Shown: piece after piece, positions 1-64,000 of the stretch
Layout: every line of letters begins with the position of its first letter
Numbering within the stretch: position 1 is the first letter of the stretch
Source: a virus
Virus record (IMG/VR): IMGVR_UViG_3300025652_000049
Location: 12,424-76,423 of that record
DNA: 64,000 nucleotides
Direction: 5' to 3' (one strand)
Program-made: the position numbers and the translations under genes
The notes under the pieces: generated by a model
The model's input: only the letters and a program-made list of their open reading frames with translations
What the model was told of the DNA's origin: nothing
The model's database searches: none

Positions 1-1780
1 ATGCTTTTTCTTTAGCTGCATAGTCGGCTGCTTGAATTGCAACAAGACCTTTTGTTTGTTGAGCCTGTAATCCAGCAACATTTCCAAGTACTACAGCAGC
101 GTTACCACCAGAAGCATTTGTGATAGCCATTAAGCCACCTTGCATCGCATCTGCTAATTCTGCTTTCATAGCTGCTTCAACCTCAACAGGAAGTCCATGG
201 TGTGCTCTCTTAGACATTTCAGCAGCATATACCTTTATTGCTTCTGAAACTTCTTCAGTACGTAAAGGTATCTTAGCATCTTTGGCTTGTTGGTTTCCAA
301 TAAGCCCCATTCCTAATCCCATGATAGCATCAATAGGAAGTTCCTGTTTTCTATCATTGTAATCAATACTGCCATCTTTAACCCCCAACAAACCTAATTG
401 CTGATTGAAGTAATCGGTACCAGTATTATCAAAATCTTCTTTTGCTTTTTCTGCTACTTTTTCTTCTTCAGTTTTTTCTTCTTCTGCTACTTTTTCCTCT
501 TCTTTAACTGGTGGTTTATAGATTTTTTCTCTTTCAATAGTAATTTCCTTCCTTTTGTTTTTAGGATATATTTTTTCTAAATTTTTAAATTGGATTTTTG
601 TTTCAGAACCGGGTCCGACATTATGACCAAAAATAGTATCCATAAAATCAATATCAGTATCTACATTAGATTTATCGTCATTAAGATTAAACGAAATTTC
701 TTTGCCTGACATTTTTTTATACTCACTGGCAAATAGAGTTTGCATTTCATCAATATTAAAAGTAGGAGACATTCCTTTTTTCCCTTTTGTTAATTCAGGG
801 TATCTCTCTAACATTTTATTATACTGCTCTATGTCTCCGGGCTGTAAGTTTGGAAAAACTGCCGTTTTACCTAAAGTGTATTTACCATCCTTTCCTTTGA
901 TTTTATTTACACGAAGTTTTTCAATAACACTTTGTAGTTCTTCAAACTCAGCAAATTCTTGAGAATTAAATTCATTTTCAGATTCAATAACTTCATTTAA
1001 AAAATCTTGATGACCTGCTTCAGTAGCATCTTTATATAATTGCTTTCTAAGAACTTCACCGGCGCCTTGCTCAATGTCACCATCTTTAATCATTTGAGTG
1101 ATCTGCGCATCTCTTTGTCTAAGGTCTTTTTTAGTCACCTCTTTCTTAACCAAAAAACCCTTTTCTTCTTTTGTTAATTCAACAGATTTTTTATTGTTAA
1201 CAGATTCTTCTATTTTTCCAGTAACATAGTCATTTGTTGTTATAGGCGTTCTACCTGCTTCCTTAAGACCTTCGTTGTATTTTCTAAGATATGTTCTTCC
1301 AGAAGCATTTGTTGAGGTTTCTTCTATTAGATTCCCTGAACTAATAGAACTTCTAGCAACGCTTGGAGGTTGAAAATGGAATTGACTAGCCATTTCACCC
1401 ATAGTTAATCCGGCGGGGTTTTTATCTATCATTGATTTAGCTTGAGGTAAAAGAACTTCATTTGCATAATAACCAAAATAAGCCTCTTGTAAAGCTGGAG
1501 AGTTTTTAAAATCTTCCATAGATTCTACTTTTCCAAAAACACCTTTTTTTGAAGCAGCAAATTCTTTAATACCCATCATAGATCCTGTCTTAGAAAACCA
1601 TTCTTTTAAGAATTGATATTTTCCAGTAGCACTAGAATCTGGCTTGCCATCTTTATTTTTATCACCAGCTAAAGTTGTATAAGGATTCGGATAACCACCG
1701 GTTTCTATTTTAGCAATTCCAACTCTTAAGTTTTCTATAATCGCTTTATCTCTTTCGGATATTGGTTTTTTATCAGGCAT
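1..1780 (-). CDS. Virion ejection/cargo protein with N-terminal lysozyme/lytic-transglycosylase-like domain (partial, runs off the left edge; absent from the ORF track)
   Basis: ATG at 1780 opens a frame that stays open to the edge: MPDKKPISERDKAIIENLRVGIAKIETGG...DSSATGKYQFL. The E-T-G-G and SATGKYQF motifs are typical of lysozyme-like superfamily domains. The C-terminal part is Ala/Gly-rich and helical. It lies downstream of the tail stabilization gene, where crAss-like phages encode ejected proteins. Confidence 0.7.
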   Translation of the reverse strand, partial: MPDKKPISERDKAIIENLRVGIAKIETGGYPNPYTTLAGDKNKDGKPDSSATGKYQFLKEWFSKTGSMMGIKEFAASKKGVFGKVESMEDFKNSPALQEAYFGYYANEVLLPQAKSMIDKNPAGLTMGEMASQFHFQPPSVARSSISSGNLIEETSTNASGRTYLRKYNEGLKEAGRTPITTNDYVTGKIEESVNNKKSVELTKEEKGFLVKKEVTKKDLRQRDAQITQMIKDGDIEQGAGEVLRKQLYKDATEAGHQDFLNEVIESENEFNSQEFAEFEELQSVIEKLRVNKIKGKDGKYTLGKTAVFPNLQPGDIEQYNKMLERYPELTKGKKGMSPTFNIDEMQTLFASEYKKMSGKEISFNLNDDKSNVDTDIDFMDTIFGHNVGPGSETKIQFKNLEKIYPKNKRKEITIEREKIYKPPVKEEEKVAEEEKTEEEKVAEKAKEDFDNTGTDYFNQQLGLLGVKDGSIDYNDRKQELPIDAIMGLGMGLIGNQQAKDAKIPLRTEEVSEAIKVYAAEMSKRAHHGLPVEVEAAMKAELADAMQGGLMAITNASGGNAAVVLGNVAGLQAQQTKGLVAIQAADYAAKEKA

Positions 1781-1798
1781 GATACTACATTTTTATTA

Positions 1799-2596
1799 TT
1801 AACTAAGACCTAGTTGTTTTTTTCTAAGTTGTTTTAAATTTTCCATTGAAGCAAGACCTTCGGACATTTTATATTCTTGCTCGCTTTCCTTTCTTTCTAA
1901 AAGGGTTTGTTTCTTAAATCTTTTAGCGTATTCTGCCTGACGTGTTTTAAGACGGTCAGCATGTATCATCTGACCAGCTAGACCAGGTGCAAGAAATGAG
2001 GCCGCAGTAGCTAACGCTTTATCACCACCAGACATATTACTTTCTTGAACATTCATAACGCTTGAAGATGGAGAAAACATCGCTTGAGATACAGCACCTC
2101 CTTCTTCTCCATGAGTGGCTGTTGCAATTCCAATACCTGCTTTTTCAATACCTCTAAAAACTCCTGCCATTGGAATTGCTTTACCAACGGCATCTTTAGT
2201 TGCATTCATTGCATTATTGTATTGCTCTTGTTTGCCCGATCCTTCATACTTGTTTTTTGCATCATAAGCATTGGGAGATGGAAGAGCGTTACCCATTTCT
2301 CCAGCAGCAGCACCATACTTTTTAAGACCTTCTCTAAAACCATTTTTAGCATCTGGAGGCATGTCAAATTCTTGTCCGGAAAGCTCGCTGTTGAAATCTT
2401 TTCCCATCAAACCTATACCTCCATTAGAAGTATTTGACGTCATGCTCTGTTTTGAATTTTTCTGCCAACCACCATACATACCATCGCTTGTAGAAGACAA
2501 AGATTGTGGTGCATTTTCTAATTCTAAACCAGTCGTGTTTGCTTTGTCGGTATCACCAAATCGACCTAAAAAACTACTTAATCCTGCTCCTAACAT
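1799..2596 (-). CDS. Putative ejection/cargo protein (Gly/Ala-rich, weak TM helices, basic coiled-coil C-terminus)
   Basis: 265 aa. Composition and position next to the stabilization gene. Confidence 0.5.
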   Translation of the reverse strand: MLGAGLSSFLGRFGDTDKANTTGLELENAPQSLSSTSDGMYGGWQKNSKQSMTSNTSNGGIGLMGKDFNSELSGQEFDMPPDAKNGFREGLKKYGAAAGEMGNALPSPNAYDAKNKYEGSGKQEQYNNAMNATKDAVGKAIPMAGVFRGIEKAGIGIATATHGEEGGAVSQAMFSPSSSVMNVQESNMSGGDKALATAASFLAPGLAGQMIHADRLKTRQAEYAKRFKKQTLLERKESEQEYKMSEGLASMENLKQLRKKQLGLS

Positions 2597-2606
2597 AATG
2601 TTTTAT

Positions 2607-5600
2607 TTAAAGGTGGCTTACTCTTAAACTATTTAATACTGCTAAGATATCAACTTTATTCTGATTTAAGCTCTCAGCTGTTATTTCAACATACACCCAT
2701 TTACCTCTAACACTACCTGATTGTTCTATATCATCGGTATCATTAATTGCCGGCACTGTATGTGTTCCTTCTCTGATTCTATAAGCATCATGAGTACCTA
2801 ATATCATTCTGTCATATCCTAGATTAGATTTAAAGAATACAGATTTAATAGGATAATCTAAATTGGTAACCATACCCCATTGTCTATAAAGAAATATTGT
2901 TTCGGTATTCGCGTGAATGTAAAAACCTAATGTAAGTTCTTTTTGTACTTCAAAGAAATTAAGGATATCACCAGCATTTAATTGATGTAATCTTGCGCTT
3001 TCTAAATCAACTCCCGAAGTACCTGTTGTGATTGGTGCATAAACTTTTTCTTTAAAGGTTATGTACATATCATTATCATACTCAAAGTCACCATTAAACT
3101 TCTGACTTACTTCATTATAAGATAACATAAAATTAGTTCCATCTTTAGTTCTTAGACGAATACCTGTTTCTTTATTTTCATGGTCGTAGTAAGCTTCAGT
3201 ATCTATGACTGGATTTTTCTTTAACTGCTCTAGGTATAATAGATGAAGTAAGTTTTTAACTAACAACGGATCTTTACCTCTTACAAACTCATTTTTAGTT
3301 TCATCAAAAAATGTAAACCCAAAATCTCCATTAGCAACAGCTCGACGTATAGCAGTACCATATTTACTTATAATCTTATGACCGTCTATAATAGTTCCAG
3401 AACCTTGCTGTACATTTATAGAGCCTCCATCTTGGTCTGAAATAACTCTATCCATACCAACATAAATAAGTGAAGTCTGCTTGCCTTGTATTGCGTATAC
3501 GTTATCATCATATCTAAATATGTTTGAAACATCACCCTTATTCTTTTCTAATAAAGCATAGAAGTTGTTTACTTTAAAAACTGTCCAAGCATCATAAGGA
3601 TCTCCAGCTAACTTAACATCGGAAACGGCAATAACGTTACCCCTGTTTGGGTCGTTCTTTAAATCAAATGGTTTCGGAATATATGTTTTTATATTATTCT
3701 CATTAAAGTATGCATTGTTGATTATTTCGTTTCTAGTAGTATTGAAACTGTGTTTTGAATTAACTCTATAAAATTCATATCCATAGGTTAACTTAGGCTC
3801 TACTTGTGATTCTAAAACAAAAAGATAAGTCCAAGCACCGTTACGTTGCCAAACCTCTATATCTCCTGATTGTCTACCATTACCATGATTATTATAACCT
3901 CTTTCTTCAACTGGATCAGTACCCCAATCATTTTTAGTTCTAATACTTAAAGTAACATAAACATCAGCACCTACATCAAAAAACTGTGCATTATTAGAAG
4001 ATTTTAAAACAGGTATTGTTTTACTAAGTGGTATGTATGTATTTGCAGTATAAGCCTGTTTTGTCCGACCACCAAATATAGATTCTCTGTTGTTTCTAAA
4101 AAGAGTTATTAATGGAAGGCTATCATAAACAACATGATTATCATCTCCTAGTCTTATTTGTGAATTTACAGTATGAATGTCTGGACCAACCACAACAGGA
4201 CTAAATACATCTGTAACAGTTTTTATAATAACAGTTGGATAACCAGGGGAAGTAATTGCACCTCCAAATATTTCAGATTTTACACGACCATCTATATAAT
4301 CCCATTTTCTTTGAAAATTACCATAGTACCAAGGCTGCGATTGCATCATAACAGCATTGTTAGAAACATCATTGGTTACTCCAAAAGCAAAGCCTGAGAT
4401 GCTAACACCTCTTTCTAGACTTTCAGCACTATCAATAACATGTTCAATAGGCCCATTAATTACTTGTACGTATTTTGAAAACACTGAAACATTAACAAAA
4501 TGAGTTTCCCATGTTTCATTGTAATCTTCTTCTCGTGCAAATCTTGGTAAATCTCCTTGATAGTTTTCTCCATCAACTTCTTGTTCAAGTATTTTTCTAG
4601 AAAACTTAGGATAAACCTCATCGCCAAAGTTAAAACCACTACCTCCAGAAACATCACCGCCTCTTTCTCTAATAACTCCGGGTGTGTGATCAGTGTTTAA
4701 AACAGCATAGATTTGAAGTTTGCACTTCTCTACATACTGGTCAGATATCTTACCGTAGATTATATCTGGTGAATCAAAATACATTAAAGACCTATTAACC
4801 ATAGTTCTTTTTAAATACTCTATATCATCTGTGTATTGATAATCTTCACCATAAGTATCATAATTTATAAGTCCTTGCTTTTCATATGTAGGGCCTCCAT
4901 TGTAAGGAATATTCCATTTGTTTTGAATAGCGGTAGGCATTTCGTTTTGTGGCTTACCATTTGTTTGAACTCTAGATAATGGGGCTGAGATACCACGACA
5001 CAAAATAGTTCTATTATCTTCAGTTCTTTCTACATAGACAATTTGATACATTGGTATTACTTCTTGCAACTCACAAGACAATCTAACCTCTATATGCATT
5101 TTAATTCCATGTCCATAAAGAGTATCACCTACTACGCTTTGATTAAGATACCTACTAGAAGATATGATTATGTTACCTGAGTCTGTAATTTCTTTTTTTA
5201 ATTCTCCCATATTCGGAATCATTAAATCTCCTAAAGGAATTACAAAGTATTTTGTAGAATCAGAATTATATATCTGAAGTCCTATTCTATAAAGTTCACC
5301 TTTCATACAAAACTTTACTCCTGTTGGCTCTATATAATCAACCAATGTTCCAGTACCGTCATAAATGCCAGTGGCTTTTTTCATTAAAGGCTCTGTAAAC
5401 TCTCTGTAAGTTACACGTAACCCATTTCCTTGGTCGAACCCAATACTTTTACCTCCATATACCAAAGAATCTAAATCAACCGTTACAGGTAGGAATTGAA
5501 TGTCATTATCAAATGTTTCTACATACTGATCGTTATTTGATTCAAACACATAACTACTCATGTCTGTTTGAATTAAATCATTAGTTGGTTTTAGTAGCAA

Positions 5601-7259
5601 TTGTCCATTAATTTTCTCAACCGTTAGGTTTGGGAAATATGATGCGAAAAGTATATTATTAGCTTGTTGGTCAATTAACCAATCAGCTACTAAAACAGTA
5701 ATGTTCGTATAATTAGCAAGTCCTAAGTCAGAAAATATAATTGTAACCTCATCCGAAGTTACACTGTTTTTGAAAGTTAAACCTAATGGCCCAAAGCAAG
5801 ATATGTTTCTATATACTTTTTGTTTGATATAAACTAAAGGCTCTGTATTTGTAGGGTCTATGTATCTATACTTCCAAGGCTCTGGATTAAGAATACAGTC
5901 ATGAGTAGCGCCAGTATCATCCCATCCATGAAGAGGGAATAAGTATTCAAGATTTGCAACAGACGTTGGTATTGGTTGGTCACGTAGCCCAGCCGCGATT
6001 AATTTGTTTTTCTTAGAAGTGAAATCATTACAATACTTCCAAGTGTTTTTATAATTTATAATATCATTAAAAGTAATGTTATCGGCAAACTCAGCTTCAT
6101 TACCAAAGTGATCAAATTCTACAACTGATTTTACCGGCTTACGTCCTAAATTACGAATCGCCGTAGGAGGTCCAAATGCCTCTAATTCTATAGCAACACA
6201 TTCTACTTCCGCAGAATCTTCAGGATCTATAAGATTTACTTTTATTCGAACTTTTTTATCAGTAGCTTCTGAAAAGTCACCCCCTCTAAATTCAACAGGA
6301 GTATTTTCAACAAGTATTCTTTGTACTTCTGAAGTAGGTGAGAATTCACTTAACTGTCCGTTTTCTGAAATAATACGATAACTATAAACAACAGTCATTG
6401 ATTTTATTTGTCCTCCTTCTTCTATGTTTAATACTTCTGGTTGAAGTAATACATTGTTTAATACCTGGTTAAATTCATCTGACGTTCTTGATGGCAAATT
6501 AACATCATGAAGATTTACAACTCTTCTTACATTAAAAGCATCAGTATAATAAACTGGCTTTCTGAATTTGTTTTCCTCAACTCCTTCAGTAGTTATTTTT
6601 GCTTCTACAGGCCAATTCTGAGCTCCTATCCACCTTAATTCTCCAACAAGGTTGTAATTGTCATTTAATCTCATGCTGTAAATAGCATCCCAATAAATTT
6701 CATTGTTTACTGGAACCTCAGCAATATTAATAGAACATGCAATTGGATTTTGAACATTAGCGTTTACTCCGTAATATTCTGAAAAATCAATTTGATCATC
6801 AGTACCTCCATCACAAACAAGATTATCTTCGAATTCTGTTTCAGATGGTGGATTTATTATTTTATTATAAGTACTTGTTGCTTCAATTGAATTAACAGAA
6901 AACTCATCTACTATATCTATTTCCGTAGCTCCAACAGAATCTACGGTTATAGTAAATAAGTCACTATTTATTGTTGAGATATCTTCTGTTATTACAACAG
7001 GCTCTTTTGACCCACCTTTTAAAACTTTTGCAAAAACAACTATTTCATCTTCGAAAACATGAACTCCTAGATATTTAACTATCTCTGTATTTTGATAAAT
7101 AAGTTTTGATCCAACACCTCCGGAGAAAGAGAAAACTCCATCTTTAGAATAGAGTCTACCGTTAGTTGCTTTTTGGTAAGTGTTTTTAGCCTCAGCCGCA
7201 TTAGTTAAATCTGAAGAGTAACCACCTTCTAATGTTTTGACTAGGTTAAAATTTACCAT
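2607..7259 (-). CDS. Tail stabilization / muzzle protein (crAss Tstab, P22 gp10-like)
   Basis: 1550 aa, beta-rich. Segments such as VYYTDAFNVRRVVN, YSYRIISENGQLS and MKGELYRIGLQ, plus crAss-like synteny. Confidence 0.75.
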   Translation of the reverse strand: MVNFNLVKTLEGGYSSDLTNAAEAKNTYQKATNGRLYSKDGVFSFSGGVGSKLIYQNTEIVKYLGVHVFEDEIVVFAKVLKGGSKEPVVITEDISTINSDLFTITVDSVGATEIDIVDEFSVNSIEATSTYNKIINPPSETEFEDNLVCDGGTDDQIDFSEYYGVNANVQNPIACSINIAEVPVNNEIYWDAIYSMRLNDNYNLVGELRWIGAQNWPVEAKITTEGVEENKFRKPVYYTDAFNVRRVVNLHDVNLPSRTSDEFNQVLNNVLLQPEVLNIEEGGQIKSMTVVYSYRIISENGQLSEFSPTSEVQRILVENTPVEFRGGDFSEATDKKVRIKVNLIDPEDSAEVECVAIELEAFGPPTAIRNLGRKPVKSVVEFDHFGNEAEFADNITFNDIINYKNTWKYCNDFTSKKNKLIAAGLRDQPIPTSVANLEYLFPLHGWDDTGATHDCILNPEPWKYRYIDPTNTEPLVYIKQKVYRNISCFGPLGLTFKNSVTSDEVTIIFSDLGLANYTNITVLVADWLIDQQANNILFASYFPNLTVEKINGQLLLKPTNDLIQTDMSSYVFESNNDQYVETFDNDIQFLPVTVDLDSLVYGGKSIGFDQGNGLRVTYREFTEPLMKKATGIYDGTGTLVDYIEPTGVKFCMKGELYRIGLQIYNSDSTKYFVIPLGDLMIPNMGELKKEITDSGNIIISSSRYLNQSVVGDTLYGHGIKMHIEVRLSCELQEVIPMYQIVYVERTEDNRTILCRGISAPLSRVQTNGKPQNEMPTAIQNKWNIPYNGGPTYEKQGLINYDTYGEDYQYTDDIEYLKRTMVNRSLMYFDSPDIIYGKISDQYVEKCKLQIYAVLNTDHTPGVIRERGGDVSGGSGFNFGDEVYPKFSRKILEQEVDGENYQGDLPRFAREEDYNETWETHFVNVSVFSKYVQVINGPIEHVIDSAESLERGVSISGFAFGVTNDVSNNAVMMQSQPWYYGNFQRKWDYIDGRVKSEIFGGAITSPGYPTVIIKTVTDVFSPVVVGPDIHTVNSQIRLGDDNHVVYDSLPLITLFRNNRESIFGGRTKQAYTANTYIPLSKTIPVLKSSNNAQFFDVGADVYVTLSIRTKNDWGTDPVEERGYNNHGNGRQSGDIEVWQRNGAWTYLFVLESQVEPKLTYGYEFYRVNSKHSFNTTRNEIINNAYFNENNIKTYIPKPFDLKNDPNRGNVIAVSDVKLAGDPYDAWTVFKVNNFYALLEKNKGDVSNIFRYDDNVYAIQGKQTSLIYVGMDRVISDQDGGSINVQQGSGTIIDGHKIISKYGTAIRRAVANGDFGFTFFDETKNEFVRGKDPLLVKNLLHLLYLEQLKKNPVIDTEAYYDHENKETGIRLRTKDGTNFMLSYNEVSQKFNGDFEYDNDMYITFKEKVYAPITTGTSGVDLESARLHQLNAGDILNFFEVQKELTLGFYIHANTETIFLYRQWGMVTNLDYPIKSVFFKSNLGYDRMILGTHDAYRIREGTHTVPAINDTDDIEQSGSVRGKWVYVEITAESLNQNKVDILAVLNSLRVSHL

Positions 7260-7282
7260 TTTAAAGTGTTTTATATTCTATT

Positions 7283-7290
7283 CAAAATTA
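7283..7290 (-). promoter_or_regulatory. Bacteroidota sigma-70 -7 box (TAATTTTG)
   Basis: TAnnTTTG about 25 nt upstream of the 1550-aa gene start. Confidence 0.5.
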
Positions 7291-7301
7291 CTAATTTATT
7301 T

Positions 7302-7745
7302 TTAGATAAGTATAATCATTAAAGCTGCTGTAATTAATCCTCCAATAAAACCGCTAAGACCCCACCATATCTTTTGTGACTTCTGTTTCTTAACTTGTCC
7401 TTCAAGGCTTCCTATTTCTAATTTATTATTGACATTATTAAGAGAATCTTTTTTAGCCAAACTTCTTATATTCCCTTCTAAGATGGGAATTGTAACAACT
7501 TCTAATTGGTGAATGATTAATTGATCAGAAGCTTCAATCATTTTTAAAGCATCAATACGCATTTCTAACGTAATGACCTCTTTCTTTTGCAAGTTATACG
7601 CTTCAAGTAATTTAGCGAATTCACCAAGCTTCTCATAAGTAATGTCTCTATTTTCGGAATAGAAAGTCGTTTGCGAGTGAATCCAAGTACTGTTGAGTAT
7701 AAAGCTTATAAAGAATAACATCGTAATCTTTTTGAAGGGCTTCAT
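7302..7745 (-). CDS. Secreted coiled-coil protein with C-terminal TM helix (spanin-like)
   Basis: Signal peptide with Gln at +1 (IHS-QTT), coiled coil, C-terminal WWGLSGFIGGLITAALMIILI. Overlaps the upstream TM gene in the lysis cluster. Confidence 0.45.
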   Translation of the reverse strand: MKPFKKITMLFFISFILNSTWIHSQTTFYSENRDITYEKLGEFAKLLEAYNLQKKEVITLEMRIDALKMIEASDQLIIHQLEVVTIPILEGNIRSLAKKDSLNNVNNKLEIGSLEGQVKKQKSQKIWWGLSGFIGGLITAALMIILI

Positions 7746-8025
7746 ATTTTCGTTTCCATTTTAAGTCTGCATTAATATAAACTATTTTACTTTCTCTAAT
7801 TTTCCGAATAGAATCATCGCTTTTAAGCCTGTCTCTTTCGCCTCTCGCGATCAAAGTATCTTCTATAACGATTAAGCTATCATTACTGCTTTTCCATTGC
7901 TCTACGATGTCTTTGTGCATTTTCCATCCTAAACCACCGCCACCTAAAGAAAGTAGAAAGAGGCACCCTAAAATCACTATCCCGATAATCAAATACTTTT
8001 TAGAATTATCCGCTCTCTCTTGCAT
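7648..8025 (-). CDS. Putative i-spanin (N-terminal TM plus periplasmic coiled coil)
   Basis: YLIIGIVILGCLFLLSLG anchor; located in the lysis cluster. Confidence 0.45.
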   Translation of the reverse strand: MQERADNSKKYLIIGIVILGCLFLLSLGGGGLGWKMHKDIVEQWKSSNDSLIVIEDTLIARGERDRLKSDDSIRKIRESKIVYINADLKWKRKYEALQKDYDVILYKLYTQQYLDSLANDFLFRK

Positions 8026-8238
8026 CTATTGTTTTGATTTAAAAACGTCCATTGACATTGCTGCAAATCCAGCCGTAATTATACCTAGTATTAAAACGTC
8101 TGTAACATCCCCTTTCTCTTCTATAAAGTATTTAGCAACTCCCATAGCAAGACCAATAAGAACAGCGATTGTTCCCATTACTCTCTTAGGAGATAGTTTC
8201 CCACTTGAGTCTGTAAAAAAAGTCTTTTTAGTTTCCAT
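8026..8238 (-). CDS. Putative holin (2 TM)
   Basis: 70 aa, GKLSPKRVMG followed by two hydrophobic helices, near the endolysin. Confidence 0.55.
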   Translation of the reverse strand: METKKTFFTDSSGKLSPKRVMGTIAVLIGLAMGVAKYFIEEKGDVTDVLILGIITAGFAAMSMDVFKSKQ

Positions 8239-8554
8239 TTCTATGATATATTAATTCGTGATTTTTAACCTTTCTATCTGTTCTAGAATTAATCCATCCT
8301 TGTCTAGTAACACCATCCTCTCTAACATCTGTTATTTCTCCACGAATATATTTGTCCTCTTTAATTACCTCTCCACGCAAAAGACTTATTTCTCTGTCCA
8401 TATCATTGCGTAATCCTCCTACTTCAGCATCAATCTTACTACTTATCCCAACTAAACCAACCCAGATACCTCCTAAACTAAAAGCTGCTACTATTAACAT
8501 AGCTATTGCCCCTATACTTATATTTATTTTATTGTTAAATTCTGGTGGTGGCAT
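8228..8554 (-). CDS. Membrane-anchored coiled-coil protein (lysis cluster)
   Basis: N-terminal TM helix followed by heptad repeats. Confidence 0.45.
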   Translation of the reverse strand: MPPPEFNNKINISIGAIAMLIVAAFSLGGIWVGLVGISSKIDAEVGGLRNDMDREISLLRGEVIKEDKYIRGEITDVREDGVTRQGWINSRTDRKVKNHELIYHRNGN

Positions 8555-8557
8555 ATC

Positions 8558-9007
8558 TTATGGATTGAATAAATAAACTTTTGAGTTTTTTTCCTCGTCG
8601 ATGTCGTCTAAATGTACCCAAGAAACACCGTCCTCTAATCTAATTTTGAATGGGAATAATTCTGAATTACTTACAATCCAATCCCTGACCTCCTTTGCCG
8701 TCATTTCTTTTACATCAAAATCGAACGCCCTTCCAAGTATATGCGCTGATATATATAACTGGTTTCTTTCCGCTTTATCTCTTACAAGTGGTTGGATATT
8801 TGTCCTAAGACCTCTCTGCTCTCTACTTCCGCTATTTACTGTAATAGGCTTATCTATATTAACTCTTACAATAAGCAATGCGTGTAGTGCATTCGTTCCA
8901 AAGAACCTCCACGCTTTATCACCGTACTTCTTAAAAGTTCTACTACCTACAAGTTCGTGTATTCCAAAATACTTTTTAATTTCAGTTAAAATTTCTGTTC
9001 TTGTCAT
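8558..9007 (-). CDS. Endolysin, peptidase M15 family Zn peptidase
   Basis: SAHILGRAFD (SxHxxGxAxD) and WVHLD zinc-ligand motifs. Confidence 0.85.
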   Translation of the reverse strand: MTRTEILTEIKKYFGIHELVGSRTFKKYGDKAWRFFGTNALHALLIVRVNIDKPITVNSGSREQRGLRTNIQPLVRDKAERNQLYISAHILGRAFDFDVKEMTAKEVRDWIVSNSELFPFKIRLEDGVSWVHLDDIDEEKNSKVYLFNP

Positions 9008-9456
9008 TGTTTTTTATTTAAAAATTCAGCTTCCCAACCATTCATTTTAGGTTTCCACATTACTATAAATTCTACCCTCTTACCACTTTTATTTACAATA
9101 GCGTGTTTTTCTCCTTTTTTAAAGTGGCAACTATTTGGAAACTCAATAAGACATTCTTTTTCTTCTGTTATAACCTCCCAAATAGCCCCTTTAGTTATCG
9201 GTATAAACTGTTCGCAACTATCTAAATGAAAGTGGGGAGGAAACACACTATCTATACCAAACTCATAAACACAAGCTGTTACGTTATCATTTCCTGTAAT
9301 ATCTAGTTCATACCAATAATCGTCTTTTGTACCCGGAAACTTGGTTCTTTTTTTCGGTATTACAGGAATGCTAACTTGGGGGATCTCCCGAAACCCTGCC
9401 ATCATATTGAGCCGAAACCCTGCCCTTTTTTTTGATAATTCCTTTTTGTGTTTCAT
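9004..9456 (-). CDS. Cupin-domain protein
   Basis: PPHFHLDSCEQF and GEKHAIVN cupin metal-binding motifs. Confidence 0.75.
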   Translation of the reverse strand: MKHKKELSKKRAGFRLNMMAGFREIPQVSIPVIPKKRTKFPGTKDDYWYELDITGNDNVTACVYEFGIDSVFPPHFHLDSCEQFIPITKGAIWEVITEEKECLIEFPNSCHFKKGEKHAIVNKSGKRVEFIVMWKPKMNGWEAEFLNKKQ

Positions 9457-9743
9457 TCTTTTAACTTGTCAATCTTGTCAGAATTTTTATCTATAATCTT
9501 AACTAATTGTGTCAAAGTTATATTTACGTTTTCAATTAAAGCTATATTCTTTTCTCCCTGTAACCTTGAATAATCTCTCTCATCCTTTAATTCTGTCTTT
9601 AATAATTTATGCTCTACTTTAACGTAAGCCAATAATCCTAAAATAAAAACTATTAAAGAGTATATAATCCAAACATATAATTGAGCTGTTCCCTCGCTTG
9701 CTGGTGGCATCGGCTCTAATTGCCACATTAAGGTTAATATCAT
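9453..9743 (-). CDS. Single-TM coiled-coil protein (holin/antiholin-like)
   Basis: One TM helix followed by a charged coiled coil. Confidence 0.45.
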   Translation of the reverse strand: MILTLMWQLEPMPPASEGTAQLYVWIIYSLIVFILGLLAYVKVEHKLLKTELKDERDYSRLQGEKNIALIENVNITLTQLVKIIDKNSDKIDKLKE

Positions 9744-9771
9744 ATTTTATTATTATGTGCTCGCTTGCTAC

Positions 9772-10140
9772 TCACACGTTATTAAAATCATTTATTGATT
9801 TTAAACAATGATCCTTATCTAATATATCCAAAAACAAACACATCCCAGAGCCTATTTTAGTTAGTGTTCCGTCCCTTTGGTTTTTACCTAAAGCGCTGGA
9901 AATAGTTTCTCTTTTGTCTCCAAAAAGATAACCGCCTTCTTTCCTAAAAAGTAGATTCCAAGTTGCTCTGTAAGCATAGTTCCCAAAGACGTCAACTGCG
10001 ATAGCGTGTTGCTTCCAGTACTCATTAGTAACTATAAAGAACCCTTTCGCTTTGACGTGTTGAATCAAAACGATAGGGAAATTTATAATCCACATTATTG
10101 AGAATAAAATATATGATATGAAGGCTAAAATAAATCCCAA
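9772..10140 (-). CDS. Conserved phage membrane protein (ETISS...DHC type)
   Basis: N-terminal TM helix. The FGDKRETISSALGK...DHC motif is common beside phage tail and lysis genes. Confidence 0.55.
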   Translation of the reverse strand: MGFILAFISYILFSIMWIINFPIVLIQHVKAKGFFIVTNEYWKQHAIAVDVFGNYAYRATWNLLFRKEGGYLFGDKRETISSALGKNQRDGTLTKIGSGMCLFLDILDKDHCLKSINDFNNV

Positions 10141-10551
10141 TTAAACCAATATCTCCCAATCCTGAGCCGTTGTTCCGTATATTGGCTCTCCTTGCGTTAC
10201 AATTAACATCGCTCTTCCTTGCAAAATACTTAATTGTGAACTAAAACTTTCACCTATTTCTATTGGGTCTCCAATTGCAACAAATAGCCCATCAATCATT
10301 TCGTAAGAATAAAACACTGCTCTACTAACAAGTTTTTCAACAACTGTCAAAACATCTATTAAAATCGTTTCTTCTGGATTGTCAGGGTCAACCACTTCTG
10401 TTTCTATGTATTTAACTGCTGTATCTGTTACAATAGCATTGAACCCGTTTTTTCCTTTTATCTCGTCAAAGCTGTCAATTGCTACTTGAACTAGACAAGC
10501 CTTTCCATCCCTAGTCGTGTATGCATTTACTTTTGTTATGATTTTGCTCAT
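10141..10551 (-). CDS. Hypothetical protein, possible tail-fibre assembly chaperone
   Basis: Small acidic ORF directly downstream of the fibre gene. Confidence 0.4.
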   Translation of the reverse strand: MSKIITKVNAYTTRDGKACLVQVAIDSFDEIKGKNGFNAIVTDTAVKYIETEVVDPDNPEETILIDVLTVVEKLVSRAVFYSYEMIDGLFVAIGDPIEIGESFSSQLSILQGRAMLIVTQGEPIYGTTAQDWEILV

Positions 10552-10571
10552 TTTAATATTTGTTATTTAAT

Positions 10572-13500
10572 TTACGTTAATCTTCTATGAACGGCGCCCG
10601 TGGAACTATTTATATAGCCGAAGCCTACCGCTACCCCGCCAGTATTTGCGGCCGCGTCGTCGGCGTACGAACCTAGGCCGGTAAGGTCTAGTTTTCCCAT
10701 TTTCACAATACCGGGAAATTCTGCTTTTGCGCCGTTGGCGTCCGAAGTTGTCATTATTAGGACTTCGTCTTCGGAGGAGGGAAGGTCTTTTCTGTTTTGT
10801 ATAGTAAAAATAGTTTTCGCCGTTCTACCTGAGTATGACCCCCTATTTCTAAACCGTATAATTTTTTCGTTTGTGTCTACGCCAGATAAGGCTTGAAGCA
10901 AAAAGTCGTGTCCGTTATTTTCGTCTTCGTGTCTTAAAACCGCTATAACTACTAATTTGCTTTCTGCTTTGCTGTAAAAGCCGCCCGTACTTTGGAACCT
11001 ATCCGAAGTAAACCCCAAATAGGAATGTACCCCAGCCGCTGCAACTAGCAAAGCGTTAACTTTTGCCCCGTTATTATAAATAGCGGTATATAGTTCGGAA
11101 TAGTAGCCCGCCTGTAGCCTGTTAGACATTGCGTATATCTCATATTGAGTTATCGGGACGTTTGCGGACACGCTGTCGCCCATTGTTACCCCCTTAATAG
11201 TTAAGCGGTCGCCCCTTGAATTGTTATCGTTGTCAAAGGCGTTAAAACCTATCTCTAGTTCTCCAAGTATCCCAAAATAATCGACTAAAAGCTTCGCTAG
11301 TACTTTATTGTTTGGGGCGTCGAAAGTGAAACCATCAAAAAGAATTTCATCACCAATGAATTGTGAAATTCCACTTCCATCTTTTACATTTAATTGGGTT
11401 CCTTTGTAATTGTAAAGGTATTTTGTGACAACCATAGTTGCCTTTTTTTCGTTTATCATTTCCGCATTTGTGGAAAATTCACCATATAAACTGACAATAA
11501 TATTGTTAATGTCAACAATAATACTTGACATCAAAGGACTGTTTGGTGTTTTTGCCTGATATGAACAATGACCAACAGTTGCCAAAATAACGCCTGTGTA
11601 ATTGATTGTAGTTCCACCACCACCATCATAAATCAGAAAACCGCTTGCATTGTCTTGATAAATATATGTATTTGTCAGTACATTGTAATAGTTTGAGTTT
11701 CCTCTTAAAACTCCTTTGACTGCACCGTAAACCTTTATCACACAATCAATCAACTTGACTTGATTTGAAAAAACCCAACTTCCTGATGTATTTATGAAAG
11801 TGGCGTTTCCTTCAAAATTCCAATTTGTTCCGTTAAATTCAACAATTCCGTCAATAATAGAATCTTTAAATTTTACAAAACAATTAGTACTTGAACTCCT
11901 GACTAGTAAACTTTTAGCACCAACAGTGACATCTCCTAATTCAATTTCAATATTATTTGCTATATAAGTAATTTGAAATGAATTTGCAGCTTCAATCTTT
12001 CCTATTTTTATTTTTACACCTAATCCCGTTGTGTCTGATTCAATAAGTTTTGATGCAGTTGTTGAAATTATTGTTCCAAAGGTTAAATTGCAAATTCTTA
12101 ATACATCAAAAGGTCTGTAAAGTGCAGTGCCTTCAAGATACAATGTTTCAACATTCATGTCAAGTGCTTTTGGAAGTTCAAGTCTTGTGTTTGAACCAAT
12201 AAACATTGTTTTGACGCTGAAAGTCCAATCAGAACGAACCATGTAAATTTCTGCAACATTTGGTGTTGACATTCTTAAAGTTCCATTTGGAAGGTCAAAC
12301 ATCATGAAGGTGTTTGATTGAACAATTGGTTCATATAAGTCACCAACAATTGGACTTCCATCAAATGAAATTGTTGCAGTTTCCTTTGTGAAAAATCTGA
12401 TGTTTTTATTTGCAGGAATAATTGCGTTTATTGGATATGTTCCACTTGTTAAAAGTTCGACTGTCCAAAATTTTGTTCCTGTTGGAATTGCTGAAATTGC
12501 TGAATCAATTGTTTCATATGGAAAAGTCACTGAATTTGGTTCTGCAGTTGCATCATTTCCATTTGCTTCATCAACAAATAATGTGTTTGCAAGGCTCACA
12601 CTTGTCACAAAAGGATTTATACCATCTTCACCAACATTGTTTAATGTAGACGTTTTGTCTCGAACATCTTTGTCGGCTCCTGCTGTTGACAAATCAATAT
12701 ATTTAATATTTACAGTGTCCATAACAGGACTTATAATTTTAAGCCTTAGATTTTCTGTAAGAGTAATGGGGGTTAAGGTATCCTTTAAAACCCCATCCCA
12801 CAATACTGTCATCAATCCACCTACATACTTAAAAGTAAAAGTAGTATTGAAAAAATCTGCATAATCTAAAGCAGCAAAATCCGATTGTACACCATTAACG
12901 TAATAAACACTTAAAACAGAGGTCGGATTTGGACGAAATTCAGCCCCATAGACTTGACTTCCAGCACCATTAATTAACTGTAGGTCTGAAATGTAATCGC
13001 CATTTCCTGAAGCACCAGCATCTCCAAGTGGAGTCTCCTGCATTTTCCATTCAAAAAGCCAATCTTTAGTATAGTCAAGTTCTTGTGTCCAAATTCCTAT
13101 TCCATTTTGTTGAAAAACAGTAATTTTTGCTGCCCCTTCTTGCGAAACATCTAACCTTGTAAGGTCAATCCATTCACCACTAGAAGGGATATATAATGTT
13201 CCGCTTACAATTTGAATCTTATCTACGTAAGTAATAGCACCTGTTCCATTATTGTTATCCAAAGTAAGGTCATAACTACCTTCAGTAGCTATAGTTGTCA
13301 AATTAACCCTAAATGTATTATCGTCTATAAATAAAGTACTTGTAATAGTATTTCCCTCAATAACGACAGTCATATTTTCGGTAAAATAAGAACCTTTTAA
13401 AATGAAGTACGTGGGATTTGATGGTAAAGTACTAACTTGCCTAACCTCTTCTAAATAAGGAGCTTGTAAACTTGTTGTATCTATAAAAGGATTTATACCG

Positions 13501-14387
13501 TCATCACCATTATTGATAAGCTGATTTGTGTAAGCAGGAACTTCGGGGTCTGTAGAATCTCCCGCAGGAAAAATTCTAAAGTCTGTCGTAAATACTGTTG
13601 CAAATCCTGTACCTATCTCCTCTCCTTGACCTAAGTACAACCAAAGAGTTTCAGTACCATTTTGAATAGCTCTGAAAATAACTGTTGCACTATTAGGAGT
13701 ACTGTAAGGACCATTGGCAGTAACAAAATCCCAGACATCTGCTGCTCCTATATCTCCAAGATCAAACTCAGTGGGTGCAACATTACGAGAGTCAATCGTA
13801 TTAAAATATTGGACATCTACTTCGGTTAATACTGTTCCAGAACCTATATTTACATACGGTTTTGTTAGAGTATAAAGAGTTCTTACAATAGCATAGTCGG
13901 GTTGCCCTGTTAATTCTATACCTTCTCCATTAGCTAATACAATTCGAGTAGTTACAAAGATTGCTACAGCACCCACAGTTAGGGGAGTAGAGGGTAAAGC
14001 ATTTAAGGCTATAATTGTTTTTGCCTTCTCTGTTTTAGTAGCATCATTAAAGTCAATTTCAACTCCTATTGAACTAACAGGAACATTAGTAGTACTAGCC
14101 CCGTTACCTCCCGAGGCCTCAAGAAAAAAACCATTAGAAGCACAGTAATCTACGAAAGCTTCAGCATTGGCTGTTCCATAATTATTATCTAAGTCTGCGA
14201 AAGCTATTGATAATACAGGATTAGATTTAGAAGGTGGTTCAATATTAAACGTTCCTTCTCTATTGGAATTATATGTTATTTGAGCCCCATCATTGTAGAC
14301 ATATACCTCTTTTTTTGTTGGATCAGCGGTATTCCACGTTTTTATAACGGTAGCTCCCGGCTTTGTGATTGATACTACTTGTGACAT
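10572..14387 (-). CDS. Tail fibre/spike, receptor-binding (Ig/lectin-like plus beta-helix domains)
   Basis: 1271 aa. LFVDEANGNDATA...PYETIDSAI marks a beta-helix start. Repeated LxNxGxDGINPF linker. C-terminal YADDAAANTGGVAVG. Confidence 0.75.
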   Translation of the reverse strand: MSQVVSITKPGATVIKTWNTADPTKKEVYVYNDGAQITYNSNREGTFNIEPPSKSNPVLSIAFADLDNNYGTANAEAFVDYCASNGFFLEASGGNGASTTNVPVSSIGVEIDFNDATKTEKAKTIIALNALPSTPLTVGAVAIFVTTRIVLANGEGIELTGQPDYAIVRTLYTLTKPYVNIGSGTVLTEVDVQYFNTIDSRNVAPTEFDLGDIGAADVWDFVTANGPYSTPNSATVIFRAIQNGTETLWLYLGQGEEIGTGFATVFTTDFRIFPAGDSTDPEVPAYTNQLINNGDDGINPFIDTTSLQAPYLEEVRQVSTLPSNPTYFILKGSYFTENMTVVIEGNTITSTLFIDDNTFRVNLTTIATEGSYDLTLDNNNGTGAITYVDKIQIVSGTLYIPSSGEWIDLTRLDVSQEGAAKITVFQQNGIGIWTQELDYTKDWLFEWKMQETPLGDAGASGNGDYISDLQLINGAGSQVYGAEFRPNPTSVLSVYYVNGVQSDFAALDYADFFNTTFTFKYVGGLMTVLWDGVLKDTLTPITLTENLRLKIISPVMDTVNIKYIDLSTAGADKDVRDKTSTLNNVGEDGINPFVTSVSLANTLFVDEANGNDATAEPNSVTFPYETIDSAISAIPTGTKFWTVELLTSGTYPINAIIPANKNIRFFTKETATISFDGSPIVGDLYEPIVQSNTFMMFDLPNGTLRMSTPNVAEIYMVRSDWTFSVKTMFIGSNTRLELPKALDMNVETLYLEGTALYRPFDVLRICNLTFGTIISTTASKLIESDTTGLGVKIKIGKIEAANSFQITYIANNIEIELGDVTVGAKSLLVRSSSTNCFVKFKDSIIDGIVEFNGTNWNFEGNATFINTSGSWVFSNQVKLIDCVIKVYGAVKGVLRGNSNYYNVLTNTYIYQDNASGFLIYDGGGGTTINYTGVILATVGHCSYQAKTPNSPLMSSIIVDINNIIVSLYGEFSTNAEMINEKKATMVVTKYLYNYKGTQLNVKDGSGISQFIGDEILFDGFTFDAPNNKVLAKLLVDYFGILGELEIGFNAFDNDNNSRGDRLTIKGVTMGDSVSANVPITQYEIYAMSNRLQAGYYSELYTAIYNNGAKVNALLVAAAGVHSYLGFTSDRFQSTGGFYSKAESKLVVIAVLRHEDENNGHDFLLQALSGVDTNEKIIRFRNRGSYSGRTAKTIFTIQNRKDLPSSEDEVLIMTTSDANGAKAEFPGIVKMGKLDLTGLGSYADDAAANTGGVAVGFGYINSSTGAVHRRLT

Positions 14388-14390
14388 AAT

Positions 14391-15383
14391 TTAAAGATTT
14401 GTTATTAATTGAACTGTGTTTGTTGCACTAACTAATGCTGGATTACCGTCTATGCTTATAAGATTCACGTCTATTTGACCTGTCTTTGCTCCTGGTGCAT
14501 CCACCACAATTATATTGCTTATTTTAATTTTAGCATTTCCGTTGACATCTAATTTTGCGTTGAGGTTAAAAGTTCCGTCAACTGTATATAGTGTTTCATC
14601 GCCATTTATATTTACAATAATATTATTCCAAACATTTAACGCAAGATACGGAGATAAAATAACAACGTCAATATTCGATATTCCAAGAGAAGATCCTTTT
14701 GTAATATCAATAAATAAACTTTGATTTTTTACTGGGTAAACCGTAGGGATACCACCATCATCAAAAGTGTCTGAATACTCTGTTACAAACTCCACACCAT
14801 CAGCTGCAATTTCAGCTAAGGAATCGACATTAAGCTCGTAAGTATATATAGCTGGCTCTATTGCATTAAACTGTCCAACTTTATAAGTCATACTAAAATA
14901 TGGTAGTCCACCTCCAGTTGCTCCAACTGTATAGATTGCATAAAATAAATATTGAACATTTATAATTTGTCCAACATAAACATTTGAACCATTAAAAACT
15001 AATGAGGGAACGCCTGACAGTGAAACTATCTCGATAACCTCCACAGTTCCGTTTATAGGAAAAGCATCAAGGAGGCTCTCTGTAAATGAATTTAAAACTG
15101 TTTTAACAACTGATACAGATTCAGGACTATCTTCGATTATAGACTTCCATTCTAGGTAAGAAACGGTTTCGGATCCAATCGTTTCAGAAACATCGTTAAT
15201 AGCTCTCCATTTAAAAGGTGCTTTTACATAGAATTCATCTAACAATGCTATTCTTTTAAAATTAACATTACTCTGGTCTGTTATAGGATAACGAGTGTCA
15301 ATCAACAAAGGAGTTGCTGAAATTTCACTGATAACAATGTTTTCATCTGGTAACTCTAATATTTCGAAATGAGTAATTGCCAT
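14391..15383 (-). CDS. Structural protein (tail/fibre-associated, beta-rich)
   Basis: 330 aa between two fibre genes. Confidence 0.5.
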   Translation of the reverse strand: MAITHFEILELPDENIVISEISATPLLIDTRYPITDQSNVNFKRIALLDEFYVKAPFKWRAINDVSETIGSETVSYLEWKSIIEDSPESVSVVKTVLNSFTESLLDAFPINGTVEVIEIVSLSGVPSLVFNGSNVYVGQIINVQYLFYAIYTVGATGGGLPYFSMTYKVGQFNAIEPAIYTYELNVDSLAEIAADGVEFVTEYSDTFDDGGIPTVYPVKNQSLFIDITKGSSLGISNIDVVILSPYLALNVWNNIIVNINGDETLYTVDGTFNLNAKLDVNGNAKIKISNIIVVDAPGAKTGQIDVNLISIDGNPALVSATNTVQLITNL

Positions 15384-15410
15384 TATATTGTTATATTGAT
15401 TTGATCACTA

Positions 15411-18400
15411 TTATCTTTCTTCTACTGTAATATCTGAATTTAATTCAGCAGTTATATTATTAGTGGCTGCTACGTTTGCTACTTGTAGCTTAACATAGTC
15501 ATTTTTATCTAAAATGATATTTGTTATTATCGTATAAAAAGCCACATCTCTACCGCCTTGCAAATTATTAACCACTCTTCTTGTAATTTTATAATCTACA
15601 AATCCGCTTGCTGAATCATCCCATACAACTACTTTTAAATCTAATTCATCTCCAGAAGTAGAAACTAATATTCCTTCAAATATAACCTTAAACTCTCTTG
15701 GTGAATTCCCTAAGTGTCTAAGTTGTCCATTTAAGGGAACATCAAAATGTTGTAAATCTGAATCTACAAAAGTTCCAAGTAAATCTACAAATACTCCTGG
15801 AGTAGTTATGACGCTTTCCACTTCTACTGTTAAGCTTAGACTACCTCCTACAAAAGTGTTTTGTATTCCTACATTACCTTGCCATATACTTTCAAGATTA
15901 GTTTGTGATATATTAGGGATTAATGTTGCATCACCAGCATTTATAACACCATTTCGAGTTACTAAACATTTATCTAATTGCAATGTACTAGGATTTGTAA
16001 AATTAGCTGGGGCAAAGTCTAATAAAGCAACTGTAGCATTTAAGTCTACATTCTGATTAGACCTAAACCTTGATGCCATTGTAAATCCTGTTCCTGCTTC
16101 ATATAGTGCATAAGCTCCGTCTGTTAAACCCCTAACTATTGAAGCATCTATAAAAAAGCCACCTGACCAAACACCTGATAAAATCAAATTTGGAGTACCA
16201 CCAAATCTACCTGTTCCTGTTTCTAACCCTTGTCTGTAGTTATCAATTTCACCTAATGAAGTACAATTATTAAAATTTATTCTATCTATTTCAAATGCTT
16301 CATTCCCAGTATCACTTACAATATCTAAAACCTGTGAGCCTGCACCAGTAACTTCTATTTTAAAATCTTTCCAAAGAATATCACCAGAACCTCCGATAGG
16401 ACTTGTAAACATAGTATAAGCTGCTTCTGAAGATGTTAGTCCACTTATATTAAAATCATATCCTTTAATATTCATCCCTCCAGCAGGAACTTCTATTGAT
16501 ACTGCTCCCAAATCTATTACACCATCAAGAAAATATTCCTTCGTAGAGTCTATTGTAGCACCTAGTGTAGTTGCTATATTTGCTTGATTACAAATAATTT
16601 GATTACTAAAAGTCATTGGCAACAACTTAGAGAGAATCCACTCAACAGTTGTAAGTTCTTTTCCTGAAGCTGCGTTTAAAACAGCTGTAGTCATCATATC
16701 TGCTGTTATGGTACCTGTAACTCCTTGAACTTGAAATGCCTCATTAAATATATTAAGATCACCTAATGAGTTTCCAATCAAAATTTTATAATCTCCATTT
16801 TGACCAACAGTATCGAATCTATCTCCATAAGATTGAACAGTAGTTTTCTCTCTTAGATTTGCTTGAGCATTAGTTTTTGAAAATACAAACATTCCAATAT
16901 AAGGAGTTGCGTAAAGCTCTGGGCTACTTAACCTAGCTTTAAATCCTGCTATAGCAGAAGCTCCTTCATTTCCATTTGCAACATCATACCCAACATATCC
17001 ATTAGTGTCTTTTTCAACCATAAACCCATGTAAGTCTGTTTTGACTGGCTTTAATCTATCTCCAGTAAAAGAGTCATTTGTTTTTCTTTCAAGAGGTTCT
17101 ATTACAGAAACAATAGGTCTTTCTGGATCTGTTGAATCAATAGATATTCCACTACCAGGTAAAACTTCTTTTACAAAGATATCCGGAGATGTAACTACAG
17201 GTACGCCACCTTGTATGTTTACTCTATCAATATTAATATCATTGTTGTTTGTAAAGGATATAGAAATTCCATCGTATTGTGTTTCTCCTGAATTATCAAC
17301 AACAAATAATGAAAGTGGTATATTGATTACATGCCAGTCTGTGCTTTGGATAATAAAACCATAACTCTGCATTTCAAATAAAGATACAGTTTTAATGAAA
17401 TTAGCCCCACTAACACTGTTAGTAAGTTTAAACTCAAATACTGTATCTCTGAAACTAGTAACATTATTTATAATACTAAATATAAAATTGTTTTCTCTAA
17501 CATAAGTAGTTAGTGAACCTCTATCCCAAAATATTGTTCTAGGAAAAGTATTTGCTAATGTTTCGGGTATATTTACGCTTTTAGTTCCAGTAAATGGAGC
17601 TATTGAAACGTCATTAAAGTTTATTCCAGCTGAACTTGTTCCTGTCCATTCAATATTTTCATCAAAAACAAGGTCAATAGTTGCTGTTGGGTCTACAACA
17701 GCATTAGCTAGTACGGTTCTTCTTGAAAGAATAACTTCCCTGGTTAAATCTATAGTTGGCTCAACAGGATCTCCAGACGGGTCTCCTTCACGAACTGTAA
17801 TTATAGGATTACTCAGGTTTAAATCTAATCGAAGTATAATGAGGTCAATTCTATTAAATGTAACGTCTCCATTAGTAAGTGTGATTCTTTTTGATGCAAA
17901 TAAATTGTAATCTAACTGATTTATAATATACTTAGAACAAAAGACGTCATATACAAATCCAGAAACCCAAGATACTCCAAAATCAATAGGTGCATTAGCT
18001 CTGTAAATATCAGCTAGGGTTAATGCTTTTTTAAGTTGAAGATAATAATCACCTTCTAAAAGAGGATTTGCAGTTACTATAGGGGCGTAGCCCTCTTTGC
18101 CATAATATGTACTATCTAAAACATCATGTAAGTCTACAAAAGATTTTACACTATAAACAAAGAAATTAAACGATCTACCACTATAATCTATACCATCAAC
18201 AATAGGTGTACTAGGATAAGTATAATCTTGAGCCATAACAGAAATTCCTGTCTCTGACACTTTTCTTTCTCTCCAAATATATGCATATTCATTATTAGCA
18301 ACATAAGCGATCATACCTTCATAGAAGGTATAAAAATCAGAACTTTCAGTTCCACTAAGGTCTTGTATTTCTTGAAGTGTTTGAAAATGTTCTTTTGGAT

Positions 18401-18455
18401 TTAACGGAGTTTGTGTTATCGGCCGTATTCCAGTTGTTAAGTCTATAAATGGCAT
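15411..18455 (-). CDS. Tail fibre/spike protein 2
   Basis: 1014 aa, modular. NRIDLIIL segment, PGSGISIDSTDPERPIVS linker and a beta-helix-like C-terminal half. Confidence 0.7.
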   Translation of the reverse strand: MPFIDLTTGIRPITQTPLNPKEHFQTLQEIQDLSGTESSDFYTFYEGMIAYVANNEYAYIWRERKVSETGISVMAQDYTYPSTPIVDGIDYSGRSFNFFVYSVKSFVDLHDVLDSTYYGKEGYAPIVTANPLLEGDYYLQLKKALTLADIYRANAPIDFGVSWVSGFVYDVFCSKYIINQLDYNLFASKRITLTNGDVTFNRIDLIILRLDLNLSNPIITVREGDPSGDPVEPTIDLTREVILSRRTVLANAVVDPTATIDLVFDENIEWTGTSSAGINFNDVSIAPFTGTKSVNIPETLANTFPRTIFWDRGSLTTYVRENNFIFSIINNVTSFRDTVFEFKLTNSVSGANFIKTVSLFEMQSYGFIIQSTDWHVINIPLSLFVVDNSGETQYDGISISFTNNNDINIDRVNIQGGVPVVTSPDIFVKEVLPGSGISIDSTDPERPIVSVIEPLERKTNDSFTGDRLKPVKTDLHGFMVEKDTNGYVGYDVANGNEGASAIAGFKARLSSPELYATPYIGMFVFSKTNAQANLREKTTVQSYGDRFDTVGQNGDYKILIGNSLGDLNIFNEAFQVQGVTGTITADMMTTAVLNAASGKELTTVEWILSKLLPMTFSNQIICNQANIATTLGATIDSTKEYFLDGVIDLGAVSIEVPAGGMNIKGYDFNISGLTSSEAAYTMFTSPIGGSGDILWKDFKIEVTGAGSQVLDIVSDTGNEAFEIDRINFNNCTSLGEIDNYRQGLETGTGRFGGTPNLILSGVWSGGFFIDASIVRGLTDGAYALYEAGTGFTMASRFRSNQNVDLNATVALLDFAPANFTNPSTLQLDKCLVTRNGVINAGDATLIPNISQTNLESIWQGNVGIQNTFVGGSLSLTVEVESVITTPGVFVDLLGTFVDSDLQHFDVPLNGQLRHLGNSPREFKVIFEGILVSTSGDELDLKVVVWDDSASGFVDYKITRRVVNNLQGGRDVAFYTIITNIILDKNDYVKLQVANVAATNNITAELNSDITVEER

Positions 18456-18460
18456 AATTC

Positions 18461-19513
18461 TTAGATAAATTTATAATAGATTTCACCTTCAATATAATGA
18501 ACTTTAGATATATAAATCTGTAACTCTAAAGTAGGATTGTAATATTTATCAAATACAACATCTGTAATATCAGCTCCTAAAGAATCCATGATTCTATATA
18601 CATCTTCTGCAACGTTTGTAATTCCAAAAGCTACTCGCCCTACGTTTACGTATGGAATTATTTGACCTAGTTCAAGATTAGCTATTGGTACTTGAGATTG
18701 ATTGTTTAGAAACGCTTGATCTATTGATGGCGCGTTTGAAATATCTGAAAACAATTCATCATATTGCCAATAATAAACATCAACATCAACGACTGTTGAT
18801 GGTATAGAAGGATTTATGTGTTCTGGAATAGAACAGAAACATTTTCCCCTATCATCACTGTAAATCAATATATCTCTATAACTCATTTTCCACAAATCAG
18901 CTATCTTATTCCACTCTAATTCTGTAGACGGCCACATGTCGTCACCTCTTGCCTCGGCAAGCCTATCGTGATAAAACCTTTCAAACTCTCTGTAAACATT
19001 TAAAGAGCCTTCTTTTCCATTCCATATCTTAGGACGATATAGCATATAGGTTAATCCAGCAACAACTGCTTCAGTATGATTCTCTGTAGTTACAGGATTA
19101 CCCTCATTGTCTAGAATTAAAGTCCAATAAATAAGGCTAAACTCTTCAATAGGTTTACATATGAAAATATAATTACCTTGTACCGTATAGTCTCCTGGAC
19201 AAAGCCCTTCATTACACATACCGACTTCTTCAAGATAAAGAATATCTACGGGTAGCTTGGCTCTATATTGAGTTGTTCCTAGCGTATCGTCTACGATAAT
19301 AGTATTCCCTAAAGGCGCATCAGTTTTAATACTGTCGTTAAGGACTTTGTAAGTAATTCTTTTGAGTATTGCGGTTCCACCATATCCTAAATCTTTTTCG
19401 ACTTGGAATATCATTCGTCGAAGTTTTGGATAATGATTGCGAAGGTTAGTTATACCGGTGCTATCTTTAACGCGCTCGACAATGGTTTCGAATGGTACTA
19501 AGTTAGAGTACAT
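18461..19513 (-). CDS. Tail tubular/ring protein (crAss Ttub-like)
   Basis: AKLPVDILYL...YTVQGNYI...LIYWTLILDNEGNP pattern and synteny. Confidence 0.65.
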   Translation of the reverse strand: MYSNLVPFETIVERVKDSTGITNLRNHYPKLRRMIFQVEKDLGYGGTAILKRITYKVLNDSIKTDAPLGNTIIVDDTLGTTQYRAKLPVDILYLEEVGMCNEGLCPGDYTVQGNYIFICKPIEEFSLIYWTLILDNEGNPVTTENHTEAVVAGLTYMLYRPKIWNGKEGSLNVYREFERFYHDRLAEARGDDMWPSTELEWNKIADLWKMSYRDILIYSDDRGKCFCSIPEHINPSIPSTVVDVDVYYWQYDELFSDISNAPSIDQAFLNNQSQVPIANLELGQIIPYVNVGRVAFGITNVAEDVYRIMDSLGADITDVVFDKYYNPTLELQIYISKVHYIEGEIYYKFI

Positions 19514-20055
19514 ATAAAAAACATATTTTTATGACGAAATTTCCGCGTTTCATTGGTAAAGATAGGTAATATATCTTTATCATTTGCAGCAAGCCAAGAA
19601 GCTTCCATAAGCGGTATTTGATTGGTACTTCCAGTTAGCTTGTGTATATCTACCATATAAAATACATGTCTTGACGGACGAAGGTACCAAAACCAACCTA
19701 TTGAACCATCTGAACGAACGACCTGAGCATCTTGGTTTCCTCTTTTTTGTAAATTAATAAATGGTCTAAAAAGAACTTTTTTCATCCAACCACCAAGAGG
19801 GAAATAAATTGGAAACTTACTACTGTAGAAATCAAAAAAATAAAATTTCAAATACTGCTTAATGATTGTTTTAAATAAGGTAAACGGTACTAAGGTTTTT
19901 CTTTTTAATTTGGTTTTCTTACTAACAGCAAAATACCCCGGAGGGTATTTCAACTTTCTTTTCTCAAAAGTTTTGTGAAAATCTTTTATGTTTAAAACCT
20001 TATTAGTCGAGCTCTTTTCCATTTTGATATTGACCAGGGTTATCACGACCGTCAC
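19498..20055 (-). CDS. IHF/HU-like protein of the crAss structural module (true start probably 20022)
   Basis: Basic protein. FKTIIKQYL...IYFPLGGWMKK resembles a divergent IHF fold. Conserved position before Ttub. Confidence 0.5.
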   Translation of the reverse strand: MTVVITLVNIKMEKSSTNKVLNIKDFHKTFEKRKLKYPPGYFAVSKKTKLKRKTLVPFTLFKTIIKQYLKFYFFDFYSSKFPIYFPLGGWMKKVLFRPFINLQKRGNQDAQVVRSDGSIGWFWYLRPSRHVFYMVDIHKLTGSTNQIPLMEASWLAANDKDILPIFTNETRKFRHKNMFFICTLT

Positions 20056-20737
20056 CTACCTCATCAGATTTTGTTCTTAAAAAAACATTGAAATCTCTAG
20101 CCGTTACTGAATTAATTAATTTGTCTAAAAGTTCATTAGGAAATGGATAAGCCGAAGTATTGAAGTCATAAAGAGCATCATCATCTGGATTGACTAACAC
20201 ACCTCTCATTTTAATTGTTATTTTATTACCCAAAGCCTCTGTTGCTATGGCAGCAACAGCATTGTTTAAAACAGAAGGTAGATCTCCTAGTGGATTTCCA
20301 GTTTGCTGTATGCCTGTATATAAAATCATTTCTCTTCCAATGTATTGTATAGATGGATGAAATTTACCATAACGGTCATACTTGTTATTTCTAAATTCTT
20401 CAGAATTTAAGAAAGAAACTATATAATGTTCTTTTTCAGCCATGAAGCCAAAATTTTCTTTAAATCTAATTACCGTAGGTATTGCGCTAGTGGCAATCCA
20501 TTGGTTTCTTGTTAATGAGAATGTTACATCTCCTTGATTTGGACCTACGGCACCAAAGTTCTGAAAAACCTCATCTGGCAATTGCCTAGCATTTACATAA
20601 TGCTCATTTAATATTCTACCTCTATGAGAAGCTAGATAAGCACGCATTAATCTTTCATTGATAGGATCGTCTTGGTTTTTTAAGCCAGCTCTTACAGTAT
20701 CCCAAATTGTATTGATTATGTGTAGTTCGGTCTGCAT
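20003..20737 (-). CDS. Conserved virion ring/neck protein (crAss gene73-like)
   Basis: Synteny and the C-terminal YPFPNELLDKLI motif. Confidence 0.55.
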   Translation of the reverse strand: MQTELHIINTIWDTVRAGLKNQDDPINERLMRAYLASHRGRILNEHYVNARQLPDEVFQNFGAVGPNQGDVTFSLTRNQWIATSAIPTVIRFKENFGFMAEKEHYIVSFLNSEEFRNNKYDRYGKFHPSIQYIGREMILYTGIQQTGNPLGDLPSVLNNAVAAIATEALGNKITIKMRGVLVNPDDDALYDFNTSAYPFPNELLDKLINSVTARDFNVFLRTKSDEVGDGRDNPGQYQNGKELD

Positions 20738-21417
20738 TATCTAAATATTTTTCTAAAAGATTCTTCTACTTCATAACTTGATTTACTTCTCTCGTCACCT
20801 GTATTGACAAATAAAGAGGTTACAACATCAAGTAGTATTTTTTCAATAGCATCATCTGGCAAGTTTATTATTCTTCCATCTGGAGTACTAGTTGTTCCGA
20901 AGGTTGGTTTTTTACAATATGTCAATCTAAACGTACTAGCAACAGCTTCGCCGCAGTCTATTTGAAATTGACTTGCCTCTTGAAGTATAAGAGGGTATTG
21001 CTTATTAGCAGATTTATTTGGGTTTCTAAGCGCTACTCTGTATTCTGATTGCGCAATCTTATCTGCTCTAAGAGCTTTTGTTCCATCATTATAATAAACA
21101 TCATAAGCAACTGTCCTGTGGTAGTCTGACGGCTCAGCAGATAAATATCTTGGTTTAATAATAACACCGGTAGGAACTGCATCTACTACCGACTCATCTA
21201 AGACAGCAAGATTCCTAGTAACTATTAAGGGTCTTATATCGTCTGTTATAGTTTGAGTTGTTTCAATTAACTTTAACTTCTCTCCTATGAAATCCCAAGC
21301 TGAGGTTTCAAATTTATTTAAAAGGACTGGCAATGTAAAATAATCAGAGCCTAGTTTGTCAGCGAACTGATTGATTTTATTCTTTACTTCAGATACAGTA
21401 TATATAATACTTGCCAT
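20737..21417 (-). CDS. Conserved virion ring/neck protein (crAss gene74-like)
   Basis: TDDIRPLI, LTYCKKP and LPDDAIEKIL motifs, plus synteny. Confidence 0.6.
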   Translation of the reverse strand: MASIIYTVSEVKNKINQFADKLGSDYFTLPVLLNKFETSAWDFIGEKLKLIETTQTITDDIRPLIVTRNLAVLDESVVDAVPTGVIIKPRYLSAEPSDYHRTVAYDVYYNDGTKALRADKIAQSEYRVALRNPNKSANKQYPLILQEASQFQIDCGEAVASTFRLTYCKKPTFGTTSTPDGRIINLPDDAIEKILLDVVTSLFVNTGDERSKSSYEVEESFRKIFR

Positions 21418-21437
21418 TATCAGTCCTTTTAAATTAT

Positions 21438-22280
21438 TTACTCTTTTTTCAACTCATTGTAAAGCTTTTCAGTAAGCTCTACTTTTAAGTCTGGATTGTT
21501 ACCGAAATAATCTCTAACACTCTCTTTAGACATTCCTAAAGGATTACCAAGGTAAAGATACATACCATTACTGATATCTAAAACTCCCACGCGAAGCATT
21601 TCCTTTAATTCAAATTCAAACTGTGCTGCATCAAGGTTATCTAAAATCAATTCAACCTTTTGAGCATTAGCAAGTGAAGATCTAACAAATGTTTTAAGAG
21701 TCTTTCTTAGCTTTTGCTTTTCAATAACCGGTTGAGTTAAATACTTAGCTTCTCGATAAGTCATGTTAAGCTGGGCTAACACGTAACGAAGCTTTTTTAA
21801 TCCAACAGATTTTGCTCCAGTATCTAATGATAAAAGACCAATAAGCTTATCGATAAAATCTTCTTGTTCTAAATCTTCTATTTCTTCGAAATCCAAATTA
21901 ACTAATTTAATTCTTGGATTACTTCTTTTGTCCTCAATGTATCTTGCAGATAATTTTGTTTGAGATACTTCTACACCAACTTCAGGGTGGCCAACAAGCC
22001 AGTCAATGACTTTACGATGCTCCCTGTTAGTTGTGGGATGCAACATTGTGACTATTTTTTGAATAAAATAACCAGGAACGAATTGACCGTTTCTATTTTC
22101 AAGATGTCGGTCTTGACCTGTTATCGCATCTGGATAAGAAGATAAAAATCTTCCTGAAAATCCAGCGACTCCAAGATTGTTTGTTGTTTTGTAAACTAGT
22201 TTCCAAGTTCCATTAATAGCCTCTTCGGTCATTAACTGTTCTGGTCTGTCTAACTTTACTACATTTTTCTGTGCATTCAT
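21438..22280 (-). CDS. Conserved protein downstream of MCP (crAss gene75-like)
   Basis: 280 aa. C-terminal GMYLYLGNPLG...YF..N motif and synteny. Confidence 0.55.
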   Translation of the reverse strand: MNAQKNVVKLDRPEQLMTEEAINGTWKLVYKTTNNLGVAGFSGRFLSSYPDAITGQDRHLENRNGQFVPGYFIQKIVTMLHPTTNREHRKVIDWLVGHPEVGVEVSQTKLSARYIEDKRSNPRIKLVNLDFEEIEDLEQEDFIDKLIGLLSLDTGAKSVGLKKLRYVLAQLNMTYREAKYLTQPVIEKQKLRKTLKTFVRSSLANAQKVELILDNLDAAQFEFELKEMLRVGVLDISNGMYLYLGNPLGMSKESVRDYFGNNPDLKVELTEKLYNELKKE

Positions 22281-22292
22281 TATTTATAGTTT

Positions 22293-22320
22293 AAAAACCC
22301 CCCTCGTGAGAAGGGGGTAA
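22293..22320 (-). terminator. Rho-independent terminator after MCP
   Basis: Minus strand reads ACCCCCTT-CTCAC-GAGGGGGG-TTTTT. Confidence 0.75.
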
Positions 22321-22338
22321 TGTTAATACTCAATACTA

Positions 22339-24015
22339 CTAGAACGTGAACGTATTCGCTCCCGCATCTGCAATAGCAGTTCCAGTTAAAGCACCTCCTG
22401 TAAAAGGAGTTGTAGCTTTAAGAATTCCGCATGAGCGAACATCATAAAGAACAGCCATTAACTCAGAAAGCATGTGTGTTTGACATCCGTCAAATCCACT
22501 TGCAGCTGTATTACCTTGGTCAGAACTTGGATCAAAAGAATGCATTCCATCTACGTTCTTTCTGATCATATTACGACCTGAACGAGAAAGCACCTCAAAA
22601 TTCGGTACACCATCGATATCTGTTGCGTTCAGAATATAAATGTGACCTGTTCCTACCAATCCACCATTCACTGGGAATAATCCCGGGTGGTTTAATAACT
22701 CGTCTTCAATGATTACGAATTCGTTACCAAGATACTTGTAAATAGTAACTTCGAATCCAAGAGTCATTTTCTCTCCAGAAGCAACATTGTAAACAATGTT
22801 TGAAGCCCCCGAAGTTGCAGTGTTCAAATCAAACTGCATCAATTGCTTCATTCCATAATCAAAAGCAGTACAACCGATACGGTCAGTAACTCCTAAGAAT
22901 ACATTACCTCTATTCCCTTTTGGAGAACGAGTTGCAAGTACATTAGTAATCGCTTCAATAATCGTATGCGATAAACCGTTGTTTGGATTGTAATCGAAAG
23001 TCGCATTATCTTCGATTTCTGGAATCCAACCATTACCGATAACCGGAGCTTCGATACCTGACTCAGCTTGGAACCCACTTACAGTAAGTGCATTTGTTCC
23101 ATAGTTTTCAAACCATGCGTGAGTTGATGGATCCATAGAGATACGTGAATAACGTAACGCTAATTCATTCATCATACGGAAAACGCTTTCCCCACGAAGA
23201 ACCTCATCAAATTCCCACATCTTACTATCTCTCTTGTCAGAGTTATAGATGTAAGCGATTTTTTGCTTTTTAGCAGAACCAGTCATTGTCAAACTGTAAC
23301 GAGTAATAAAAGAATAGTTAATTCTCCACTTGTTACGGTTGGTTCTTTGTGAACCTTTCAATGAACCTTCTCCGAAAGCAGAACCAGCTTCAGTAAGAAC
23401 ATTCCCATCAGCCAAATGACTTGTGCTAAACAAAGCAGCAGGTCCAATGGTTTTTCCATCATACACATAATGGTCATTTGTAGAAGCTCTACGACCTGGT
23501 GAAACTATGATAACGTTCACACCTAAACCATTGTCTAAAACAATTTTGTCGTTAGGATTGAATTTGTCACCATAAATTTCAGAAGTCGGATCGTGAGTTA
23601 CCGAAAATGAAATTAACGTGTCTGTTGCAACATTGGTAAAACCAGCATTGACAGTTCCAGTATTTGTAAATCCATTACCCGTCATATCAGGGTTTGGATT
23701 GGCGGCATCAAAAAGAGTACCTATTTGTGCTTGACCAAATGAATATGCAGGTAAGATGTCCATACCTTCGTAATTAACACGATATGCATTGTCATTGATA
23801 TCATTAGAGGCAGCCTTAAGCTTTCCTTTTTTGATACCTTGGTTTACACGACCAGAGTAATACATCCAAGATTGAAACTTGTTGTATTTTGTAAATAAGT
23901 CAAAAGTCTTTCTTTTGACTGCGAAGTCTTTCTTCATCAACGTTGTTAATGAATTTGCTTCTGTGTGAATTTGGGGATTAAACCTTTCTTGGCTCCCTCT
24001 TAATAAAACTCCCAT
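22339..24015 (-). CDS. Major capsid protein
   Basis: 558 aa with high-expression codon bias and its own terminator. Order is portal-scaffold-MCP. SAFGEGS, ITRYSLTMTGSA and DGCQTHMLSE motifs. Confidence 0.8.
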   Translation of the reverse strand: MGVLLRGSQERFNPQIHTEANSLTTLMKKDFAVKRKTFDLFTKYNKFQSWMYYSGRVNQGIKKGKLKAASNDINDNAYRVNYEGMDILPAYSFGQAQIGTLFDAANPNPDMTGNGFTNTGTVNAGFTNVATDTLISFSVTHDPTSEIYGDKFNPNDKIVLDNGLGVNVIIVSPGRRASTNDHYVYDGKTIGPAALFSTSHLADGNVLTEAGSAFGEGSLKGSQRTNRNKWRINYSFITRYSLTMTGSAKKQKIAYIYNSDKRDSKMWEFDEVLRGESVFRMMNELALRYSRISMDPSTHAWFENYGTNALTVSGFQAESGIEAPVIGNGWIPEIEDNATFDYNPNNGLSHTIIEAITNVLATRSPKGNRGNVFLGVTDRIGCTAFDYGMKQLMQFDLNTATSGASNIVYNVASGEKMTLGFEVTIYKYLGNEFVIIEDELLNHPGLFPVNGGLVGTGHIYILNATDIDGVPNFEVLSRSGRNMIRKNVDGMHSFDPSSDQGNTAASGFDGCQTHMLSELMAVLYDVRSCGILKATTPFTGGALTGTAIADAGANTFTF

Positions 24016-24131
24016 GTTAAAATAGATTTTTAAAATTAATAATTTGTTTTAAAAACCTCCTACTTAATTGCCCTTGGCCACTTTGCAAAAGGATACATAA
24101 TTTTGAAAAATAACTAGAACATTGTTCATGT

Positions 24132-25193
24132 TTACTCTTCTCTTTTCACAGGTGCGTTATAAAGCACATCTGCAATTAGTCCATCTTGTGTTGAAGCGCT
24201 GCTTGCTGGGGAACTTCGTCTACTACTAGTTCCGGGAATTGGCTTAGAATCCTTGTTGTTTTTGAATTCGTCCAACATGGCCTTAATACCATCCTCATAC
24301 TTCATCCCTGTCGAAGATTTAAAGATTTCCTCTTTGTATATTCGGAACAGGGCGAGCTCAGCTAAAGCTTCTTTATCGGCTTTCAACTCATCGATAAACT
24401 TACCCGACTGTACATCCTTGTACGTATCGACTATTTTTTTGTTGTCAAGATTAACCCCAAAAAAACTTTGTTGTTTAGATATCTTGGCAAATACATTTTG
24501 TAATTCTTCTTTTTCTGTTTTTTCTAATACCGCCGCAGCAGCTTCACGTTGAGAGACAACCCCACGCTTTGCCTCTATAGCTGGATTTACTTTTAAGTTT
24601 TCTATCTCACCTCTTAATTTAGCAGCTTGAAGGCTTAGTGTTCTTGAATCTATTAAATCTTGAACTTGCTCTTCAATATCAATTTTTACATCTTCGTCAT
24701 TCAGATTTTGCTTATTGTTGATAGCAATCATTTCAAACTGCTTAGTCATAAGAGCTTCGTCCTCTAACTTTAATAAAGGCTCATAAAAGTCAAGGGTAAG
24801 TTCAGCATCTTCTAGAATTTTCTCATTAGTTTCTTTTTCTTCTTCTTCTTTTTTTCCATCTAAAAATGATTTAAACTCAGCTTCATTCTCGAAGTTAGTA
24901 TCCATTTTTTTATTCAAAGCTTCAATATCAAAGTCTCCTCCTTTATCTTCTTCTCCTTTATCTTCAAAGTTTAACCCAGTTTGCTCTTCCTCTTCTTCTT
25001 CATTTTCTTTAGCTTCTTCAGCAGCAACTAACAATGGGTCTTTATCTAAAACTACACCATCGTAATCTTCTGGATCAAAAGTATCATCTTTATCGTCCAA
25101 GTCGTCTTGGTCAAATTCAAATAACTCATTTGCATCGCTTTTGGGAAACATGTCTTCTTGGAAATCTAGGTTTTCTGTGCCTTGCTTATTCAT
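24132..25193 (-). CDS. Putative scaffolding protein
   Basis: Very acidic, coiled-coil, located between portal and MCP. Confidence 0.6.
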   Translation of the reverse strand: MNKQGTENLDFQEDMFPKSDANELFEFDQDDLDDKDDTFDPEDYDGVVLDKDPLLVAAEEAKENEEEEEEQTGLNFEDKGEEDKGGDFDIEALNKKMDTNFENEAEFKSFLDGKKEEEEKETNEKILEDAELTLDFYEPLLKLEDEALMTKQFEMIAINNKQNLNDEDVKIDIEEQVQDLIDSRTLSLQAAKLRGEIENLKVNPAIEAKRGVVSQREAAAAVLEKTEKEELQNVFAKISKQQSFFGVNLDNKKIVDTYKDVQSGKFIDELKADKEALAELALFRIYKEEIFKSSTGMKYEDGIKAMLDEFKNNKDSKPIPGTSSRRSSPASSASTQDGLIADVLYNAPVKREE

Positions 25194-25206
25194 AGTTTAG
25201 TTTTAA

Positions 25207-25214
25207 CAAATTTA
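25207..25214 (-). promoter_or_regulatory. Bacteroidota -7 box (TAAATTTG)
   Basis: TAnnTTTG just upstream of the scaffold ATG. Confidence 0.5.
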
Positions 25215-25221
25215 TAAAAAA

Positions 25222-27468
25222 TTATTTTACTGATTCTTTTTGCCTACTCTGCTCTCTAGATTTTTCTAAATCAACATCAAGCTTTGCTGCTGTTTGACGT
25301 TCTTGAGATTGATTTTTCTGAAGACCATCTTGCGCTTTACCATCTTTATAAATGTATGCCACATCTTTGTCTTTTTGATAACCATCCCTAGTAAGAGTTC
25401 TATCATCTTCCTTGCTTTTGGCTTCTGCTTCCATAGCAGCTTGTGCTTGTTCTGCATCTGCCTTAGCTTGTTCCTCTCTAAGTTTAGCCATAGAATTAAC
25501 CATTCTTTGGAAAACAGCTTTCTTTTCATTTGCGCTATCTCCCTCAAATACTTCAATAAGACCTAAAGCCATTTCTGGCGCCGAGCTATTACCTAATGCA
25601 ACCTCAGCAGCTCTATCTATGATATCGCTCATTTCTTGGTCTTTTCTTGCATCACCTAGATATATACCCATGTCAGCAAGGAAAAACTCTTTAAATAATT
25701 TTAAGAATTTTGTTTTAAACTCTCCAACTACATACTGCAACACTTCACCTTCTTCATAATCAAATTTCATTTTCATGATAGCCTTGCTTAAAATAGCCTG
25801 GACAAACTCATCGAATGGTGTATAGAACACTTCAGTACGCGCAGCCGAAGCTCTAATAGCTTTGTCGGTTCCTGTCGCTGTTTGGTATTGACCAATGTTA
25901 CCTTCCCTCTCTGGTGTAAACCCAGTGAACTTAGCAGCTAAGTCTTCTATAATAGCAAGACCATTAAATAAATCTTGAATAACTCCTTTTTGACTGAGGT
26001 CTAAACTTGTGAATTGATTGAAGTTTTGTTTTGCTCCTTTGTCTTTAGAATTAAACATAAGAAACTGATCCTTCTTAACATGGTGCATTACTCTGTTAAG
26101 ACCATTTTCATAACCACCTTTAGTAAATGCTTTTGGTGTTTGGGCAGTATCGTATAAAAGAACTTTTGAATTACCAACTTTCTTAAGAGCAAGACGAATT
26201 TCAAATAACGTTTCCGAAGCTAGTTCTTGAAGCTGATATAATTTAGAAGCCATTGATTTAACTTGAGATGTACCACTGTCATTATCTCTTACAATAGAAA
26301 TAACAGGCAGTGTACATGACCAAGGAGCATCTTTCCTTGATAGTCTCTGTTCCATTACCCCCCACTCTAATACAATCTCTGGGCCCAACATAATACAATG
26401 TCTAGGAACTTCACCAATGTATTTTTTGATAGTATCAGTTTTTCTAATTCTATCTCCTTCTTTTAATTTTTTATGAAATTTCTGACCTTCCTTATTTTCA
26501 TTAACCTTAATGTTAACTGTCTTTTGAGACTTCCACATACATTTACTTAAACGAATGCGATTCACTTTGTTGTCAGTCTTATACCAACCATCATATTTCA
26601 TTGAAGATGATAGTTGCTCCGAGTCATGAGAGCTAGTGCTTAAAGATGTCATATTCGTGAACATGATATTTATAGACTCTTTTTGCCCTTTGTCAAGTTC
26701 TGGAAATGTATTGTAAATTTCATTCTGAGTAAGCCACCAACTTTGATAAAAGAACTCATGGTCGTCTTGAACAACTTTATAAGGATCTAAATCATAGTCA
26801 CAATCTAAAGGATGTGTGCCGTACATTGTCGTATGTCCTTTAGCTTTATCTAATACAGCGTGTCCTCTATCAGAAATAAGGTAATTTCTAAACATACCTT
26901 TAAGTTTTTTCTTTTCTCCACGTACATCTAAGAATAAATCTATTAAATCGTTAGCTACTGTTTCAGCTACAGATTTGAAGTCTTGTGAAAAGAATTCTTC
27001 TACATCTTCAGGAAGATCTAAATCTTTTAATGGAGTTTCCGGAGTATAACCCAAATCAGGATTTAACTGTTCGGCTATGTCTCTCATAATTTCTTCACCG
27101 AGCATTTCAAGTTTCTTCTGAAACTTAGCATTCTTAGAAGATTTGTCCATTGCGTAGGCTCTACTTTTTATAGGTCTACGAATAAAATCACCGATCGCTT
27201 GTTCTATTTTTGATTGAATAAGAGGGTAAACTATATACTCAATACCTAAATCATATCCATTTGGACAAGTAATTGCTTGTGCTAATTTAGTTTCTGCAGG
27301 GCCAAGTTCGGCATTATAACCGCGAAACATCTTTAAAATATATTTTCTTTGGTCGTCGTAATTAGTGCTTAATGTAAAAGCAGAGTGAGCAAGATTGTGG
27401 TTTACATGCCACTGCTTGTCCTTTAACGATTCTGGTATCGTCTGGTCTGGAATTCCTAAAACACTCAT
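25222..27468 (-). CDS. Portal protein
   Basis: 748 aa after TerL. YPLIQSKIEQAIG and TGFTPEREGNIGQYQTATG motifs, with a C-terminal coiled coil. Confidence 0.85.
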   Translation of the reverse strand: MSVLGIPDQTIPESLKDKQWHVNHNLAHSAFTLSTNYDDQRKYILKMFRGYNAELGPAETKLAQAITCPNGYDLGIEYIVYPLIQSKIEQAIGDFIRRPIKSRAYAMDKSSKNAKFQKKLEMLGEEIMRDIAEQLNPDLGYTPETPLKDLDLPEDVEEFFSQDFKSVAETVANDLIDLFLDVRGEKKKLKGMFRNYLISDRGHAVLDKAKGHTTMYGTHPLDCDYDLDPYKVVQDDHEFFYQSWWLTQNEIYNTFPELDKGQKESINIMFTNMTSLSTSSHDSEQLSSSMKYDGWYKTDNKVNRIRLSKCMWKSQKTVNIKVNENKEGQKFHKKLKEGDRIRKTDTIKKYIGEVPRHCIMLGPEIVLEWGVMEQRLSRKDAPWSCTLPVISIVRDNDSGTSQVKSMASKLYQLQELASETLFEIRLALKKVGNSKVLLYDTAQTPKAFTKGGYENGLNRVMHHVKKDQFLMFNSKDKGAKQNFNQFTSLDLSQKGVIQDLFNGLAIIEDLAAKFTGFTPEREGNIGQYQTATGTDKAIRASAARTEVFYTPFDEFVQAILSKAIMKMKFDYEEGEVLQYVVGEFKTKFLKLFKEFFLADMGIYLGDARKDQEMSDIIDRAAEVALGNSSAPEMALGLIEVFEGDSANEKKAVFQRMVNSMAKLREEQAKADAEQAQAAMEAEAKSKEDDRTLTRDGYQKDKDVAYIYKDGKAQDGLQKNQSQERQTAAKLDVDLEKSREQSRQKESVK

Positions 27469-27489
27469 AATATATTTTTTATAAAGGTA

Positions 27490-29667
27490 TTAATTTTCAT
27501 TCAATTTATTGTGATGCTGTTCAAGTACAAAAGCCATTGGGTCATTTCCGTACTTTTTAAGGATATCTTCACGTTCTTTTTTAATCTTATTTATAGAACT
27601 TACTTTAGCCTGTTCGTAGCTTTTCTTATCTTCTCCGCTGAGGTCGTACTCTGGATTCCATACATTAATCTTCTCTTGATCAAACCCATCATCATAGTCC
27701 TGAGTTTCAGCGTAGGTCTTAAAGATACGAATACCATCTTCAATAACCCAATGCCCCATGTTATCTAAAATATCACCTTCATACTGAGTATCTTCATCAA
27801 TACCATCGGTTAAATCTCCAAAACTATCAAGTCTAGAAATAAGAACCATTCCGTAAGCTGAAGCTAAATCGGCATTGGCATCACCAAAATCAATCAAGTG
27901 GTCTAGTATTTCTTCAAACCATATGTTGTTGAAATTCTCATTAACCTCTTTCTTTAGTAATCTTACAATTATTTTAAAAGCATGTTGGTTAGACATTTTA
28001 AATCCATACTGGTTTACTGCTTTTGAATTATAGCCCTCACCACTTAAGTCCGGCCGACCTTTTAAATGCTGTAAAGCTCCGACATCTTCGAAATGAGTTT
28101 TAATTAAAATCTTAGTCCATTCTAACAATACCTCTGAATCATAATAGATAGCAAGTCTTAATGTGTTAGAATAGAATTCATCATCATTATCAGAAGTACC
28201 CCTATCCATTACATACGCGATAGGCATATTGTAAGGATGAGTAACCCCATGAAAACAACGATATACGATAGTAGCTCCTAATGAACCAGTACCTTCTGCA
28301 ACCTCATCATCATAACTATCACAACCGATAATATCAGGATTGTACGCAACCTTTTTCTGATCAACTGGGTCCAGAAGTTTTTTAATAGTACCAAGTTCTT
28401 CATCTTCAATAAATTTAATCTTAGAACCTCTTTGGAAATGAATTTTATCTTCTTCCTTTATGTTTTTTGCTCGAGCAATAAGCCTAAGTGTTGTTGGGTC
28501 TTTAGTGGTCCACTCTAATCTACCTGTTTGAATTAGGTAAGGACAGTTTTCTAAATTGTTACGTTGCGCATTTAACTTCTGACGGTTTAATAAACCTCCT
28601 GAGTTTTTAATAAAGATTTCAGACTCTTTAAGTGGGTATGACTGAATATGTTTTACGAAGCCTTCTGAATTCTTTTTTGCTTCACGCTCTGCCTCAATAT
28701 GTATTCTTGCAGCTTTATGATTGGTACGTCCTGTTCTGAAATCAAAGAATGAAATTGTTTTCTTAGTTTCTTTATCTGGAATACCATCACCAGGGTAAAA
28801 GTCAGTCGCAGAAATAAATACTTTTTTAAGATTGTACACATCCTTATCAGCGTACCACATTTTCTTGTAACCTTTAGATCCTTTCTCGATATCACCACCG
28901 GTACCATAAACGATTGGAGTTCCAAACTGATTTGAACCATCTTTGAAACAAGGTTCGGTAGATTTGAAAGCTGCTACTATATCCGCGAATAAACCAGCCT
29001 CTTCAAAAATTACTAATGCTAACGATTTACCCTCAAACCCTGTTGGCTTGGCATACATCGTTTTCATAAACATTTGAGATAGCAAACCACCTTCCTTTGG
29101 TTGCTTGTTATCAATGTACTTATATCCTAGTTTTATTTCCTCACTATTTTTAGTAATGATACCTGAAGCATACTCTGGACGTACATTATCTAGAAGCGCT
29201 TTTACTTTCTCATAGAAATCTTGAGCTTTATCATCTTGCCCAGCTGCTACACCAATCTTACCGTTTTTGTAAAATAACAACTCATAGGTTGATGTTGTAG
29301 CACCTACCCAAGACAATCCTACCCTACGAGGCTTTCCAACAATAAGACCATGCTTGTGTCTTTTAGCTCCTTTTATTTCATCAAAAAGCCTACGATCTAA
29401 CTCCCGATAAAATGGGTAATCATAGGACTTTCTTGTAGCTCCTTTTTTAAGAAGCTCAATTTTACACATGTTCAAATAGAAGTAATGCTCATTGGATATC
29501 GATGGCATAAACCTCGAAGGCTTATATCCATTAAGACAGCGATTATCCTGTTCATCCCAAAAATCATCATATGCTAAAGTACCAGGATTAAAATCTGGTA
29601 TTGGCATTTCGACTAATGGCCGATAAAGAGTACTATCAAATTTATTCCAATCTATATTTACTTCCAT
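27490..29667 (-). CDS. terL: Terminase large subunit
   Basis: Walker A variant KPRRVGLSW, Walker B IFEEAG, motif III YGTGG and nuclease IGCDSYD. Confidence 0.9.
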   Translation of the reverse strand: MEVNIDWNKFDSTLYRPLVEMPIPDFNPGTLAYDDFWDEQDNRCLNGYKPSRFMPSISNEHYFYLNMCKIELLKKGATRKSYDYPFYRELDRRLFDEIKGAKRHKHGLIVGKPRRVGLSWVGATTSTYELLFYKNGKIGVAAGQDDKAQDFYEKVKALLDNVRPEYASGIITKNSEEIKLGYKYIDNKQPKEGGLLSQMFMKTMYAKPTGFEGKSLALVIFEEAGLFADIVAAFKSTEPCFKDGSNQFGTPIVYGTGGDIEKGSKGYKKMWYADKDVYNLKKVFISATDFYPGDGIPDKETKKTISFFDFRTGRTNHKAARIHIEAEREAKKNSEGFVKHIQSYPLKESEIFIKNSGGLLNRQKLNAQRNNLENCPYLIQTGRLEWTTKDPTTLRLIARAKNIKEEDKIHFQRGSKIKFIEDEELGTIKKLLDPVDQKKVAYNPDIIGCDSYDDEVAEGTGSLGATIVYRCFHGVTHPYNMPIAYVMDRGTSDNDDEFYSNTLRLAIYYDSEVLLEWTKILIKTHFEDVGALQHLKGRPDLSGEGYNSKAVNQYGFKMSNQHAFKIIVRLLKKEVNENFNNIWFEEILDHLIDFGDANADLASAYGMVLISRLDSFGDLTDGIDEDTQYEGDILDNMGHWVIEDGIRIFKTYAETQDYDDGFDQEKINVWNPEYDLSGEDKKSYEQAKVSSINKIKKEREDILKKYGNDPMAFVLEQHHNKLNEN

Positions 29668-29678
29668 ATAGTGACACT

Positions 29679-29717
29679 AAAAAAACAAAGACACCAGCAG
29701 TCTCCCACCGATGCCCC
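29679..29717 (-). terminator. Terminator/attenuator between the TerS-like gene and TerL
   Basis: GGCATCGGTG-GGAGAC-TGCTGGTGTC stem followed by TTTGTTTTTTT on the minus strand. Confidence 0.55.
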
Positions 29718-29747
29718 TGCACAGAAAACTGATAAAACGCGAATTTC

Positions 29748-30344
29748 TCATCTGACTTTCTGATAAAAAGAATTCTTCTTATCTACAAGCTGTTCCAATC
29801 TAGACAAAGTATATCCTTGCTTAACTGGTGACTTCTCATAAATATCTTTTCCTTGTACTTGTTCTTCAAAATATTTTATATCTGCATTTATATCACGAAG
29901 CTCTTTAGCTACGGTTGCAGGATTTCTAAATGTAAGTTCTTCCCCATTAGGACCTTTATGGCCTTTGCCATACATTTTCTCAGACTCACTAAACTCCCTA
30001 AGCTTATTCACTTTCCTTTGGTAATGTATCTTACCTTCCTCAAGAGTTGGGTCGTATTGCAAAGCATCGTATTTAATCAACGCGTCCTGAATCTCCTTTC
30101 TTTTCCAAATAAACTTGTCACGCTCGCCAGTAACCTCTTCCATTGCAGCTCTAGGTCTGTCCTTCATGTTATAGAATCTCTTCGGAGATTGATAGTCAGC
30201 TACGAGAGCAATCGCAGTTAAGCACTGAAGACCTAATTCTTCAATGTCTAATATAACACGAAATTCTTTAATAGCAAGTAAACCATCATTGTTTTCTCCA
30301 AGCTCTAAAAGACCGGTCTTTGGGTTTATGGATACTAAATACAT
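29748..30344 (-). CDS. Putative terminase small subunit / conserved gene upstream of TerL
   Basis: 198 aa, helical, directly upstream of TerL, with its own TAAATTTG box (30349-30356). Confidence 0.5.
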   Translation of the reverse strand: MYLVSINPKTGLLELGENNDGLLAIKEFRVILDIEELGLQCLTAIALVADYQSPKRFYNMKDRPRAAMEEVTGERDKFIWKRKEIQDALIKYDALQYDPTLEEGKIHYQRKVNKLREFSESEKMYGKGHKGPNGEELTFRNPATVAKELRDINADIKYFEEQVQGKDIYEKSPVKQGYTLSRLEQLVDKKNSFYQKVR

Positions 30345-30357
30345 TTGTCAAATTTAT

Positions 30358-30393
30358 AAAAAAATAAGGGAACCATTTGGATCCCCTGTTTTT
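30358..30393. terminator. Bidirectional terminator-like hairpin
   Basis: A-tract, GGGAACCA/TGGATCCC stem, T-tract. Confidence 0.55.
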
Positions 30394-30713
30394 CATTTGA
30401 ATATATCATTACTGGCATACTCTTTCATTTTTCTTTCTATTGCACGACGATCTAAAAAGACTTGGTATCTTTCATTTATTATTTCACAGAAATCAGCAAT
30501 TTTTTTTTCAGGATATATAAATTTTAAAAACTCCACAAGCCAACCTATTTTATAAATAGTCTTGTTTTTATTGCTTTTGAACTTAGAAGGAATGATAAAA
30601 ATTAAATCTCCTTTCATTTCACTTTTAAGTAAAGTTTCTAAATCTTGAGGAAAAAGCCTTTCAATATCAGAAACATTTTCTATTATAAATCCTGTGTGTT
30701 TAAATGAAATCAT
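30393..30713 (-). CDS. Hypothetical protein
   Basis: 106-aa ORF, translationally coupled to its neighbour. Confidence 0.55.
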   Translation of the reverse strand: MISFKHTGFIIENVSDIERLFPQDLETLLKSEMKGDLIFIIPSKFKSNKNKTIYKIGWLVEFLKFIYPEKKIADFCEIINERYQVFLDRRAIERKMKEYASNDIFK

Positions 30714-31111
30714 TAATCGTCTTTTACAATTTTAAAATTAGATTTAGGCTTAGATTTTATAGAAGGTTTTAAGTCCTTTTTTTCTTTAAGCTTAAACATC
30801 CTGTCTCTTTCTTGCTCAAAAGCTTCTGAGATCCTAGCCATATCATCAGACAAAGTTACATCTTTTCCGAATTGTCCTCTTACACGTTTGCAAATTTCTT
30901 TATCAATCGATGCGCTGGCTTCATTATTCTTTCCAAGCTTAAAGTGAAATTCTTTTTCAATCTTACTTACATATCCCGGACTTACCTCGCCAGTCTTTGC
31001 TAATGTTTCAGCTTCTTGAAATAAACCATATAGTGATCTACTTGTAAACTCAAGTAACTGTTGGTAATTTAATAATACGGATGTTGGTATTTCTGTTATT
31101 TTTTTAGCCAT
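30713..31111 (-). CDS. Hypothetical protein
   Basis: 132-aa ORF in an operon. Confidence 0.6.
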   Translation of the reverse strand: MAKKITEIPTSVLLNYQQLLEFTSRSLYGLFQEAETLAKTGEVSPGYVSKIEKEFHFKLGKNNEASASIDKEICKRVRGQFGKDVTLSDDMARISEAFEQERDRMFKLKEKKDLKPSIKSKPKSNFKIVKDD

Positions 31112-31352
31112 TGTGAATTTTTGTTGCGTTAATACTTCTTTTTATAACACTATGAAAATGCTTTCCTTTACTTTCGGATTCATAGAAATTATCATAATCT
31201 TCTTGAGTTGATGGACTGTATCTATAAATACTTCCATTACCAAATCTAATATATATTGCTTTTCCTGAAGCAGTATGTCCAATCTCTTTAATTTGAGAAC
31301 TTGCAACTTCCTCTGTTTGCAAGTCCTCTTCTTTTGCGTAGCTACTTATCAT
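31104..31352 (-). CDS. KTSC-domain protein
   Basis: SSQIKEIGH...IRFGNGSIYRY...SKGKHFHSVIK consensus. Confidence 0.85.
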   Translation of the reverse strand: MISSYAKEEDLQTEEVASSQIKEIGHTASGKAIYIRFGNGSIYRYSPSTQEDYDNFYESESKGKHFHSVIKRSINATKIHNG

Positions 31353-33007
31353 CCGAACATTGGATTAGGACTCGTAGTTTTACTGTAAACCGATGGGTCA
31401 ATTATTACACACTCTGTTGTCAATAGCATTCCAGAAATAGAACCTGCGTTTTGCAAAGCTACTCGCGTAACCTTTACTGGATCTATAATTCCTTGTTTAA
31501 TCATACTCTCAACAAAGACACCAGCTCTAGCATCATAACCATGTTCCCAATTATTTTGACAATTGTCAAAATCTTCTAAATCTATTTCTTCAACTCCTAC
31601 ATTACTTATTATCTGATTAAATGGAGATTTAATAGCTTCCATCACAATATCAATACCAGCCTGTAAAGATGGATTATTGTTTCTTGTTTCAATTTCCATC
31701 TTGCTTAATGATAGCAAAGCCGTTCCACCACCGGGAATAATACCTTCCTGAACAGCGTTCTTAGTCGCGTGCAAAGCATCGTTAATCCTATGCTGCTTTT
31801 CTAGAAACTCTGTGTCTGAATAAGCACCAAGATTTATATAAGCTACACCATCAGTAAGCCTAGAGATACGCATATGTAATATGTTTTTCTCATAAGGAGT
31901 TGTTACAGTTTTTATTTTTTCTCGTAAAGAATCTGCTCTTTCTTCCATTTGCTTACGAACCTTCGCTCTGTATTCTTTTGTTCCAGCTACGCCTTTAATG
32001 GAAGTATATTGTAAACCAACACTAATGCCTTTTGCTTTTGGTAAAGAAGCCATTACATCCTCTTTAGCAAGACTATTAAACTGAACACCTTCTTCTTTAA
32101 GAAACGGAGCTTTGCCAAGGGCAGAACCTATATCTCTAAGAGTATGCATTTGCTCATCACCGAAGTCTGGAGCTACACACACGCATACTTTAAAGTTTGC
32201 CTTTGCGACATTAGTAACTAACATTGACAATACAACATCATCGATTTTAGGAACTACAATAAGTAAATTAGCCGTTTCTTCATTAACAGTTTCTAACAAA
32301 TGATTGAAGTTCTCACTTACATCTGTAAGAGGCTCATTACTAAGATACACATAGGTTTCGTCAAACTCACAAGTCTCGTTCTTCATGTCTGTCATAAAGT
32401 AAGGAGAAGCTAACCCCATTGGTAAGTTCATTCCTTGAATTGTAGTCAAATACGTTTCATATGTTCTAGATCGTTTGATGTTTACGATACCTTGCTTTCC
32501 AGCAGCTTCGTAAGCTTGAATAACTAAATCTGCAATTTCCTCATCGTTATTAGAAGATATCAAAGCAACTTGCTTTAACATTTTTGGAGAATCTTTAACC
32601 GAAATAGATTTTGACTCTAAGGCATCTACAATTAATGAAATACACTTATCAATACCTCTTTTAACTTCTAAGCGGTTGAGGTTTTTATCTAAGTTAACTC
32701 CAGCTTTGAAAATAGCTGCGGCCAAAACTGTTGCAGTCGTGGTACCATCTCCTGCTAGTTCATCAGATTTGTTGGCAACATCCTGAACCGATTCTATAGC
32801 AACCATCTCAATAGGTACGTCAGAGAAAACTTCTCTAGCAACTGTTACTCCATCCTTAACCGAGAAAGGACGAGCCTCACCTTTTACCCTAATCAGAACA
32901 TTAGATCCGCTTGGACCCAATGTAACCTTTACCGCTTTTTCAATTTGTTCAAGACCCGAAAGCAATCCTTTACGAGCCTCATCACCATATATAATATTTT
33001 TGTTCAT
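31349..33007 (-). CDS. groEL: Phage-encoded chaperonin GroEL
   Basis: VKVTLGPSG, KDGVTVA, AGDGTTTATVLA, GIIPGGG and GIIDPVKVTRVAL motifs. No GGM tail. Confidence 0.95.
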   Translation of the reverse strand: MNKNIIYGDEARKGLLSGLEQIEKAVKVTLGPSGSNVLIRVKGEARPFSVKDGVTVAREVFSDVPIEMVAIESVQDVANKSDELAGDGTTTATVLAAAIFKAGVNLDKNLNRLEVKRGIDKCISLIVDALESKSISVKDSPKMLKQVALISSNNDEEIADLVIQAYEAAGKQGIVNIKRSRTYETYLTTIQGMNLPMGLASPYFMTDMKNETCEFDETYVYLSNEPLTDVSENFNHLLETVNEETANLLIVVPKIDDVVLSMLVTNVAKANFKVCVCVAPDFGDEQMHTLRDIGSALGKAPFLKEEGVQFNSLAKEDVMASLPKAKGISVGLQYTSIKGVAGTKEYRAKVRKQMEERADSLREKIKTVTTPYEKNILHMRISRLTDGVAYINLGAYSDTEFLEKQHRINDALHATKNAVQEGIIPGGGTALLSLSKMEIETRNNNPSLQAGIDIVMEAIKSPFNQIISNVGVEEIDLEDFDNCQNNWEHGYDARAGVFVESMIKQGIIDPVKVTRVALQNAGSISGMLLTTECVIIDPSVYSKTTSPNPMFG

Positions 33008-33724
33008 TTATTTTCTAAGTTTTGCGAGTTTATATCCTAATTCAAAACGTGCTTCACAATAATGTGACCAAGCATTAGTAATACTAACATTTACTTTAAC
33101 TGCATCTTTAAAATAACCGTTTGTACCATTTTCATAACAAGCAGCAATTAAAGAATATATAGACTTTTTAATACTAGATATTCCTTCGCGTGCTTCTAAT
33201 GTAGCTTCTAAAGAACCAAGAAGACTAAACTCACGAACATCAGCAGCAATCTCTTTATCTTCTTTTACAACATCTGTAGTAGCAGGAATATCAAATGCTG
33301 TTTTAACCTCAACATTATAAGGATTCTGTGTTCCAATAGCACCAAGTAGTTGGCCCAACCAAGCTCTACCGTTATTCATAGAATCATTTAAAGAAGCACT
33401 AAAAATGTTTCGATTTCCTAAAATAATCTTTTGCATCCTGTCAGCATTCTTACGAATCTCTTTGATGTGCTCAATTAATTCTGAATTAGGATTAATAGTT
33501 TCATCACTAAGGTCTGGAGATTTTGTTTCACTCATTGCCTTAGCAATCTGAGCATTCTCTTTAGCACCATCGATAACCTGTTCTTCATCAAGAATAATAG
33601 GATCCACAACTGGAACATCAAATGCAACCACATCTTCTTTTTTAACCATAGCTTTCTTTTTAGCTACTGGCTTTTTAGCTACTGGCTTTTTTGCTTTGTC
33701 TTCATTACTTTTTTTAGCAGACAT
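33008..33724 (-). CDS. Tandem helical-hairpin protein, Acb2/Tad1-like (tentative), with a KKPVA-repeat N-terminus
   Basis: GRAWLGQLLGAIGTQNPY and a second HYCEARFELGYKL hairpin. Confidence 0.45.
   Translation of the reverse strand: MSAKKSNEDKAKKPVAKKPVAKKKAMVKKEDVVAFDVPVVDPIILDEEQVIDGAKENAQIAKAMSETKSPDLSDETINPNSELIEHIKEIRKNADRMQKIILGNRNIFSASLNDSMNNGRAWLGQLLGAIGTQNPYNVEVKTAFDIPATTDVVKEDKEIAADVREFSLLGSLEATLEAREGISSIKKSIYSLIAACYENGTNGYFKDAVKVNVSITNAWSHYCEARFELGYKLAKLRK
33656..33690. repeat. 15-bp tandem repeat (TTTTTAGCTACTGGC) encoding KKPVA
   Basis: Seen directly, about 2.3 copies. Confidence 0.8.
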
Positions 33725-33740
33725 AATAAATTATTTTAAA

Positions 33741-34076
33741 TTAAACTTCCTTGAAAATATACTCATCTAAACGAATAGCAATAACAGCTTCTTTCGTTAC
33801 ATTTAAAAAACGCTCCCTTTCTCCAACACCAGGAAACTTCATCATCGTTGAAACATGACTGTGATAAAAAACAACACAACCAACTGCCGCCGCATTACCC
33901 TGTTCACCAACAGCCTCAATCACTCCTACATCATATAGATACTCTTCCGCATCCGATGTAGAGAACTGACTAGAATTCTTATTCTTATAATAATCTTCTA
34001 GAGGGGTAACCAATAAATTAGTCTCTCCGACCCAAATACCTTCTAGCCCTTTAATAACACTCATTACTTTATTCAT
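33741..34076 (-). CDS. Co-chaperonin GroES-like protein
   Basis: VGETNLLVTP...GVIEAVGE...VGCVVFY...VTKEAVIA follows the GroES pattern; one gene away from GroEL. Confidence 0.7.
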   Translation of the reverse strand: MNKVMSVIKGLEGIWVGETNLLVTPLEDYYKNKNSSQFSTSDAEEYLYDVGVIEAVGEQGNAAAVGCVVFYHSHVSTMMKFPGVGERERFLNVTKEAVIAIRLDEYIFKEV

Positions 34077-34099
34077 AAAATATTATTTATAATTTTTAA

Positions 34100-34123
34100 C
34101 AAATCTACGCCTATTAGACGTAA
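34100..34123 (-). promoter_or_regulatory. -7 box TAGATTTG overlapped by palindromic operator-like site (copy 1)
   Basis: CAAATCTACGCCTATTAGACGTAA, 20/24 identical to 35165-35188. Confidence 0.55.
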
Positions 34124-34193
34124 TCCGCAAACTTTTATAATAGTACATCCATACATCCCCTTTTCCTCCACATACATCATAACCTATTATAAT

Positions 34194-34219
34194 AAAAAAC
34201 CACCTGCCGAAACAGGTGG
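34194..34219 (-). terminator. Rho-independent terminator
   Basis: CCACCTG/CAGGTGG stem with a T-tract on the minus strand. Confidence 0.65.
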
Positions 34220-34271
34220 AAAAAGTATTGAGTTAATTAAAACTACATTCATTATAGCAAGTGCAAGATAC

Positions 34272-34302
34272 AAAAAAAAGCCTAACACGAATGCAAGGCT
34301 TT
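34272..34302 (-). terminator. Rho-independent terminator
   Basis: AAAGCCT/AGGCTTT stem with T8 on the minus strand. Confidence 0.5.
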
Positions 34303-34343
34303 AAATTCAAATATTTAGATATCCATTATGTCCTTAGACGCAC

Positions 34344-34697
34344 CTAATTATAAACCGAGCGAAAGCTCGACAATCTATTGGGGAGGGTTTCTAATGGTGG
34401 CTTCTCGATAATGCTTATGTAATTATATTTATAACGACTCCTTCGAAACAAGTCTGGGCCCATATACGAGGGAACAAAAAACGTGCGATCAATACGATTA
34501 ATCTTTTCTAAGGTAGAAGCACTTGTTATCTGATAATCAAAACTCTCTGTTTGATTAAGGACAACTGCATCCGGTGAAACTGAATCAACGAATGATACTA
34601 GCTCAATGCCAACATCATCATCTAATAGCTTAGGAACCTCTGCCGAAGCAATGGAAAACGTAAAAGCCATTAGGAGTACTACAAGGAAATTTTTCAT
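34344..34697 (-). CDS. Secreted protein (signal peptide); start revised to 34697
   Basis: MKNFLVVLLMAFTFSIASA-E signal peptide. The longer ORF-track start falls inside a terminator. Confidence 0.6.
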   Translation of the reverse strand: MKNFLVVLLMAFTFSIASAEVPKLLDDDVGIELVSFVDSVSPDAVVLNQTESFDYQITSASTLEKINRIDRTFFVPSYMGPDLFRRSRYKYNYISIIEKPPLETLPNRLSSFRSVYN

Positions 34698-34737
34698 TGT
34701 ATTTCTGTATTTAATGATTAATAAAGTATAAATATAT

Positions 34738-34772
34738 AAAAAAAATGCTTCCCTACTACAAGAAGCATTTTT
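34738..34772. terminator. Bidirectional terminator
   Basis: AAAAATGCTTC/GAAGCATTTTT inverted repeat. Confidence 0.6.
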
Positions 34773-34838
34773 CATATCAACTAATTAACTAAAAAACATA
34801 CCAACCAAATATGTCTTATGAAAACATAAATATACAAC

Positions 34839-35042
34839 TTATTTCGGAACTGTATAATCAAGGATAATATGAACCATAGCCTCAAATTTAAAATTGTCAG
34901 CAATCTCACTCGCGCTATTTTTGTGAAAAGTAGGATATAAAAAAATATTGCAGTACCCATGAATCTCAGCACCATCCATACCCTTATCTATCATACGAGC
35001 AATAATATCATCATTCCAATATGGCGTCTTACACCTACTCAT
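34839..35042 (-). CDS. Hypothetical protein
   Basis: 67 aa, among the first leftward genes. Confidence 0.5.
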   Translation of the reverse strand: MSRCKTPYWNDDIIARMIDKGMDGAEIHGYCNIFLYPTFHKNSASEIADNFKFEAMVHIILDYTVPK

Positions 35043-35164
35043 ATTTCTTATTCTTTAATCTGAAACATTCCTCAGTAAAACCTCGCATCAATAAACGATT
35101 CCGAATACGCCTCTCTAAACATAATTCTACCATAACACCACTATTTATATTAATATCTATTAAG

Positions 35165-35188
35165 CAAAACTACGTCAAATAGACGTAA
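35165..35188 (-). promoter_or_regulatory. -7 box TAGTTTTG overlapped by palindrome TACGTC-N5-GACGTA (copy 2)
   Basis: Heads the leftward arm and matches 34100-34123. Confidence 0.55.
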
Positions 35189-35255
35189 CAAAAAAACCAA
35201 ACATAAAATAAAAAATTTCCAAAATTTATTCGCTCGTTTGCTTAATAGTAAAATT

Positions 35256-35290
35256 CCCCCTACCATAATCTTGTTTATGGGGTAGGGGGG
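35256..35290. other. GC-rich hairpin at the transcription divergence point
   Basis: CCCCCTACC...GGTAGGGGG inverted repeat. Confidence 0.6.
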
Positions 35291-35298
35291 TCTCTATT

Positions 35299-35315
35299 AA
35301 AAACTCATAAAAGAG
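35299..35315 (+). promoter_or_regulatory. Repeated early motif AAACTCATAAAAGAG (copy 1; candidate phage RNAP promoter)
   Basis: The core recurs at 35775, 38119, 41549 and 43852 on the same strand. Confidence 0.5.
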
Positions 35316-35358
35316 AGTCCTAATCGTTAGTGTCTCTTTATAATTTAATTTATTTACT

Positions 35359-35517
35359 ATGTCTTATTTATCATCACTTCGTACCAAAGTATCGACCCTT
35401 AATGCACAACCTGTGCCTAACTCTTACACCAAGCTTGACATCTTTCGTGTTAAAGCTACAGTTGTTGCTGGCTTTACTGTGGGGTATATTCAAGGATCAT
35501 TAACTAAAACTAAATAG
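35359..35517 (+). CDS. Small early protein (52 aa, hydrophobic C-terminus)
   Basis: MSYLSSLRTKV...VVAGFTVGYIQGSLTKTK. Below the ORF-track cutoff. Confidence 0.55.
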   Translation: MSYLSSLRTKVSTLNAQPVPNSYTKLDIFRVKATVVAGFTVGYIQGSLTKTK

Positions 35518-35521
35518 ACTC

Positions 35522-35776
35522 ATGGCTATCAAGAAATCTACTACCATTGCATCAGCTGTCGCTGCTGCTGGAACTACTGCATCCATCTGGCATGCCTCTA
35601 CTGCCACTACTATGGCTGTCACATCTACTGCTGGCGCTACCGCCGGCTCAGGCACAATGGTCTTTAAGACTGTTGCCGCAGGCTTGGGCTCCAAGCTTCT
35701 CATCGGTGCTTTATGCATCGGTGCTACTGCTGCCGTCACCTACATGGTTTACACTCACCTAGAGAGTAAATCATAA
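35522..35776 (+). CDS. Ala/Thr-rich early membrane protein
   Basis: 84 aa with a C-terminal TM helix. Confidence 0.6.
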   Translation: MAIKKSTTIASAVAAAGTTASIWHASTATTMAVTSTAGATAGSGTMVFKTVAAGLGSKLLIGALCIGATAAVTYMVYTHLESKS

Positions 35777-35802
35777 ACTCATAAAAGAGAACTTTTGTTC
35801 AT

Positions 35803-35840
35803 CCTCTTGCTCATCCTCTTGGATAGGCAAGGGGCTTTTT
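35803..35840 (+). terminator. Terminator-like hairpin immediately upstream of the hammerhead
   Basis: CCTCTTGC...GCAAGGGG stem followed by CTTTTT. Confidence 0.55.
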
Positions 35841-35846
35841 CTAATT

Positions 35847-35895
35847 CTGTCGTGTAGTATGTGCTACACCTGATGAGGTTGTTAGACCGAAACAG
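35847..35895 (+). ncRNA. Type III hammerhead ribozyme
   Basis: CUGUC^ - stem I GUGUAG(U)/(G)CUACAC - CUGAUGA - stem II GGUU/GACC with loop GUUA - GAAA - CAG closing stem III. All conserved core nucleotides are present. Predicted cleavage after C35851. Confidence 0.88.
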
Positions 35896-35914
35896 TTACT
35901 TAATACTTATTCTA

Positions 35915-36190
35915 ATGGTACATTCCTTCTCATCCGACTATAAGAACGGCAACATCACTATCACCTTCACCGATGGTGATGAGGTTAAGACGATCTTCTT
36001 TGTTAATAGCACTGTCGCATACGACATCGCTTATAACACACTTCAATGGCGATATGATATGTCTGGTTACACAGAATATCAAGGAGACTCTGGCTACTTA
36101 AAAGCCATCACACACATGCGCAAATGTGGTCTCTCATTCATGAAGCATCCACAAGATTGCGACATGTTTATTCCCCACTATAAAGCATGA
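35915..36190 (+). CDS. Early hypothetical protein (start revised to ATG 35915, downstream of the ribozyme)
   Basis: MVHSFSSDYKNG... The ORF-track GTG start lies inside the hammerhead. Confidence 0.6.
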   Translation: MVHSFSSDYKNGNITITFTDGDEVKTIFFVNSTVAYDIAYNTLQWRYDMSGYTEYQGDSGYLKAITHMRKCGLSFMKHPQDCDMFIPHYKA

Positions 36191-36228
36191 CATCATGTCA
36201 ATTTATAGCCTTCAAACTACATCTGTAG

Positions 36229-36292
36229 AGTAAGCGAGATCTGTTTACCCAAATCTATTAATCTATTTTGGGTAAGCAGGATCTGTTTACCG
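36229..36292. repeat. Two copies of the imperfect palindrome GTAAGCnnGATCTGTTTACC (third copy at 39872-39894)
   Basis: Seen directly. Confidence 0.75.
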
Positions 36293-36757
36293 CCCGATTA
36301 CGATGATGCCAATGTTTACAGGGCTTCACACGTTTTACCTAAAAAAGTCGTATAGTATATACTATATATACCGACGGACTAGGACGTGGCAGAGACTGAC
36401 AGAGTGTGCTCAATCAGTATGTGTCCTCTTAGTCTAACTTGGTAAACCACTGCGGTTCTCTGCGGTGTTATACTAATGTTATCTGTCTTATTATAAGCTG
36501 TCATTGTTTGTTATTAAAAAGGCGTAGTTATGTGCCTACTATGGTGCATTACTATTTTGTTATTTATAAACATCTTTTACTTTATTAACGTAGTGATTGC
36601 TTGCGGTCACTATGTTGATTTATTTAAGTTACTGCGGTAGTTTACTATCGCTTCGTCTTCGTTCGGTGCTACGCACCTCTCTCATCCTCGCTAGGGGATA
36701 TTATTTAATTTATTATTTATTTATTTAAAATCATCTGATTCCAAGGATGTAAAATAC

Positions 36758-37054
36758 TTGGTCACTATTGTTATGATATCTATATCGCTTGATGATGTTG
36801 TTATTGCGAAGCAATCTGCTACTGGTTATGCACCTCTATGTATGGAGGTTGCTAACGTTGCAATATATCTTCATCGTGAGAGAACACATGGGTTCTCTAA
36901 CTACTCTTTCAGGTTATGTCCTGACGACAACTGCTATTATGGTAAGATTCGAGGCTCTGTTCAAGGGCTTGAGCTTGCTATGGCAGATATTGAATTCTTT
37001 GGTATTTCTATCAAAGACTTCGACAGATACCTACGTCCTCTTTTAGACGACTAG
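36758..37054 (+). CDS. Early hypothetical protein (start uncertain, perhaps ATG 36773)
   Basis: ORF with early-gene codon style. Confidence 0.55.
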   Translation: MVTIVMISISLDDVVIAKQSATGYAPLCMEVANVAIYLHRERTHGFSNYSFRLCPDDNCYYGKIRGSVQGLELAMADIEFFGISIKDFDRYLRPLLDD

Positions 37055-37061
37055 GTATCAA

Positions 37062-37108
37062 TGCATGTATGGTATGATTACCTAGAGGTTCGATTCCTCT
37101 TCATGCAG
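37062..37108 (+). ncRNA. tRNA-like mini element (acceptor-like stem, perfect T-arm, one small hairpin)
   Basis: TGCATG/CATGCA stem, GGTA-TGAT-TACC hairpin and AGAGG-TTCGATT-CCTCT T-arm. Too short to be a complete tRNA. Confidence 0.55.
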
Positions 37109-37153
37109 CTAACTTTAAATCTAAAAGGTTGTGACTTACCACACACATTTATT

Positions 37154-37525
37154 ATGAGAAAATTATCTTTATTACGTGAATCTCTTATGCAGTCTAAGAC
37201 TGCTGCTACTTCTATGGAAACCTTCAACAACTTAAGGTTTACTAGTCTATCCTCTGCTTATGAACATAAGATTGTTGCTGACAAAATCAACTCAAACAAT
37301 TACAAAACTATGCTTACTGCTAGTGGTATTGTTTGGGGTGCTGCTATTGGAACTTATGTTGCAGGCTCAACACTACTTGTTGCAGGCGCAGTATTAGCAG
37401 GAACTACTGTTGTTGGCACTGCTACTGCTCTTGCTGTTAACAACAGGCGTATTATTAAAAACTCTAATGAGTTTTTGAATAACGGAGATTACATTACTCC
37501 TGAGCCTATAACTATTAATCTTTAA
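37154..37525 (+). CDS. Early membrane protein (start revised to 37154)
   Basis: ACATTTATT-ATG context shared with other genes; Gly/Ala-rich TM hairpin. Confidence 0.6.
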   Translation: MRKLSLLRESLMQSKTAATSMETFNNLRFTSLSSAYEHKIVADKINSNNYKTMLTASGIVWGAAIGTYVAGSTLLVAGAVLAGTTVVGTATALAVNNRRIIKNSNEFLNNGDYITPEPITINL

Positions 37526-37535
37526 TCTATAAACT

Positions 37536-37691
37536 ATGTACAATCCTCGTCTTATTATCTCAGCTATGAGAACTTATGGTTGCTCTGCTATTGAAGCTAT
37601 TCAATGGCTTGGGCAACCTCATGAAAATGCATTCTTATTTACTAACGGCAATGTTCATATTCCAGAGTGCTGGAATACTGATGCCATTTAA
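37536..37691 (+). CDS. Small early protein (51 aa)
   Basis: MYNPRLIISAMRTYGCSAIEAIQWLG... fills the intergenic gap. Confidence 0.55.
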   Translation: MYNPRLIISAMRTYGCSAIEAIQWLGQPHENAFLFTNGNVHIPECWNTDAI

Positions 37692-37703
37692 AACCTATCT
37701 ATT

Positions 37704-37946
37704 ATGGATTCTTATTTCCTTGCACAGTTATTACGTCTAAAGATACACCTAATCACTATCAATGATTGTGATGATGTTGTTGCCTACTATACTGAAAAGT
37801 TTGTCAATACTGATAAACACGTCTTCATTTATACTCATGGGTACTTCAGTACCAATTCTAATAGTTGGGTTAATAAAACCCATATCGTCACCTCCAGTGA
37901 GGATCTTGAGTATCACCTAAAGAACTTTGGTAAATCTTTTTACTAA
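37704..37946 (+). CDS. Early hypothetical protein
   Basis: 80-aa ORF. Confidence 0.55.
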   Translation: MDSYFLAQLLRLKIHLITINDCDDVVAYYTEKFVNTDKHVFIYTHGYFSTNSNSWVNKTHIVTSSEDLEYHLKNFGKSFY

Positions 37947-37960
37947 AAACTATATAAACT

Positions 37961-38128
37961 ATGAATTATAATATTCCTGTTATTGAATTAGACCTATCCA
38001 TTCGGCTTCTCAATGTGTTAAAGCGTAATGGTATATTCTTTTTGTCTGACATTAAAAACATCGATAATGTTAAATGGCTTGACAAACGTACCAAAGATGA
38101 GCTATTGTTAGCTCTCAAAAACTCATAA
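37961..38128 (+). CDS. Stand-alone RNA polymerase alpha-CTD-like miniprotein (55 aa)
   Basis: IPVIELDLSIRLLNVLKRNGIFFLSDI...WLDKRTKDELLLAL resembles the RpoA CTD pattern LELTVRSANCLK..I..IGDL...LGKKSLTEI. Not in the ORF track. Confidence 0.7.
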   Translation: MNYNIPVIELDLSIRLLNVLKRNGIFFLSDIKNIDNVKWLDKRTKDELLLALKNS

Positions 38129-38241
38129 AAGAGTACCACGTATTAAAGAGTTTCTTGCGTGTCTAAATAACGAAGCCTCTTAACCCTAGCCCTCTTTTGG
38201 GGGCTAACATTGCGCGATGTCAAGCGCATTATAAGTGTGAC

Positions 38242-38581
38242 CACATTTATTATGAAAGCACCTGCTTTTAAATCAATCCTAGCTACGGCTATTGGGTATG
38301 CCTCTGGCGATGCCCACATTATTGTTCAATCAATGGCTGACGGTATCGTTCGCTTTGAGTCTAAGCTTGTTAACAAGCTGACCAAAGAATCACGTCACGA
38401 CATTGAAAAACAACGTCATCAGCACACAGTTGAGACACAAGAGCTTGTTAAAGCCACTACTGCTAGAGCTGTAGGCTTTATCGGAGCGATATTCAAAGCT
38501 TCTACTAAACCATTAGTTAGTGGTGAGAATATAAATTTCGAGGAAGGACAAACCATTTATGCTCCTGAATCAAATGCGTAA
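38242..38581 (+). CDS. Early hypothetical protein (start revised to the ATG of MKAPAF, approx.)
   Basis: ACATTTATT-ATG context. Confidence 0.55.
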
Positions 38582-38954
38582 CTCTCACAAGGGAGCTATA
38601 TTATTTATAGCCATCTGTATATTGGCATTCCTAATTGGCAGTTATATCTTAACTGCTACATTCTTTGGAGTGCTAATATTAGTTGGTTTAATAGTGCTCA
38701 TCGAAAGCATCCCACCTTTACGGTGGTTGATGGCAAAGACCTCAAGAGTCGTAGACATATGCATCTTTGTATTCTCCATTATAGCAATGGCATCTTATGG
38801 CTTAAACATCACCGCTGCGCTTACCGTAGCTGGTGTTGGTTACACATTGATATATGCACCCCATTTAAGGGAGCAGAGTATCATTAATAAAAACAAAACT
38901 AACCGATCCGCAGCGGCCGGTTATAAATCTAAATTTAATCACAATCCAAAATAA
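38559..38954 (+). CDS. Early multi-pass membrane protein
   Basis: About 4 hydrophobic helices. Confidence 0.65.
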   Translation: MLLNQMRNSHKGAILFIAICILAFLIGSYILTATFFGVLILVGLIVLIESIPPLRWLMAKTSRVVDICIFVFSIIAMASYGLNITAALTVAGVGYTLIYAPHLREQSIINKNKTNRSAAAGYKSKFNHNPK

Positions 38955-38962
38955 GTATTATT

Positions 38963-39298
38963 ATGAGAACTAAATTCGTACCAGTTACATTAGTAACATC
39001 TTCGGACCAGCAAGACGCTATAATGTCTTCAACATTTCCAATCTTCAGCTCTAATGAGTTTAAAGAAACAAGATCTTCTGTCTTAGAATTCTTAGACTCA
39101 TGTGTCTATATCACTAGACCTATGAGCATACCTAACCAGTATTCTAAATTTATCAATCGATACTTTCCTGTCTCTGAAGCAGGAGTAGAATCACTGATAA
39201 AGTTTCGTAAGCATAACCGTCAATCGATTAAGCAACGAAACAAAGGCGCTGTTAAAGCGCAAGCTATGTTTGTTCGTGATATAAAACAAACAGCTTAA
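38963..39298 (+). CDS. Early hypothetical protein (basic C-terminus)
   Basis: 111-aa ORF followed by a terminator. Confidence 0.6.
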   Translation: MRTKFVPVTLVTSSDQQDAIMSSTFPIFSSNEFKETRSSVLEFLDSCVYITRPMSIPNQYSKFINRYFPVSEAGVESLIKFRKHNRQSIKQRNKGAVKAQAMFVRDIKQTA

Positions 39299-39306
39299 AA
39301 ACAACA

Positions 39307-39339
39307 AAGCCCAGTTCTACAGAGAGCTGGGCTTGTTTT
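39307..39339 (+). terminator. Rho-independent terminator
   Basis: AAGCCCAGTTCT/AGAGCTGGGCTT stem followed by GTTTT. Confidence 0.75.
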
Positions 39340-39422
39340 CATATATGAAGATAATGTCAATAACCTAAAATATATGAACACTACAAATATATGCTATTTA
39401 TACTTACGAGTTATAACTAGTA

Positions 39423-39827
39423 CTAAAATTCTTTGTGTGTCCATCTACCTAATGGTACATGATATTTACATTCTTTTTTAAGATTATCCATATCAGGCTT
39501 TCCAATGTAATGCATTGCCCAAGGTAGTACTACAAAGTATCTAACCGCATCAATGGTATATTCATTCATAAAGCCAATACCTATTAACTTGTTTTTGTCT
39601 CGGTGAAATGACTGCTTGTGTTTATAATTATAACTCAAGTAGTCGCCGGGCAAGAACATCTTTTCTACCGTATGACCTTGCTTTGGTCTACGGTTCCAGA
39701 CATCCCTCAACAGCTTGTTAGAAGTGGCTGATAGTTGATACATATTATCAATCAATTCATCACTGATAACTCGTGCGTACTTACTACTGTATTCTTTGAG
39801 AAGGGTTCGGACTATTTGTTGTTTCAT
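39423..39827 (-). CDS. Counter-oriented winged-helix DNA-binding protein (RepL-like, tentative)
   Basis: QSFHRDKNKLIGIGFM...RYFVVLPW resembles a wHTH recognition helix plus wing. It has its own TATATTTG box at 39855-39862. Confidence 0.5.
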   Translation of the reverse strand: MKQQIVRTLLKEYSSKYARVISDELIDNMYQLSATSNKLLRDVWNRRPKQGHTVEKMFLPGDYLSYNYKHKQSFHRDKNKLIGIGFMNEYTIDAVRYFVVLPWAMHYIGKPDMDNLKKECKYHVPLGRWTHKEF

Positions 39828-39931
39828 ATTGCTTATTCTAAGTTATTGACACTACAAATATATATAATTCTCGGTAAGCAAGATCTGTTTACCGTACTAC
39901 ATTTATTAATTAATTATTTAATACATTTATT

Positions 39932-40357
39932 ATGAGAAATTTAAGCTTAATGATTGTCGGATTTAAAATAACTAGCTATGTATCATCAACACGTAAAGCT
40001 AATGTTAGCGTGGTCTTCGGAGAAGAAGGAGACTTGAAGCGTAAGCTATTCAAGAACATGACCATTAGTGGTCTATTGCGTTCACGTCTGGATAGACAAA
40101 CGCAAGGATATGAGGTAGGCACTCAATATTTATCTGTAAACAATAGTACAGATTGGAAAGAGAATCCTTTTCAACTAATTCGCTATGGTTCTAAAGAATC
40201 TCCTGAGTACATGCTTGACTGCGTAGATAAACGCAACAGCAGTAAGAAGGTATCTCAAAGCCCTATCGATGGTAGTAATGTTATTACCTATAAGAACAGA
40301 TGGCACAAGCCAGAGTTTTACTTACGTTACAGAGATAATACTAAAGCTACTGTATAA
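39932..40357 (+). CDS. Hypothetical protein
   Basis: 141 aa with an ACATTTATT-ATG start. Confidence 0.65.
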   Translation: MRNLSLMIVGFKITSYVSSTRKANVSVVFGEEGDLKRKLFKNMTISGLLRSRLDRQTQGYEVGTQYLSVNNSTDWKENPFQLIRYGSKESPEYMLDCVDKRNSSKKVSQSPIDGSNVITYKNRWHKPEFYLRYRDNTKATV

Positions 40358-40473
40358 TGAAGCATCTAAATAAGACCGAAAAGGTCTACATAGCCAGCAT
40401 CGTAGTTATATCTACGGTGCTTGTCGCTGTATGCGCATACAAAATCATTATTCATAATCTAAACATACTCTAA
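40357..40473 (+). CDS. 38-aa single-TM protein
   Basis: MKHLNKTEKVYIASIVVISTVLVAVCAYKIII...; TAATG overlaps at both ends. Confidence 0.6.
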   Translation: MKHLNKTEKVYIASIVVISTVLVAVCAYKIIIHNLNIL

Positions 40474-40985
40474 TGGCAAAGCCACTATACCGAATACTAA
40501 GTCCTGATGGTTTTGATATTTATCAAAACAAGCTATATCTTAAGTCTGAGATTAACGATGCTTATCAAAAATGGAGCGATGGCTTCAAACATCAAGGCTA
40601 TTATAGTTTATTAAGAACTAAAATACCACTTGACAAACTCAAAGACTATTGTATAATAAATAAAACAAGAGCCAAGCGTTACAAATCTAAAGAGATTTTG
40701 AAGCTTGATGATTTGTATGAACTACAAGACTCATTCTGTAGTTCTGGTATTACATTCCAATACAGGTTAACTGCCGGTGAACTTAAATGGGCAAGACATA
40801 TTAATGGTAAATACCTTATTGCTGATTTTGTTTTCGAAAATATTGACGAAAACAACATACTTACTTTCTGGGATCCTGAAGAACTTAAACAAGTTATCGA
40901 GGACGATGGCATGCCTCCGAAAGCTGTAATGCTTTCTGATGATACGGCTTTACAGAAATTATTCTTTTGGTTATCGAACAATTAA
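40473..40985 (+). CDS. Hypothetical protein
   Basis: 170-aa ORF. Confidence 0.65.
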   Translation: MAKPLYRILSPDGFDIYQNKLYLKSEINDAYQKWSDGFKHQGYYSLLRTKIPLDKLKDYCIINKTRAKRYKSKEILKLDDLYELQDSFCSSGITFQYRLTAGELKWARHINGKYLIADFVFENIDENNILTFWDPEELKQVIEDDGMPPKAVMLSDDTALQKLFFWLSNN

Positions 40986-40996
40986 ATCTTAAACTT

Positions 40997-41329
40997 ATGG
41001 AAACTCTATCAATTGTTTTGACAATACTTTACATTTTAATGAACCTCATCTATATGATTAAAAGCCACAGGTTTTTAGGTTGTATTTATGGAAAATACAA
41101 TTCACCCATACATATTCTTTCATTTGTTCTTATATTAGCATACTTCTATGTGATTGTGTTTCGAACAGATTGGTATTTGTATAATATCATTAGCATTTTA
41201 ATAGGAGCTCTAATAGGTGCCTGGGCTACATTCTTTGCGAAGCGATTCATAAAACATAACGATCTTGTAGAAAATGCTTATAAGAATTATACTCATATTA
41301 AAAAAGATGATAATGAAATTAACAGCTAG
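40997..41329 (+). CDS. Three-TM membrane protein (start probably METLS)
   Basis: Hydrophobic helices. Confidence 0.6.
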   Translation: METLSIVLTILYILMNLIYMIKSHRFLGCIYGKYNSPIHILSFVLILAYFYVIVFRTDWYLYNIISILIGALIGAWATFFAKRFIKHNDLVENAYKNYTHIKKDDNEINS

Positions 41330-41558
41330 GCAAATAATAACCAGCAAGGTCTTACATATCAACGGAACTAATCGCACATATTCAATGACTCCAGAAGGTC
41401 AAGTTTATAATCGTTTTACCAAAAAGATTCTCAAAGAGCTTGAGCATTCTTCTGGTAGTGGAAACAAATACGTTTCTATTCGAATAGCAAAAGATAAAAC
41501 TAGCTTCAAGGTTTATATTGATAAATGGCGTAATGAATTGTTTCCTAAAAACTCATAA
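41313..41558 (+). CDS. Stand-alone NUMOD4-like domain protein (no HNH)
   Basis: YSMTPEGQVYNRFTKKILK...GNKYVSI matches NUMOD4. The ORF stops before any HNH motif. Confidence 0.6.
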   Translation: MKLTARQIITSKVLHINGTNRTYSMTPEGQVYNRFTKKILKELEHSSGSGNKYVSIRIAKDKTSFKVYIDKWRNELFPKNS

Positions 41559-41559
41559 A

Positions 41560-41676
41560 ATGAAATACATGCATTCTAAAGCCCTAACTATAGGCAAAAG
41601 GATACTAGGGTATCTTTTAACGTCAGGATGGTTTATAATAGCCATCTACTGGATGTCGAGAGCATATATCTGTTAA
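41560..41676 (+). CDS. 38-aa single-TM protein
   Basis: MKYMHSKALTIGKRILGYLLTSGWFIIAIYWMSRAYIC. Confidence 0.45.
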   Translation: MKYMHSKALTIGKRILGYLLTSGWFIIAIYWMSRAYIC

Positions 41677-41687
41677 GATATATTCCT

Positions 41688-41695
41688 TATCTTTG
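41688..41695 (+). promoter_or_regulatory. Bacteroidota -7 box TATCTTTG
   Basis: About 30 nt upstream of ATG 41724. Confidence 0.55.
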
Positions 41696-41723
41696 AATAT
41701 ATTAATATATAAATCTATTCAAA

Positions 41724-42095
41724 ATGAGTGCATCTGCAAGAAAAGATTACGGAGCTGGAGCCGTAATCGACCCTTCACAAGAAACGGTGAAGCGTATTAA
41801 CAACATGAATAACCCATATAGTGTTCAGCAACTAGGGTTAGACAAAAGTGATGATAACGGAGCATCGCCTAAATACATCGCGATTACATCCGAATCATTA
41901 GATGCTTTAACAGCTAACACCAGAGTATTACTTGGTAACCGAGAGGGAGTTGTTAAAAGCGTAAATACACCAGTGGCAACGCTAGTGGATTGTGTTATCA
42001 CTATTCGTGATAAAGAAAAAGTTGATATTGACACAACCTACACAAAGGCTGAACTGTTGGCATCACCAATTATATTCTTTGCGACGAACGCATAG
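41724..42095 (+). CDS. Hypothetical protein in its own transcription unit (possibly structural)
   Basis: Has its own promoter box and terminator; composition resembles a virion protein. Confidence 0.65.
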   Translation: MSASARKDYGAGAVIDPSQETVKRINNMNNPYSVQQLGLDKSDDNGASPKYIAITSESLDALTANTRVLLGNREGVVKSVNTPVATLVDCVITIRDKEKVDIDTTYTKAELLASPIIFFATNA

Positions 42096-42117
42096 AATAC
42101 ATTTTAACTTATGAATT

Positions 42118-42145
42118 AAGCTACCATTCTTTGGTGGCTTTTTTT
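42118..42145 (+). terminator. Rho-independent terminator
   Basis: AAGCTACCA/TGGTGGCTT stem followed by a T-run. Confidence 0.8.
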
Positions 42146-42163
42146 ATGCAATAAATTATAGCA

Positions 42164-42706
42164 ATGAGTCAAACAATTAAAAAGTTAGATCTTCTCAATG
42201 AGAAGACAACAGTAGACAACTACCCTTACGGTAGAAAACAATGCGAAATGACATTCGCAGTTGAGCATAAAACAGGTAAAGGATTTCGTACTTGGAGACA
42301 ATCCAAGAACCCTACAACTGGTAGATTAAACAAACCAAAGCTTAGTACATACTACAGTTTCTTGGCAATGTATATGAATGAAGATAATCACGTAAAATAT
42401 TACGCGAATAATATTCGAGGTATTGATGATGTTAAAAATCTACAGCAATGGCTTAAAGTACACGCTGATCAGATTAATTTAACAGACGAAGAATCACAAA
42501 CCTTATGGTGTACCATTGTAGCATCGTATAAAATTAGCATGGCTTGGTTCGACTGCAAGGAGGGATTTACTATTAAAGATGCACTAGAGGCTTCCCCAAT
42601 CAAAGACCTCATCACTTGCTACGGTTCTCATGCACCTATCCAACAATTAATTGATGTAGAACTAGACCGACCTGAAATGGAGGCTATGCGTAAAACTAAA
42701 TCGTAA
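42164..42706 (+). CDS. Conserved phage hypothetical protein
   Basis: VDNYPYG...GKGFR...NPTTGRLNKPKLSTY motif. Confidence 0.65.
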   Translation: MSQTIKKLDLLNEKTTVDNYPYGRKQCEMTFAVEHKTGKGFRTWRQSKNPTTGRLNKPKLSTYYSFLAMYMNEDNHVKYYANNIRGIDDVKNLQQWLKVHADQINLTDEESQTLWCTIVASYKISMAWFDCKEGFTIKDALEASPIKDLITCYGSHAPIQQLIDVELDRPEMEAMRKTKS

Positions 42707-42707
42707 A

Positions 42708-43214
42708 ATGAAAAACCTCATAATAGTTTTATTGTTTACTTGCATGCAAGTAATGCAATCACAGAATGCTGTTGGTTTTAGCGCAAGCTTAGACAACAAG
42801 CTGACATTCCTAGAAGACAATCATGGCAATATGCCATTTACTCTTGACTTATCTACAAAGATGTCGCTACAAGGGTATCAGAAAAAGCTAGGTTACTTAC
42901 AAATTGCTATTAAATATGAATATGCAGATTTGTCTAGTGGAGACTTCCATAGATATGCAGCAGAAGTAGGATACGTATTTACCAATGGAGCATTAGGATT
43001 AATGCCTTCGGTTGGTTACGGATTTATAGGGCGCGAAAATAGAGGCTCTACTCAATCTTGGGAGTTTGGTATAATGCCATCGTTCTTAATAATCCCTAAC
43101 TTAAAGCTTATTGTTGGATTTGTTTGGACAGAGAGAACAGACCTTCTAGGTCAATACAGATTTAATATTAACACAGGCTTACAATTTGATATAGCCTTAA
43201 AAGACTACAGATAA
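42708..43214 (+). CDS. Outer-membrane beta-barrel protein (about 8 strands)
   Basis: Signal peptide with Gln+1 and alternating amphipathic strands with aromatic girdles (KYEYADL, AEVGYVF, FNINTGLQF). Confidence 0.7.
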   Translation: MKNLIIVLLFTCMQVMQSQNAVGFSASLDNKLTFLEDNHGNMPFTLDLSTKMSLQGYQKKLGYLQIAIKYEYADLSSGDFHRYAAEVGYVFTNGALGLMPSVGYGFIGRENRGSTQSWEFGIMPSFLIIPNLKLIVGFVWTERTDLLGQYRFNINTGLQFDIALKDYR

Positions 43215-43216
43215 CT

Positions 43217-43546
43217 ATGGACAATTTAATATTTATATTAATAGCAATAATATCATTCGCGTTAGGCTTTACAGTAGCCTCAAGAATGATGAGAGAAAGA
43301 ATGGAAGAATCTATTGATGCTTTAGACGATTACTATCTTAAGGAAAACCAGAGCTTGATCAGTAAGCTCCATAAAATGAGATTGAGAAGAAATGAAATAG
43401 TATCATTTGTAGACAGCAGTGAGTTTGCTGACCTGCTCCATAAGTTTCGACATGGAGACAGGGCTAACATTAAACAAAATGCTGACAGATTCAGAGCATT
43501 AAAAATATCATTAATTTCTAAACTAAACGATTATAATGAGAACTGA
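43217..43546 (+). CDS. Membrane-anchored hypothetical protein
   Basis: N-terminal TM helix. Confidence 0.6.
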   Translation: MDNLIFILIAIISFALGFTVASRMMRERMEESIDALDDYYLKENQSLISKLHKMRLRRNEIVSFVDSSEFADLLHKFRHGDRANIKQNADRFRALKISLISKLNDYNEN

Positions 43547-44186
43547 AACGATAGTGATATACGAGTTTCATGAGCTTGACATACCTGTTCAACAAAGTCT
43601 TGTTGATAAAGTTGAGGTATCCACTGAGTTTATATATCAAGACGCAGAAGAAACTGTCAAATCTTTTTGTAAAGCATTTGACGTTAAAACACACATAAAC
43701 AATTGGCTTCAATTTGCTTGTTGGAATCCTTATCTAGATCACGAATATGAACAAGAAGTTTGTGAGCTTACAGGTATGCGATTAAGAACATATCTAATTA
43801 ATAACTATGGACATGTTTTGTACAAAGGTAAATACTATGGTAACCTTTCTAAAACTCATAAAAATGGAACTCCTATACTTGTATGTAAAGCACATCCGGC
43901 TGGAATGAGACATATCAAAAGATATTCAAAAGTTATTTTTGAAAGAGATTGTAGTTTAACTGGAGTTTGTTATGACATTTCTATAATGAAACCAATTTAT
44001 AATTTCATTGACAACCCTAATGAAGTTGATACTATCGATGTATTATTTGACAATTGCTTCACTTCACTTGAAATAGACATTAAAGGTCAAGAAGATTATT
44101 ATCATACAGATGATGCTAAAGCGGAGCAAGTAGAGATTAACGATAACGAATATTTAAAAGATGGAACAATATGGATAAACGAATAG
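43536..44186 (+). CDS. Conserved phage hypothetical protein
   Basis: YEFHEL...CSLTGVCYD...NDNEYLKDG pattern. Confidence 0.65.
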   Translation: MRTETIVIYEFHELDIPVQQSLVDKVEVSTEFIYQDAEETVKSFCKAFDVKTHINNWLQFACWNPYLDHEYEQEVCELTGMRLRTYLINNYGHVLYKGKYYGNLSKTHKNGTPILVCKAHPAGMRHIKRYSKVIFERDCSLTGVCYDISIMKPIYNFIDNPNEVDTIDVLFDNCFTSLEIDIKGQEDYYHTDDAKAEQVEINDNEYLKDGTIWINE

Positions 44187-44842
44187 TAAATTTTCTAGGA
44201 TTTAATTGCATAGTACAAATAGGTGCTTATGGCAATGGTAGAATGGCAATATCATTGGTGTCTAAAAAAGACCATGAACCAGTGGCTACAGCAACAGTAA
44301 ACTTGCCGGCCGAACCTATTATGGGAGGTCATGTTTTCATTAAAGATTATTCTGAAAACAAAGGAATGCTTGATGCATTAGTTAGTGCTGGTATTGTTAT
44401 TTTTGACGAGCATGACCAGCATGCAATTGATACAACAGGACGAAGTGACATGGCTTGGATGGTAAAATATGTACCACCAGGACAAATACCTAAACCACCT
44501 AAAGCAGAATCAATTCCAAGTCCTGAAACCTTTTTAAAGACATTAGGTTTTAAACCATATATAAATGCTTTTCCTGATACACATCAATGGAAAGTTCATG
44601 ATAATTATATGGACAATGAGTTTTGGATTGTACATGATATTGAGATTCTAATGAAAATAGCATATACTGATTCAACTAGAAAGGATCAACAAGCATTTGC
44701 TAATCTTGTTTCTAATATGCCCAACCTAATTGCATGCACAGAAATATTGCATGACATACAATATGTTGGTGCCGAGAAAGAAAACTTAGTGGGCCTAATG
44801 GTTAGAAACTTTCTAATAGAACTGGGTACTATTAAAAAATGA
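44171..44842 (+). CDS. DUF4313-like domain protein with C-terminal extension
   Basis: YGNGRMAISL...ATVNL...FIKDYSENKGMLDAL. Confidence 0.65.
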   Translation: MDKRIVNFLGFNCIVQIGAYGNGRMAISLVSKKDHEPVATATVNLPAEPIMGGHVFIKDYSENKGMLDALVSAGIVIFDEHDQHAIDTTGRSDMAWMVKYVPPGQIPKPPKAESIPSPETFLKTLGFKPYINAFPDTHQWKVHDNYMDNEFWIVHDIEILMKIAYTDSTRKDQQAFANLVSNMPNLIACTEILHDIQYVGAEKENLVGLMVRNFLIELGTIKK

Positions 44843-44855
44843 TAAAATATGAAGA

Positions 44856-47390
44856 ATGACACTTAATTTTACAGATGATACTGTATATAACTATGAACCT
44901 GGGAGCATTGACAACATACGTCGTATGCTCCCTAAGTTATATGAGGAACAAGTTGAAGATGTTCTTAGAGCTGAAAACAGATACCTATCAGGTGGAAAAG
45001 GATATCTGTTCACAAATGGAACAGGTACCGGAAAAACCTATGTAGGTCTTGGTGTAGCTAAGAGATTTTGGGCTCAAAACAAAAGAGATATATTGATTGT
45101 TGTTCCAACAGAACAGAAGTGTATTGACTGGATTTCAGAAGGTAGTGTTTTAAACCTTACGATATCTATGCTCAAAGACACAAACGACGGAGGTAGTTTG
45201 TTTTGCGTAACTACTTATGCAAACTTCTACCAGAACGATGCATTGATTATGAGAAATTTTGATTTAATAATATATGACGAATCTCATTATTTGAATCAGA
45301 ACCAACAAGGCAAAGAGACAAGCTACCTATCTAAACACAAGTTAATATCAAAGCTACCATCTGCTTGCAAGGAGTTAGCAAAGGGTGTTATTTCAGAATA
45401 CCCGCAGTTTAATGATGGTGATGATTATGAAACTTGGAGATGGCAATTAGATGCTTGGAACAAACAGCTTACTCACCATACTGTTAGTCTGGTTGGTAGT
45501 ACTAAGGTTTTGTTTCTATCAGCAACTCCTTTTGCTTATCACAAGTCTATTAAATATGCTGATGGTTGTTTGTTTGATATAAACGAAACCATTAACGAAG
45601 GTTATAAGGATCATCCTTCATACAATGAGCCAGTAGGCTTTGACAATTTCCTTGTACAAAACTTTGGATATCGTATGCGTTACAATAAAGTGACCATACC
45701 CGAAAGTGGTGTAGATGTAAATCTTTTAGAACGACAGTTCTTTGAGAAACATAGAGAAATGGGTGTAATGTCTACAAGAGTTTTAAAGCTTGATGTAGAT
45801 TATTCTAGAGATTTCATAACCGTAGAAAGTGAGATAGGAACTTTCATTAATAGTGGTATGGAACTTTTTCATCATTCAGATTTCAGAGAGAAATATAAAT
45901 ACTTATCTGAAGTTGCAAGTAAAAAATACAATTACTTGTATGTGAATCAACTTTTAGAAGCTGTTAAAGCTCAAGAAGTAATTCCACGAATTCAATCTCA
46001 TTTAAACTTAGGAAGGAAAGTTGTTATATTTCATGGATATAATAACTCCGTAGTATCACACCCATTTCATTTCGATTTAGACAAGCTTCTTACATCTGAC
46101 ACTGAATGGATGTTTTCTTTGATTACCAAAGAGATTGCTCGTTTCAATATGGAATATCCTGAATATGTAAATCTTGACTTATCTAGGTTAGGAAACACCA
46201 GAGAAGTTATCTCTAGTGCATTTTATAATATGAAGCAATACAATGGTACTGTTTCTAAAAAGAAACGGAAAGATTACATAATTGACTTTAATCATGGAGA
46301 AACCTATTCTATTCTAGTACAAACTAGAGCAGGTAGAGAAGGTATATCACTACATGATACTGTTGGTGATAAACAGCGTGTTCTTATCAATCTAGGGCTT
46401 CCAGTCGCTCCTACCGAAGCTATTCAAACCGAAGGTAGAATATACAGAAGTGGAAGCAAGAGCGATGCTATCTATGAATACATAACGCTTCAAACTAATT
46501 TTGAGCGATATGCATTTGCAACCAAGATAGCAGAGAGGTCACGTACTGCCGAAAACCTAGCTATGGGTAACTTAGCTAGGGATTTACATACTGGCTTTAC
46601 CGAGGGTTACTTAAACTCTCACTATGAACCTCCTACCTTAGACCAAGGTAAAGGCGGTAAAGAATCAGATAGGCAGTTGCTAGACATTACAGATTTCGAT
46701 AGAGCAAAAACATATTATTTTGCTAAAGGAAAGAAAACATCTAGTAATAAGTCTAGAGAAGGTACAGATTACTATGCGACTCCTGAGCCATTAGGATATA
46801 AGATGGCAGAGTGGTTAGATATTAAAGCTGACAAACGAGCATTAGAACCTAGTGCTGGTCATGGTGCAATCGCGAGATGGTTTCCTGAACACTGTAACAA
46901 TACATTTATTGAACCTAGTTATGACTTACAATCACAATTAGTTATCAATTCAGGAAAAGCAAGAGTTATTCAAGACAGTTTTGAGAACTTTAATAATCAT
47001 AACAAGTTTGAGTACATAGCAATGAATCCTCCTTTTGGACAAGCTGGTAAAACAGCTATGGAGCATATTGACAAAGCTGTTACTATGCATATGTTTCGAT
47101 ATAGTCAAGAAGGATCTAAGTTGCTTGCTATCGTGCCTCAAGGTAATTCAATGCAAAAGAGATTAGATGCTTTTTATGAAAGCGTTCTCTTTGATGATTT
47201 CATAATGACAGGTGAAATTATATTACCTAGTTGCACATTCTCTAGAGCAGGAACTAATGTACATTGTAAAATAATACGAATAGTACATAAAAATACTCCT
47301 GGTGCAACATACAATCTAAAGTCAAAGGATTTTAGTTACTGTAAAGACATCGGAGAATTCTTCGATGAAATAGAACATTTTAATTTTTAG
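44856..47390 (+). CDS. SF2 (strawberry-notch-like) helicase fused to a C-terminal N6-adenine methyltransferase
   Basis: GTGTGKT, YDESH, SATP, REGISLHD and QTEGRIYR helicase motifs. LEPSAGHG (motif I) and MNPPF (motif IV). Confidence 0.85.
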   Translation: MTLNFTDDTVYNYEPGSIDNIRRMLPKLYEEQVEDVLRAENRYLSGGKGYLFTNGTGTGKTYVGLGVAKRFWAQNKRDILIVVPTEQKCIDWISEGSVLNLTISMLKDTNDGGSLFCVTTYANFYQNDALIMRNFDLIIYDESHYLNQNQQGKETSYLSKHKLISKLPSACKELAKGVISEYPQFNDGDDYETWRWQLDAWNKQLTHHTVSLVGSTKVLFLSATPFAYHKSIKYADGCLFDINETINEGYKDHPSYNEPVGFDNFLVQNFGYRMRYNKVTIPESGVDVNLLERQFFEKHREMGVMSTRVLKLDVDYSRDFITVESEIGTFINSGMELFHHSDFREKYKYLSEVASKKYNYLYVNQLLEAVKAQEVIPRIQSHLNLGRKVVIFHGYNNSVVSHPFHFDLDKLLTSDTEWMFSLITKEIARFNMEYPEYVNLDLSRLGNTREVISSAFYNMKQYNGTVSKKKRKDYIIDFNHGETYSILVQTRAGREGISLHDTVGDKQRVLINLGLPVAPTEAIQTEGRIYRSGSKSDAIYEYITLQTNFERYAFATKIAERSRTAENLAMGNLARDLHTGFTEGYLNSHYEPPTLDQGKGGKESDRQLLDITDFDRAKTYYFAKGKKTSSNKSREGTDYYATPEPLGYKMAEWLDIKADKRALEPSAGHGAIARWFPEHCNNTFIEPSYDLQSQLVINSGKARVIQDSFENFNNHNKFEYIAMNPPFGQAGKTAMEHIDKAVTMHMFRYSQEGSKLLAIVPQGNSMQKRLDAFYESVLFDDFIMTGEIILPSCTFSRAGTNVHCKIIRIVHKNTPGATYNLKSKDFSYCKDIGEFFDEIEHFNF

Positions 47391-47395
47391 AAATT

Positions 47396-47635
47396 ATGGC
47401 AAATACATTGAATAGTAGAGAATCTATAAAAGGATTTGATTTTGAATATAGTAAAGAACATAACTTCTACGAGTGTAGAGGTGAAGTGATGTACGACGAT
47501 GACCACGATCAAATGCCTGAACCAGCTCTTTGGAGAGCTGCTGGAATATTAATTGAAAGACTAAAAGAAAGAGGTATCCAATCTCTTCGTAATCATTCTG
47601 AAAAAGGATGGGTAGAAGTTTTAATAAATGATTAG
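47396..47635 (+). CDS. Hypothetical protein
   Basis: 79-aa ORF in an operon. Confidence 0.55.
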   Translation: MANTLNSRESIKGFDFEYSKEHNFYECRGEVMYDDDHDQMPEPALWRAAGILIERLKERGIQSLRNHSEKGWVEVLIND

Positions 47636-47843
47636 TGGTTCTGATATCTTATACCTTCAAATAAACAAGAAGGTCATTGTATTGAATCACCAATGCAAAA
47701 CAGAAAACGGTATTGAAAGTGATGAAGATTTTACTGTCTCTAAAATAATAGGGAATTATGAACAACTGGAAATAGTAAACCAGTACAATCAAAAATATAT
47801 TATTAATCCAAATCAAATAATAAATAATATATATGGCAAATAA
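47628..47843 (+). CDS. Hypothetical protein
   Basis: 71-aa ORF. Confidence 0.5.
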   Translation: MISGSDILYLQINKKVIVLNHQCKTENGIESDEDFTVSKIIGNYEQLEIVNQYNQKYIINPNQIINNIYGK

Positions 47844-47967
47844 TATAGTACCAAGTCCAATGAGTGATGCTTTTCACGATTGGCTAGAACAATGCCCTAA
47901 CGGATGGGTTCGATTAGATGTTCATGAAGATTGGGTAGATTATCAATTTGATATAAAAGAAAAATAA
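47833..47967 (+). CDS. 44-aa hypothetical protein
   Basis: MANNIVPSPMSDAFHDWLEQCPNGW... fills the gap. Confidence 0.55.
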   Translation: MANNIVPSPMSDAFHDWLEQCPNGWVRLDVHEDWVDYQFDIKEK

Positions 47968-47969
47968 TT

Positions 47970-48308
47970 ATGGCAATAGAAATTAAAGTAGACGAGAAAC
48001 GTGAAAGAATAATTTTCGGAATTGAACACATCTCTGACGAAATGATTGACTTCATTGATAAGCTAGTAAGTATGCCTAGCTTTCCAAACAAGAATGACCT
48101 ACGAGTACTTGCCGGTATTGAAGATAAAGACTGGCGCGTAGACACTGCAACTCCAATCGATTACTACCGAAGAATTGAAGAGCTATACCCTAACTTTAAT
48201 AAGGGTAATATGGTTTATGATTATAGCGAGCCTAATACATATGGGGCAATGCTTAACGTAAACGATTTGCTTGCTCATGCAATTATTAAACTTTGTAAAA
48301 CAAACTAG
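47970..48308 (+). CDS. Hypothetical protein
   Basis: 112-aa ORF. Confidence 0.6.
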   Translation: MAIEIKVDEKRERIIFGIEHISDEMIDFIDKLVSMPSFPNKNDLRVLAGIEDKDWRVDTATPIDYYRRIEELYPNFNKGNMVYDYSEPNTYGAMLNVNDLLAHAIIKLCKTN

Positions 48309-48309
48309 C

Positions 48310-48534
48310 ATGCACTACACAACGGTACATATCGATGTAGCTGCTCAAAAAGCAGAGCAGTGGAGAAAAGAAGCACAAGCTGAGGTAGACGAGCAAAAAG
48401 AAATGCTTAGTCTAGCTATTGCAGAGATCTGGGAACTATTAAGCCTAGAGTCATTTAGAGGTTACAGTGATATCGAAGATATAGCTAGTAGCTACGGAGT
48501 TTCAGAAGAAGATTTAATCTTCGGTTTAATTTAA
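48310..48534 (+). CDS. Hypothetical protein (start probably MHYTT)
   Basis: ATG right after the upstream stop. Confidence 0.55.
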   Translation: MHYTTVHIDVAAQKAEQWRKEAQAEVDEQKEMLSLAIAEIWELLSLESFRGYSDIEDIASSYGVSEEDLIFGLI

Positions 48535-48544
48535 AATTATAACT

Positions 48545-49042
48545 ATGTTCTACGAAGGAAGAGTAAATCAAATATGGAATATTGATGGAGATGAAATATT
48601 ATCAGTATTAGGACAAGGACAAGAAGTAGAATTGAAGCATGTTAAAAAGAAAGATGGAACTCCATATCAGGCTGGTCTATATGCTGAGATTTTATATGTG
48701 TTCGAACATAACGGCAAAAAATATGCTTTTGCAAACGATGCTAGTAGCTGTAATGGAATTGTAGAACTTGCTATACTAGATTTTGATAAAATGATTCAAA
48801 TCGAAAGCCTAACAATTGGTTGGGTTAAAGGAGATAAGCTAAATTCTATATTAAGCTGTTGCGATAATCCTATGCTTTCTAGAAAAGTTGATATTACATT
48901 CGACGAATCAGGGAAAGTAACCAGACAACCCGAAACATACTTTGAGTGTGGTTGTTGTGGTGAAGGATTTAAGAGTACTGCTAAACTACAAGCAATACAC
49001 GATCAAGACATGGGTTATGGAATCTGCGAAGATTGTGAATGA
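48545..49042 (+). CDS. Hypothetical protein with C-terminal Zn finger
   Basis: CGCCG...CEDC. Confidence 0.65.
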   Translation: MFYEGRVNQIWNIDGDEILSVLGQGQEVELKHVKKKDGTPYQAGLYAEILYVFEHNGKKYAFANDASSCNGIVELAILDFDKMIQIESLTIGWVKGDKLNSILSCCDNPMLSRKVDITFDESGKVTRQPETYFECGCCGEGFKSTAKLQAIHDQDMGYGICEDCE

Positions 49043-49259
49043 AACTCCTAAACGATGTTTCCTTGTTGATGGCAAGAGAGTAAGTATCATAACTTCCACC
49101 TCACATACATACAATGTGAGGTTTGTGAAGTCTGGTATATTCATGGATGTAAAGAAGTGCTACGTAAAGACGTGGTACCCTAAACCCAAGAAGGTAATAC
49201 CAAAGAAACCAATTATTAAAACCGAGATTAAAAACTCACAAACTGAATTAAAATTTTAA
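48942..49259 (+). CDS. Small basic protein (start uncertain) ending QTELKF
   Basis: ORF in an operon. Confidence 0.45.
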   Translation: MSVVVVVKDLRVLLNYKQYTIKTWVMESAKIVNETPKRCFLVDGKRVSIITSTSHTYNVRFVKSGIFMDVKKCYVKTWYPKPKKVIPKKPIIKTEIKNSQTELKF

Positions 49260-49270
49260 TACAATTTATT

Positions 49271-50995
49271 ATGGAAAAATCTGAATATTTAAAAATGTTA
49301 CGATGGCCGGAGGCTGAATGGGATTTACTAACTGCTGAAGAAGCTGTACCATTTGTGACCCTTGATGGTCATACTAACAACATGTATGCTGTTGGTGACC
49401 CACAAGGAAAAAAGGCATTCGGTTCTGGTGCATTCGTTGTTAAAAAAGAATGGATTGCAAAGAACCTTACTCCTGTTACTAATACAGAAGTAGTTGTTCC
49501 ACCACCTCCTGTTGAGGAAGTTATTGTTCCTGCATTGTCAGAGTTCTTGAAAGCTCGTATTGCCAACCTCATCAAAATAGGATGGGAACAAATGGATAAT
49601 TCCGATATGCTTGTCAATACACCTGTAGATGGTGAACTGCTTACATATACGCAGATTGATGATATGGACAATCCAACTTGGTTTTCTAGGATTACACCTA
49701 AGCCTAATCCAGTAGCGGAAGTTGTTGAGGTTATTAAAGAGGTTGTAAAAAAAGTAGAGGAAGCACCAGTAGAAATAACTATTGATGCTCCTACAATGTC
49801 TAGAGTAAAAAGACTATTGGCTTTGGATCCTTCTTACAGACTTACAGACGACCAAGAAGAAGTTGTTTTTGGTGTCAACAAATCCGTAAAAGTTTCAGTC
49901 GTTAAGGTTATGCCTGATTCAGTATTTGAGAACTTGCTTCAAAAATATCTTCCAACAACTGTTGAGACTGGTAATTCTATTGCTGAGAGAATAAAAGACT
50001 CAGCTGCGAAAGTAGAAGCCAAAGAAAAGATTGCTAAAATTGCTAAGGCTTCTGGTATTCCTGATTCCAATATTGTGATAGCATCTCCTAAGCCATTGCC
50101 TTCAATTGATGCTGTTGATGAACCATACGTAAAAGCAACTCGTAAAAACGTGTTTGAATATCGCAAAGGTGTTTTAGTAGAATGGGGCTATACGCATGTG
50201 CCTGAGAAAAATCACATTAGCTTTGGTGGAGTAGCAATTGATGATAAAGAGCTTTCCGAACTATTAGTTCCAGATTGGGAAATATTACTGAATCGATGGA
50301 GACCTAAAGCAGAACCAGTACCGGCTAGTATTCCAGTTGTAGATGCAGAGGAAGTTGAGCCAATTCCTAGCGAAATTATTGAAGAGCAAGCTGCCGATAT
50401 AACAGAGTTTGAGAATAGAGCTCATGCTGCCAATGCTAAAGCTGAAATTGAGAACGAAGAAAAAGCCTTGGAAGCCCTTCGTGAAAATCGTATTGAGGAA
50501 CTTGCACGTCATGGATTTGTGTATCATGAAGAAAATGATTTATTCGAACATGAAGCTGACCAAGATTTCAAACCTAATTGTATAGAAGTTGAAGGTGAGG
50601 CTGCTTGGGAAAAAGTTGTTGTTGATGCTAAACAAATTAATGATGCTCATAATCTTGCTTTAGAGGAAGAGAAGTATCGTGAACTTGAGAAAGATAATCT
50701 TCTTGATGAAAAAGTAATCGATGGTACTGATCTGCTTGAAAAGAAAGAAGCTTCTGTTTCTGATGGAGTTACAACTTCTGTTATTGTTGAAGGACATATA
50801 GATGAATTAATTAGTCCTCTTCCAAATAAGGAAAGAATGCTTGAGCAATTCGAAGTTCTTGACCAGGTAATGAATGCGGCGAAAACTTTCAAAGAAGTTT
50901 ACTATGCAGTTCATTTAATTAAGCTGACTCTTGAAACAGATGAAATTCCATCTAAAAAGATAGCAGCTATCAAACGAGCAGTTAGAAAACTGTAG
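49271..50995 (+). CDS. Acidic multi-repeat protein
   Basis: 574 aa with four R-x3-L-x3-G-aromatic repeats separated by Pro/Glu linkers. Confidence 0.7.
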   Translation: MEKSEYLKMLRWPEAEWDLLTAEEAVPFVTLDGHTNNMYAVGDPQGKKAFGSGAFVVKKEWIAKNLTPVTNTEVVVPPPPVEEVIVPALSEFLKARIANLIKIGWEQMDNSDMLVNTPVDGELLTYTQIDDMDNPTWFSRITPKPNPVAEVVEVIKEVVKKVEEAPVEITIDAPTMSRVKRLLALDPSYRLTDDQEEVVFGVNKSVKVSVVKVMPDSVFENLLQKYLPTTVETGNSIAERIKDSAAKVEAKEKIAKIAKASGIPDSNIVIASPKPLPSIDAVDEPYVKATRKNVFEYRKGVLVEWGYTHVPEKNHISFGGVAIDDKELSELLVPDWEILLNRWRPKAEPVPASIPVVDAEEVEPIPSEIIEEQAADITEFENRAHAANAKAEIENEEKALEALRENRIEELARHGFVYHEENDLFEHEADQDFKPNCIEVEGEAAWEKVVVDAKQINDAHNLALEEEKYRELEKDNLLDEKVIDGTDLLEKKEASVSDGVTTSVIVEGHIDELISPLPNKERMLEQFEVLDQVMNAAKTFKEVYYAVHLIKLTLETDEIPSKKIAAIKRAVRKL

Positions 50996-51004
50996 TTATT
51001 AACT

Positions 51005-51026
51005 AGCGGGGGTTTCGGCTCCCGCT
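51005..51026 (+). terminator. Stable TTCG-loop hairpin (terminator or processing site)
   Basis: AGCGGGGG-TTTCGG-CTCCCGCT with a weak U-tract. Confidence 0.5.
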
Positions 51027-51039
51027 TAATACATTTATT

Positions 51040-51603
51040 ATGGCAAAAGGAAACAAAGGAACTCAGAACTTCCAAGATGAAGTTGAGTCACATTTAGAAG
51101 AACGAGCTTTTAAAGAACCATTGTTCGCAAAAGCTTATGCTAACAAAGATAAGAGCATTGACAAATGCATTGCTTATATGCTAAATGAAATCAAAGCAAG
51201 CGGTAAGCAAGGTTGGACAGATAACGAAGTATTTAGCTTGGCTATACATTATTATAGCGAGCCCAATCTTAAGTCTGGCTCTAAACCAACAGGAACAATT
51301 ATAATCAATCATCACGTAGAGCTTACTGATGCTGAAATAGCTAAGGCTAAGTCTGATGCTAAGATTCACATTACTAAGACTGAGGAAAGCAGTCTTAAAA
51401 AAATAGCTATGGATAAAAAAGCTGAGGAGATAAAAAATAATTTAACTCCAGATGATATTGCTCTAGCTAAAAAGAAAGCTCTTAAAGAAGTTGTTGAAGA
51501 AACTAAAACAGCTATGACAACTAAGACCAGTAAGAAACCTATCCAATCGCTTGCTGAAAATGCAGCTATGGATTTATTCGCAACAGATGAAAGCAAGGAC
51601 TAA
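51040..51603 (+). CDS. PcfK-like protein (family includes the anti-CRISPR AcrIIA9)
   Basis: HLEERAFKEPLFA...KSIDKCIAYMLNE...GWTDNEVFSLAIHYY. Confidence 0.8.
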   Translation: MAKGNKGTQNFQDEVESHLEERAFKEPLFAKAYANKDKSIDKCIAYMLNEIKASGKQGWTDNEVFSLAIHYYSEPNLKSGSKPTGTIIINHHVELTDAEIAKAKSDAKIHITKTEESSLKKIAMDKKAEEIKNNLTPDDIALAKKKALKEVVEETKTAMTTKTSKKPIQSLAENAAMDLFATDESKD

Positions 51604-52906
51604 GAATCAAAAAGTAGTAGTTGCTTTAGATAGCAAGGTTAAGAAGATTGGAAAGCGTGTTCATAATTGGGCAGAGAAAAACGTAATGTACAATCTTGGT
51701 CACAGATACAAATCTGGTACCGTTAATTGTTTGAAGTGTGGAAACCATTGGAAGTCTAATTTCTCTCAGGCTTGGCAAGAAGAAGTAACTGGTGATAAAT
51801 GTCCAAAGTGTAAAAGTGAGCTTAAAATTACTTCTACAATGAAAAGGACTAATGATCAGTCAGCTTATTATACTGTTATTGAAAAGGCCGGTGACTATCA
51901 ATTGATAAGAACCTTTCAGATTAACAGCAAGCTTAAATGTAAAGAGGCTGCTAAGTATTATCATATTGAATGCTTTCGTGTGTATATCCGAAAAGATGGC
52001 AAGCGAGAAGTTATCGCTAGGCTTAGGTCTGGTAATGGATATTACTGGGGATATTGGCAAGGTTGGATGGAACTTAGACAGCCAAAAGTTATTGAAAATA
52101 AATACTCAGACGAAGGATTGCTATATCCTAAATGGGATATACATAAGCATGTTACGCAAGCTGGCTTCGATGCGTATACCTACGAAGAGAATAAATATAC
52201 CGCTTGTAAACTAATGTGGATACTTCTTACTTGTATTCACATGGAAACAATTGATAAGACTCCGGGCTATAATAAACTGTACAAATACTGTTTCCATTAC
52301 CCTGAACAAATTCAAAAGTATTGGGCTACAATAAAGATATGTATTCGTAATAAGTACATGATACCTGAGCCTAGAACTTATATGGATATGATTGAAGCGT
52401 TGAGTTATCTTAAAAAAGATTTACGCAATCGCCACTTTGTATGCCCTGATGATTTGCAAGAGCAACATAACTTCTGGATAGCTACAGCTACTCGTGTTCG
52501 TCGAAAACATGAAGAGAAATTATCTAAAGCTAAAAAACTTGCTTTGATTGAAAAACAAGCAAAGGAGATTGATAATTTTGAAAAGAGAATGGTTAAATTC
52601 GCTGACCTGAAATTTGAGATTAAGAACCTTAAGATACTTCCACTACTCTACATAGATCAAGTGAAAAGTGCTGGTAAAGAATTACACCATTGTATTTACC
52701 AAACGACAAGCTACTGGCAGGACGAAAATAATCTATTGCTTGGGGCATACCTCAACGATAAGTTAATTGAAACGACTCAGTACTCTTTGTCAGAAAAAGA
52801 AGTGCTACACTCTTATGGCTTATTGAATAAACATTCTGTCCGTCATAATACGATTGTAAAAACTATTAACAAACAAAAAGACAAGATTTATGCTTGTTTA
52901 AAATAA
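51587..52906 (+). CDS. PcfJ-like protein (start revised to MKARTK)
   Basis: CLKCG...CPKC zinc ribbon, YMDMI...CPDDLQEQHN and GKELHHCI motifs; paired with PcfK. Confidence 0.8.
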   Translation: MKARTKNQKVVVALDSKVKKIGKRVHNWAEKNVMYNLGHRYKSGTVNCLKCGNHWKSNFSQAWQEEVTGDKCPKCKSELKITSTMKRTNDQSAYYTVIEKAGDYQLIRTFQINSKLKCKEAAKYYHIECFRVYIRKDGKREVIARLRSGNGYYWGYWQGWMELRQPKVIENKYSDEGLLYPKWDIHKHVTQAGFDAYTYEENKYTACKLMWILLTCIHMETIDKTPGYNKLYKYCFHYPEQIQKYWATIKICIRNKYMIPEPRTYMDMIEALSYLKKDLRNRHFVCPDDLQEQHNFWIATATRVRRKHEEKLSKAKKLALIEKQAKEIDNFEKRMVKFADLKFEIKNLKILPLLYIDQVKSAGKELHHCIYQTTSYWQDENNLLLGAYLNDKLIETTQYSLSEKEVLHSYGLLNKHSVRHNTIVKTINKQKDKIYACLK

Positions 52907-52917
52907 ATTAAAAAAAT

Positions 52918-53391
52918 ATGGGATTTTTTAGTTGGATTACACAAGACACAAAGGTATCAATACCTAATGTGCACAGCAGTCAGTTACCTTTAGCAGAAGT
53001 CACTATGACAGACAACAAAGGAAACAAATGGACTGAAACAGATTACAACGGTTACGGTATTTTTGGAACTAAGGATTACTACGAATTAGTTGCAGAAATG
53101 AACGGTAGAAAAACAAGAGATGAAGGAATTAGGATTGCTTTAGGAATTGGTGGTGTAATGCGTTTAAAAGACCATCATATTATTCTTGCACAAGGCGTGC
53201 ATTTCTTTAACTGGAGTATGGATATTATAGCAGAAAATAAAGCCGCAAATCAGTTGTTACAAACTGATGGTTGGGTTATGATTAAAGTGAAAGAACCTAA
53301 TGCTGTCTTTCCAAATTTAAACGAAGACCCAAATATCGATTGGGTAGATTCTAAACCTAAAGATTGCCCTTATCAGGGCTTCTTTTATTAA
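52918..53391 (+). CDS. Conserved phage hypothetical protein
   Basis: MGFFSWITQDT...YNGYGIFG...CPYQGFFY. Confidence 0.65.
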   Translation: MGFFSWITQDTKVSIPNVHSSQLPLAEVTMTDNKGNKWTETDYNGYGIFGTKDYYELVAEMNGRKTRDEGIRIALGIGGVMRLKDHHIILAQGVHFFNWSMDIIAENKAANQLLQTDGWVMIKVKEPNAVFPNLNEDPNIDWVDSKPKDCPYQGFFY

Positions 53392-53401
53392 ATAAATCGA
53401 C

Positions 53402-54154
53402 ATGAAGAACAGATATGGAAATAAAGCGGGTTGTCATAGCCCGAAAAGAACCCTTAAGAATTTGAAATATTTAAGAAAAAATACTGGTTTGGATATCCTA
53501 GACATATCTTGGCATAACGACCTAGTTGATTCATTAGAAATTTCAATATTTGACTTACATATTTTCTTGCCTAATAGTCATAAACAAGATGATGATAAGG
53601 AATTGTTCAACACTTATTATGTAAGTATAAATAGCAGATACGGAAGTTCAGACGAACCACTTTTTTGTAATACAGATATAGACTTACTTGTTAAATATTT
53701 GAAAAAATTAATAAAGAAATCAAAAAGATTTGTCCTACTACATAGCGTAGGAACTTGGATTGATAAAATAACAGGTAGAACTTCTGGAGCTTTAATAGAT
53801 GTTGGATCTGGAGATTCTGATGAGGTTGTTGATGTACATAATTTTATGAATGATTCAATGTCATTAACTGATGATGATATCTCCGAAGATTGGGTAGACT
53901 CATTAAGTGATGAAGACCATAAAATTATAAGTCAAATACTTTTAAGTGGCTTAAAACCTATTTTTAAAAACCATCTAACTTTGTTTAATGGTAGGTTAGA
54001 AGTTAGACGAAAGTTTATAGATTATGTTGATTGGGAACAAATATGCCAAGATTATAACCTAAAGCATGGTGACTTAGCTCCTGAACAACATATGCGTATT
54101 GAAATGATTATTAAACAATATATAAATCAAAATAATGGAGATAAAATTGTATAA
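53402..54154 (+). CDS. Hypothetical protein
   Basis: 250-aa ORF. Confidence 0.6.
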   Translation: MKNRYGNKAGCHSPKRTLKNLKYLRKNTGLDILDISWHNDLVDSLEISIFDLHIFLPNSHKQDDDKELFNTYYVSINSRYGSSDEPLFCNTDIDLLVKYLKKLIKKSKRFVLLHSVGTWIDKITGRTSGALIDVGSGDSDEVVDVHNFMNDSMSLTDDDISEDWVDSLSDEDHKIISQILLSGLKPIFKNHLTLFNGRLEVRRKFIDYVDWEQICQDYNLKHGDLAPEQHMRIEMIIKQYINQNNGDKIV

Positions 54155-54160
54155 ACAAAT

Positions 54161-55624
54161 ATGAGTAATTCCATACCACCTCCACCACCACCAGGCGGAG
54201 GTAAAGACCCACCTAAAAGAAAAGAGTTCATTCCTAAACCTAGAGCGCCAAGCATAACTGATACTGGTCATATTCCACCTCAAGCAGTTGATATGGAAAG
54301 AGTGGTATTGGGTGCGTTAATGGTAGACACTAGAGCTTGTGCTGAAGTTGTTAAACTTTTAGACGAGAAAGTGTTTTACCATGAACCTCATCGATTAATA
54401 TATACTGCAATCAAATCCTTGTATGATACAGGGCTTGGTGTAGATATACTAACAGTGTCTCATGAGCTGACTCGTAGAGGAACTTTAATAGCTTCTGGAA
54501 GCGAGTACTATTTGATTGAATTAACTCAATTGATTGGTAGTGCTGCACACGTTGAATATCATGCAAGGATTGTCTTACAGAAGTTTGTACTTCGTGAGTT
54601 AATTATAATGTCTAGAGAAACAATACATAAATCTCTACATAACGATCCTGATATATTCAAATTAACCGAAGGAATTGAAAATACCATTGCATACATAAAT
54701 ACAGTGGCTATCAATCCTGATGGGATTCAACAGGCTCTTATTACACCAGAACAAGAACTTACTGAAAAACTACTAATGCAACGTCGAGGGGAAACTCCGG
54801 GCATAGCTTTAGGTGTTTCAGAGTTTGATGATTGGTGTGGAGGTTGGCAGAAACGAGAACTTATTACTATAGGAGCAAGACCAGGAATGGGTAAAACCAC
54901 TATTGGAATAGCTGCTGCGGTAACAGCTTCCATTTCTAAAGGTCATGACACAGCATTCTTTTCATTAGAAATGTCTAAAATAGATGTGATGAATAGAGTT
55001 GCTGCTAGACTAACAGGAATTGAATTTAGTAAGATAAAAGGAGGTAAGTTAACTGACGATGAATTTAAGCAAGTCTTAGCGACTTATAAGTTCATTGATG
55101 AAAGTAAGCTGCATATCCACGACACTATGGAACATAAGAACTTCCACGAGCGTATAATTAAAAAGATACGTGAGTTGGTTTCTAATGGTACCAAGTTAGT
55201 CTTTATTGACTACGTTCAATTAATGAAACTTGTTAGGGCAACAACAGATCGGACAGGTGATTTGTCAAAAATTACCAGAGAACTGAAAGGTCTTGCTAAT
55301 GAATTGAATATTCCTATTATCATCTTCGCCCAGCTAAATAGAAGTTTGGACGGTAGAGGCAATGGTGATGGTACTACAATACCATTCCTAAAAGATTTAA
55401 AACAATCTGGCTCTATTGAAGAGGATAGCGATACGGTAATATTCATTGTTAGACCAGCATACTATAAACAGCAGAAATCTCTTGGGATTACATTGCCTAC
55501 ACATGTATTAGGTGAAACGCAGTTTATTGTAGCTAAAGGCCGAAACATTGGTGTTCGAAGTTTCAAGACTTTCGTAGACTTTCTTAAATTTAATTTCTGT
55601 TCTTATTCTGATATGGATTTTTAA
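54161..55624 (+). CDS. dnaB: Replicative DNA helicase DnaB
   Basis: PPQAVDMERVVLG, GARPGMGKT, FFSLEM, IDYVQLM, AQLNR and DLKQSGSIEEDSD. Confidence 0.95.
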   Translation: MSNSIPPPPPPGGGKDPPKRKEFIPKPRAPSITDTGHIPPQAVDMERVVLGALMVDTRACAEVVKLLDEKVFYHEPHRLIYTAIKSLYDTGLGVDILTVSHELTRRGTLIASGSEYYLIELTQLIGSAAHVEYHARIVLQKFVLRELIIMSRETIHKSLHNDPDIFKLTEGIENTIAYINTVAINPDGIQQALITPEQELTEKLLMQRRGETPGIALGVSEFDDWCGGWQKRELITIGARPGMGKTTIGIAAAVTASISKGHDTAFFSLEMSKIDVMNRVAARLTGIEFSKIKGGKLTDDEFKQVLATYKFIDESKLHIHDTMEHKNFHERIIKKIRELVSNGTKLVFIDYVQLMKLVRATTDRTGDLSKITRELKGLANELNIPIIIFAQLNRSLDGRGNGDGTTIPFLKDLKQSGSIEEDSDTVIFIVRPAYYKQQKSLGITLPTHVLGETQFIVAKGRNIGVRSFKTFVDFLKFNFCSYSDMDF

Positions 55625-55629
55625 TTCAT

Positions 55630-55637
55630 TACATTTG
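55630..55637 (+). promoter_or_regulatory. Bacteroidota -7 box TACATTTG
   Basis: About 30 nt upstream of the HU start. Confidence 0.55.
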
Positions 55638-55665
55638 AAGTTGTATAACACATATATATATTCAA

Positions 55666-55953
55666 ATGACAAAAAATGAAATTGGAGATTTAGTCTCAAA
55701 AGAAACAGGAATCGATAAAGATACTGTTCGAAAGGTGTTTAATGGCATTATTGCTGTTATTCAAAAACAATTATTATTTGGGATTGACTGCAAGATACAT
55801 GGGCTTGTTAATTTTATGAAAATAAGAAAAGAAGCTTATTCTTGCAGAAACCCCCAAACTGGAAAACAAATTGACTTACCGGCTAGGTATAACGTCAAGG
55901 TTGTTGTTTCCAAAAACTTCCAAAAACTTATTAAAGAGCAAAAAGTATATTAA
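55666..55953 (+). CDS. HU/IHF-family DNA-binding protein
   Basis: MTKNEI...CRNPQTGKQIDLPAR. Confidence 0.9.
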   Translation: MTKNEIGDLVSKETGIDKDTVRKVFNGIIAVIQKQLLFGIDCKIHGLVNFMKIRKEAYSCRNPQTGKQIDLPARYNVKVVVSKNFQKLIKEQKVY

Positions 55954-56225
55954 TGGGTAAGAGGTTTAAACTTCCGTTTAAATTAATGCCGAATGAGGAT
56001 TACATAGAATACCTCCATTCTTCCGTTTTTAATACTGAACACTTTAATAAACACATTGATTTAACTGCAAGTAGTTTAGATATACATAGGGATATCGTTT
56101 ACGATGTAGTTACATCTTATTGGATTGATATTGCACTGGTGATTAATGCCTACCATAAAAAGGCAACTAAAATTAATATTTATGGGTTCTTTTCTTTAAA
56201 GATATTAAAAGGAACTCACTATTAA
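55953..56225 (+). CDS. Truncated/divergent HU-like protein
   Basis: HU body pattern ending KINIYGFFSLKI, lacking the DNA-binding arms. Confidence 0.5.
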   Translation: MGKRFKLPFKLMPNEDYIEYLHSSVFNTEHFNKHIDLTASSLDIHRDIVYDVVTSYWIDIALVINAYHKKATKINIYGFFSLKILKGTHY

Positions 56226-56237
56226 AACAATTTCGTT

Positions 56238-57278
56238 ATGAGCACAAACACAAGTTTTACAGCACCGAAAGGTAGTTCAAACAAATTAGATACTGATAAC
56301 ATTCCAGCTGGAATGCATCTATGTACTCTATATGGACTAGCTGATATCGGTACACAAGATGGTGGAAACTATGGACCAAAACACAAAGTTAATTTAGCGT
56401 TTGAGTTTCCTACTCAAATGAGACAGTTTTACGTAGACGACCCAATGAAGCCAAGTTGCATTTTTACAGATGAAACGTTTTCAATGGCTTCTAAATCGAA
56501 TCTGCGTAAGAGATACGTAGAGCCAATGATTTCAAGACAGCTAACAGATACGGAGGCTGATAACTATGACTTTGGTACATTGCTTGGAAAAAGCTTTATT
56601 GCTACCATTACAATCTCTTCTGATGGGCAATGGTCTAATATTGCTTCTTTAGTTCCTTTAGATGCAACCAATATGCAATTTGCTGGATTAACAACTCCAG
56701 AAGTTGCTGGGATAAATGACAAGTATTTCTTTCATTTATCTAATGGATTTGAATCTGAGAATTTCAAAAATCTCCCTAAGTTTATTAGAGAGAAAATACA
56801 ATCTTCTCATGAAGGTCAAGCTCATAGAGCTTCTGGTGGTGTATTTGCTGAGCCACCTAAGAGAGATTTTCAGGCAGAAAACGCATCACCTACTTTAGTA
56901 TTAACAGCGAAAGCAACAAATACGCTTGCAGAGTATAAAGCAGGTAATTGGACTGATGCTTTATTAATACAAGAAGGATTGGCAGTAATGTCTGGTGCGG
57001 TTGCACCTCCAACATCTACTCCAGCAGCACCACCTCCTGTTGCTCCACCTGTTGCGCCTCCTGTTGCTCCACCTGTTTCTCCTCCTGTTGCAGCAGCACC
57101 AATAGCACCACCTGTATCAGCACCTCCTGTTGCTCCTACACCTCAACTTCATATACACGTTATGCCTGATGGTAGAAAATGTATTATGAATGATACAACT
57201 GCAAATATAGCAGCTTGGATTGCAGAGCAATGGACACCTGAGACATTAGTGTCAAATGGATATGCTGTTTTTCAGTAA
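56238..57278 (+). CDS. Putative single-stranded DNA-binding protein with Pro/Ala-rich linker
   Basis: IPAGMHLCTLYGLADIGTQ...FEFP...KSNLRK phage SSB-like N-domain, duplicated WT..xLI..GxA mini-domains and (PPVA)n. Confidence 0.65.
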   Translation: MSTNTSFTAPKGSSNKLDTDNIPAGMHLCTLYGLADIGTQDGGNYGPKHKVNLAFEFPTQMRQFYVDDPMKPSCIFTDETFSMASKSNLRKRYVEPMISRQLTDTEADNYDFGTLLGKSFIATITISSDGQWSNIASLVPLDATNMQFAGLTTPEVAGINDKYFFHLSNGFESENFKNLPKFIREKIQSSHEGQAHRASGGVFAEPPKRDFQAENASPTLVLTAKATNTLAEYKAGNWTDALLIQEGLAVMSGAVAPPTSTPAAPPPVAPPVAPPVAPPVSPPVAAAPIAPPVSAPPVAPTPQLHIHVMPDGRKCIMNDTTANIAAWIAEQWTPETLVSNGYAVFQ

Positions 57279-57484
57279 GAACTAGTGGGGCTATACCTCG
57301 CCCGCCTGTTCTAATTCCAAAACCTCTTGTGAAGGTGGTGGCTTTGCCGCCGCCACCTCCACTATTGAGGAAAGAGATATCTGAAGATGATATCCCAGAG
57401 GATGAGAAGACAGTATTCGATATGACTACTGAAGAATTAAATAACCTGCCCCCTAATGGGCCTCATCAAGATCCACCTTTTTAA
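57275..57484 (+). CDS. -1 frame extension of the SSB gene ending in an acidic tail ...QDPPF (candidate frameshift product)
   Basis: Open frame 57242-57484 with no early ATG. Its stop overlaps the next ATG (TAATG). Confidence 0.6.
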   Translation, partial: VRTSGAIPRPPVLIPKPLVKVVALPPPPPLLRKEISEDDIPEDEKTVFDMTTEELNNLPPNGPHQDPPF

Positions 57485-57852
57485 TGCATTTATTTATAGC
57501 AAAATCTGATAAGGGAATAATAGTACCTGTTGAAGAAAACAAATTGATTTTTTGGAATAAACTGCTTGGCGATTATGAAAAGCAAGACATGTGTTTTAAA
57601 GTTACTATTGAGTTAGTTGGTAAAAATATTAACCAGGCTCAACAAAAACTTTATAATGCATTTATTATTAGGGCTTCGGAACATTATGGAAACTCCTTTT
57701 ATGAAATGGAAACAATGCTTCATATCCTGAAACCTATGGATATAAATAAGAGAGCTATTTCTGTTGAGAGATGGAGTACAACGCAGTTGAATGCTTTTAT
57801 AGACAAAGCTAATTCATTGTTATTAGAAGTAGATTCAACCTTTAAATTTTAA
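57484..57852 (+). CDS. NinB/Orf-like recombination protein (tentative)
   Basis: INQAQQKLYNAFII...STTQLNAFID pattern. Confidence 0.5.
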   Translation: MHLFIAKSDKGIIVPVEENKLIFWNKLLGDYEKQDMCFKVTIELVGKNINQAQQKLYNAFIIRASEHYGNSFYEMETMLHILKPMDINKRAISVERWSTTQLNAFIDKANSLLLEVDSTFKF

Positions 57853-57857
57853 ACCCG

Positions 57858-58019
57858 ATGATATATTTGATTATAGCGCAAATAGCTCGTGGGGCTATTG
57901 TTTGGACTACAAATGCTTTAGCTAGGAAGATACTTAAAACGGTTGTCGTTGGTTCGATAACATTCTACCTAGTGGAGAGAGTTAAGAAGCAAAAGCAAAT
58001 CGATGAAAAACGTAGATAA
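57858..58019 (+). CDS. 53-aa amphipathic/basic protein
   Basis: MIYLIIAQIARGAIVW... fills the gap. Confidence 0.45.
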   Translation: MIYLIIAQIARGAIVWTTNALARKILKTVVVGSITFYLVERVKKQKQIDEKRR

Positions 58020-59379
58020 AATAACTCCTACAAAAAGTCAAAAAAAATTAATTCATAAGTTCAAAAAGTTTTTTGAAAGTTCTGAAAAATATTTTCTTTT
58101 AACTGGTAAGCCGGGCGTTGGTAAAACTACGATTGTACAAATAATATTAGAGCATCTTATAAAGTTGGATCGTGAGAACGACAATAGAGATAACCCTAAT
58201 GTTGCGGGAATAACATTAGCTCACCGAGCAAAGAACGTGCTTGGTGAGTTTGTTCCCAATGTATTTACTTTTGCTAAGGCTTATGGAATGAAAGAGCTTT
58301 ACGACGATAACGGAGCTAGAAAATTTGTATATGATAAGTATGCAAATGATAAGGGAGTTGTTGGCGATAAACAGGTTCCAGCATTTGTACACGATGAGGT
58401 GTCACAATACACTAAGGAAATGCTTGGAATAGTAATGGAAAGAACCAGTATGTTTTCTAAAGTTATTTTTATAGGTGATATTGCTCAACTACCTCCTATA
58501 GATGCAGAAGGAGAAATGGAAGTAGACGAAGATTCACCTGTATTTGATTTGGACTTACCAGATTATTGTAGACATGAACTTACAGAGCGTGTTCGACAAA
58601 AAGAAGGTAATTCTCTTCTTGATTTAACTGATATTATCCGAGAGGAAATACTAGGAGGTCAAAGCATTCAAAGAATGATGCATGCTATCTCAGAACCAAT
58701 AATGAAAGATGGAAAAGGATTTGGACATATTACATATCCTGATTTCCTTAATCATTATGAATCTAGAGATCCAGAAGATACAAGACTCATTGCTTGTAGA
58801 AACAAAACAGTAAAATACTTTAATAATAACATTAGAGATTACCTTTTCAGAAATCCAACCGAAGCTGTAATCAATGATGATTTTATATGTATGACTGACA
58901 ATTTTAAGGGAAATTGTCCACCGCCAAACCAAGGAACTTTTTATTTATATAATTCTGATTCTTTTAAGGTTACTGGTGTCCATACTAAAGTTGTGTCATT
59001 TAATACCTCTATTAAAAAGTATTACATAGAATGCTTTCAAAGTGGTATTTTAAATGATGTTTACAAGATGTTTTTAACTCCAACTCCAAATGGATTTATT
59101 GAGTACCAAAAAGCTTTAAATGAACTTGGTTCAGCTTGTAAGTCTCGTAAAATGAAGTGGTCTGAATTTTGGGATTTTAAAGATAGTTTTTGTCAATATA
59201 CATATGGTTATTGCATAACTGCCTATAAAGCTCAAGGGAGTACTTTTAAAACTGTTTATGTAGATATCAACGATATACTTATGACTGGTCCTCTTACGCC
59301 AAAGAGGGCATTGCAAACTGCATACACAGCTATTTCAAGAGCTCAAGAAGATGTTTACTTTTTAAAAGGAAAAAGATGA
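58003..59379 (+). CDS. SF1B helicase (Dda/RecD-like)
   Basis: GKPGVGKTT, HDEVSQ, GDIAQLPPI, LTERVRQ, TAYKAQGST and YTAISRA. Confidence 0.9.
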   Translation: MKNVDKITPTKSQKKLIHKFKKFFESSEKYFLLTGKPGVGKTTIVQIILEHLIKLDRENDNRDNPNVAGITLAHRAKNVLGEFVPNVFTFAKAYGMKELYDDNGARKFVYDKYANDKGVVGDKQVPAFVHDEVSQYTKEMLGIVMERTSMFSKVIFIGDIAQLPPIDAEGEMEVDEDSPVFDLDLPDYCRHELTERVRQKEGNSLLDLTDIIREEILGGQSIQRMMHAISEPIMKDGKGFGHITYPDFLNHYESRDPEDTRLIACRNKTVKYFNNNIRDYLFRNPTEAVINDDFICMTDNFKGNCPPPNQGTFYLYNSDSFKVTGVHTKVVSFNTSIKKYYIECFQSGILNDVYKMFLTPTPNGFIEYQKALNELGSACKSRKMKWSEFWDFKDSFCQYTYGYCITAYKAQGSTFKTVYVDINDILMTGPLTPKRALQTAYTAISRAQEDVYFLKGKR

Positions 59380-60230
59380 TTGATTACACAACTCCGTTCT
59401 TAGCCCCTAAATACAAAGAGGAAAGAACACAGCTAGATTTTAGTGATAAGGTTGCATTGCTTGATGCAGATAAGTGGAAGCACTTGGCTTGTATCAAAAT
59501 GCATAGTGAGATTGAAATCGGGAAAAAACACAGTAAGAAAAGGCTTCATGAGATTGTCAATGAATATCTTGAAAAAGATGTTTTTGAACGATTTAAAGCT
59601 AAGTCTTATGTGTTTTGTTTCTCAGCACCTAGAGCTAAGACATTCCGTAACGGTATGGCTCAGGAGAAGAAGTATAAAGGCAATAGAGATAACACTGAAG
59701 ATAAACAGTATTACATTGAGAAGTACGATGATATGGCAGAAGTATATACATATATACGCTCTAGATACACAGTATTACTTTATGATGATATTGAAGCTGA
59801 TGATTTGCTTTCAATGTTACAGCTTCCAGACAAGACCTTTATCTATTCAACTGATAAGGATCTGAAACAAGTTCCGGGCTTTCACTATAACATTAAACTT
59901 CATCTTCTAGAACTTACAACTCCAGAAGAAGGTATTTCTCTTTTAATTAAGCAAGTACTTAAAGGTGATGTTGTAGATAATTTTGGAGGTCTCAAAGGAT
60001 TTGGAGAGAAGGCTTTAGAAAAGTTTGAAGAAGAAACTGAAGGGCAAAGTCCTCAATTATTACTTTTTCAGGCTATTCAAAAGTTTATTGATAAGTTTGG
60101 TCTAACAGACGGTATTGATACATTTGTAGAAATGTGGTCAATAGCTTCTATGAAAATCAATAGAGGCGCTTATCTTCAGGAGAAATATGCTTCTGCATTT
60201 ATGACCGTCAAAGGACTTACTGATGATTAA
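59376..60230 (+). CDS. 5'-3' exonuclease / flap endonuclease (T7 gp6/T5 D15-like)
   Basis: LLDAD, YKGNR, IEADD, STDKDLKQ and GDVVDNFGG. Confidence 0.9.
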   Translation: MIDYTTPFLAPKYKEERTQLDFSDKVALLDADKWKHLACIKMHSEIEIGKKHSKKRLHEIVNEYLEKDVFERFKAKSYVFCFSAPRAKTFRNGMAQEKKYKGNRDNTEDKQYYIEKYDDMAEVYTYIRSRYTVLLYDDIEADDLLSMLQLPDKTFIYSTDKDLKQVPGFHYNIKLHLLELTTPEEGISLLIKQVLKGDVVDNFGGLKGFGEKALEKFEEETEGQSPQLLLFQAIQKFIDKFGLTDGIDTFVEMWSIASMKINRGAYLQEKYASAFMTVKGLTDD

Positions 60231-60471
60231 CCTTATAGTAGCATTAAAGTTACATGAAGTCGGCCCAGACAACTTTATACTTAGTGGCATCGAAGATGAT
60301 GATACTGGTAAGTGGTCTGCGGCTATCTTCGAACTAACAAGTGATTACTGTTTAGGAACTACTCTATACGCTTTAGATACATATATCTTTAGAAGTAGAG
60401 CTTCCGCAGTTGCAGAACTTCAACGTCAGCTTGAAATAGCTGATCAGACAATACGAATAATGTCAAATTAA
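60223..60471 (+). CDS. Hypothetical protein
   Basis: 82-aa ORF. Confidence 0.55.
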   Translation: MINLIVALKLHEVGPDNFILSGIEDDDTGKWSAAIFELTSDYCLGTTLYALDTYIFRSRASAVAELQRQLEIADQTIRIMSN

Positions 60472-60477
60472 AACAAG

Positions 60478-61629
60478 ATGAGCACAGAAATTAAAGAAAC
60501 AGGTAAATTATCAAAAGAGCAAATTGCTCAATTTGGAGTTGTAAAAGACAACTATGAATTTCTTACAACAAGATTAACAGCTAAGGATATGAATTCTTTC
60601 AATCCAATGGTTACAGAGCTGATGAACTTACAGTCATTTGAATCTAACCTAGAGTTGGTTCTTGATGATGATGGAAATTTCAATAAAGAAAATATCCAAT
60701 TATTTACAGATACAAAAGTAGCTGTTGGTAAATATAGAGCTGCTGTTAAGTTGGCGGCTAAAGAAATAAAAGCACCTCAACTTCTAGTTAACAAGGCTAT
60801 TATTTCTATTGAGAAAAAATTCATTGAAGAAGCTACAACAGTACTCGATAAAGTTCTTGCAAAGTTTGACCCTTGGGTAAAGGCAGAAAATCAAAAGAAA
60901 ATTGATAAAGAAGCTGCCAGAGACAAGAAACTAATCGATGCTAAAAATAAAGCTGAAGCTGAGGTTGCTGAACAGAAAGCAAAGAATGACCTTATCGGAA
61001 TTTACAATACGATTAAATATGAACGTATTGCAGAGAACATAAGCATCATGGCTAGTACTGTTTCGGTTGATGGAAACAAACTTGCCGTTGAGCAATCTAA
61101 AGGTATTATAACCTCTTATTCTCTTGAGAGCTTAACTGCTGATTTAGATTTTGCTTTGTTATCACAAGAACAACAAGGAGAGTTGCATATATCTTTTAAT
61201 AACGCTCAAAAGAATGCTATTGCATTGCTTGATACTAGACTAACATCTATGGCCACTGCTGAGGCAAACATTGCTCTAGAGGCTAAAATTGAGGCAGTAA
61301 TACCTCCCCCTGTATCTGTTGCACCTCAGATACCTTCACCTCAACCAATAGAACAAGTACTTGCTAAAACTGGTACTGGTACACTTACATCAATGGACGA
61401 AGCTGTTACTAAAATAGCAGCTGCTCTAGGTGACATACCTTTGCCTCCTGGTGTAACATTGCCTGTTGAAATTGTAGATGAAAACGGAGTTACTTTAAGT
61501 AACGATGACTTCCTTGTTTGGGTTTGTGATAAACTTCGGTTTATTGAAAGAGCTCTTGACGATAGGATTAAGACATCTAAAGTTCCTGATCCTAGAATTG
61601 TACATATACGAAAGAATTTGAACCAATAA
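60478..61629 (+). CDS. Coiled-coil protein (DUF1351-like, tentative)
   Basis: Long heptad region: KVAVGKYR...KEIKAP...IEK. Confidence 0.55.
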   Translation: MSTEIKETGKLSKEQIAQFGVVKDNYEFLTTRLTAKDMNSFNPMVTELMNLQSFESNLELVLDDDGNFNKENIQLFTDTKVAVGKYRAAVKLAAKEIKAPQLLVNKAIISIEKKFIEEATTVLDKVLAKFDPWVKAENQKKIDKEAARDKKLIDAKNKAEAEVAEQKAKNDLIGIYNTIKYERIAENISIMASTVSVDGNKLAVEQSKGIITSYSLESLTADLDFALLSQEQQGELHISFNNAQKNAIALLDTRLTSMATAEANIALEAKIEAVIPPPVSVAPQIPSPQPIEQVLAKTGTGTLTSMDEAVTKIAAALGDIPLPPGVTLPVEIVDENGVTLSNDDFLVWVCDKLRFIERALDDRIKTSKVPDPRIVHIRKNLNQ

Positions 61630-61639
61630 TTTAATACAT

Positions 61640-62410
61640 ATGATTACATTAAAATTTCCTTCGATTGACAAAGCCCTTTTAAAAGACGTGAAAGGGCTTT
61701 CAGAAGATGATCCCAAAAAAGGGATAATTGTACTTGACAAATATGCAATAGTACATAACAGAAACTTCACGTTTGTAATAAATTTATATGAGTATTTCAC
61801 TATTGAATGTGGTATTACAGAAGCCGAGGATTTAGATGAGCTTAATGCTATTTTATTTTATATGAATGGAAGAAGTTTTAATAAAGAGTTTTGGTCAGAA
61901 CTTAATAAAGGAGCTAACATGAAAATGCAAACTGGTGCCTTATACATTGAGAACCCAAAATACTCTAAGGATTTACATCACAACTTTGCTGATGTAAATT
62001 TATTAATGCCATTAGATGAATTGCTTGGCGCTTCTATTCAAGTTGAAAACGTAGTTCCGGTTATCTCATTACCTTTTGGTGCATTAAAATCTATTTATGA
62101 TTGTATGCCAGCTGATTTTAAAGTTGATGATATCATATTAGAGTTTGCTTCTCAAAGTAAAATAGTAAAATTTACTTTTAAAAATCGTAAGCATTGCTTT
62201 GGTTTTATAGAACCTGACTATCAATCTTCTCAAGAAGGTTACAGGTTTCATGAGCTTGAGCAAATGATGGAGAATGAAACTATTTTATCTAGCTTAGAGG
62301 AATGGAGAGAGAAAATGACAATAAAGAATGCTGTTCCACCTCCACCTCCAACTATGCAGGTAGTGAAAGACGACGACCAACAAACAATGTTTGATAAAGA
62401 TGGGCAGTAG
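61640..62410 (+). CDS. Divergent sliding-clamp-like protein (tentative)
   Basis: GIIVLDKYAIVHN and IILEF...IVKF...GFIEP resemble beta-clamp domain termini; QQTMF tail. Confidence 0.4.
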   Translation: MITLKFPSIDKALLKDVKGLSEDDPKKGIIVLDKYAIVHNRNFTFVINLYEYFTIECGITEAEDLDELNAILFYMNGRSFNKEFWSELNKGANMKMQTGALYIENPKYSKDLHHNFADVNLLMPLDELLGASIQVENVVPVISLPFGALKSIYDCMPADFKVDDIILEFASQSKIVKFTFKNRKHCFGFIEPDYQSSQEGYRFHELEQMMENETILSSLEEWREKMTIKNAVPPPPPTMQVVKDDDQQTMFDKDGQ

Positions 62411-63119
62411 TTTCAAGGCACCAAACGTCACTGCTGAAAATGATGGCGAGAAAGAGTTTAGATGGTACTGCGAAGAGCTTAAAAAGTATGGTTGGCTTAA
62501 AGATTTCACTAGAGAGCCAGAAACTTTTAAAGTTCTAGATCCTTTCGTAGCATTAAGAGAGGTACACCATAAATCTAAAGACAATACAATACAGAATTTT
62601 AATTTATTACGTCCTGTTAATTATACGTATGACTTTAGACTGGTGTGGAATCCTATTGCTTTGTACATTTTTACAGAGATATATCAAGAAGGAGAAGCTT
62701 TCCGATTTGGAAAGCCTCCATTTATATCTCATCGTCTTGAACTTTTTGGAAGAATGGAAATTGTTACTTATGTCGATGTGAAGCCTCACAGCTCTGCCAC
62801 TCAAAGAGGAGCTAGAACATCTTCAAGTTATAGTTTTCCGTTCATTCAAAAGATGCTTATGCATCTTCATGGATTGTATATAAATAAGATTATACCATCA
62901 CCAGACAATAAGAAAGATGGCGTAAACACTTGTTTGTTTGCAACGACCTTTACGCCTAACAGGTATTTGTTTACCGAAGGAGGTGGTTCAATGAGAAAGC
63001 TACATCATATGCCTATTAAAATAGAATCTTTTACAAAAAAGAAAGGGGCAATAATTCAAAAGATGTTAGCTGATATCGAGAATAAAAATTTAAAGAATAA
63101 TCAAAACCAATTATTTTGA
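62391..63119 (+). CDS. PD-(D/E)XK nuclease (DUF1064-like)
   Basis: YTYDF...YVDVKP; ends QNQLF. Confidence 0.65.
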   Translation: MIKMGSSFKAPNVTAENDGEKEFRWYCEELKKYGWLKDFTREPETFKVLDPFVALREVHHKSKDNTIQNFNLLRPVNYTYDFRLVWNPIALYIFTEIYQEGEAFRFGKPPFISHRLELFGRMEIVTYVDVKPHSSATQRGARTSSSYSFPFIQKMLMHLHGLYINKIIPSPDNKKDGVNTCLFATTFTPNRYLFTEGGGSMRKLHHMPIKIESFTKKKGAIIQKMLADIENKNLKNNQNQLF

Positions 63120-63346
63120 AAATAGTTTTTAAACGCCGTCGAAGGATATCTCATCTTTCGGCGGTAATTAAACCAATAGCTTATAATTTACTTTTCACAA
63201 ACAGTCCTGGTTTATCTACTAGTAGCATAAATCCAATTGAATGTATTAACAGCTTGCGAGACACATACGGTATTCGCGCGACTGCTAAAATGATTATAGG
63301 CAGCAATGGGAAATTAAATGGATATAAATATAAAAATGAAATTTAA
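63116..63346 (+). CDS. Hypothetical protein
   Basis: 76 aa, TTG start overlapping the upstream stop. Confidence 0.4.
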   Translation: MKIVFKRRRRISHLSAVIKPIAYNLLFTNSPGLSTSSINPIECINSLRDTYGIRATAKMIIGSNGKLNGYKYKNEI

Positions 63347-63419
63347 GTTATGACTTATATACCAAAATGTAGATGTAAAACAAAAACAATAAGTAGTAAA
63401 ACATATATTGTAAAAATGT

Positions 63420-63986
63420 GTGCTGCTTGTAAGAATGAGCTTAAAAACACTCAAGTTTGTGGCAGTGTTAACTAAAGTGAAAAATCTTTCTATACTTCTT
63501 AGGTACTTTGAAGAGTTATATAAAATAGTAGACAATCATTTTCCTGAAGAAATAACTTGGGAGAATTGTAAGACATATAACTTTAAACTAGACTACAAGC
63601 ATCCTAAGTGGGTTAATGATAGTTTCCCTTTAACATTAATCTACTGGAAGCCTGTAGCTGGTAAACTTAGAGATTCTAAGAGTTGGAAAGTAATGTACCA
63701 AAATAATCAGAATGTTTTAAGTCAACTTGTTTGGACGGCAAATCAATTCGGAATGTATTATAGGAAAAACAAACATAAAGGTTTTTCTAATATTGTCGCA
63801 GCTGTTAATGCCGAAGAAGGAGAATTAATAAACATGTATCCTGATCGTCAAAAACTTAAGAAGTATAAAAACTTCAAAGAGTTTAGAATGATTCATGCGC
63901 CAAAGTCTTTACATATAAAGGCTCTATGCGAGGTACTAGAAGAAAATTACCCTTGCGATTCAAGAGGTCAATTAAGAATGTTTTAA
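63420..63986 (+). CDS. Hypothetical protein ending GQLRMF (start uncertain)
   Basis: ORF with a clamp-binding-like C-terminus. Confidence 0.55.
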   Translation: MLLVRMSLKTLKFVAVLTKVKNLSILLRYFEELYKIVDNHFPEEITWENCKTYNFKLDYKHPKWVNDSFPLTLIYWKPVAGKLRDSKSWKVMYQNNQNVLSQLVWTANQFGMYYRKNKHKGFSNIVAAVNAEEGELINMYPDRQKLKKYKNFKEFRMIHAPKSLHIKALCEVLEENYPCDSRGQLRMF

Positions 63987-64000
63987 ATAAACAATTATGT

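Follow-up and report, generated by a model that had tools for sequence, protein, structure and literature searches.

A predicted type III hammerhead ribozyme near the start of the replication-gene arm of an uncultured crAss-like phage

Does a 49-nucleotide motif lying between two small open reading frames (ORFs) of an uncultured phage encode a genuine hammerhead ribozyme and, if so, what might self-cleavage at that place do to the transcript that carries it? The motif lies in the stretch of DNA that we analysed as a whole (referred to here as the window; 64,000 nucleotides, positions 12424–76423 of the 76,423-base IMG/VR virus record IMGVR_UViG_3300025652_000049, which CheckV rates as 94% complete). 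The source genome is that of an uncultured, 76-kb crAss-like phage. Its minus-strand arm (position 1 to about 34775) encodes the large terminase, the portal, the major head protein, a GroEL-type chaperonin and a 1550-aa protein that matches the Crassvirus muzzle family, and the cultured relatives found with TerL were, among the matches listed, only crAss-like phages (from human gut, Flavobacterium and Cellulophaga, at about 22–26% identity). The plus-strand arm (from about 35300) carries many small ORFs and then encodes a helicase/methyltransferase-like protein, a DnaB-like helicase and a Dda-like helicase. Because the replication module of the crAss-like model phage phi14:2 belongs to the early class, which is transcribed by the virion RNA polymerase (bioRxiv 10.1101/2020.03.07.982082), it is reasonable, by analogy, to label the plus-strand arm of our phage 'early'. 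(Note that the chaperonin gene, at 31349–33007 on the minus strand, is full length and sits at the start of the structural arm; its product scores 160.6 bits with Pfam Cpn60_TCP1, matches the PHROG family 'chaperonin groEL' and is 47–54% identical to the GroEL proteins of relatives.)

The letters at 35847–35895 are exactly those first written down for this element, which the first-pass annotation had taken for an intact type III hammerhead on the coding strand, and what we find agrees with that assignment: the core and the stems are complete, and both a structural descriptor and an independent covariance model (see below) pick the element out. In particular, the NUH cleavage triplet is GUC at 35849–35851, with C35851 as the unpaired H17; the core segment CUGANGA (C3 U4 G5 A6 N7 G8 A9) is present as CUGAUGA at 35870–35876; G12 A13 A14 are followed by the A15.1–U16.1 pair, in which A35892 stands opposite U35850; and G35877–C35888 provides the G10.1–C11.1 pair that closes stem II. 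There are three helices, of 7, 4 and 4 bp for stems I, II and III, respectively, the first two capped by loops and the third open; stem III (CUGU/ACAG) is counted as 4 bp because A15.1–U16.1 pairs too. Hammerhead self-cleavage leaves a 2',3'-cyclic phosphate on one product and a 5'-OH on the other, and the predicted cut site here falls between C35851 and G35852. With every sequence-defined feature of the family present, the motif is almost certainly a genuine type III hammerhead. The parts of the element and its neighbours are collected in Table 1.

Table 1. Features of the hammerhead locus (coordinates are those of the window).
Feature	Position	Strand	Remarks
Type III hammerhead ribozyme, whole, 49 nt	35847..35895	+	full core, three stems, R1 49.3 bits
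Stem III 5' strand CUGU (35847-35850) plus C17 (C35851)	35847..35851	+	GUC triplet; pairs with ACAG 35892-35895
Stem I hairpin, 7 bp, final pair U-G, 4-nt loop AUGU	35852..35869	+	
Core C3-A9, CUGAUGA	35870..35876	+	
Stem II hairpin, 4 bp GGUU/GACC, loop GUUA	35877..35888	+	G10.1-C11.1 present
G12 A13 A14 plus stem III 3' strand ACAG	35889..35895	+	GAAA = 35889-35892
Conserved head of plus-strand arm, GC hairpin plus invariant AAAAGAGAGTC	35254..35318	+	kept in window, L201 and G004
Upstream ORF (putative gene), 84 aa, Ala/Thr/Gly-rich, hydrophobic C-terminus	35522..35776	+	no family match
16-mer AAACTCATAAAAGAGA, second copy	35775..35790	+	overlaps stop codon of 84-aa ORF, just before hairpin
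Terminator-like GC-rich hairpin, 13 bp (35803-35834), then CUUUUUCU	35803..35842	+	ends 12 nt before ribozyme
A/U-rich leader, 19 nt, ribozyme to ATG	35896..35914	+	
Downstream ORF, 91 aa, ATG at 35915	35915..36190	+	no family match; L201 orthologue 36% identity, E 2e-13

How often would such a motif arise by chance? A loose type III descriptor (CUGANGA, GAAA, UH and three helices of at least 3 bp each) has a single match on both strands of the 64-kb window, namely 35847–35895, where 0.02 matches are expected per dinucleotide shuffle, and a descriptor as strict as the real element matched in 0 of 300 dinucleotide-preserving shuffles. With the Rfam model RF00008 (Hammerhead_3), which the first-pass annotation had proposed as a check, the alignment covers the whole 54-position model and matches all core positions; the score is 32.3 bits, with E values of 2.4e-5 when 301 nt are searched and 1.4e-6 when the search covers the genome. 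This score falls short of the gathering cut-off of 48.5 bits, and a default Rfam scan is therefore silent; the window element differs from the model in that its stem II and the loop on it are shorter.

The same element was assessed against hammerheads of other phages. A pattern scan of IMG/VR (TGTC...CTGATGAG...CGAAACA) gave at least 119 loci. About 100 sites in the loci listed fit the descriptor, and from these 84 non-identical sequences, with the window sequence excluded, were aligned and turned into a covariance model, R1, which thus represents 84 other phage type III hammerheads and contains nothing of the window. Searched with R1, the window yields 35847–35895 at 49.3 bits (E = 5e-11), the runner-up scoring 10.8 bits, and the window hammerhead is also the single match in the whole 76.4-kb record. 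Moreover, when at least 19 similar phage hammerheads in 15 loci were scored with RF00008, a single one reached the cut-off. A score below it is thus the rule for such hammerheads and is little evidence against the window element; and, because the cut-off misses almost all of them, routine annotation undercounts minimal type III phage hammerheads. (Note that the covariation count in the 84-sequence alignment was set aside and is not used as evidence here, since the sequences had been selected for pairing and the count would be circular.)

In thermodynamic folding of the isolated 49-mer, the hammerhead secondary structure lies 1.9 kcal/mol above the minimum free energy (MFE). The median of the same gap in the comparison set is 1.0 kcal/mol, with 74% of its members at or below 1.9 kcal/mol. 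When the element is folded in its sequence context the three-way junction is disfavoured by 2–6 kcal/mol; this penalty is uninformative because the comparison set behaves alike and because the energy model ignores the tertiary contacts of the core. The energy gap of the isolated element and its Rfam score below the gathering cut-off are what might be held in favour of a chance match, or of a hammerhead-like sequence that does not cleave. Yet the gap lies within the range of the comparison set and nearly the whole of that set is missed by the same cut-off, and both the E value obtained with the independent model and the absence of strict matches from the shuffles argue against such an explanation, which we regard as very improbable.

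The window element also resembles the other phage hammerheads in detail. Among the matches listed, the commonest architecture in the comparison set (31 of 84) has hairpins of 18 nt for stem I and 12 nt for stem II, and the architecture in the window is identical. The seventh nucleotide of the 18-nt stem I hairpin is U in 42 of 43 cases, and the last nucleotide of loop 2 is A in all 36 cases with a 12-nt stem II hairpin (both among the matches listed); the window likewise has U and A. These are the 5' U in loop 1 and the 3' A in loop 2 to which the first-pass annotation had drawn attention, and they do match conserved positions. They may take part in a tertiary contact between loops 1 and 2, the kind of contact on which fast hammerhead cleavage at physiological Mg2+ depends. 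With respect to its placement, the ribozyme is intergenic and in the sense orientation. A stop codon precedes it by 70 nt and an ATG follows after 19 nt; in the comparison set the corresponding median spacings are 34 and 22 nt among the matches listed.

A further property of the comparison set concerns the RNA immediately upstream. The 50 nt preceding the other 83 hammerheads fold, among the matches listed, with a mean of -15.3 kcal/mol, compared with -7.1 kcal/mol for random 50-mers and -8.3 kcal/mol for equally long stretches behind the remaining stop codons of these loci; on the downstream side of the comparison hammerheads, 50 nt fold weakly (mean of -4.0 kcal/mol). When we counted perfect hairpins of at least 5 bp with at least three G-C pairs that end no more than 12 nt from the ribozyme, one was present upstream of 46 of the 83 comparison hammerheads, with a median gap of 0 nt, and at 52 of 420 random positions. 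A T-run is found upstream of just 13% of the comparison hammerheads. These findings suggest that the upstream hairpin belongs to the functional unit. The window fits the pattern: the terminator-like hairpin and the downstream ATG noted in the first reading of the sequence are both real, the hairpin occupying 35803–35834 and being followed by CUUUUUCU. What is unusual is the 12-nt U-rich gap between hairpin and ribozyme, which resembles that of a true intrinsic terminator. (A separate observation is that CATCCTCTTG occurs twice in tandem, at 35800–35834; since both copies are able to pair with one and the same 3' arm, GCAAGGGG, the terminator-like hairpin has two alternative forms that exclude each other.)

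Where, then, does the ribozyme lie within the plus-strand arm? It had been placed at the head of the early operon. It is indeed only about 530 nt into the arm that carries the DnaB-like and other helicase genes, as measured from the conserved head element of that arm, but it stands behind one or two small ORFs and not before the first gene. The order of features is two small ORFs (35359–35517 and 35522–35776), a copy of the 16-mer, the 13-bp hairpin with its U-run, the ribozyme and the 91-aa ORF; since small ORFs precede it, the ribozyme, though close to the head of the arm, does not come first in it. The head element itself consists of a hairpin with the arms CCCC..ACC and GGGGTAGGGGGG, followed by the invariant AAAAGAGAGTC; it recurs at 3140–3250 (minus strand) of locus L201 and at 318–430 (minus strand) of locus L221, and is thus common to three phages whose TerL proteins are just 43–67% identical. 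It may be an early promoter or a start signal. A scan for sigma-70 promoters gave no usable result, since the host is probably a member of the Bacteroidota with different promoters.

Several repeats lie in the same region. Full copies of the 16-mer AAACTCATAAAAGAGA begin at 35301, 35775 and 38119, and 12-mer copies at 41549 and 43852, all on the plus strand; allowing up to three mismatches there are 8 matches where 2.6 are expected, and a close variant is present twice in L201, on the equivalent strand. Direct repeats of 21 nt (90% identical; 35296–35316 and 35770–35790) bracket a 474-bp block with the 52-aa and 84-aa ORFs; this block is missing in L201 and looks like an inserted or duplicated cassette. 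Downstream of the 91-aa ORF is an ORF-poor gap of about 570 nt (36190–36758) with four terminator-like hairpins on the plus strand (at 36530, 36584, 36634 and 36684) and a 20-nt repeat (at 36230 and 36272) within an inverted repeat. We found no tRNAs in the window or in the loci of eight relatives and, at gathering score, no other Rfam families in the window; a laxer E-value scan of 34000–48000 added nothing relevant.

Is the ribozyme conserved? A search of the cultured-phage collection at the DNA level yielded no match, and neither the 91-aa downstream ORF nor GroEL had a close counterpart among viral contigs; a metagenome scan for the 91-aa ORF was negative, and a search of 5.8 billion proteins returned only the window's own cluster. 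A search with TerL found 33 related viral contigs (40–68% identity) with a colinear structural module. When these TerL-related loci and 15 whole records were scanned with R1, a hammerhead was found only in G004, a complete genome of 78.9 kb (TerL 43% identical; R1 38.5 bits). The nearest relatives (TerL 66–68%), which include the complete genomes G001 and G002 (TerL 66–67%), have no hammerhead detectable with R1, and R1 has no match in Cellulophaga phage phi14:2 either. In L201 (TerL 67%) the head element is followed first by the orthologue of the 91-aa ORF, whose 85-nt leader lacks a ribozyme. We found no support for replacement of the hammerhead by a ribozyme of another class in relatives: no other self-cleaving families were detected in the loci of eight relatives, nor in the window.

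In G004 the head element is followed by a 60-aa ORF, and the hammerhead lies 36 nt after this ORF and 20 nt ahead of an ATG, so that the relative position of the ribozyme is as in the window. Between the window and G004 ribozymes, the latter being the sole positional counterpart, compensatory changes affect five pairs, three of them in stem I and two in stem II, and there are three further single changes that are compatible with wobble pairing; the G004 hammerhead has a GUA cut site and U-U at 10.1–11.1. (Note that the G004 hammerhead, at 78436–78488, corresponds to 16–68 on the minus strand of L221 and lies inside a repeat of about 470 bp present at both contig ends, that is, next to the assembly or genome terminus.) With respect to conservation and covariation among close relatives, to which the first-pass annotation had looked for confirmation, the outcome is thus mixed: the closest relatives do not have the ribozyme, and the distant G004 has it at the equal position with compensatory changes. 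Because the closest relatives are without the ribozyme and L201 keeps the orthologous gene, the ribozyme is dispensable for the downstream gene. As judged from these genomes, it is patchily distributed (1 of 6 near-complete relatives), yet it recurs at one place.

Recurrence at one place is also seen in a separate set of phage contigs that encode GroEL (most of them 46–61 kb). In these the hammerhead is divergent from the GroEL gene and lies 1.3–3.2 kb upstream of its start at 9 of 10 loci, one or two genes into the arm that is divergent from the structural genes; these contigs were found solely through their match to the hammerhead pattern. GroEL as a general marker of ribozyme phages was considered and rejected: the best 80 GroEL-bearing viral loci are without a type III hammerhead.

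The sporadic occurrence in 1 of 6 near-complete relatives, together with the direct repeats around an upstream ORF block that L201 does not have, raises the alternative that the ribozyme is a neutral passenger, acquired recently with an inserted cassette of small ORFs and, whether functional or decaying, without a role in expression. Decay is argued against by the core, every position of which is consensus, and by the intact helices. That the hammerhead of G004 sits at the equal relative position with its helices kept by compensatory changes, and that the hammerheads of the GroEL-encoding contigs keep to one place and orientation at 9 of 10 loci, likewise weigh against a passenger, and we judge this alternative improbable.

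We consider it probable that the element is a constitutive self-cleaving hammerhead in the plus-strand early/replication transcript, which cuts that transcript between cistrons and gives both pieces defined ends. From the sequence we infer transcription through the ribozyme, cleavage, and an effect on the stability or translation of the RNA, as follows. After the polymerase has moved beyond 35895, the hairpins of stems I and II would fold and the short stem III would close, and the RNA would cut itself co-transcriptionally after C35851. The upstream piece would carry the small ORFs at 35359–35776 and end in a 2',3'-cyclic phosphate 17 nt past the strong hairpin, which should block 3' exonucleases. 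The downstream piece would begin with a 5'-OH at G35852 and consist of the folded 44-nt body of the ribozyme, the unstructured 19-nt leader and the coding sequence from the ATG at 35915. As the cut would yield separate upstream and downstream pieces, the first small cistron or cistrons would be uncoupled from the remaining early message, with defined and structured ends on both sides. The length of stem III, just 4 bp, counts against this reading. In addition, because a terminator-like hairpin with a U-run lies 12 nt upstream, only transcripts that read through it or start very close by would hold the ribozyme.

What a 5'-OH end would do to the downstream mRNA can be approached from known systems. 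RiboJ, a synthetic insulator derived from the type III hammerhead of sTRSV, carries an added 3' hairpin. In E. coli, the only setting of the measurement, it raises protein 2- to 10-fold and transcript about 2-fold (PMC6206723); as is predicted for the window ribozyme, it cleaves itself within a 5' leader and so discards the RNA upstream, and the message then begins, a short way ahead of the translation start, with a structured 5'-OH end. The glmS ribozyme also cleaves itself in a bacterial mRNA leader to give a downstream product with a 5'-OH, but it depends on a metabolite and has an unrelated fold, and after its cleavage the mRNA is degraded by cellular RNases (PMC6765202). Stabilisation of the downstream mRNA by its 5'-OH, which was first suggested for this locus alongside the alternative that a separate upstream RNA would be released, is plausible, and in view of the decay that follows glmS cleavage we put it no higher; whether such an end stabilises or destabilises would depend on the RNases of the host.

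The glmS precedent of cleavage followed by RNase decay bears on another alternative, namely that the ribozyme backs up a leaky terminator or acts as a down-regulator: most transcripts would end at the hairpin and U-run, the ribozyme would cut those that read through, and the 5'-OH product would be degraded or poorly translated, lowering downstream expression. The terminator-like hairpin and U-run directly upstream fit this proposal, as does the orthologous gene of L201, which needs no ribozyme. However, the layout, with the ribozyme 19 nt before an ATG and an unstructured leader between them, as in most of the comparison set, suits downstream expression; the replication genes all lie downstream, so that silencing them seems unlikely; and since so few similar hammerheads (13%) have an upstream T-run, pairing with a terminator is not a general design. 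We therefore think this alternative unlikely, if somewhat less so than a neutral passenger, and return to cleavage between cistrons as the preferred reading.

Hammerheads of all three topologies were reported from phages and prophages in 2011; they cleave in vitro and in E. coli, and a role in the processing of long phage transcripts was proposed (Perreault et al., PMC3088659; also PMC6765202), and our preferred reading of the window ribozyme is of this kind. As in those cases, in which cutting into gene-length pieces was proposed, the window element has a consensus core and lies in the sense orientation between genes of a presumptive polycistronic transcript; it differs in being a single copy and not part of a cluster, in belonging to a crAss-like phage and in having a terminator-like hairpin ahead of it. 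In halovirus HF2 the 5' end of a major transcript maps within 3 nt of the hammerhead cut site (PMC3088659). There, too, an ORF follows closely on the hammerhead where a polycistronic phage transcript begins, but the HF2 ribozyme has an atypical insertion in its core and is salt-dependent, whereas the core in the window is fully consensus. The biological role of phage hammerheads has been called largely elusive (PMC6765202). A limited literature search found no paper on hammerheads in crAss-like phages. The window ribozyme is one more member of a large and already known group of phage hammerheads, to which a crAss-like host is a small extension; it adds a clean, fully consensus example from a crAss-like phage and leaves the general picture of hammerheads unchanged. 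It does offer a natural comparison, because the orthologous downstream gene of a relative, L201, has no ribozyme.

Tentatively, and as a possibility that we do not favour, we put forward a two-part cassette that would be common in environmental phages and of which the window, the crAss-like relative G004 and the GroEL-encoding phage contigs (mostly 46–61 kb) would provide instances. In it a strong GC hairpin directly abuts a minimal type III hammerhead or precedes it by a few nucleotides, and some 20 nt of unstructured leader separate the hammerhead from the next ATG. A single cut in such a cassette would produce both a hairpin-protected 3' end and a ribozyme-capped 5'-OH, and selection might repeatedly place the cassette behind the first small early gene or genes, separating off the first segment of the transcript. 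We found no description of a hairpin–hammerhead cassette in the literature. In most of eight loci (L004, L012, L027, L034, L061, L062, L064 and L086) the hairpin just upstream of the hammerhead is near-identical, with the sequence GTGTCTTCAAAGACAC, and some of these loci have the GTGTCTTCAAAGACAC hairpin beside two or three of their hammerheads; it may act as a signal for processing or for the binding of a protein.

Follow-up and report, generated by a model that had tools for sequence, protein, structure and literature searches.

The window analysed here is a 64,000-nt stretch of phage DNA (positions 12,424 to 76,423 of the IMG/VR record IMGVR_UViG_3300025652_000049), and at its positions 37961–38128 an ATG-to-TAA frame of 55 codons lies on the plus strand. 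An earlier note on this DNA had claimed an unannotated 55-aa mimic of the RNA polymerase alpha subunit C-terminal domain (alpha-CTD) at this place, and our translation of the frame is identical to the sequence that it gave. The features at the locus are listed below.

37961..38128, plus strand: very probable gene of 55 codons, encoding an RNA polymerase alpha-CTD-like domain that is shortened and stands alone (evidence from translation, PF03118, NCBIfam, AlphaFold, Foldseek and VIA-align)
37941..37960, plus strand: leader of the alpha-CTD gene, A/T-rich (85% A+T), unstructured and without a Shine-Dalgarno site
38119..38133, plus strand: 15-mer repeat AAACTCATAAAAGAG, the third of its exact copies, overlapping the end of the alpha-CTD gene (final codons and stop)

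An in-frame TAA at 37955–37957 stands two codons upstream of the start, and the 55-aa protein contains no second Met. The ORF therefore cannot extend, and its product, if translated, has exactly 55 residues. The preceding co-directional ORF (37704–37946, 80 aa, stop at 37944–37946) ends 14 nt before the ATG in another frame, so that the leader begins within the final bases of this ORF and includes the TAA at 37955–37957. We considered that the 80-aa ORF and the alpha-CTD might be one broken gene, but this split fusion was rejected, since the frames differ and the sole homologue of the 80-aa protein (84% identity, on the 81-kb contig of a relative) is also 80 aa long.

None of the phage genes carries a Shine-Dalgarno site, and their leaders are A/T-rich. 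With a position matrix for start context, derived from the 42 ORFs that reach 150 codons, we obtained a score of 2.9 for the alpha-CTD ORF, compared with 3.39 ± 2.84 in these long ORFs, and just 3.6% of all ATGs reach this score. Around the start codon, the RNA is predicted to be open, with an MFE of −1.5 kcal/mol and an unpaired centroid. For codon usage, the alpha-CTD frame scores highest among the six frames; its score is low, at 0.096 per codon versus 0.45 in long genes, and 9% of spurious ORFs match it. This weak codon score speaks for a non-functional sequence, either an untranslated ORF or the decaying remnant of a captured alpha-CTD-like sequence, whereas the good start context speaks against it.

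The repeated 15-mer AAACTCATAAAAGAG at the 3' end of the gene has exact same-strand copies at 35301–35315, 35775–35789 and 38119–38133, all less than 3 kb from where the plus-strand arm of the genome begins, and copies with two mismatches at 43852 and 55924, against 0.45 matches expected by chance at up to 2 mismatches. The sequence common to the copies is just a 15–17-mer. We consider AAACTCATAAAAGAG a candidate signal bounding the alpha-CTD gene, which probably acts in transcription (as a promoter) or at the RNA level. The 3' end of the gene overlaps this motif and a hairpin, and these may be the features under selection, which would again favour a non-functional ORF.

For the identity of the domain, the earlier note had relied on the RpoA CTD pattern, and this assignment is borne out by Pfam. 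The family PF03118 (RNA_pol_A_CTD) matched with 28.5 bits (E 1.3e-6, protein residues 3–34 on profile positions 11–42), above its gathering score of 23.8, and no other Pfam family was found on the 55-aa protein even at E <= 10. When all six frames of the 76.4-kb genome were searched with PF03118, a single place was returned, 37961–38128, with 26.1 bits. Six NCBIfam models also matched (E 3e-4 to 9e-3), all of them full-length RpoA models aligned via their C-terminal ends; the alignments cover just model positions of about 234–303, and the scores are far under the model cut-offs. BLASTP against E. coli RpoA (from NC_000913.3) aligned residues 6–49 of the phage protein to residues 256–290 (E 3e-5).

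A phmmer search of 1.84 billion cluster representatives yielded 16 proteins at E < 1e-3. Ten of these 16 were scanned with Pfam, and all ten carry 2–4 PF03118 repeats, some of them together with sigma region 4 or PC4 domains. Such multi-repeat proteins rank high because the scores of their repeats add up. Taken singly, the repeats reach 12–23 bits, about equal to genuine RpoA CTDs in the PDB and no better than RpoA, and we therefore rejected the multi-repeat proteins as the closest kin of the phage protein. Two leucine-rich-repeat proteins topping a PDB sequence search were judged to be an artefact of repeat summing. We are highly confident that the 55-aa protein is an alpha-CTD domain by identity; it is a member of PF03118 and not an RpoA.

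A residue map was obtained by aligning the 55-aa protein with E. coli RpoA 249–320 and 69 alpha-CTD repeats. The S-x-R-x2-N-x-L-K string named in the earlier note is present as S13-I14-R15-L16-L17-N18-V19-L20-K21, and the positions compare with E. coli RpoA as follows.

P6 and V7, at E. coli P256 and V257: kept
E9 and D11, at E. coli D259 and E261: acidic character kept
R15, at E. coli R265: kept, with Arg in 61 of the 69 repeats
N18, at E. coli N268: kept, with Asn in 57 of the 69 repeats
L20, G24, I25 and D30, at E. coli L270 and positions of the core: retained, as parts of the hydrophobic core or hallmark residues
Deletion, at E. coli 282–286: five residues, with helices 2 and 3 merged in the model
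K32 and N33, at E. coli V287 and E288: lost
W39, at E. coli N294: lost
D41, at E. coli G296: lost, the column being Gly in 61 of the 69 repeats and Asp in none of the 69
R43 and T44, at E. coli K298 and S299: conservative replacements
E47, at E. coli E302: kept

The set of hydrophobic core and hallmark residues (L10, L12, R15, N18, L20, G24, I25, D30 and E47) is intact. Together with the PF03118 match, the map agrees with the earlier reading of a free-standing alpha-CTD homologue whose helix bears the DNA-contacting Arg and Asn. In E. coli, the 265 determinant of the alpha-CTD binds the minor groove of UP elements, residues 259 and 261 touch sigma-70 region 4, and CAP is contacted through the 287 determinant. 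In the phage protein, the DNA-reading residues of helix 1 (R265 and N268) are present, and E9 and D11 stand at the positions of the acidic 261 determinant (D259 and E261 in E. coli). At the second hairpin of the 265 determinant, W39, D41, R43 and T44 stand in place of N294, G296, K298 and S299. The 287 determinant (285–289, 315, 317 and 318) is mostly deleted or lies past the end of the protein, which stops at about E. coli residue 309, short of G315, R317 and L318.

Compared with the RpoA CTD (E. coli about 249–329; PF03118; 1z3e_B, 1lb2_B, 3n97 and 1doq), the phage protein is homologous in sequence and has the same predicted fold. R265, N268, the acidic 259/261 pair, conservative residues at K298/S299, Glu302 and the hydrophobic core are common to both, whereas the phage protein is five residues shorter, ends at about 309, has G296 replaced by Asp and N294 by Trp, and is missing most of the 287 determinant. 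The alpha-NTD, that is, the dimerisation and assembly domain of RpoA, and the flexible linker are absent from the 55-codon ORF. Judged from the alignment and the E. coli roles, the DNA head of helix 1 and the sigma-facing acidic pair are kept, the second DNA loop is degenerate, and most of the activator patch is gone. Given the five-residue deletion and the degenerate second loop, DNA binding may be weak or lost. An untethered monomeric alpha-CTD is itself a weak DNA binder. Since most of the 287 patch is absent and the second DNA loop is altered, general titration of activators, one of the roles that the earlier note had suggested, is less likely than a role for the R265/N268 head and the acidic 259/261 patch.

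AlphaFold, guided by aligned sequences of the 16 homologues, returned a model with a pLDDT of 87.7, and the single-sequence run was weak (pLDDT 62.4). Since its input alignment consists of alpha-CTD repeats, the alignment-guided model depends on the homology. It comprises a short turn at 7–9 and helices at 14–22, 28–36 and 42–54, which corresponds to the compact helical (HhH)2-type fold (about 60–70 residues) with helices 2 and 3 merged. The best 50 Foldseek matches listed from the PDB are all RNAP alpha subunit or alpha-CTD chains, with TM scores of 0.65–0.84 and an rmsd of about 2 Å. A VIA-align scan of 48,161 chains, independent of Foldseek, placed the B. subtilis alpha-CTD 1z3e_B first (Z 9.1, rmsd 1.7 Å, 55 of 55 residues) and the E. 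coli alpha-CTD 251–310 second (Z 8.2), with other (HhH)2 domains at Z <= 7.5. The helix-hairpin-helix alpha-CTD fold on which the earlier note had staked its reading is thus predicted, and the best matches are solved alpha-CTDs (Foldseek TM 0.75–0.84 for these).

The structural matches also bear on another explanation, that the gene encodes a generic small HhH DNA-binding protein, unconnected with RNAP, whose work on phage DNA would be replication, recombination, packaging or nucleoid-like coating. RAD51-family N-terminal domains and a Y-family polymerase thumb do score Z 5–7.5 against the model, alpha-CTD-like repeats are found in many non-polymerase proteins, and the replication module follows downstream of the gene; however, the sequence profiles give alpha-CTD and no other HhH family at E <= 10, the NCBIfam matches are exclusively RpoA models, and the top structural matches are true alpha-CTDs. 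We regard a generic HhH protein as rather unlikely.

Phage proteins annotated as containing an alpha-CTD were found in BFVD/UniProt, for example A0A6J5M7I6, A0A5Q2WLP1 of the Mycobacterium phage Mithril and A0A2P1JY10 of the Rhodococcus phage Finch. Like the 55-aa protein, they are phage-borne and detached from RpoA, and they have the fold in common with it (TM 0.74–0.85). They differ in being 105–240 aa long with an extra module, whereas the 55-aa protein is a bare domain without sequence relatives and has no second (N-terminal) module joined to it. The best database matches of the 55-aa protein are metagenomic multi-repeat alpha-CTD proteins and fusions of alpha-CTD with sigma region 4, which carry 2–8 repeats or an added sigma-4 or PC4 domain; in contrast, no sigma-like domain (PF04545, PF08281, PF04542) was found in the six frames of the phage genome. 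Weak matches to alpha-CTD repeat proteins were also seen for several PHROG families. The nearest neighbours in the ESM Atlas are clusters of 60–68-aa stand-alone PF03118 proteins (score 0.88), which we take as a lead only.

Phage alpha-CTD proteins are already common in the databases as a class and are not new as such. What sets the 55-aa protein apart is that it is a bare domain with five residues deleted and a Gly changed to Asp, that it comes from a crAss-like phage with a probable Bacteroidota host, and that it has no relatives at all. Among the proteins compared, it is the barest form of alpha-CTD, a domain on its own that has lost the activator patch and retains the DNA head of helix 1 and the acidic pair facing sigma. 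Our literature search found no study of function for any phage-encoded alpha-CTD protein.

In the protein database search, the only copy found was the identical sequence, which occurs on 8 contigs. No small or variant relative appeared in phmmer over the 1.84 billion cluster representatives, the scan of IMG/VR with the 55-aa protein found nothing, and tblastn against 50,697 phage records gave no match. A scan of GTDB genomes returned just a local match, to a multidomain protein of Pseudobutyrivibrio. In this 898-aa protein of the Pseudobutyrivibrio sp. UBA1225 MAG (1774–4470, plus strand), an example of the alpha-CTD fusions, the N-terminal domain is alpha-CTD-like and has the 10-mer LKRNGIFFLS in common with the phage protein, and a sigma-4-like helix-turn-helix can be recognized by eye further on.

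As relatives of the phage, 80 IMG/VR loci were collected via TerL alignment, and 23 whole records were searched with PF03118. A match above the cut-off occurred in 0 of 14 near-complete family members and in 0 of 3 distant 97-kb crAss-like records. A 13.7-bit match to PF03118 in one related record was judged spurious, the frame being doubtful on reading its ORFs. The 55-aa protein as query gave no match in the 23 related records either, and PF03118 had no match in phi14:2. Local tblastn showed that the neighbouring small genes at 37536, 38252, 38559 and 39932 recur in relatives, in a partly changed order, and that neither the upstream 80-aa gene nor the alpha-CTD gene recurs there. Because it is absent from relatives and has no diverged homologue on record, we read the alpha-CTD gene as a lineage-specific accessory in a variable region.

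The same lack of a homologue in any relative, and of a variant in the databases, would also suit a non-functional ORF. Set against this, non-coding DNA would not be expected to hold an unbroken frame of 55 codons scoring above a curated Pfam threshold. The frame is the sole PF03118 match in six frames of a 76 kb genome, the core and hallmark residues are intact, and the model is confident. We consider a non-functional ORF very unlikely and 37961–38128 very probably a real gene.

The IMG/VR contig of 76,423 bp is estimated to be 94% complete. Its minus-strand arm encodes the major head protein, the portal, the large terminase and a GroEL-type chaperonin, together with a 1550-aa protein of the Crassvirus muzzle family (PF25731 crAss_MUZ, E 1.7e-52). 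The chaperonin gene (31349–33007, minus strand) matches PHROG 5725 with E 1e-117, and its product has 51–54% identity to counterparts in 28 related IMG/VR loci. Adjoining the muzzle gene and lying upstream of where the window begins, an ORF (2–9445 of the genome, minus strand) encodes at least 3148 aa and runs off the start of the contig. It has no Pfam, PHROG or phage tblastn match and no DFDxD motif, just DYDDD at residue 1339, so that its assignment as a virion RNA polymerase is unsupported; it could be a virion cargo or polymerase protein of the crAss-like lineage. The TerL protein is 23–26% identical to those of human-gut crAss phages and 47–83% identical to those of a large set of uncultured 71–85-kb phages, including a Tara ocean record. 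On the basis of its muzzle protein, its terminase and the giant protein beside the muzzle gene, we classify the phage as a distant crAss-like phage, whose host is probably a member of the Bacteroidota.

The plus-strand arm begins near 35300; small ORFs fill roughly its first 7 kb, and helicases and other replication genes follow. The alpha-CTD gene lies 2.7 kb into this arm, among small variable genes and 5' of the replication module. From this position at the head of the replication-side strand, which is the sole basis for the timing, the protein is probably made early. [quoted passage not shown] If this scheme holds in a distant relative, the host RNAP would be a sensible target for an early protein. 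The Bacteroidota-type promoter consensus TTTG ... TAnnTTTG showed no enrichment in the window, and a scan for sigma-70-type promoters likewise showed no enrichment. Elsewhere in the plus-strand arm, the 134-aa ORF at 39423–39827 is the sole sizeable one on the minus strand; it has no Pfam or NCBIfam match, and weak homologues of it occur in two related loci. The arm also includes a gene for a PcfJ-like domain protein (51551–52906, plus strand; PF14284, E 6e-18).

The predicted gene product is a detached minimal alpha-CTD-like helix-hairpin-helix domain without alpha-NTD, linker or partner module. Its conserved face consists of helix 1 with Arg15 and Asn18 (R265 and N268) and of Glu9 and Asp11 (D259 and E261, which are sigma region 4 contacts in E. 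coli). Through this face, the domain would dock in trans at the sites of the host alpha-CTD, either on A/T-rich DNA upstream of the −35 element or on the neighbouring sigma region 4. As a result, the host alpha-CTD might be competed out, leading to host shut-off, or the host polymerase might be aided on phage promoters. Because the helix-1 face and the acidic pair are kept, trans action at host alpha-CTD docking sites is the most likely mode. We put forward this mechanism, by competition or by help at phage promoters, tentatively and as possible rather than probable. A dedicated switch factor, in which an early free alpha-CTD beside sigma region 4 evicts the host alpha-CTD or recruits the polymerase to phage middle promoters, seems distinctly unlikely.

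The free domain could also be a protein-binding decoy that soaks up a factor docking on the polymerase alpha-CTD and thereby uncouples regulated host transcription. The proposed targets of such a decoy are an activator, an Spx-like anti-alpha factor or an NusA AR2-like module, of the host or of the phage. The degenerate second DNA loop, with D41 at G296 and W39 at N294, argues against strong DNA binding and hence for a decoy, as do the otherwise kept fold of the model and the presence of solved alpha-CTD complexes with Spx and NusA-AR2 among the structural matches. However, the best-known activator patch (285–289 and 315–318) is largely deleted or past the end of the protein, the best-kept residues, R265 and N268, are known for contacting DNA, and domain searches identified no partner in the phage. 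We hold the decoy to be unlikely. The trans-acting mechanism, the decoy, the generic HhH protein and the non-functional ORF are inseparable by sequence alone. The analysis demonstrates the homology of the 55-aa protein, its predicted fold, the residues kept or lost and the gene context, and from these we infer translation, timing, binding partners and effect. As the overall best explanation, we favour a genuine small gene, carried by a distant crAss-like phage, for a detached minimal alpha-CTD that would act in trans, and we give this explanation about an even chance of being right.

Phages are known to disable or redirect the host RNA polymerase via the alpha-CTD by modification or cleavage. 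Alt and ModA of T4, for example, ADP-ribosylate R265. Rac of phiKMV is reported to mediate cleavage of the alpha subunit (PMC7552054). If the 55-aa protein is active, it would show which surfaces suffice for a trans-acting alpha-CTD, and it would provide a small probe of promoter-upstream recognition in probably Bacteroidota hosts that lack Shine-Dalgarno sites, where promoter architecture is poorly understood. If the reading as a switch factor were true, a function would be demonstrated for the first time for a free alpha-CTD, and no smaller protein would be known that exploits the docking site of the alpha-CTD. The value of the finding is limited in that this is an orphan gene in an uncultured phage.

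Several RNA and repeat features were also observed around the locus. The segment 38085–38255 (plus strand), which covers the 3' end of the alpha-CTD gene and the following 123-nt spacer, is predicted to form a chain of hairpins with an MFE of −48.5 kcal/mol, compared with −32.4 ± 4.1 for shuffled sequences (z −3.9), and 0 of 200 shuffles are as stable. At 35844–35898 (plus strand), directly 3' of a terminator-like hairpin (35815–35834), Rfam gave a type III hammerhead match over the full model with 32.3 bits and E 6e-4, below the gathering score of 48.5. The sequence ATTTATTATG occurs six times, at 33722, 37147, 38245, 39925, 49264 and 51033, versus 0.74 expected, and five of the six copies include the ATG of a listed ORF. 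The sixth copy, at 37147–37156, suggests that the 154-codon ORF 37061–37525 really starts at 37154. Three of the ATTTATTATG copies have a longer leader in common, TTAATACA(A)TTTATT-ATG.

Follow-up and report, generated by a model that had tools for sequence, protein, structure and literature searches.

A candidate -1 frameshift site before an SSB-type C-terminal tip in an uncharacterised family of phage proteins

Programmed frameshifts documented in tailed phages lie mostly in tail-chaperone and capsid genes, and the classic case among cellular replication genes is dnaX. In Escherichia coli dnaX, which encodes tau and gamma, the ribosome slips by -1 on A_AAA_AAG ahead of a 3' stem-loop. The phage gene described here, which encodes a protein resembling a single-stranded DNA-binding protein (SSB), would share with dnaX a replication protein made in two forms, a -1 slip and a downstream hairpin; in both cases the two forms would differ by a C-terminal partner-docking region, so that the stoichiometry of interaction sites would depend on the frameshift. 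The two cases also differ, as the dnaX shift truncates its product (gamma is left without the binding domains) whereas that of the phage gene would extend it. Moreover, unlike in dnaX, the phage site is a tetranucleotide in four of the five lineages examined and no upstream SD-like element is evident, and the two protein families are unrelated. A closer parallel in outcome is gene 10A/10B of phage T7, where a -1 frameshift at a U-rich site shortly before the stop codon gives rise to a minor, C-terminally extended form; unlike in the present case, however, the T7 product belongs to the capsid, slippage takes place on a heptamer, and no docking motif is carried by the extension.

The C-terminal tip of bacterial SSB reads ...DDDIPF in E. 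coli and ...DDDLPF in Bacillus subtilis. SSB tails auto-inhibit DNA binding and compete for partners, and it therefore matters how many tips an assembly carries. The tail of the phage family has the same make-up as the bacterial tip and as the tail of T7 gp2.5, namely acidic residues followed by [LIVM]-P-F, on a Pro-rich flexible linker placed after an OB-type domain. In contrast to bacterial SSB, the phage protein has no match to PF00436 or PF10991, contains two extra small domains, has its tip out of frame, and ends in DPPF.

The slip itself also has precedents at sites of minimal length. In B. subtilis cdd (A_CGA_AAG) and in IS1222 (G_CGA_AAG), a -1 shift on A_AAG near the stop codon leads to a C-terminal extension (PMC5009743), and both correspond to the A_AAG_UAG type found here in two lineages, L007 and L029. 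The cdd shift has been described as incidental (PMC5009743), whereas the phage extension is a conserved functional motif and its site is paired with a hairpin. Full-text searches of the published literature, including a 2016 review on frameshifting and the PRFect paper, brought up no account of a frameshift in a gene for an SSB.

Layout of the locus and identity of the protein

The DNA analysed (hereafter the window) is a stretch of 64,000 nucleotides from an IMG/VR virus record of 76.4 kb that is about 94% complete; the genome has 35% GC. The features of the locus are collected in Table 1. The original prediction, made from the letters alone, was that an SSB-like ORF stops without an acidic tail and that the missing tail lies in the -1 frame, ending HQDPPF, with its stop overlapping the next ATG (TAATG) and with no ATG near its start. 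Reading back the window DNA confirmed this layout. The zero frame at the junction is GCT GTT TTT CAG TAA. A TGA at 57239-57241 precedes the open -1 frame, which starts at 57242 and closes with a TAA at 57482-57484; its first ATG appears only at 57422, and GTG or TTG codons are present at 57329, 57335, 57338 and 57344. Its translation begins DISVKWICCFSVRTSGAIPRPP, continues ...PPPPPLLRKEISEDDIPEDEK... and ends ...GPHQDPPF*, other extracts being ...CCFSVRTSGAIPRPP...PPPPPLLRKEISEDDIPEDEKTVFDMTTEELNNLPPNGPHQDPPF*. The order of elements in this tail is FSVRTSG..., a Pro-rich linker, the acidic block EISEDDIPEDEK, the TVFD and GPH motifs, and the DPPF tip.

Table 1. Positions of the features of the SSB-like locus in the window
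Feature	Position	Strand	Remarks
Zero-frame ORF, SSB-like, tail-less form	56238..57278	+	346 aa, ends ...GYAVFQ-TAA
N-terminal OB-like domain (predicted)	about 56238-56855	+	AF2 model
First small 'WT' domain (predicted)	about 56892-56993	+	AF2 model, pLDDT about 90 in domains
Pro/Ala-rich linker between WT domains	about 56998-57143	+	
Second 'WT' domain (predicted)	57144-57275	+	then stop TAA
Proposed -1 slip site U_UUU	57269..57272	+	within T5 run 57268-57272
Zero-frame stop TAA	57276..57278	+	one codon past slip codon
Hairpin 1, candidate frameshift stimulator	57278..57312	+	-14.2 kcal/mol, 5 nt past slip site
Hairpin 2, GGUGGUGGC/GCCGCCACC core	57329..57362	+	-23.9 kcal/mol
Tail coding region, -1 frame	57269..57484	+	71 aa plus stop
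C-terminal tip HQDPPF, counterpart of family DDLPF tip	57464..57481	+	
Next gene, function unknown	57484..57852	+	122 aa, ATG overlaps tail stop (TAATG)

The SSB-like identity put forward in the original prediction found no support in Pfam, which gave zero matches to the ORF at E <= 1, and a profile search of PDB sequences returned nothing meaningful. It rests on a weak profile match, on an OB-like structural model, on the tails of relatives and on gene context. The match is to phrog_862, a PHROGs family of unknown function, with an E value of 5e-5 over residues 18-129 of the window ORF, and the relatives found with the window's profile match this same family with E values from 1e-7 to 2e-21. 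A profile of the 206 N-terminal residues retrieved 4,568 cluster representatives at E <= 0.001. Among the best 150 of these 4,568, the protein ends in P-F, in frame, in 101 cases (91 of them with at least two acidic residues just before P-F), and the exact ending DDLPF, also in frame, occurs in 50. The family thereby shows the combination of a flexible linker and an acidic P-F tip; the window protein shows it solely through its -1 frame.

The AlphaFold model of the ORF (pLDDT 77 overall, about 90 in the domains) predicts a beta-rich N-terminal domain, two small beta-alpha-alpha-beta 'WT' domains with the consensus ...Y..GWT[DE]..L[IV]..G.A.[WF], and a disordered Pro/Ala linker. The best structural matches of the N-terminal domain were proteins that bind single-stranded DNA, led by PrgE (Z 6.1), the baculovirus LEF-3 (5.2) and RPA (4.8), followed by SSB, Rim1, PriB and Pf3 SSB. 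PrgE of plasmid pCF10 (PDB 8s4s/8s4t), an SSB-like OB-fold protein, superimposes with an rmsd of 4.7-4.8 A over 115-116 residues; however, the identity is only 9-12%, the Z score lies below the level that would prove kinship, and PrgE has no WT domains. An OB-like fold class is therefore likely as far as the model can be trusted, but kinship with any of these proteins was not demonstrated, all matches being below Z 8.

The gene is flanked to one side by those for a DnaB-type helicase and an HU-like protein, and to the other by that for a further P-loop helicase. The phage genome has no match to PF00436, PF10991 or PF05037, although the search with PF10991 says little since control genomes were also without a match. 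No more than a weak lead to DUF669 (PF05037) came from the Atlas, with a score of 0.88 and 10% of members. Taken together, the OB-like model, the tails, the replication-module context and the absence of another recognisable SSB led us to read this gene as the probable SSB of the phage, belonging to an uncharacterised family; its binding to single-stranded DNA is an inference. The nearest named relatives of the DnaB gene are in Cellulophaga and Riemerella phages, which suggests, by sequence relationship, a host within the Bacteroidota.

The two-frame layout in related lineages

At the DNA level, the junction could be compared in only five diverged lineages, namely the window group, L017, L020, L007 and L029. 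Besides the window group, the two-frame layout with an SSB-type tip was observed in the other four, whose proteins are 38-47% identical to that of the window (Table 2); such a recurrence goes well beyond what chance would produce. The tail lies behind the same site as in the window in L017 and L020 (type A) and behind A_AAG_UAG in L007 and L029 (type B), and homologues therefore do keep the frame break, a point on which the original prediction was to be judged. The overlap between the frames, from the upstream stop of the -1 frame to the stop of the zero-frame ORF (ORF0), is 6-14 codons, and each lineage has a single slippery site in it. The zero-frame stop is TAG in L017 and L020 (T_TTT_CAG_TAG) and TAA in the window. 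Reassignment of TAG to glutamine occurs in some crAss-like phages; it was considered here and rejected, as the window stop is TAA and readthrough of the L017 TAG would not reach the frame of the tail and would end shortly afterwards at a TAA.

Table 2. The junction in the five lineages compared, with the predicted hairpin that follows it
Lineage	Identity to window	Site	ORF0 end	-1 tail	Hairpin (kcal/mol)	z vs shuffles
Window group		type A, T_TTT_CAG_TAR	...GYAVFQ*	...GPHQDPPF	-14.2 (57278-57312)	-2.5; 1/200 shuffles as stable
L017	47%	type A	...GYATFQ*	FSVGTPIVQQKVVPPPPVIEEAETVFDGGPHREGYGDDDLPF (...GDDDLPF)	-10.2	-2.65
L020	44%	type A	...GYATFQ*	...TIFDGGPHTNDSDDCPF (...SDDCPF)	-19.5	-4.7
L007	45%	type B, A_AAG_TAG	...GYAVPVK*	KVEGVGESTQQ...DEPDEEHDDLPF (...HDDLPF)	-13.6	-0.5; no better than shuffles
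L029	38%	type B	...GHATVNPK*	KVVGVAPSS...AQDSDDDLPF	-11.2	-0.9; no better than shuffles

Outside these five lineages the tail is found in other arrangements. Relatives with the same domain order carry it in frame after the second WT domain; in-frame tails are present in L030 (which ends ...GDGLAF), in the more distant L009-L011, and in P0019, 22, 23, 24, 27, 29, 34 and 41, some of them with the GPH motif. The in-frame tail of these more distant relatives shows that the tail belongs to the SSB-like protein. The nearest homologues, 60-61% identical to the window protein, also end in ...FQ, their frame status being known from the protein ends alone. These nearest homologues are not fused in frame, which would have counted against the original prediction; this refuting condition, like each of the others that could be checked, turned out in favour of the prediction. 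Lineages without any tail also exist (L004/L005/L018/L019 and L031), which indicates that the short form can suffice. The gene MH.FI.K... follows the tail in all five two-frame lineages, the tail stop overlapping it as TAATG in four of the five (L020 is the exception), and in the tail-less L004 this same gene directly follows ORF0. The backbone of a tree of 51 proteins was unresolved, so that switches between in-frame and out-of-frame tails could not be counted.

Attempts to extend the sample were largely unproductive. GenBank phages gave only three distant protein matches and zero DNA matches, a contig scan of genomes found no relatives, and searching viral contigs with the two junction patterns, type A and type B, added no members to the family. 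The pattern of type B has little specificity, given its at least 117 matches, and among the matches listed none adjoins a gene of the family. A search with the tail alone matched only the window's own 51-aa ORF.

An ORF of this kind could mean that the tail is a small gene in its own right, whose product would be a free peptide of 20-51 aa, started at GTG 57329 or ATG 57422, that mimics an SSB tip and competes for, or recruits, the proteins that bind such tips. Gene callers do predict a 51-aa ORF with a GTG start there, and the stop of the tail ORF is coupled to the next gene through TAATG. Nevertheless, ATG, GTG and TTG are all absent from the tails of L017 and L029, just one late GTG occurs in each of the L007 and L020 tails, and the GTG codons of the window are buried in a hairpin of -23.9 kcal/mol. 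In addition, in all five lineages the open -1 frame reaches upstream past the stop of ORF0, and the homologous tail is fused in frame in relatives. Independent initiation at an internal GTG or TTG, which would have refuted the original prediction, is thus improbable, and we give a separate gene only a slim chance.

Slip site, hairpins and coding pattern of the tail

The canonical -1 site has the form X_XXY_YYZ, and the shortest established sites are Z_ZZN tetranucleotides, of which A_AAG is one (PMC5009743). The re-pairing required at a -1 site is possible on U_UUU in the window, L017 and L020, on A_AAG in L007, and on C_CCA_AAG in L029, where the site is a canonical X_XXY_YYZ heptamer. The original prediction called the heptamer of the window non-canonical, rightly so; U_UUU, a tetranucleotide of the Z_ZZN type, describes the site better. 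As a counterpoint, U_UUU falls short of the canonical heptamer, and the codon in the P site (GUU or ACU) is unable to re-pair.

The last codons before the stop show little freedom. All 13 relatives that stop there in the type A manner end in F-Q (alignment A4), and the eight relatives with an in-frame tail have WV, LV, WL, ME, IS, YV, YL and MI at the F-Q positions. In P0030, which ends ...WENFQ, the FQ lies two residues further on. Five further proteins end in K, and A_AAG_UAG was confirmed in two of the five. An invariant F-Q or K end fits a constraint on the nucleotides (UUU-CAG-stop or AAG-stop) better than one on the protein, as judged from these alignments.

A predicted hairpin starts 3-5 nt past the slip site in all five lineages. 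For each of the window, L017 and L020, no more than one of 200 shuffled sequences was as stable as the hairpin, but those of L007 and L029 do not stand out from shuffles (Table 2). With three sequences of type A, which align poorly, and two of type B, the sample was too small for covariation. In the window, the first hairpin ranks in the top 1% for stability when all 46-nt segments of the phage genome are compared, and the second within the top 0.02% (z -4.25, 0/200 shuffles as stable); the second encloses the GTG codons at 57329, 57335 and 57338 and has the TTG at 57344 in its loop. Of the two GC-rich hairpins that had been proposed to follow the U-run, the second was recovered as described, but the first does not pair GTGGGG with CCTCGC; its predicted stem is AGAAC...GUUCU enclosing GGGC/GCCC. 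A role of the hairpins as a terminator was also considered and rejected, as no terminator-like site was found.

A slippery run followed by a stop codon and a hairpin leaves room for recoding by other routes, either slippage of the RNA polymerase on the T5 or A3 run or bypassing, in which the ribosome, taking off at the last sense codon, would hop over the stop and the hairpin. The window does contain a T5 run, its stop codon with a hairpin behind it is reminiscent of the take-off site in gene 60 of T4, and L017 and L020 have an in-frame downstream CAG that could serve as a landing codon. However, L017 and L020 have no more than a T4 run, and L007 and L029 no more than A3, lengths well below those of known transcriptional slippage sites, and the window tail has no CAG on which to land. 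A one-base slip on Z_ZZN, in turn, accounts for all five lineages, and consequently both of these routes seem to us improbable.

With regard to the tail, the motifs PPPP, T[VI]FD, GPH and D.PF are conserved in an alignment of the window, L017, L020 and L007. Between L017 and L020, 26 of 40 aligned codons keep their residue, the nucleotide differences at the three codon positions number 9/9/17, and 10 codons differ only synonymously. By this pattern of substitutions the tails are under protein-level constraint. This bears on the idea that the tail is a decaying remnant of an ancestral frameshift mutation and that only the short protein is made. Tail-less relatives, presumably functional, are known (L004/L005, L031), and the tip of the window could be called degenerate: an acidic SSB-type tip is indeed present in the -1 frame, as originally predicted, but DPPF is less acidic than the DDLPF of relatives and amounts to a weak version of the family tip. 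Decay is nonetheless hard to reconcile with tail ORFs that are intact, keep their motifs and end in perfect DDLPF-type tips where the main proteins are only 38-47% identical, nor does it agree with the coding pattern of the changes. Furthermore, a slippery site with a hairpin behind it marks the break in every case, and F-Q is invariant at the stop. We therefore regard a remnant as quite unlikely.

A frame break in a T5 homopolymer could also be a one-base indel introduced by sequencing or assembly, but the junction is base-for-base identical in three other assemblies (Ga0196887/UViG 3300022178, Ga0075467/UViG 3300006803 and a TARA scaffold) whose ORFs differ from that of the window by 7, 10 and 22 substitutions, respectively, the TARA copy also having a 21-nt deletion in the Pro-rich linker. 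These are distinguishable strains assembled independently, and homologues of different sequence share the same frame break; such an error, which would have overturned the original prediction, can practically be discarded.

Proposed mechanism and its implications

Junctions that are identical among strains, and a layout that is kept in diverged lineages, make it very probable that ribosomes slip back by one base. Accordingly, the reading we favour, and hold to be likely in spite of having no protein, ribosome-profiling or read evidence, is that programmed -1 ribosomal frameshifting provides part of the molecules with the docking tip. The two isoforms foreseen in the original prediction, arising from a -1 slip on the U-run, gain support from the conserved layout, and the frameshift itself remains an inference.

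In the proposed mechanism, most ribosomes would read GUU UUU CAG and stop at UAA, releasing the tail-less protein of 346 aa. A fraction would slip by -1 on U_UUU, the tRNA-Phe leaving the UUU at 57270-57272 to re-pair with the UUU at 57269-57271; in type B lineages it would be tRNA-Lys that slips, on A_AAG. The slip codon would then be in the A site and the hairpin, 5 nt away, at the mRNA entrance, where it may assist the slip. Shifted ribosomes would continue as ...GYAVF-SVRTSG...DPPF, adding 70 more residues. By analogy with the tip of bacterial SSB and the tail of T7 gp2.5, the added tip may dock replication or repair partners of the phage or of the host; alternatively, the tail could serve for self-inhibition of DNA binding, as it does in those two proteins. 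The partners of the tip and the separate functions of the two forms are inferred in this scheme, and so is the efficiency of the frameshift, which would set the number of docking tips per SSB assembly on single-stranded DNA.

These observations have a practical side for annotation, given that gene callers truncate such proteins or call a spurious ORF of 51 aa; in this way one misses the tip, which is the main functional clue to a family that comprises more than 4,500 sequence clusters. Translation signals are atypical in Bacteroidota, and the two short types of site offer compact natural signals for the study of minimal Z_ZZN slippage, probably in hosts of this phylum.

With more reserve than for the frameshift as such, though still inclining towards it, we propose that these phages represent a clade of phrog_862 in which the docking tip is under translational recoding, and that two interchangeable hairpin-paired -1 sites (U_UUU_CAG_UAR and [C_CC]A_AAG_UAG) have been kept over deep divergence. 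The phage would in this manner set the ratio of tip-bearing to tip-less SSB, and perhaps vary it with the translational state of the host; this would constitute a new class of programmed frameshift among replication genes, the mirror of dnaX. If this proposal is true, a frameshift that decides whether an SSB carries its tip would represent a new way of tuning the recruitment of replisome and repair proteins.

Modules of the SSB-like protein and genes upstream

Table. Features located in the window and in L012, a locus on another contig
Feature	Location	Details
DnaB-type helicase	window 54161-55624	directly upstream
HU/IHF-type DNA-binding protein	window 55666-55953	PF00216, E 5e-18; directly upstream of the SSB-like gene
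Small beta-alpha-alpha-beta domain, two copies	window 56892-56993 and 57144-57275	~35-45 aa each; predicted model
Pro/Ala-rich linker	window 56998-57143	PPVA-like repeat units
Hairpin, unusually stable	window 57329-57362	-23.9 kcal/mol; within the tail coding region
SSB-like ORF distinct from the window family	L012:2386-3310 (IMGVR_UViG_3300022758_000114)	296 aa; N-terminus MAKVVEKFVTPVGRL...

The two copies of the small domain share the motif Y..GWT[DE]..L[IV]..G.A.[WF] and were modelled with a pLDDT of 85-92; they correspond to no Pfam family. The linker differs in length among strains, with 21 nt missing from it in the TARA copy (L016), and most between-strain substitutions cluster in it. 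The closest named relatives of the DnaB-type helicase come from phages of Cellulophaga and Riemerella, a hint that the host belongs to the Bacteroidota.

SSB-like proteins at other loci

The SSB-like protein of L012, which we guess to be gp2.5-like, contains PA-rich repeats of 9 residues each, together with the small 'GWTDQMMIEQGY' domain of the window protein, here present once. As the two proteins are otherwise unrelated, this domain, of unknown function, seems to be a module that moves among the C-terminal regions of phage SSBs. The L012 ORF ends in ...TGNGY with the stops TGA TAG, and the +1 frame over its stop reads ...TDSYWNWDDIPL*; this locus may represent a second, independent instance of an out-of-frame acidic tip, reached in the +1 rather than the -1 frame. 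Its neighbours are an ORF for a PD-(D/E)XK-like nuclease on one side and one for a polymerase-like protein on the other.

Distant members of the window family (loci L032-L042, e.g. L032:2009-2860) are short (~200 aa) and have the C-terminus ...D[AS]PF. The next ORF, which overlaps the family gene, encodes a PD-(D/E)XK/Cas4-like nuclease, suggesting that these phages encode an SSB-exonuclease recombination pair.

The tail region and its loss in sister lineages

The hairpin within the tail coding region ranks in the top 0.02% of 46-nt windows for stability in this genome (35% GC), and its arms pair Val/Ala codons (GGUGGUGGC) with Pro codons (GCCGCCACC). Located 57 nt from the proposed slip site, it is too far away to be its direct stimulator; it may instead block internal initiation or slow ribosomes. 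Hairpins also occur at the equivalent place in the diverged lineages L017 and L020, but they are smaller.

In sister lineages (L004, L005, L018, L019 and L031) the tail has been lost entirely. The next gene (MHQFICK...) begins 3 nt past the stop of the zero-frame ORF, and in L004, L005, L018 and L019 this junction reads TAGATG. The absence of the tail from these lineages implies that some phages are viable with a tip-less protein.
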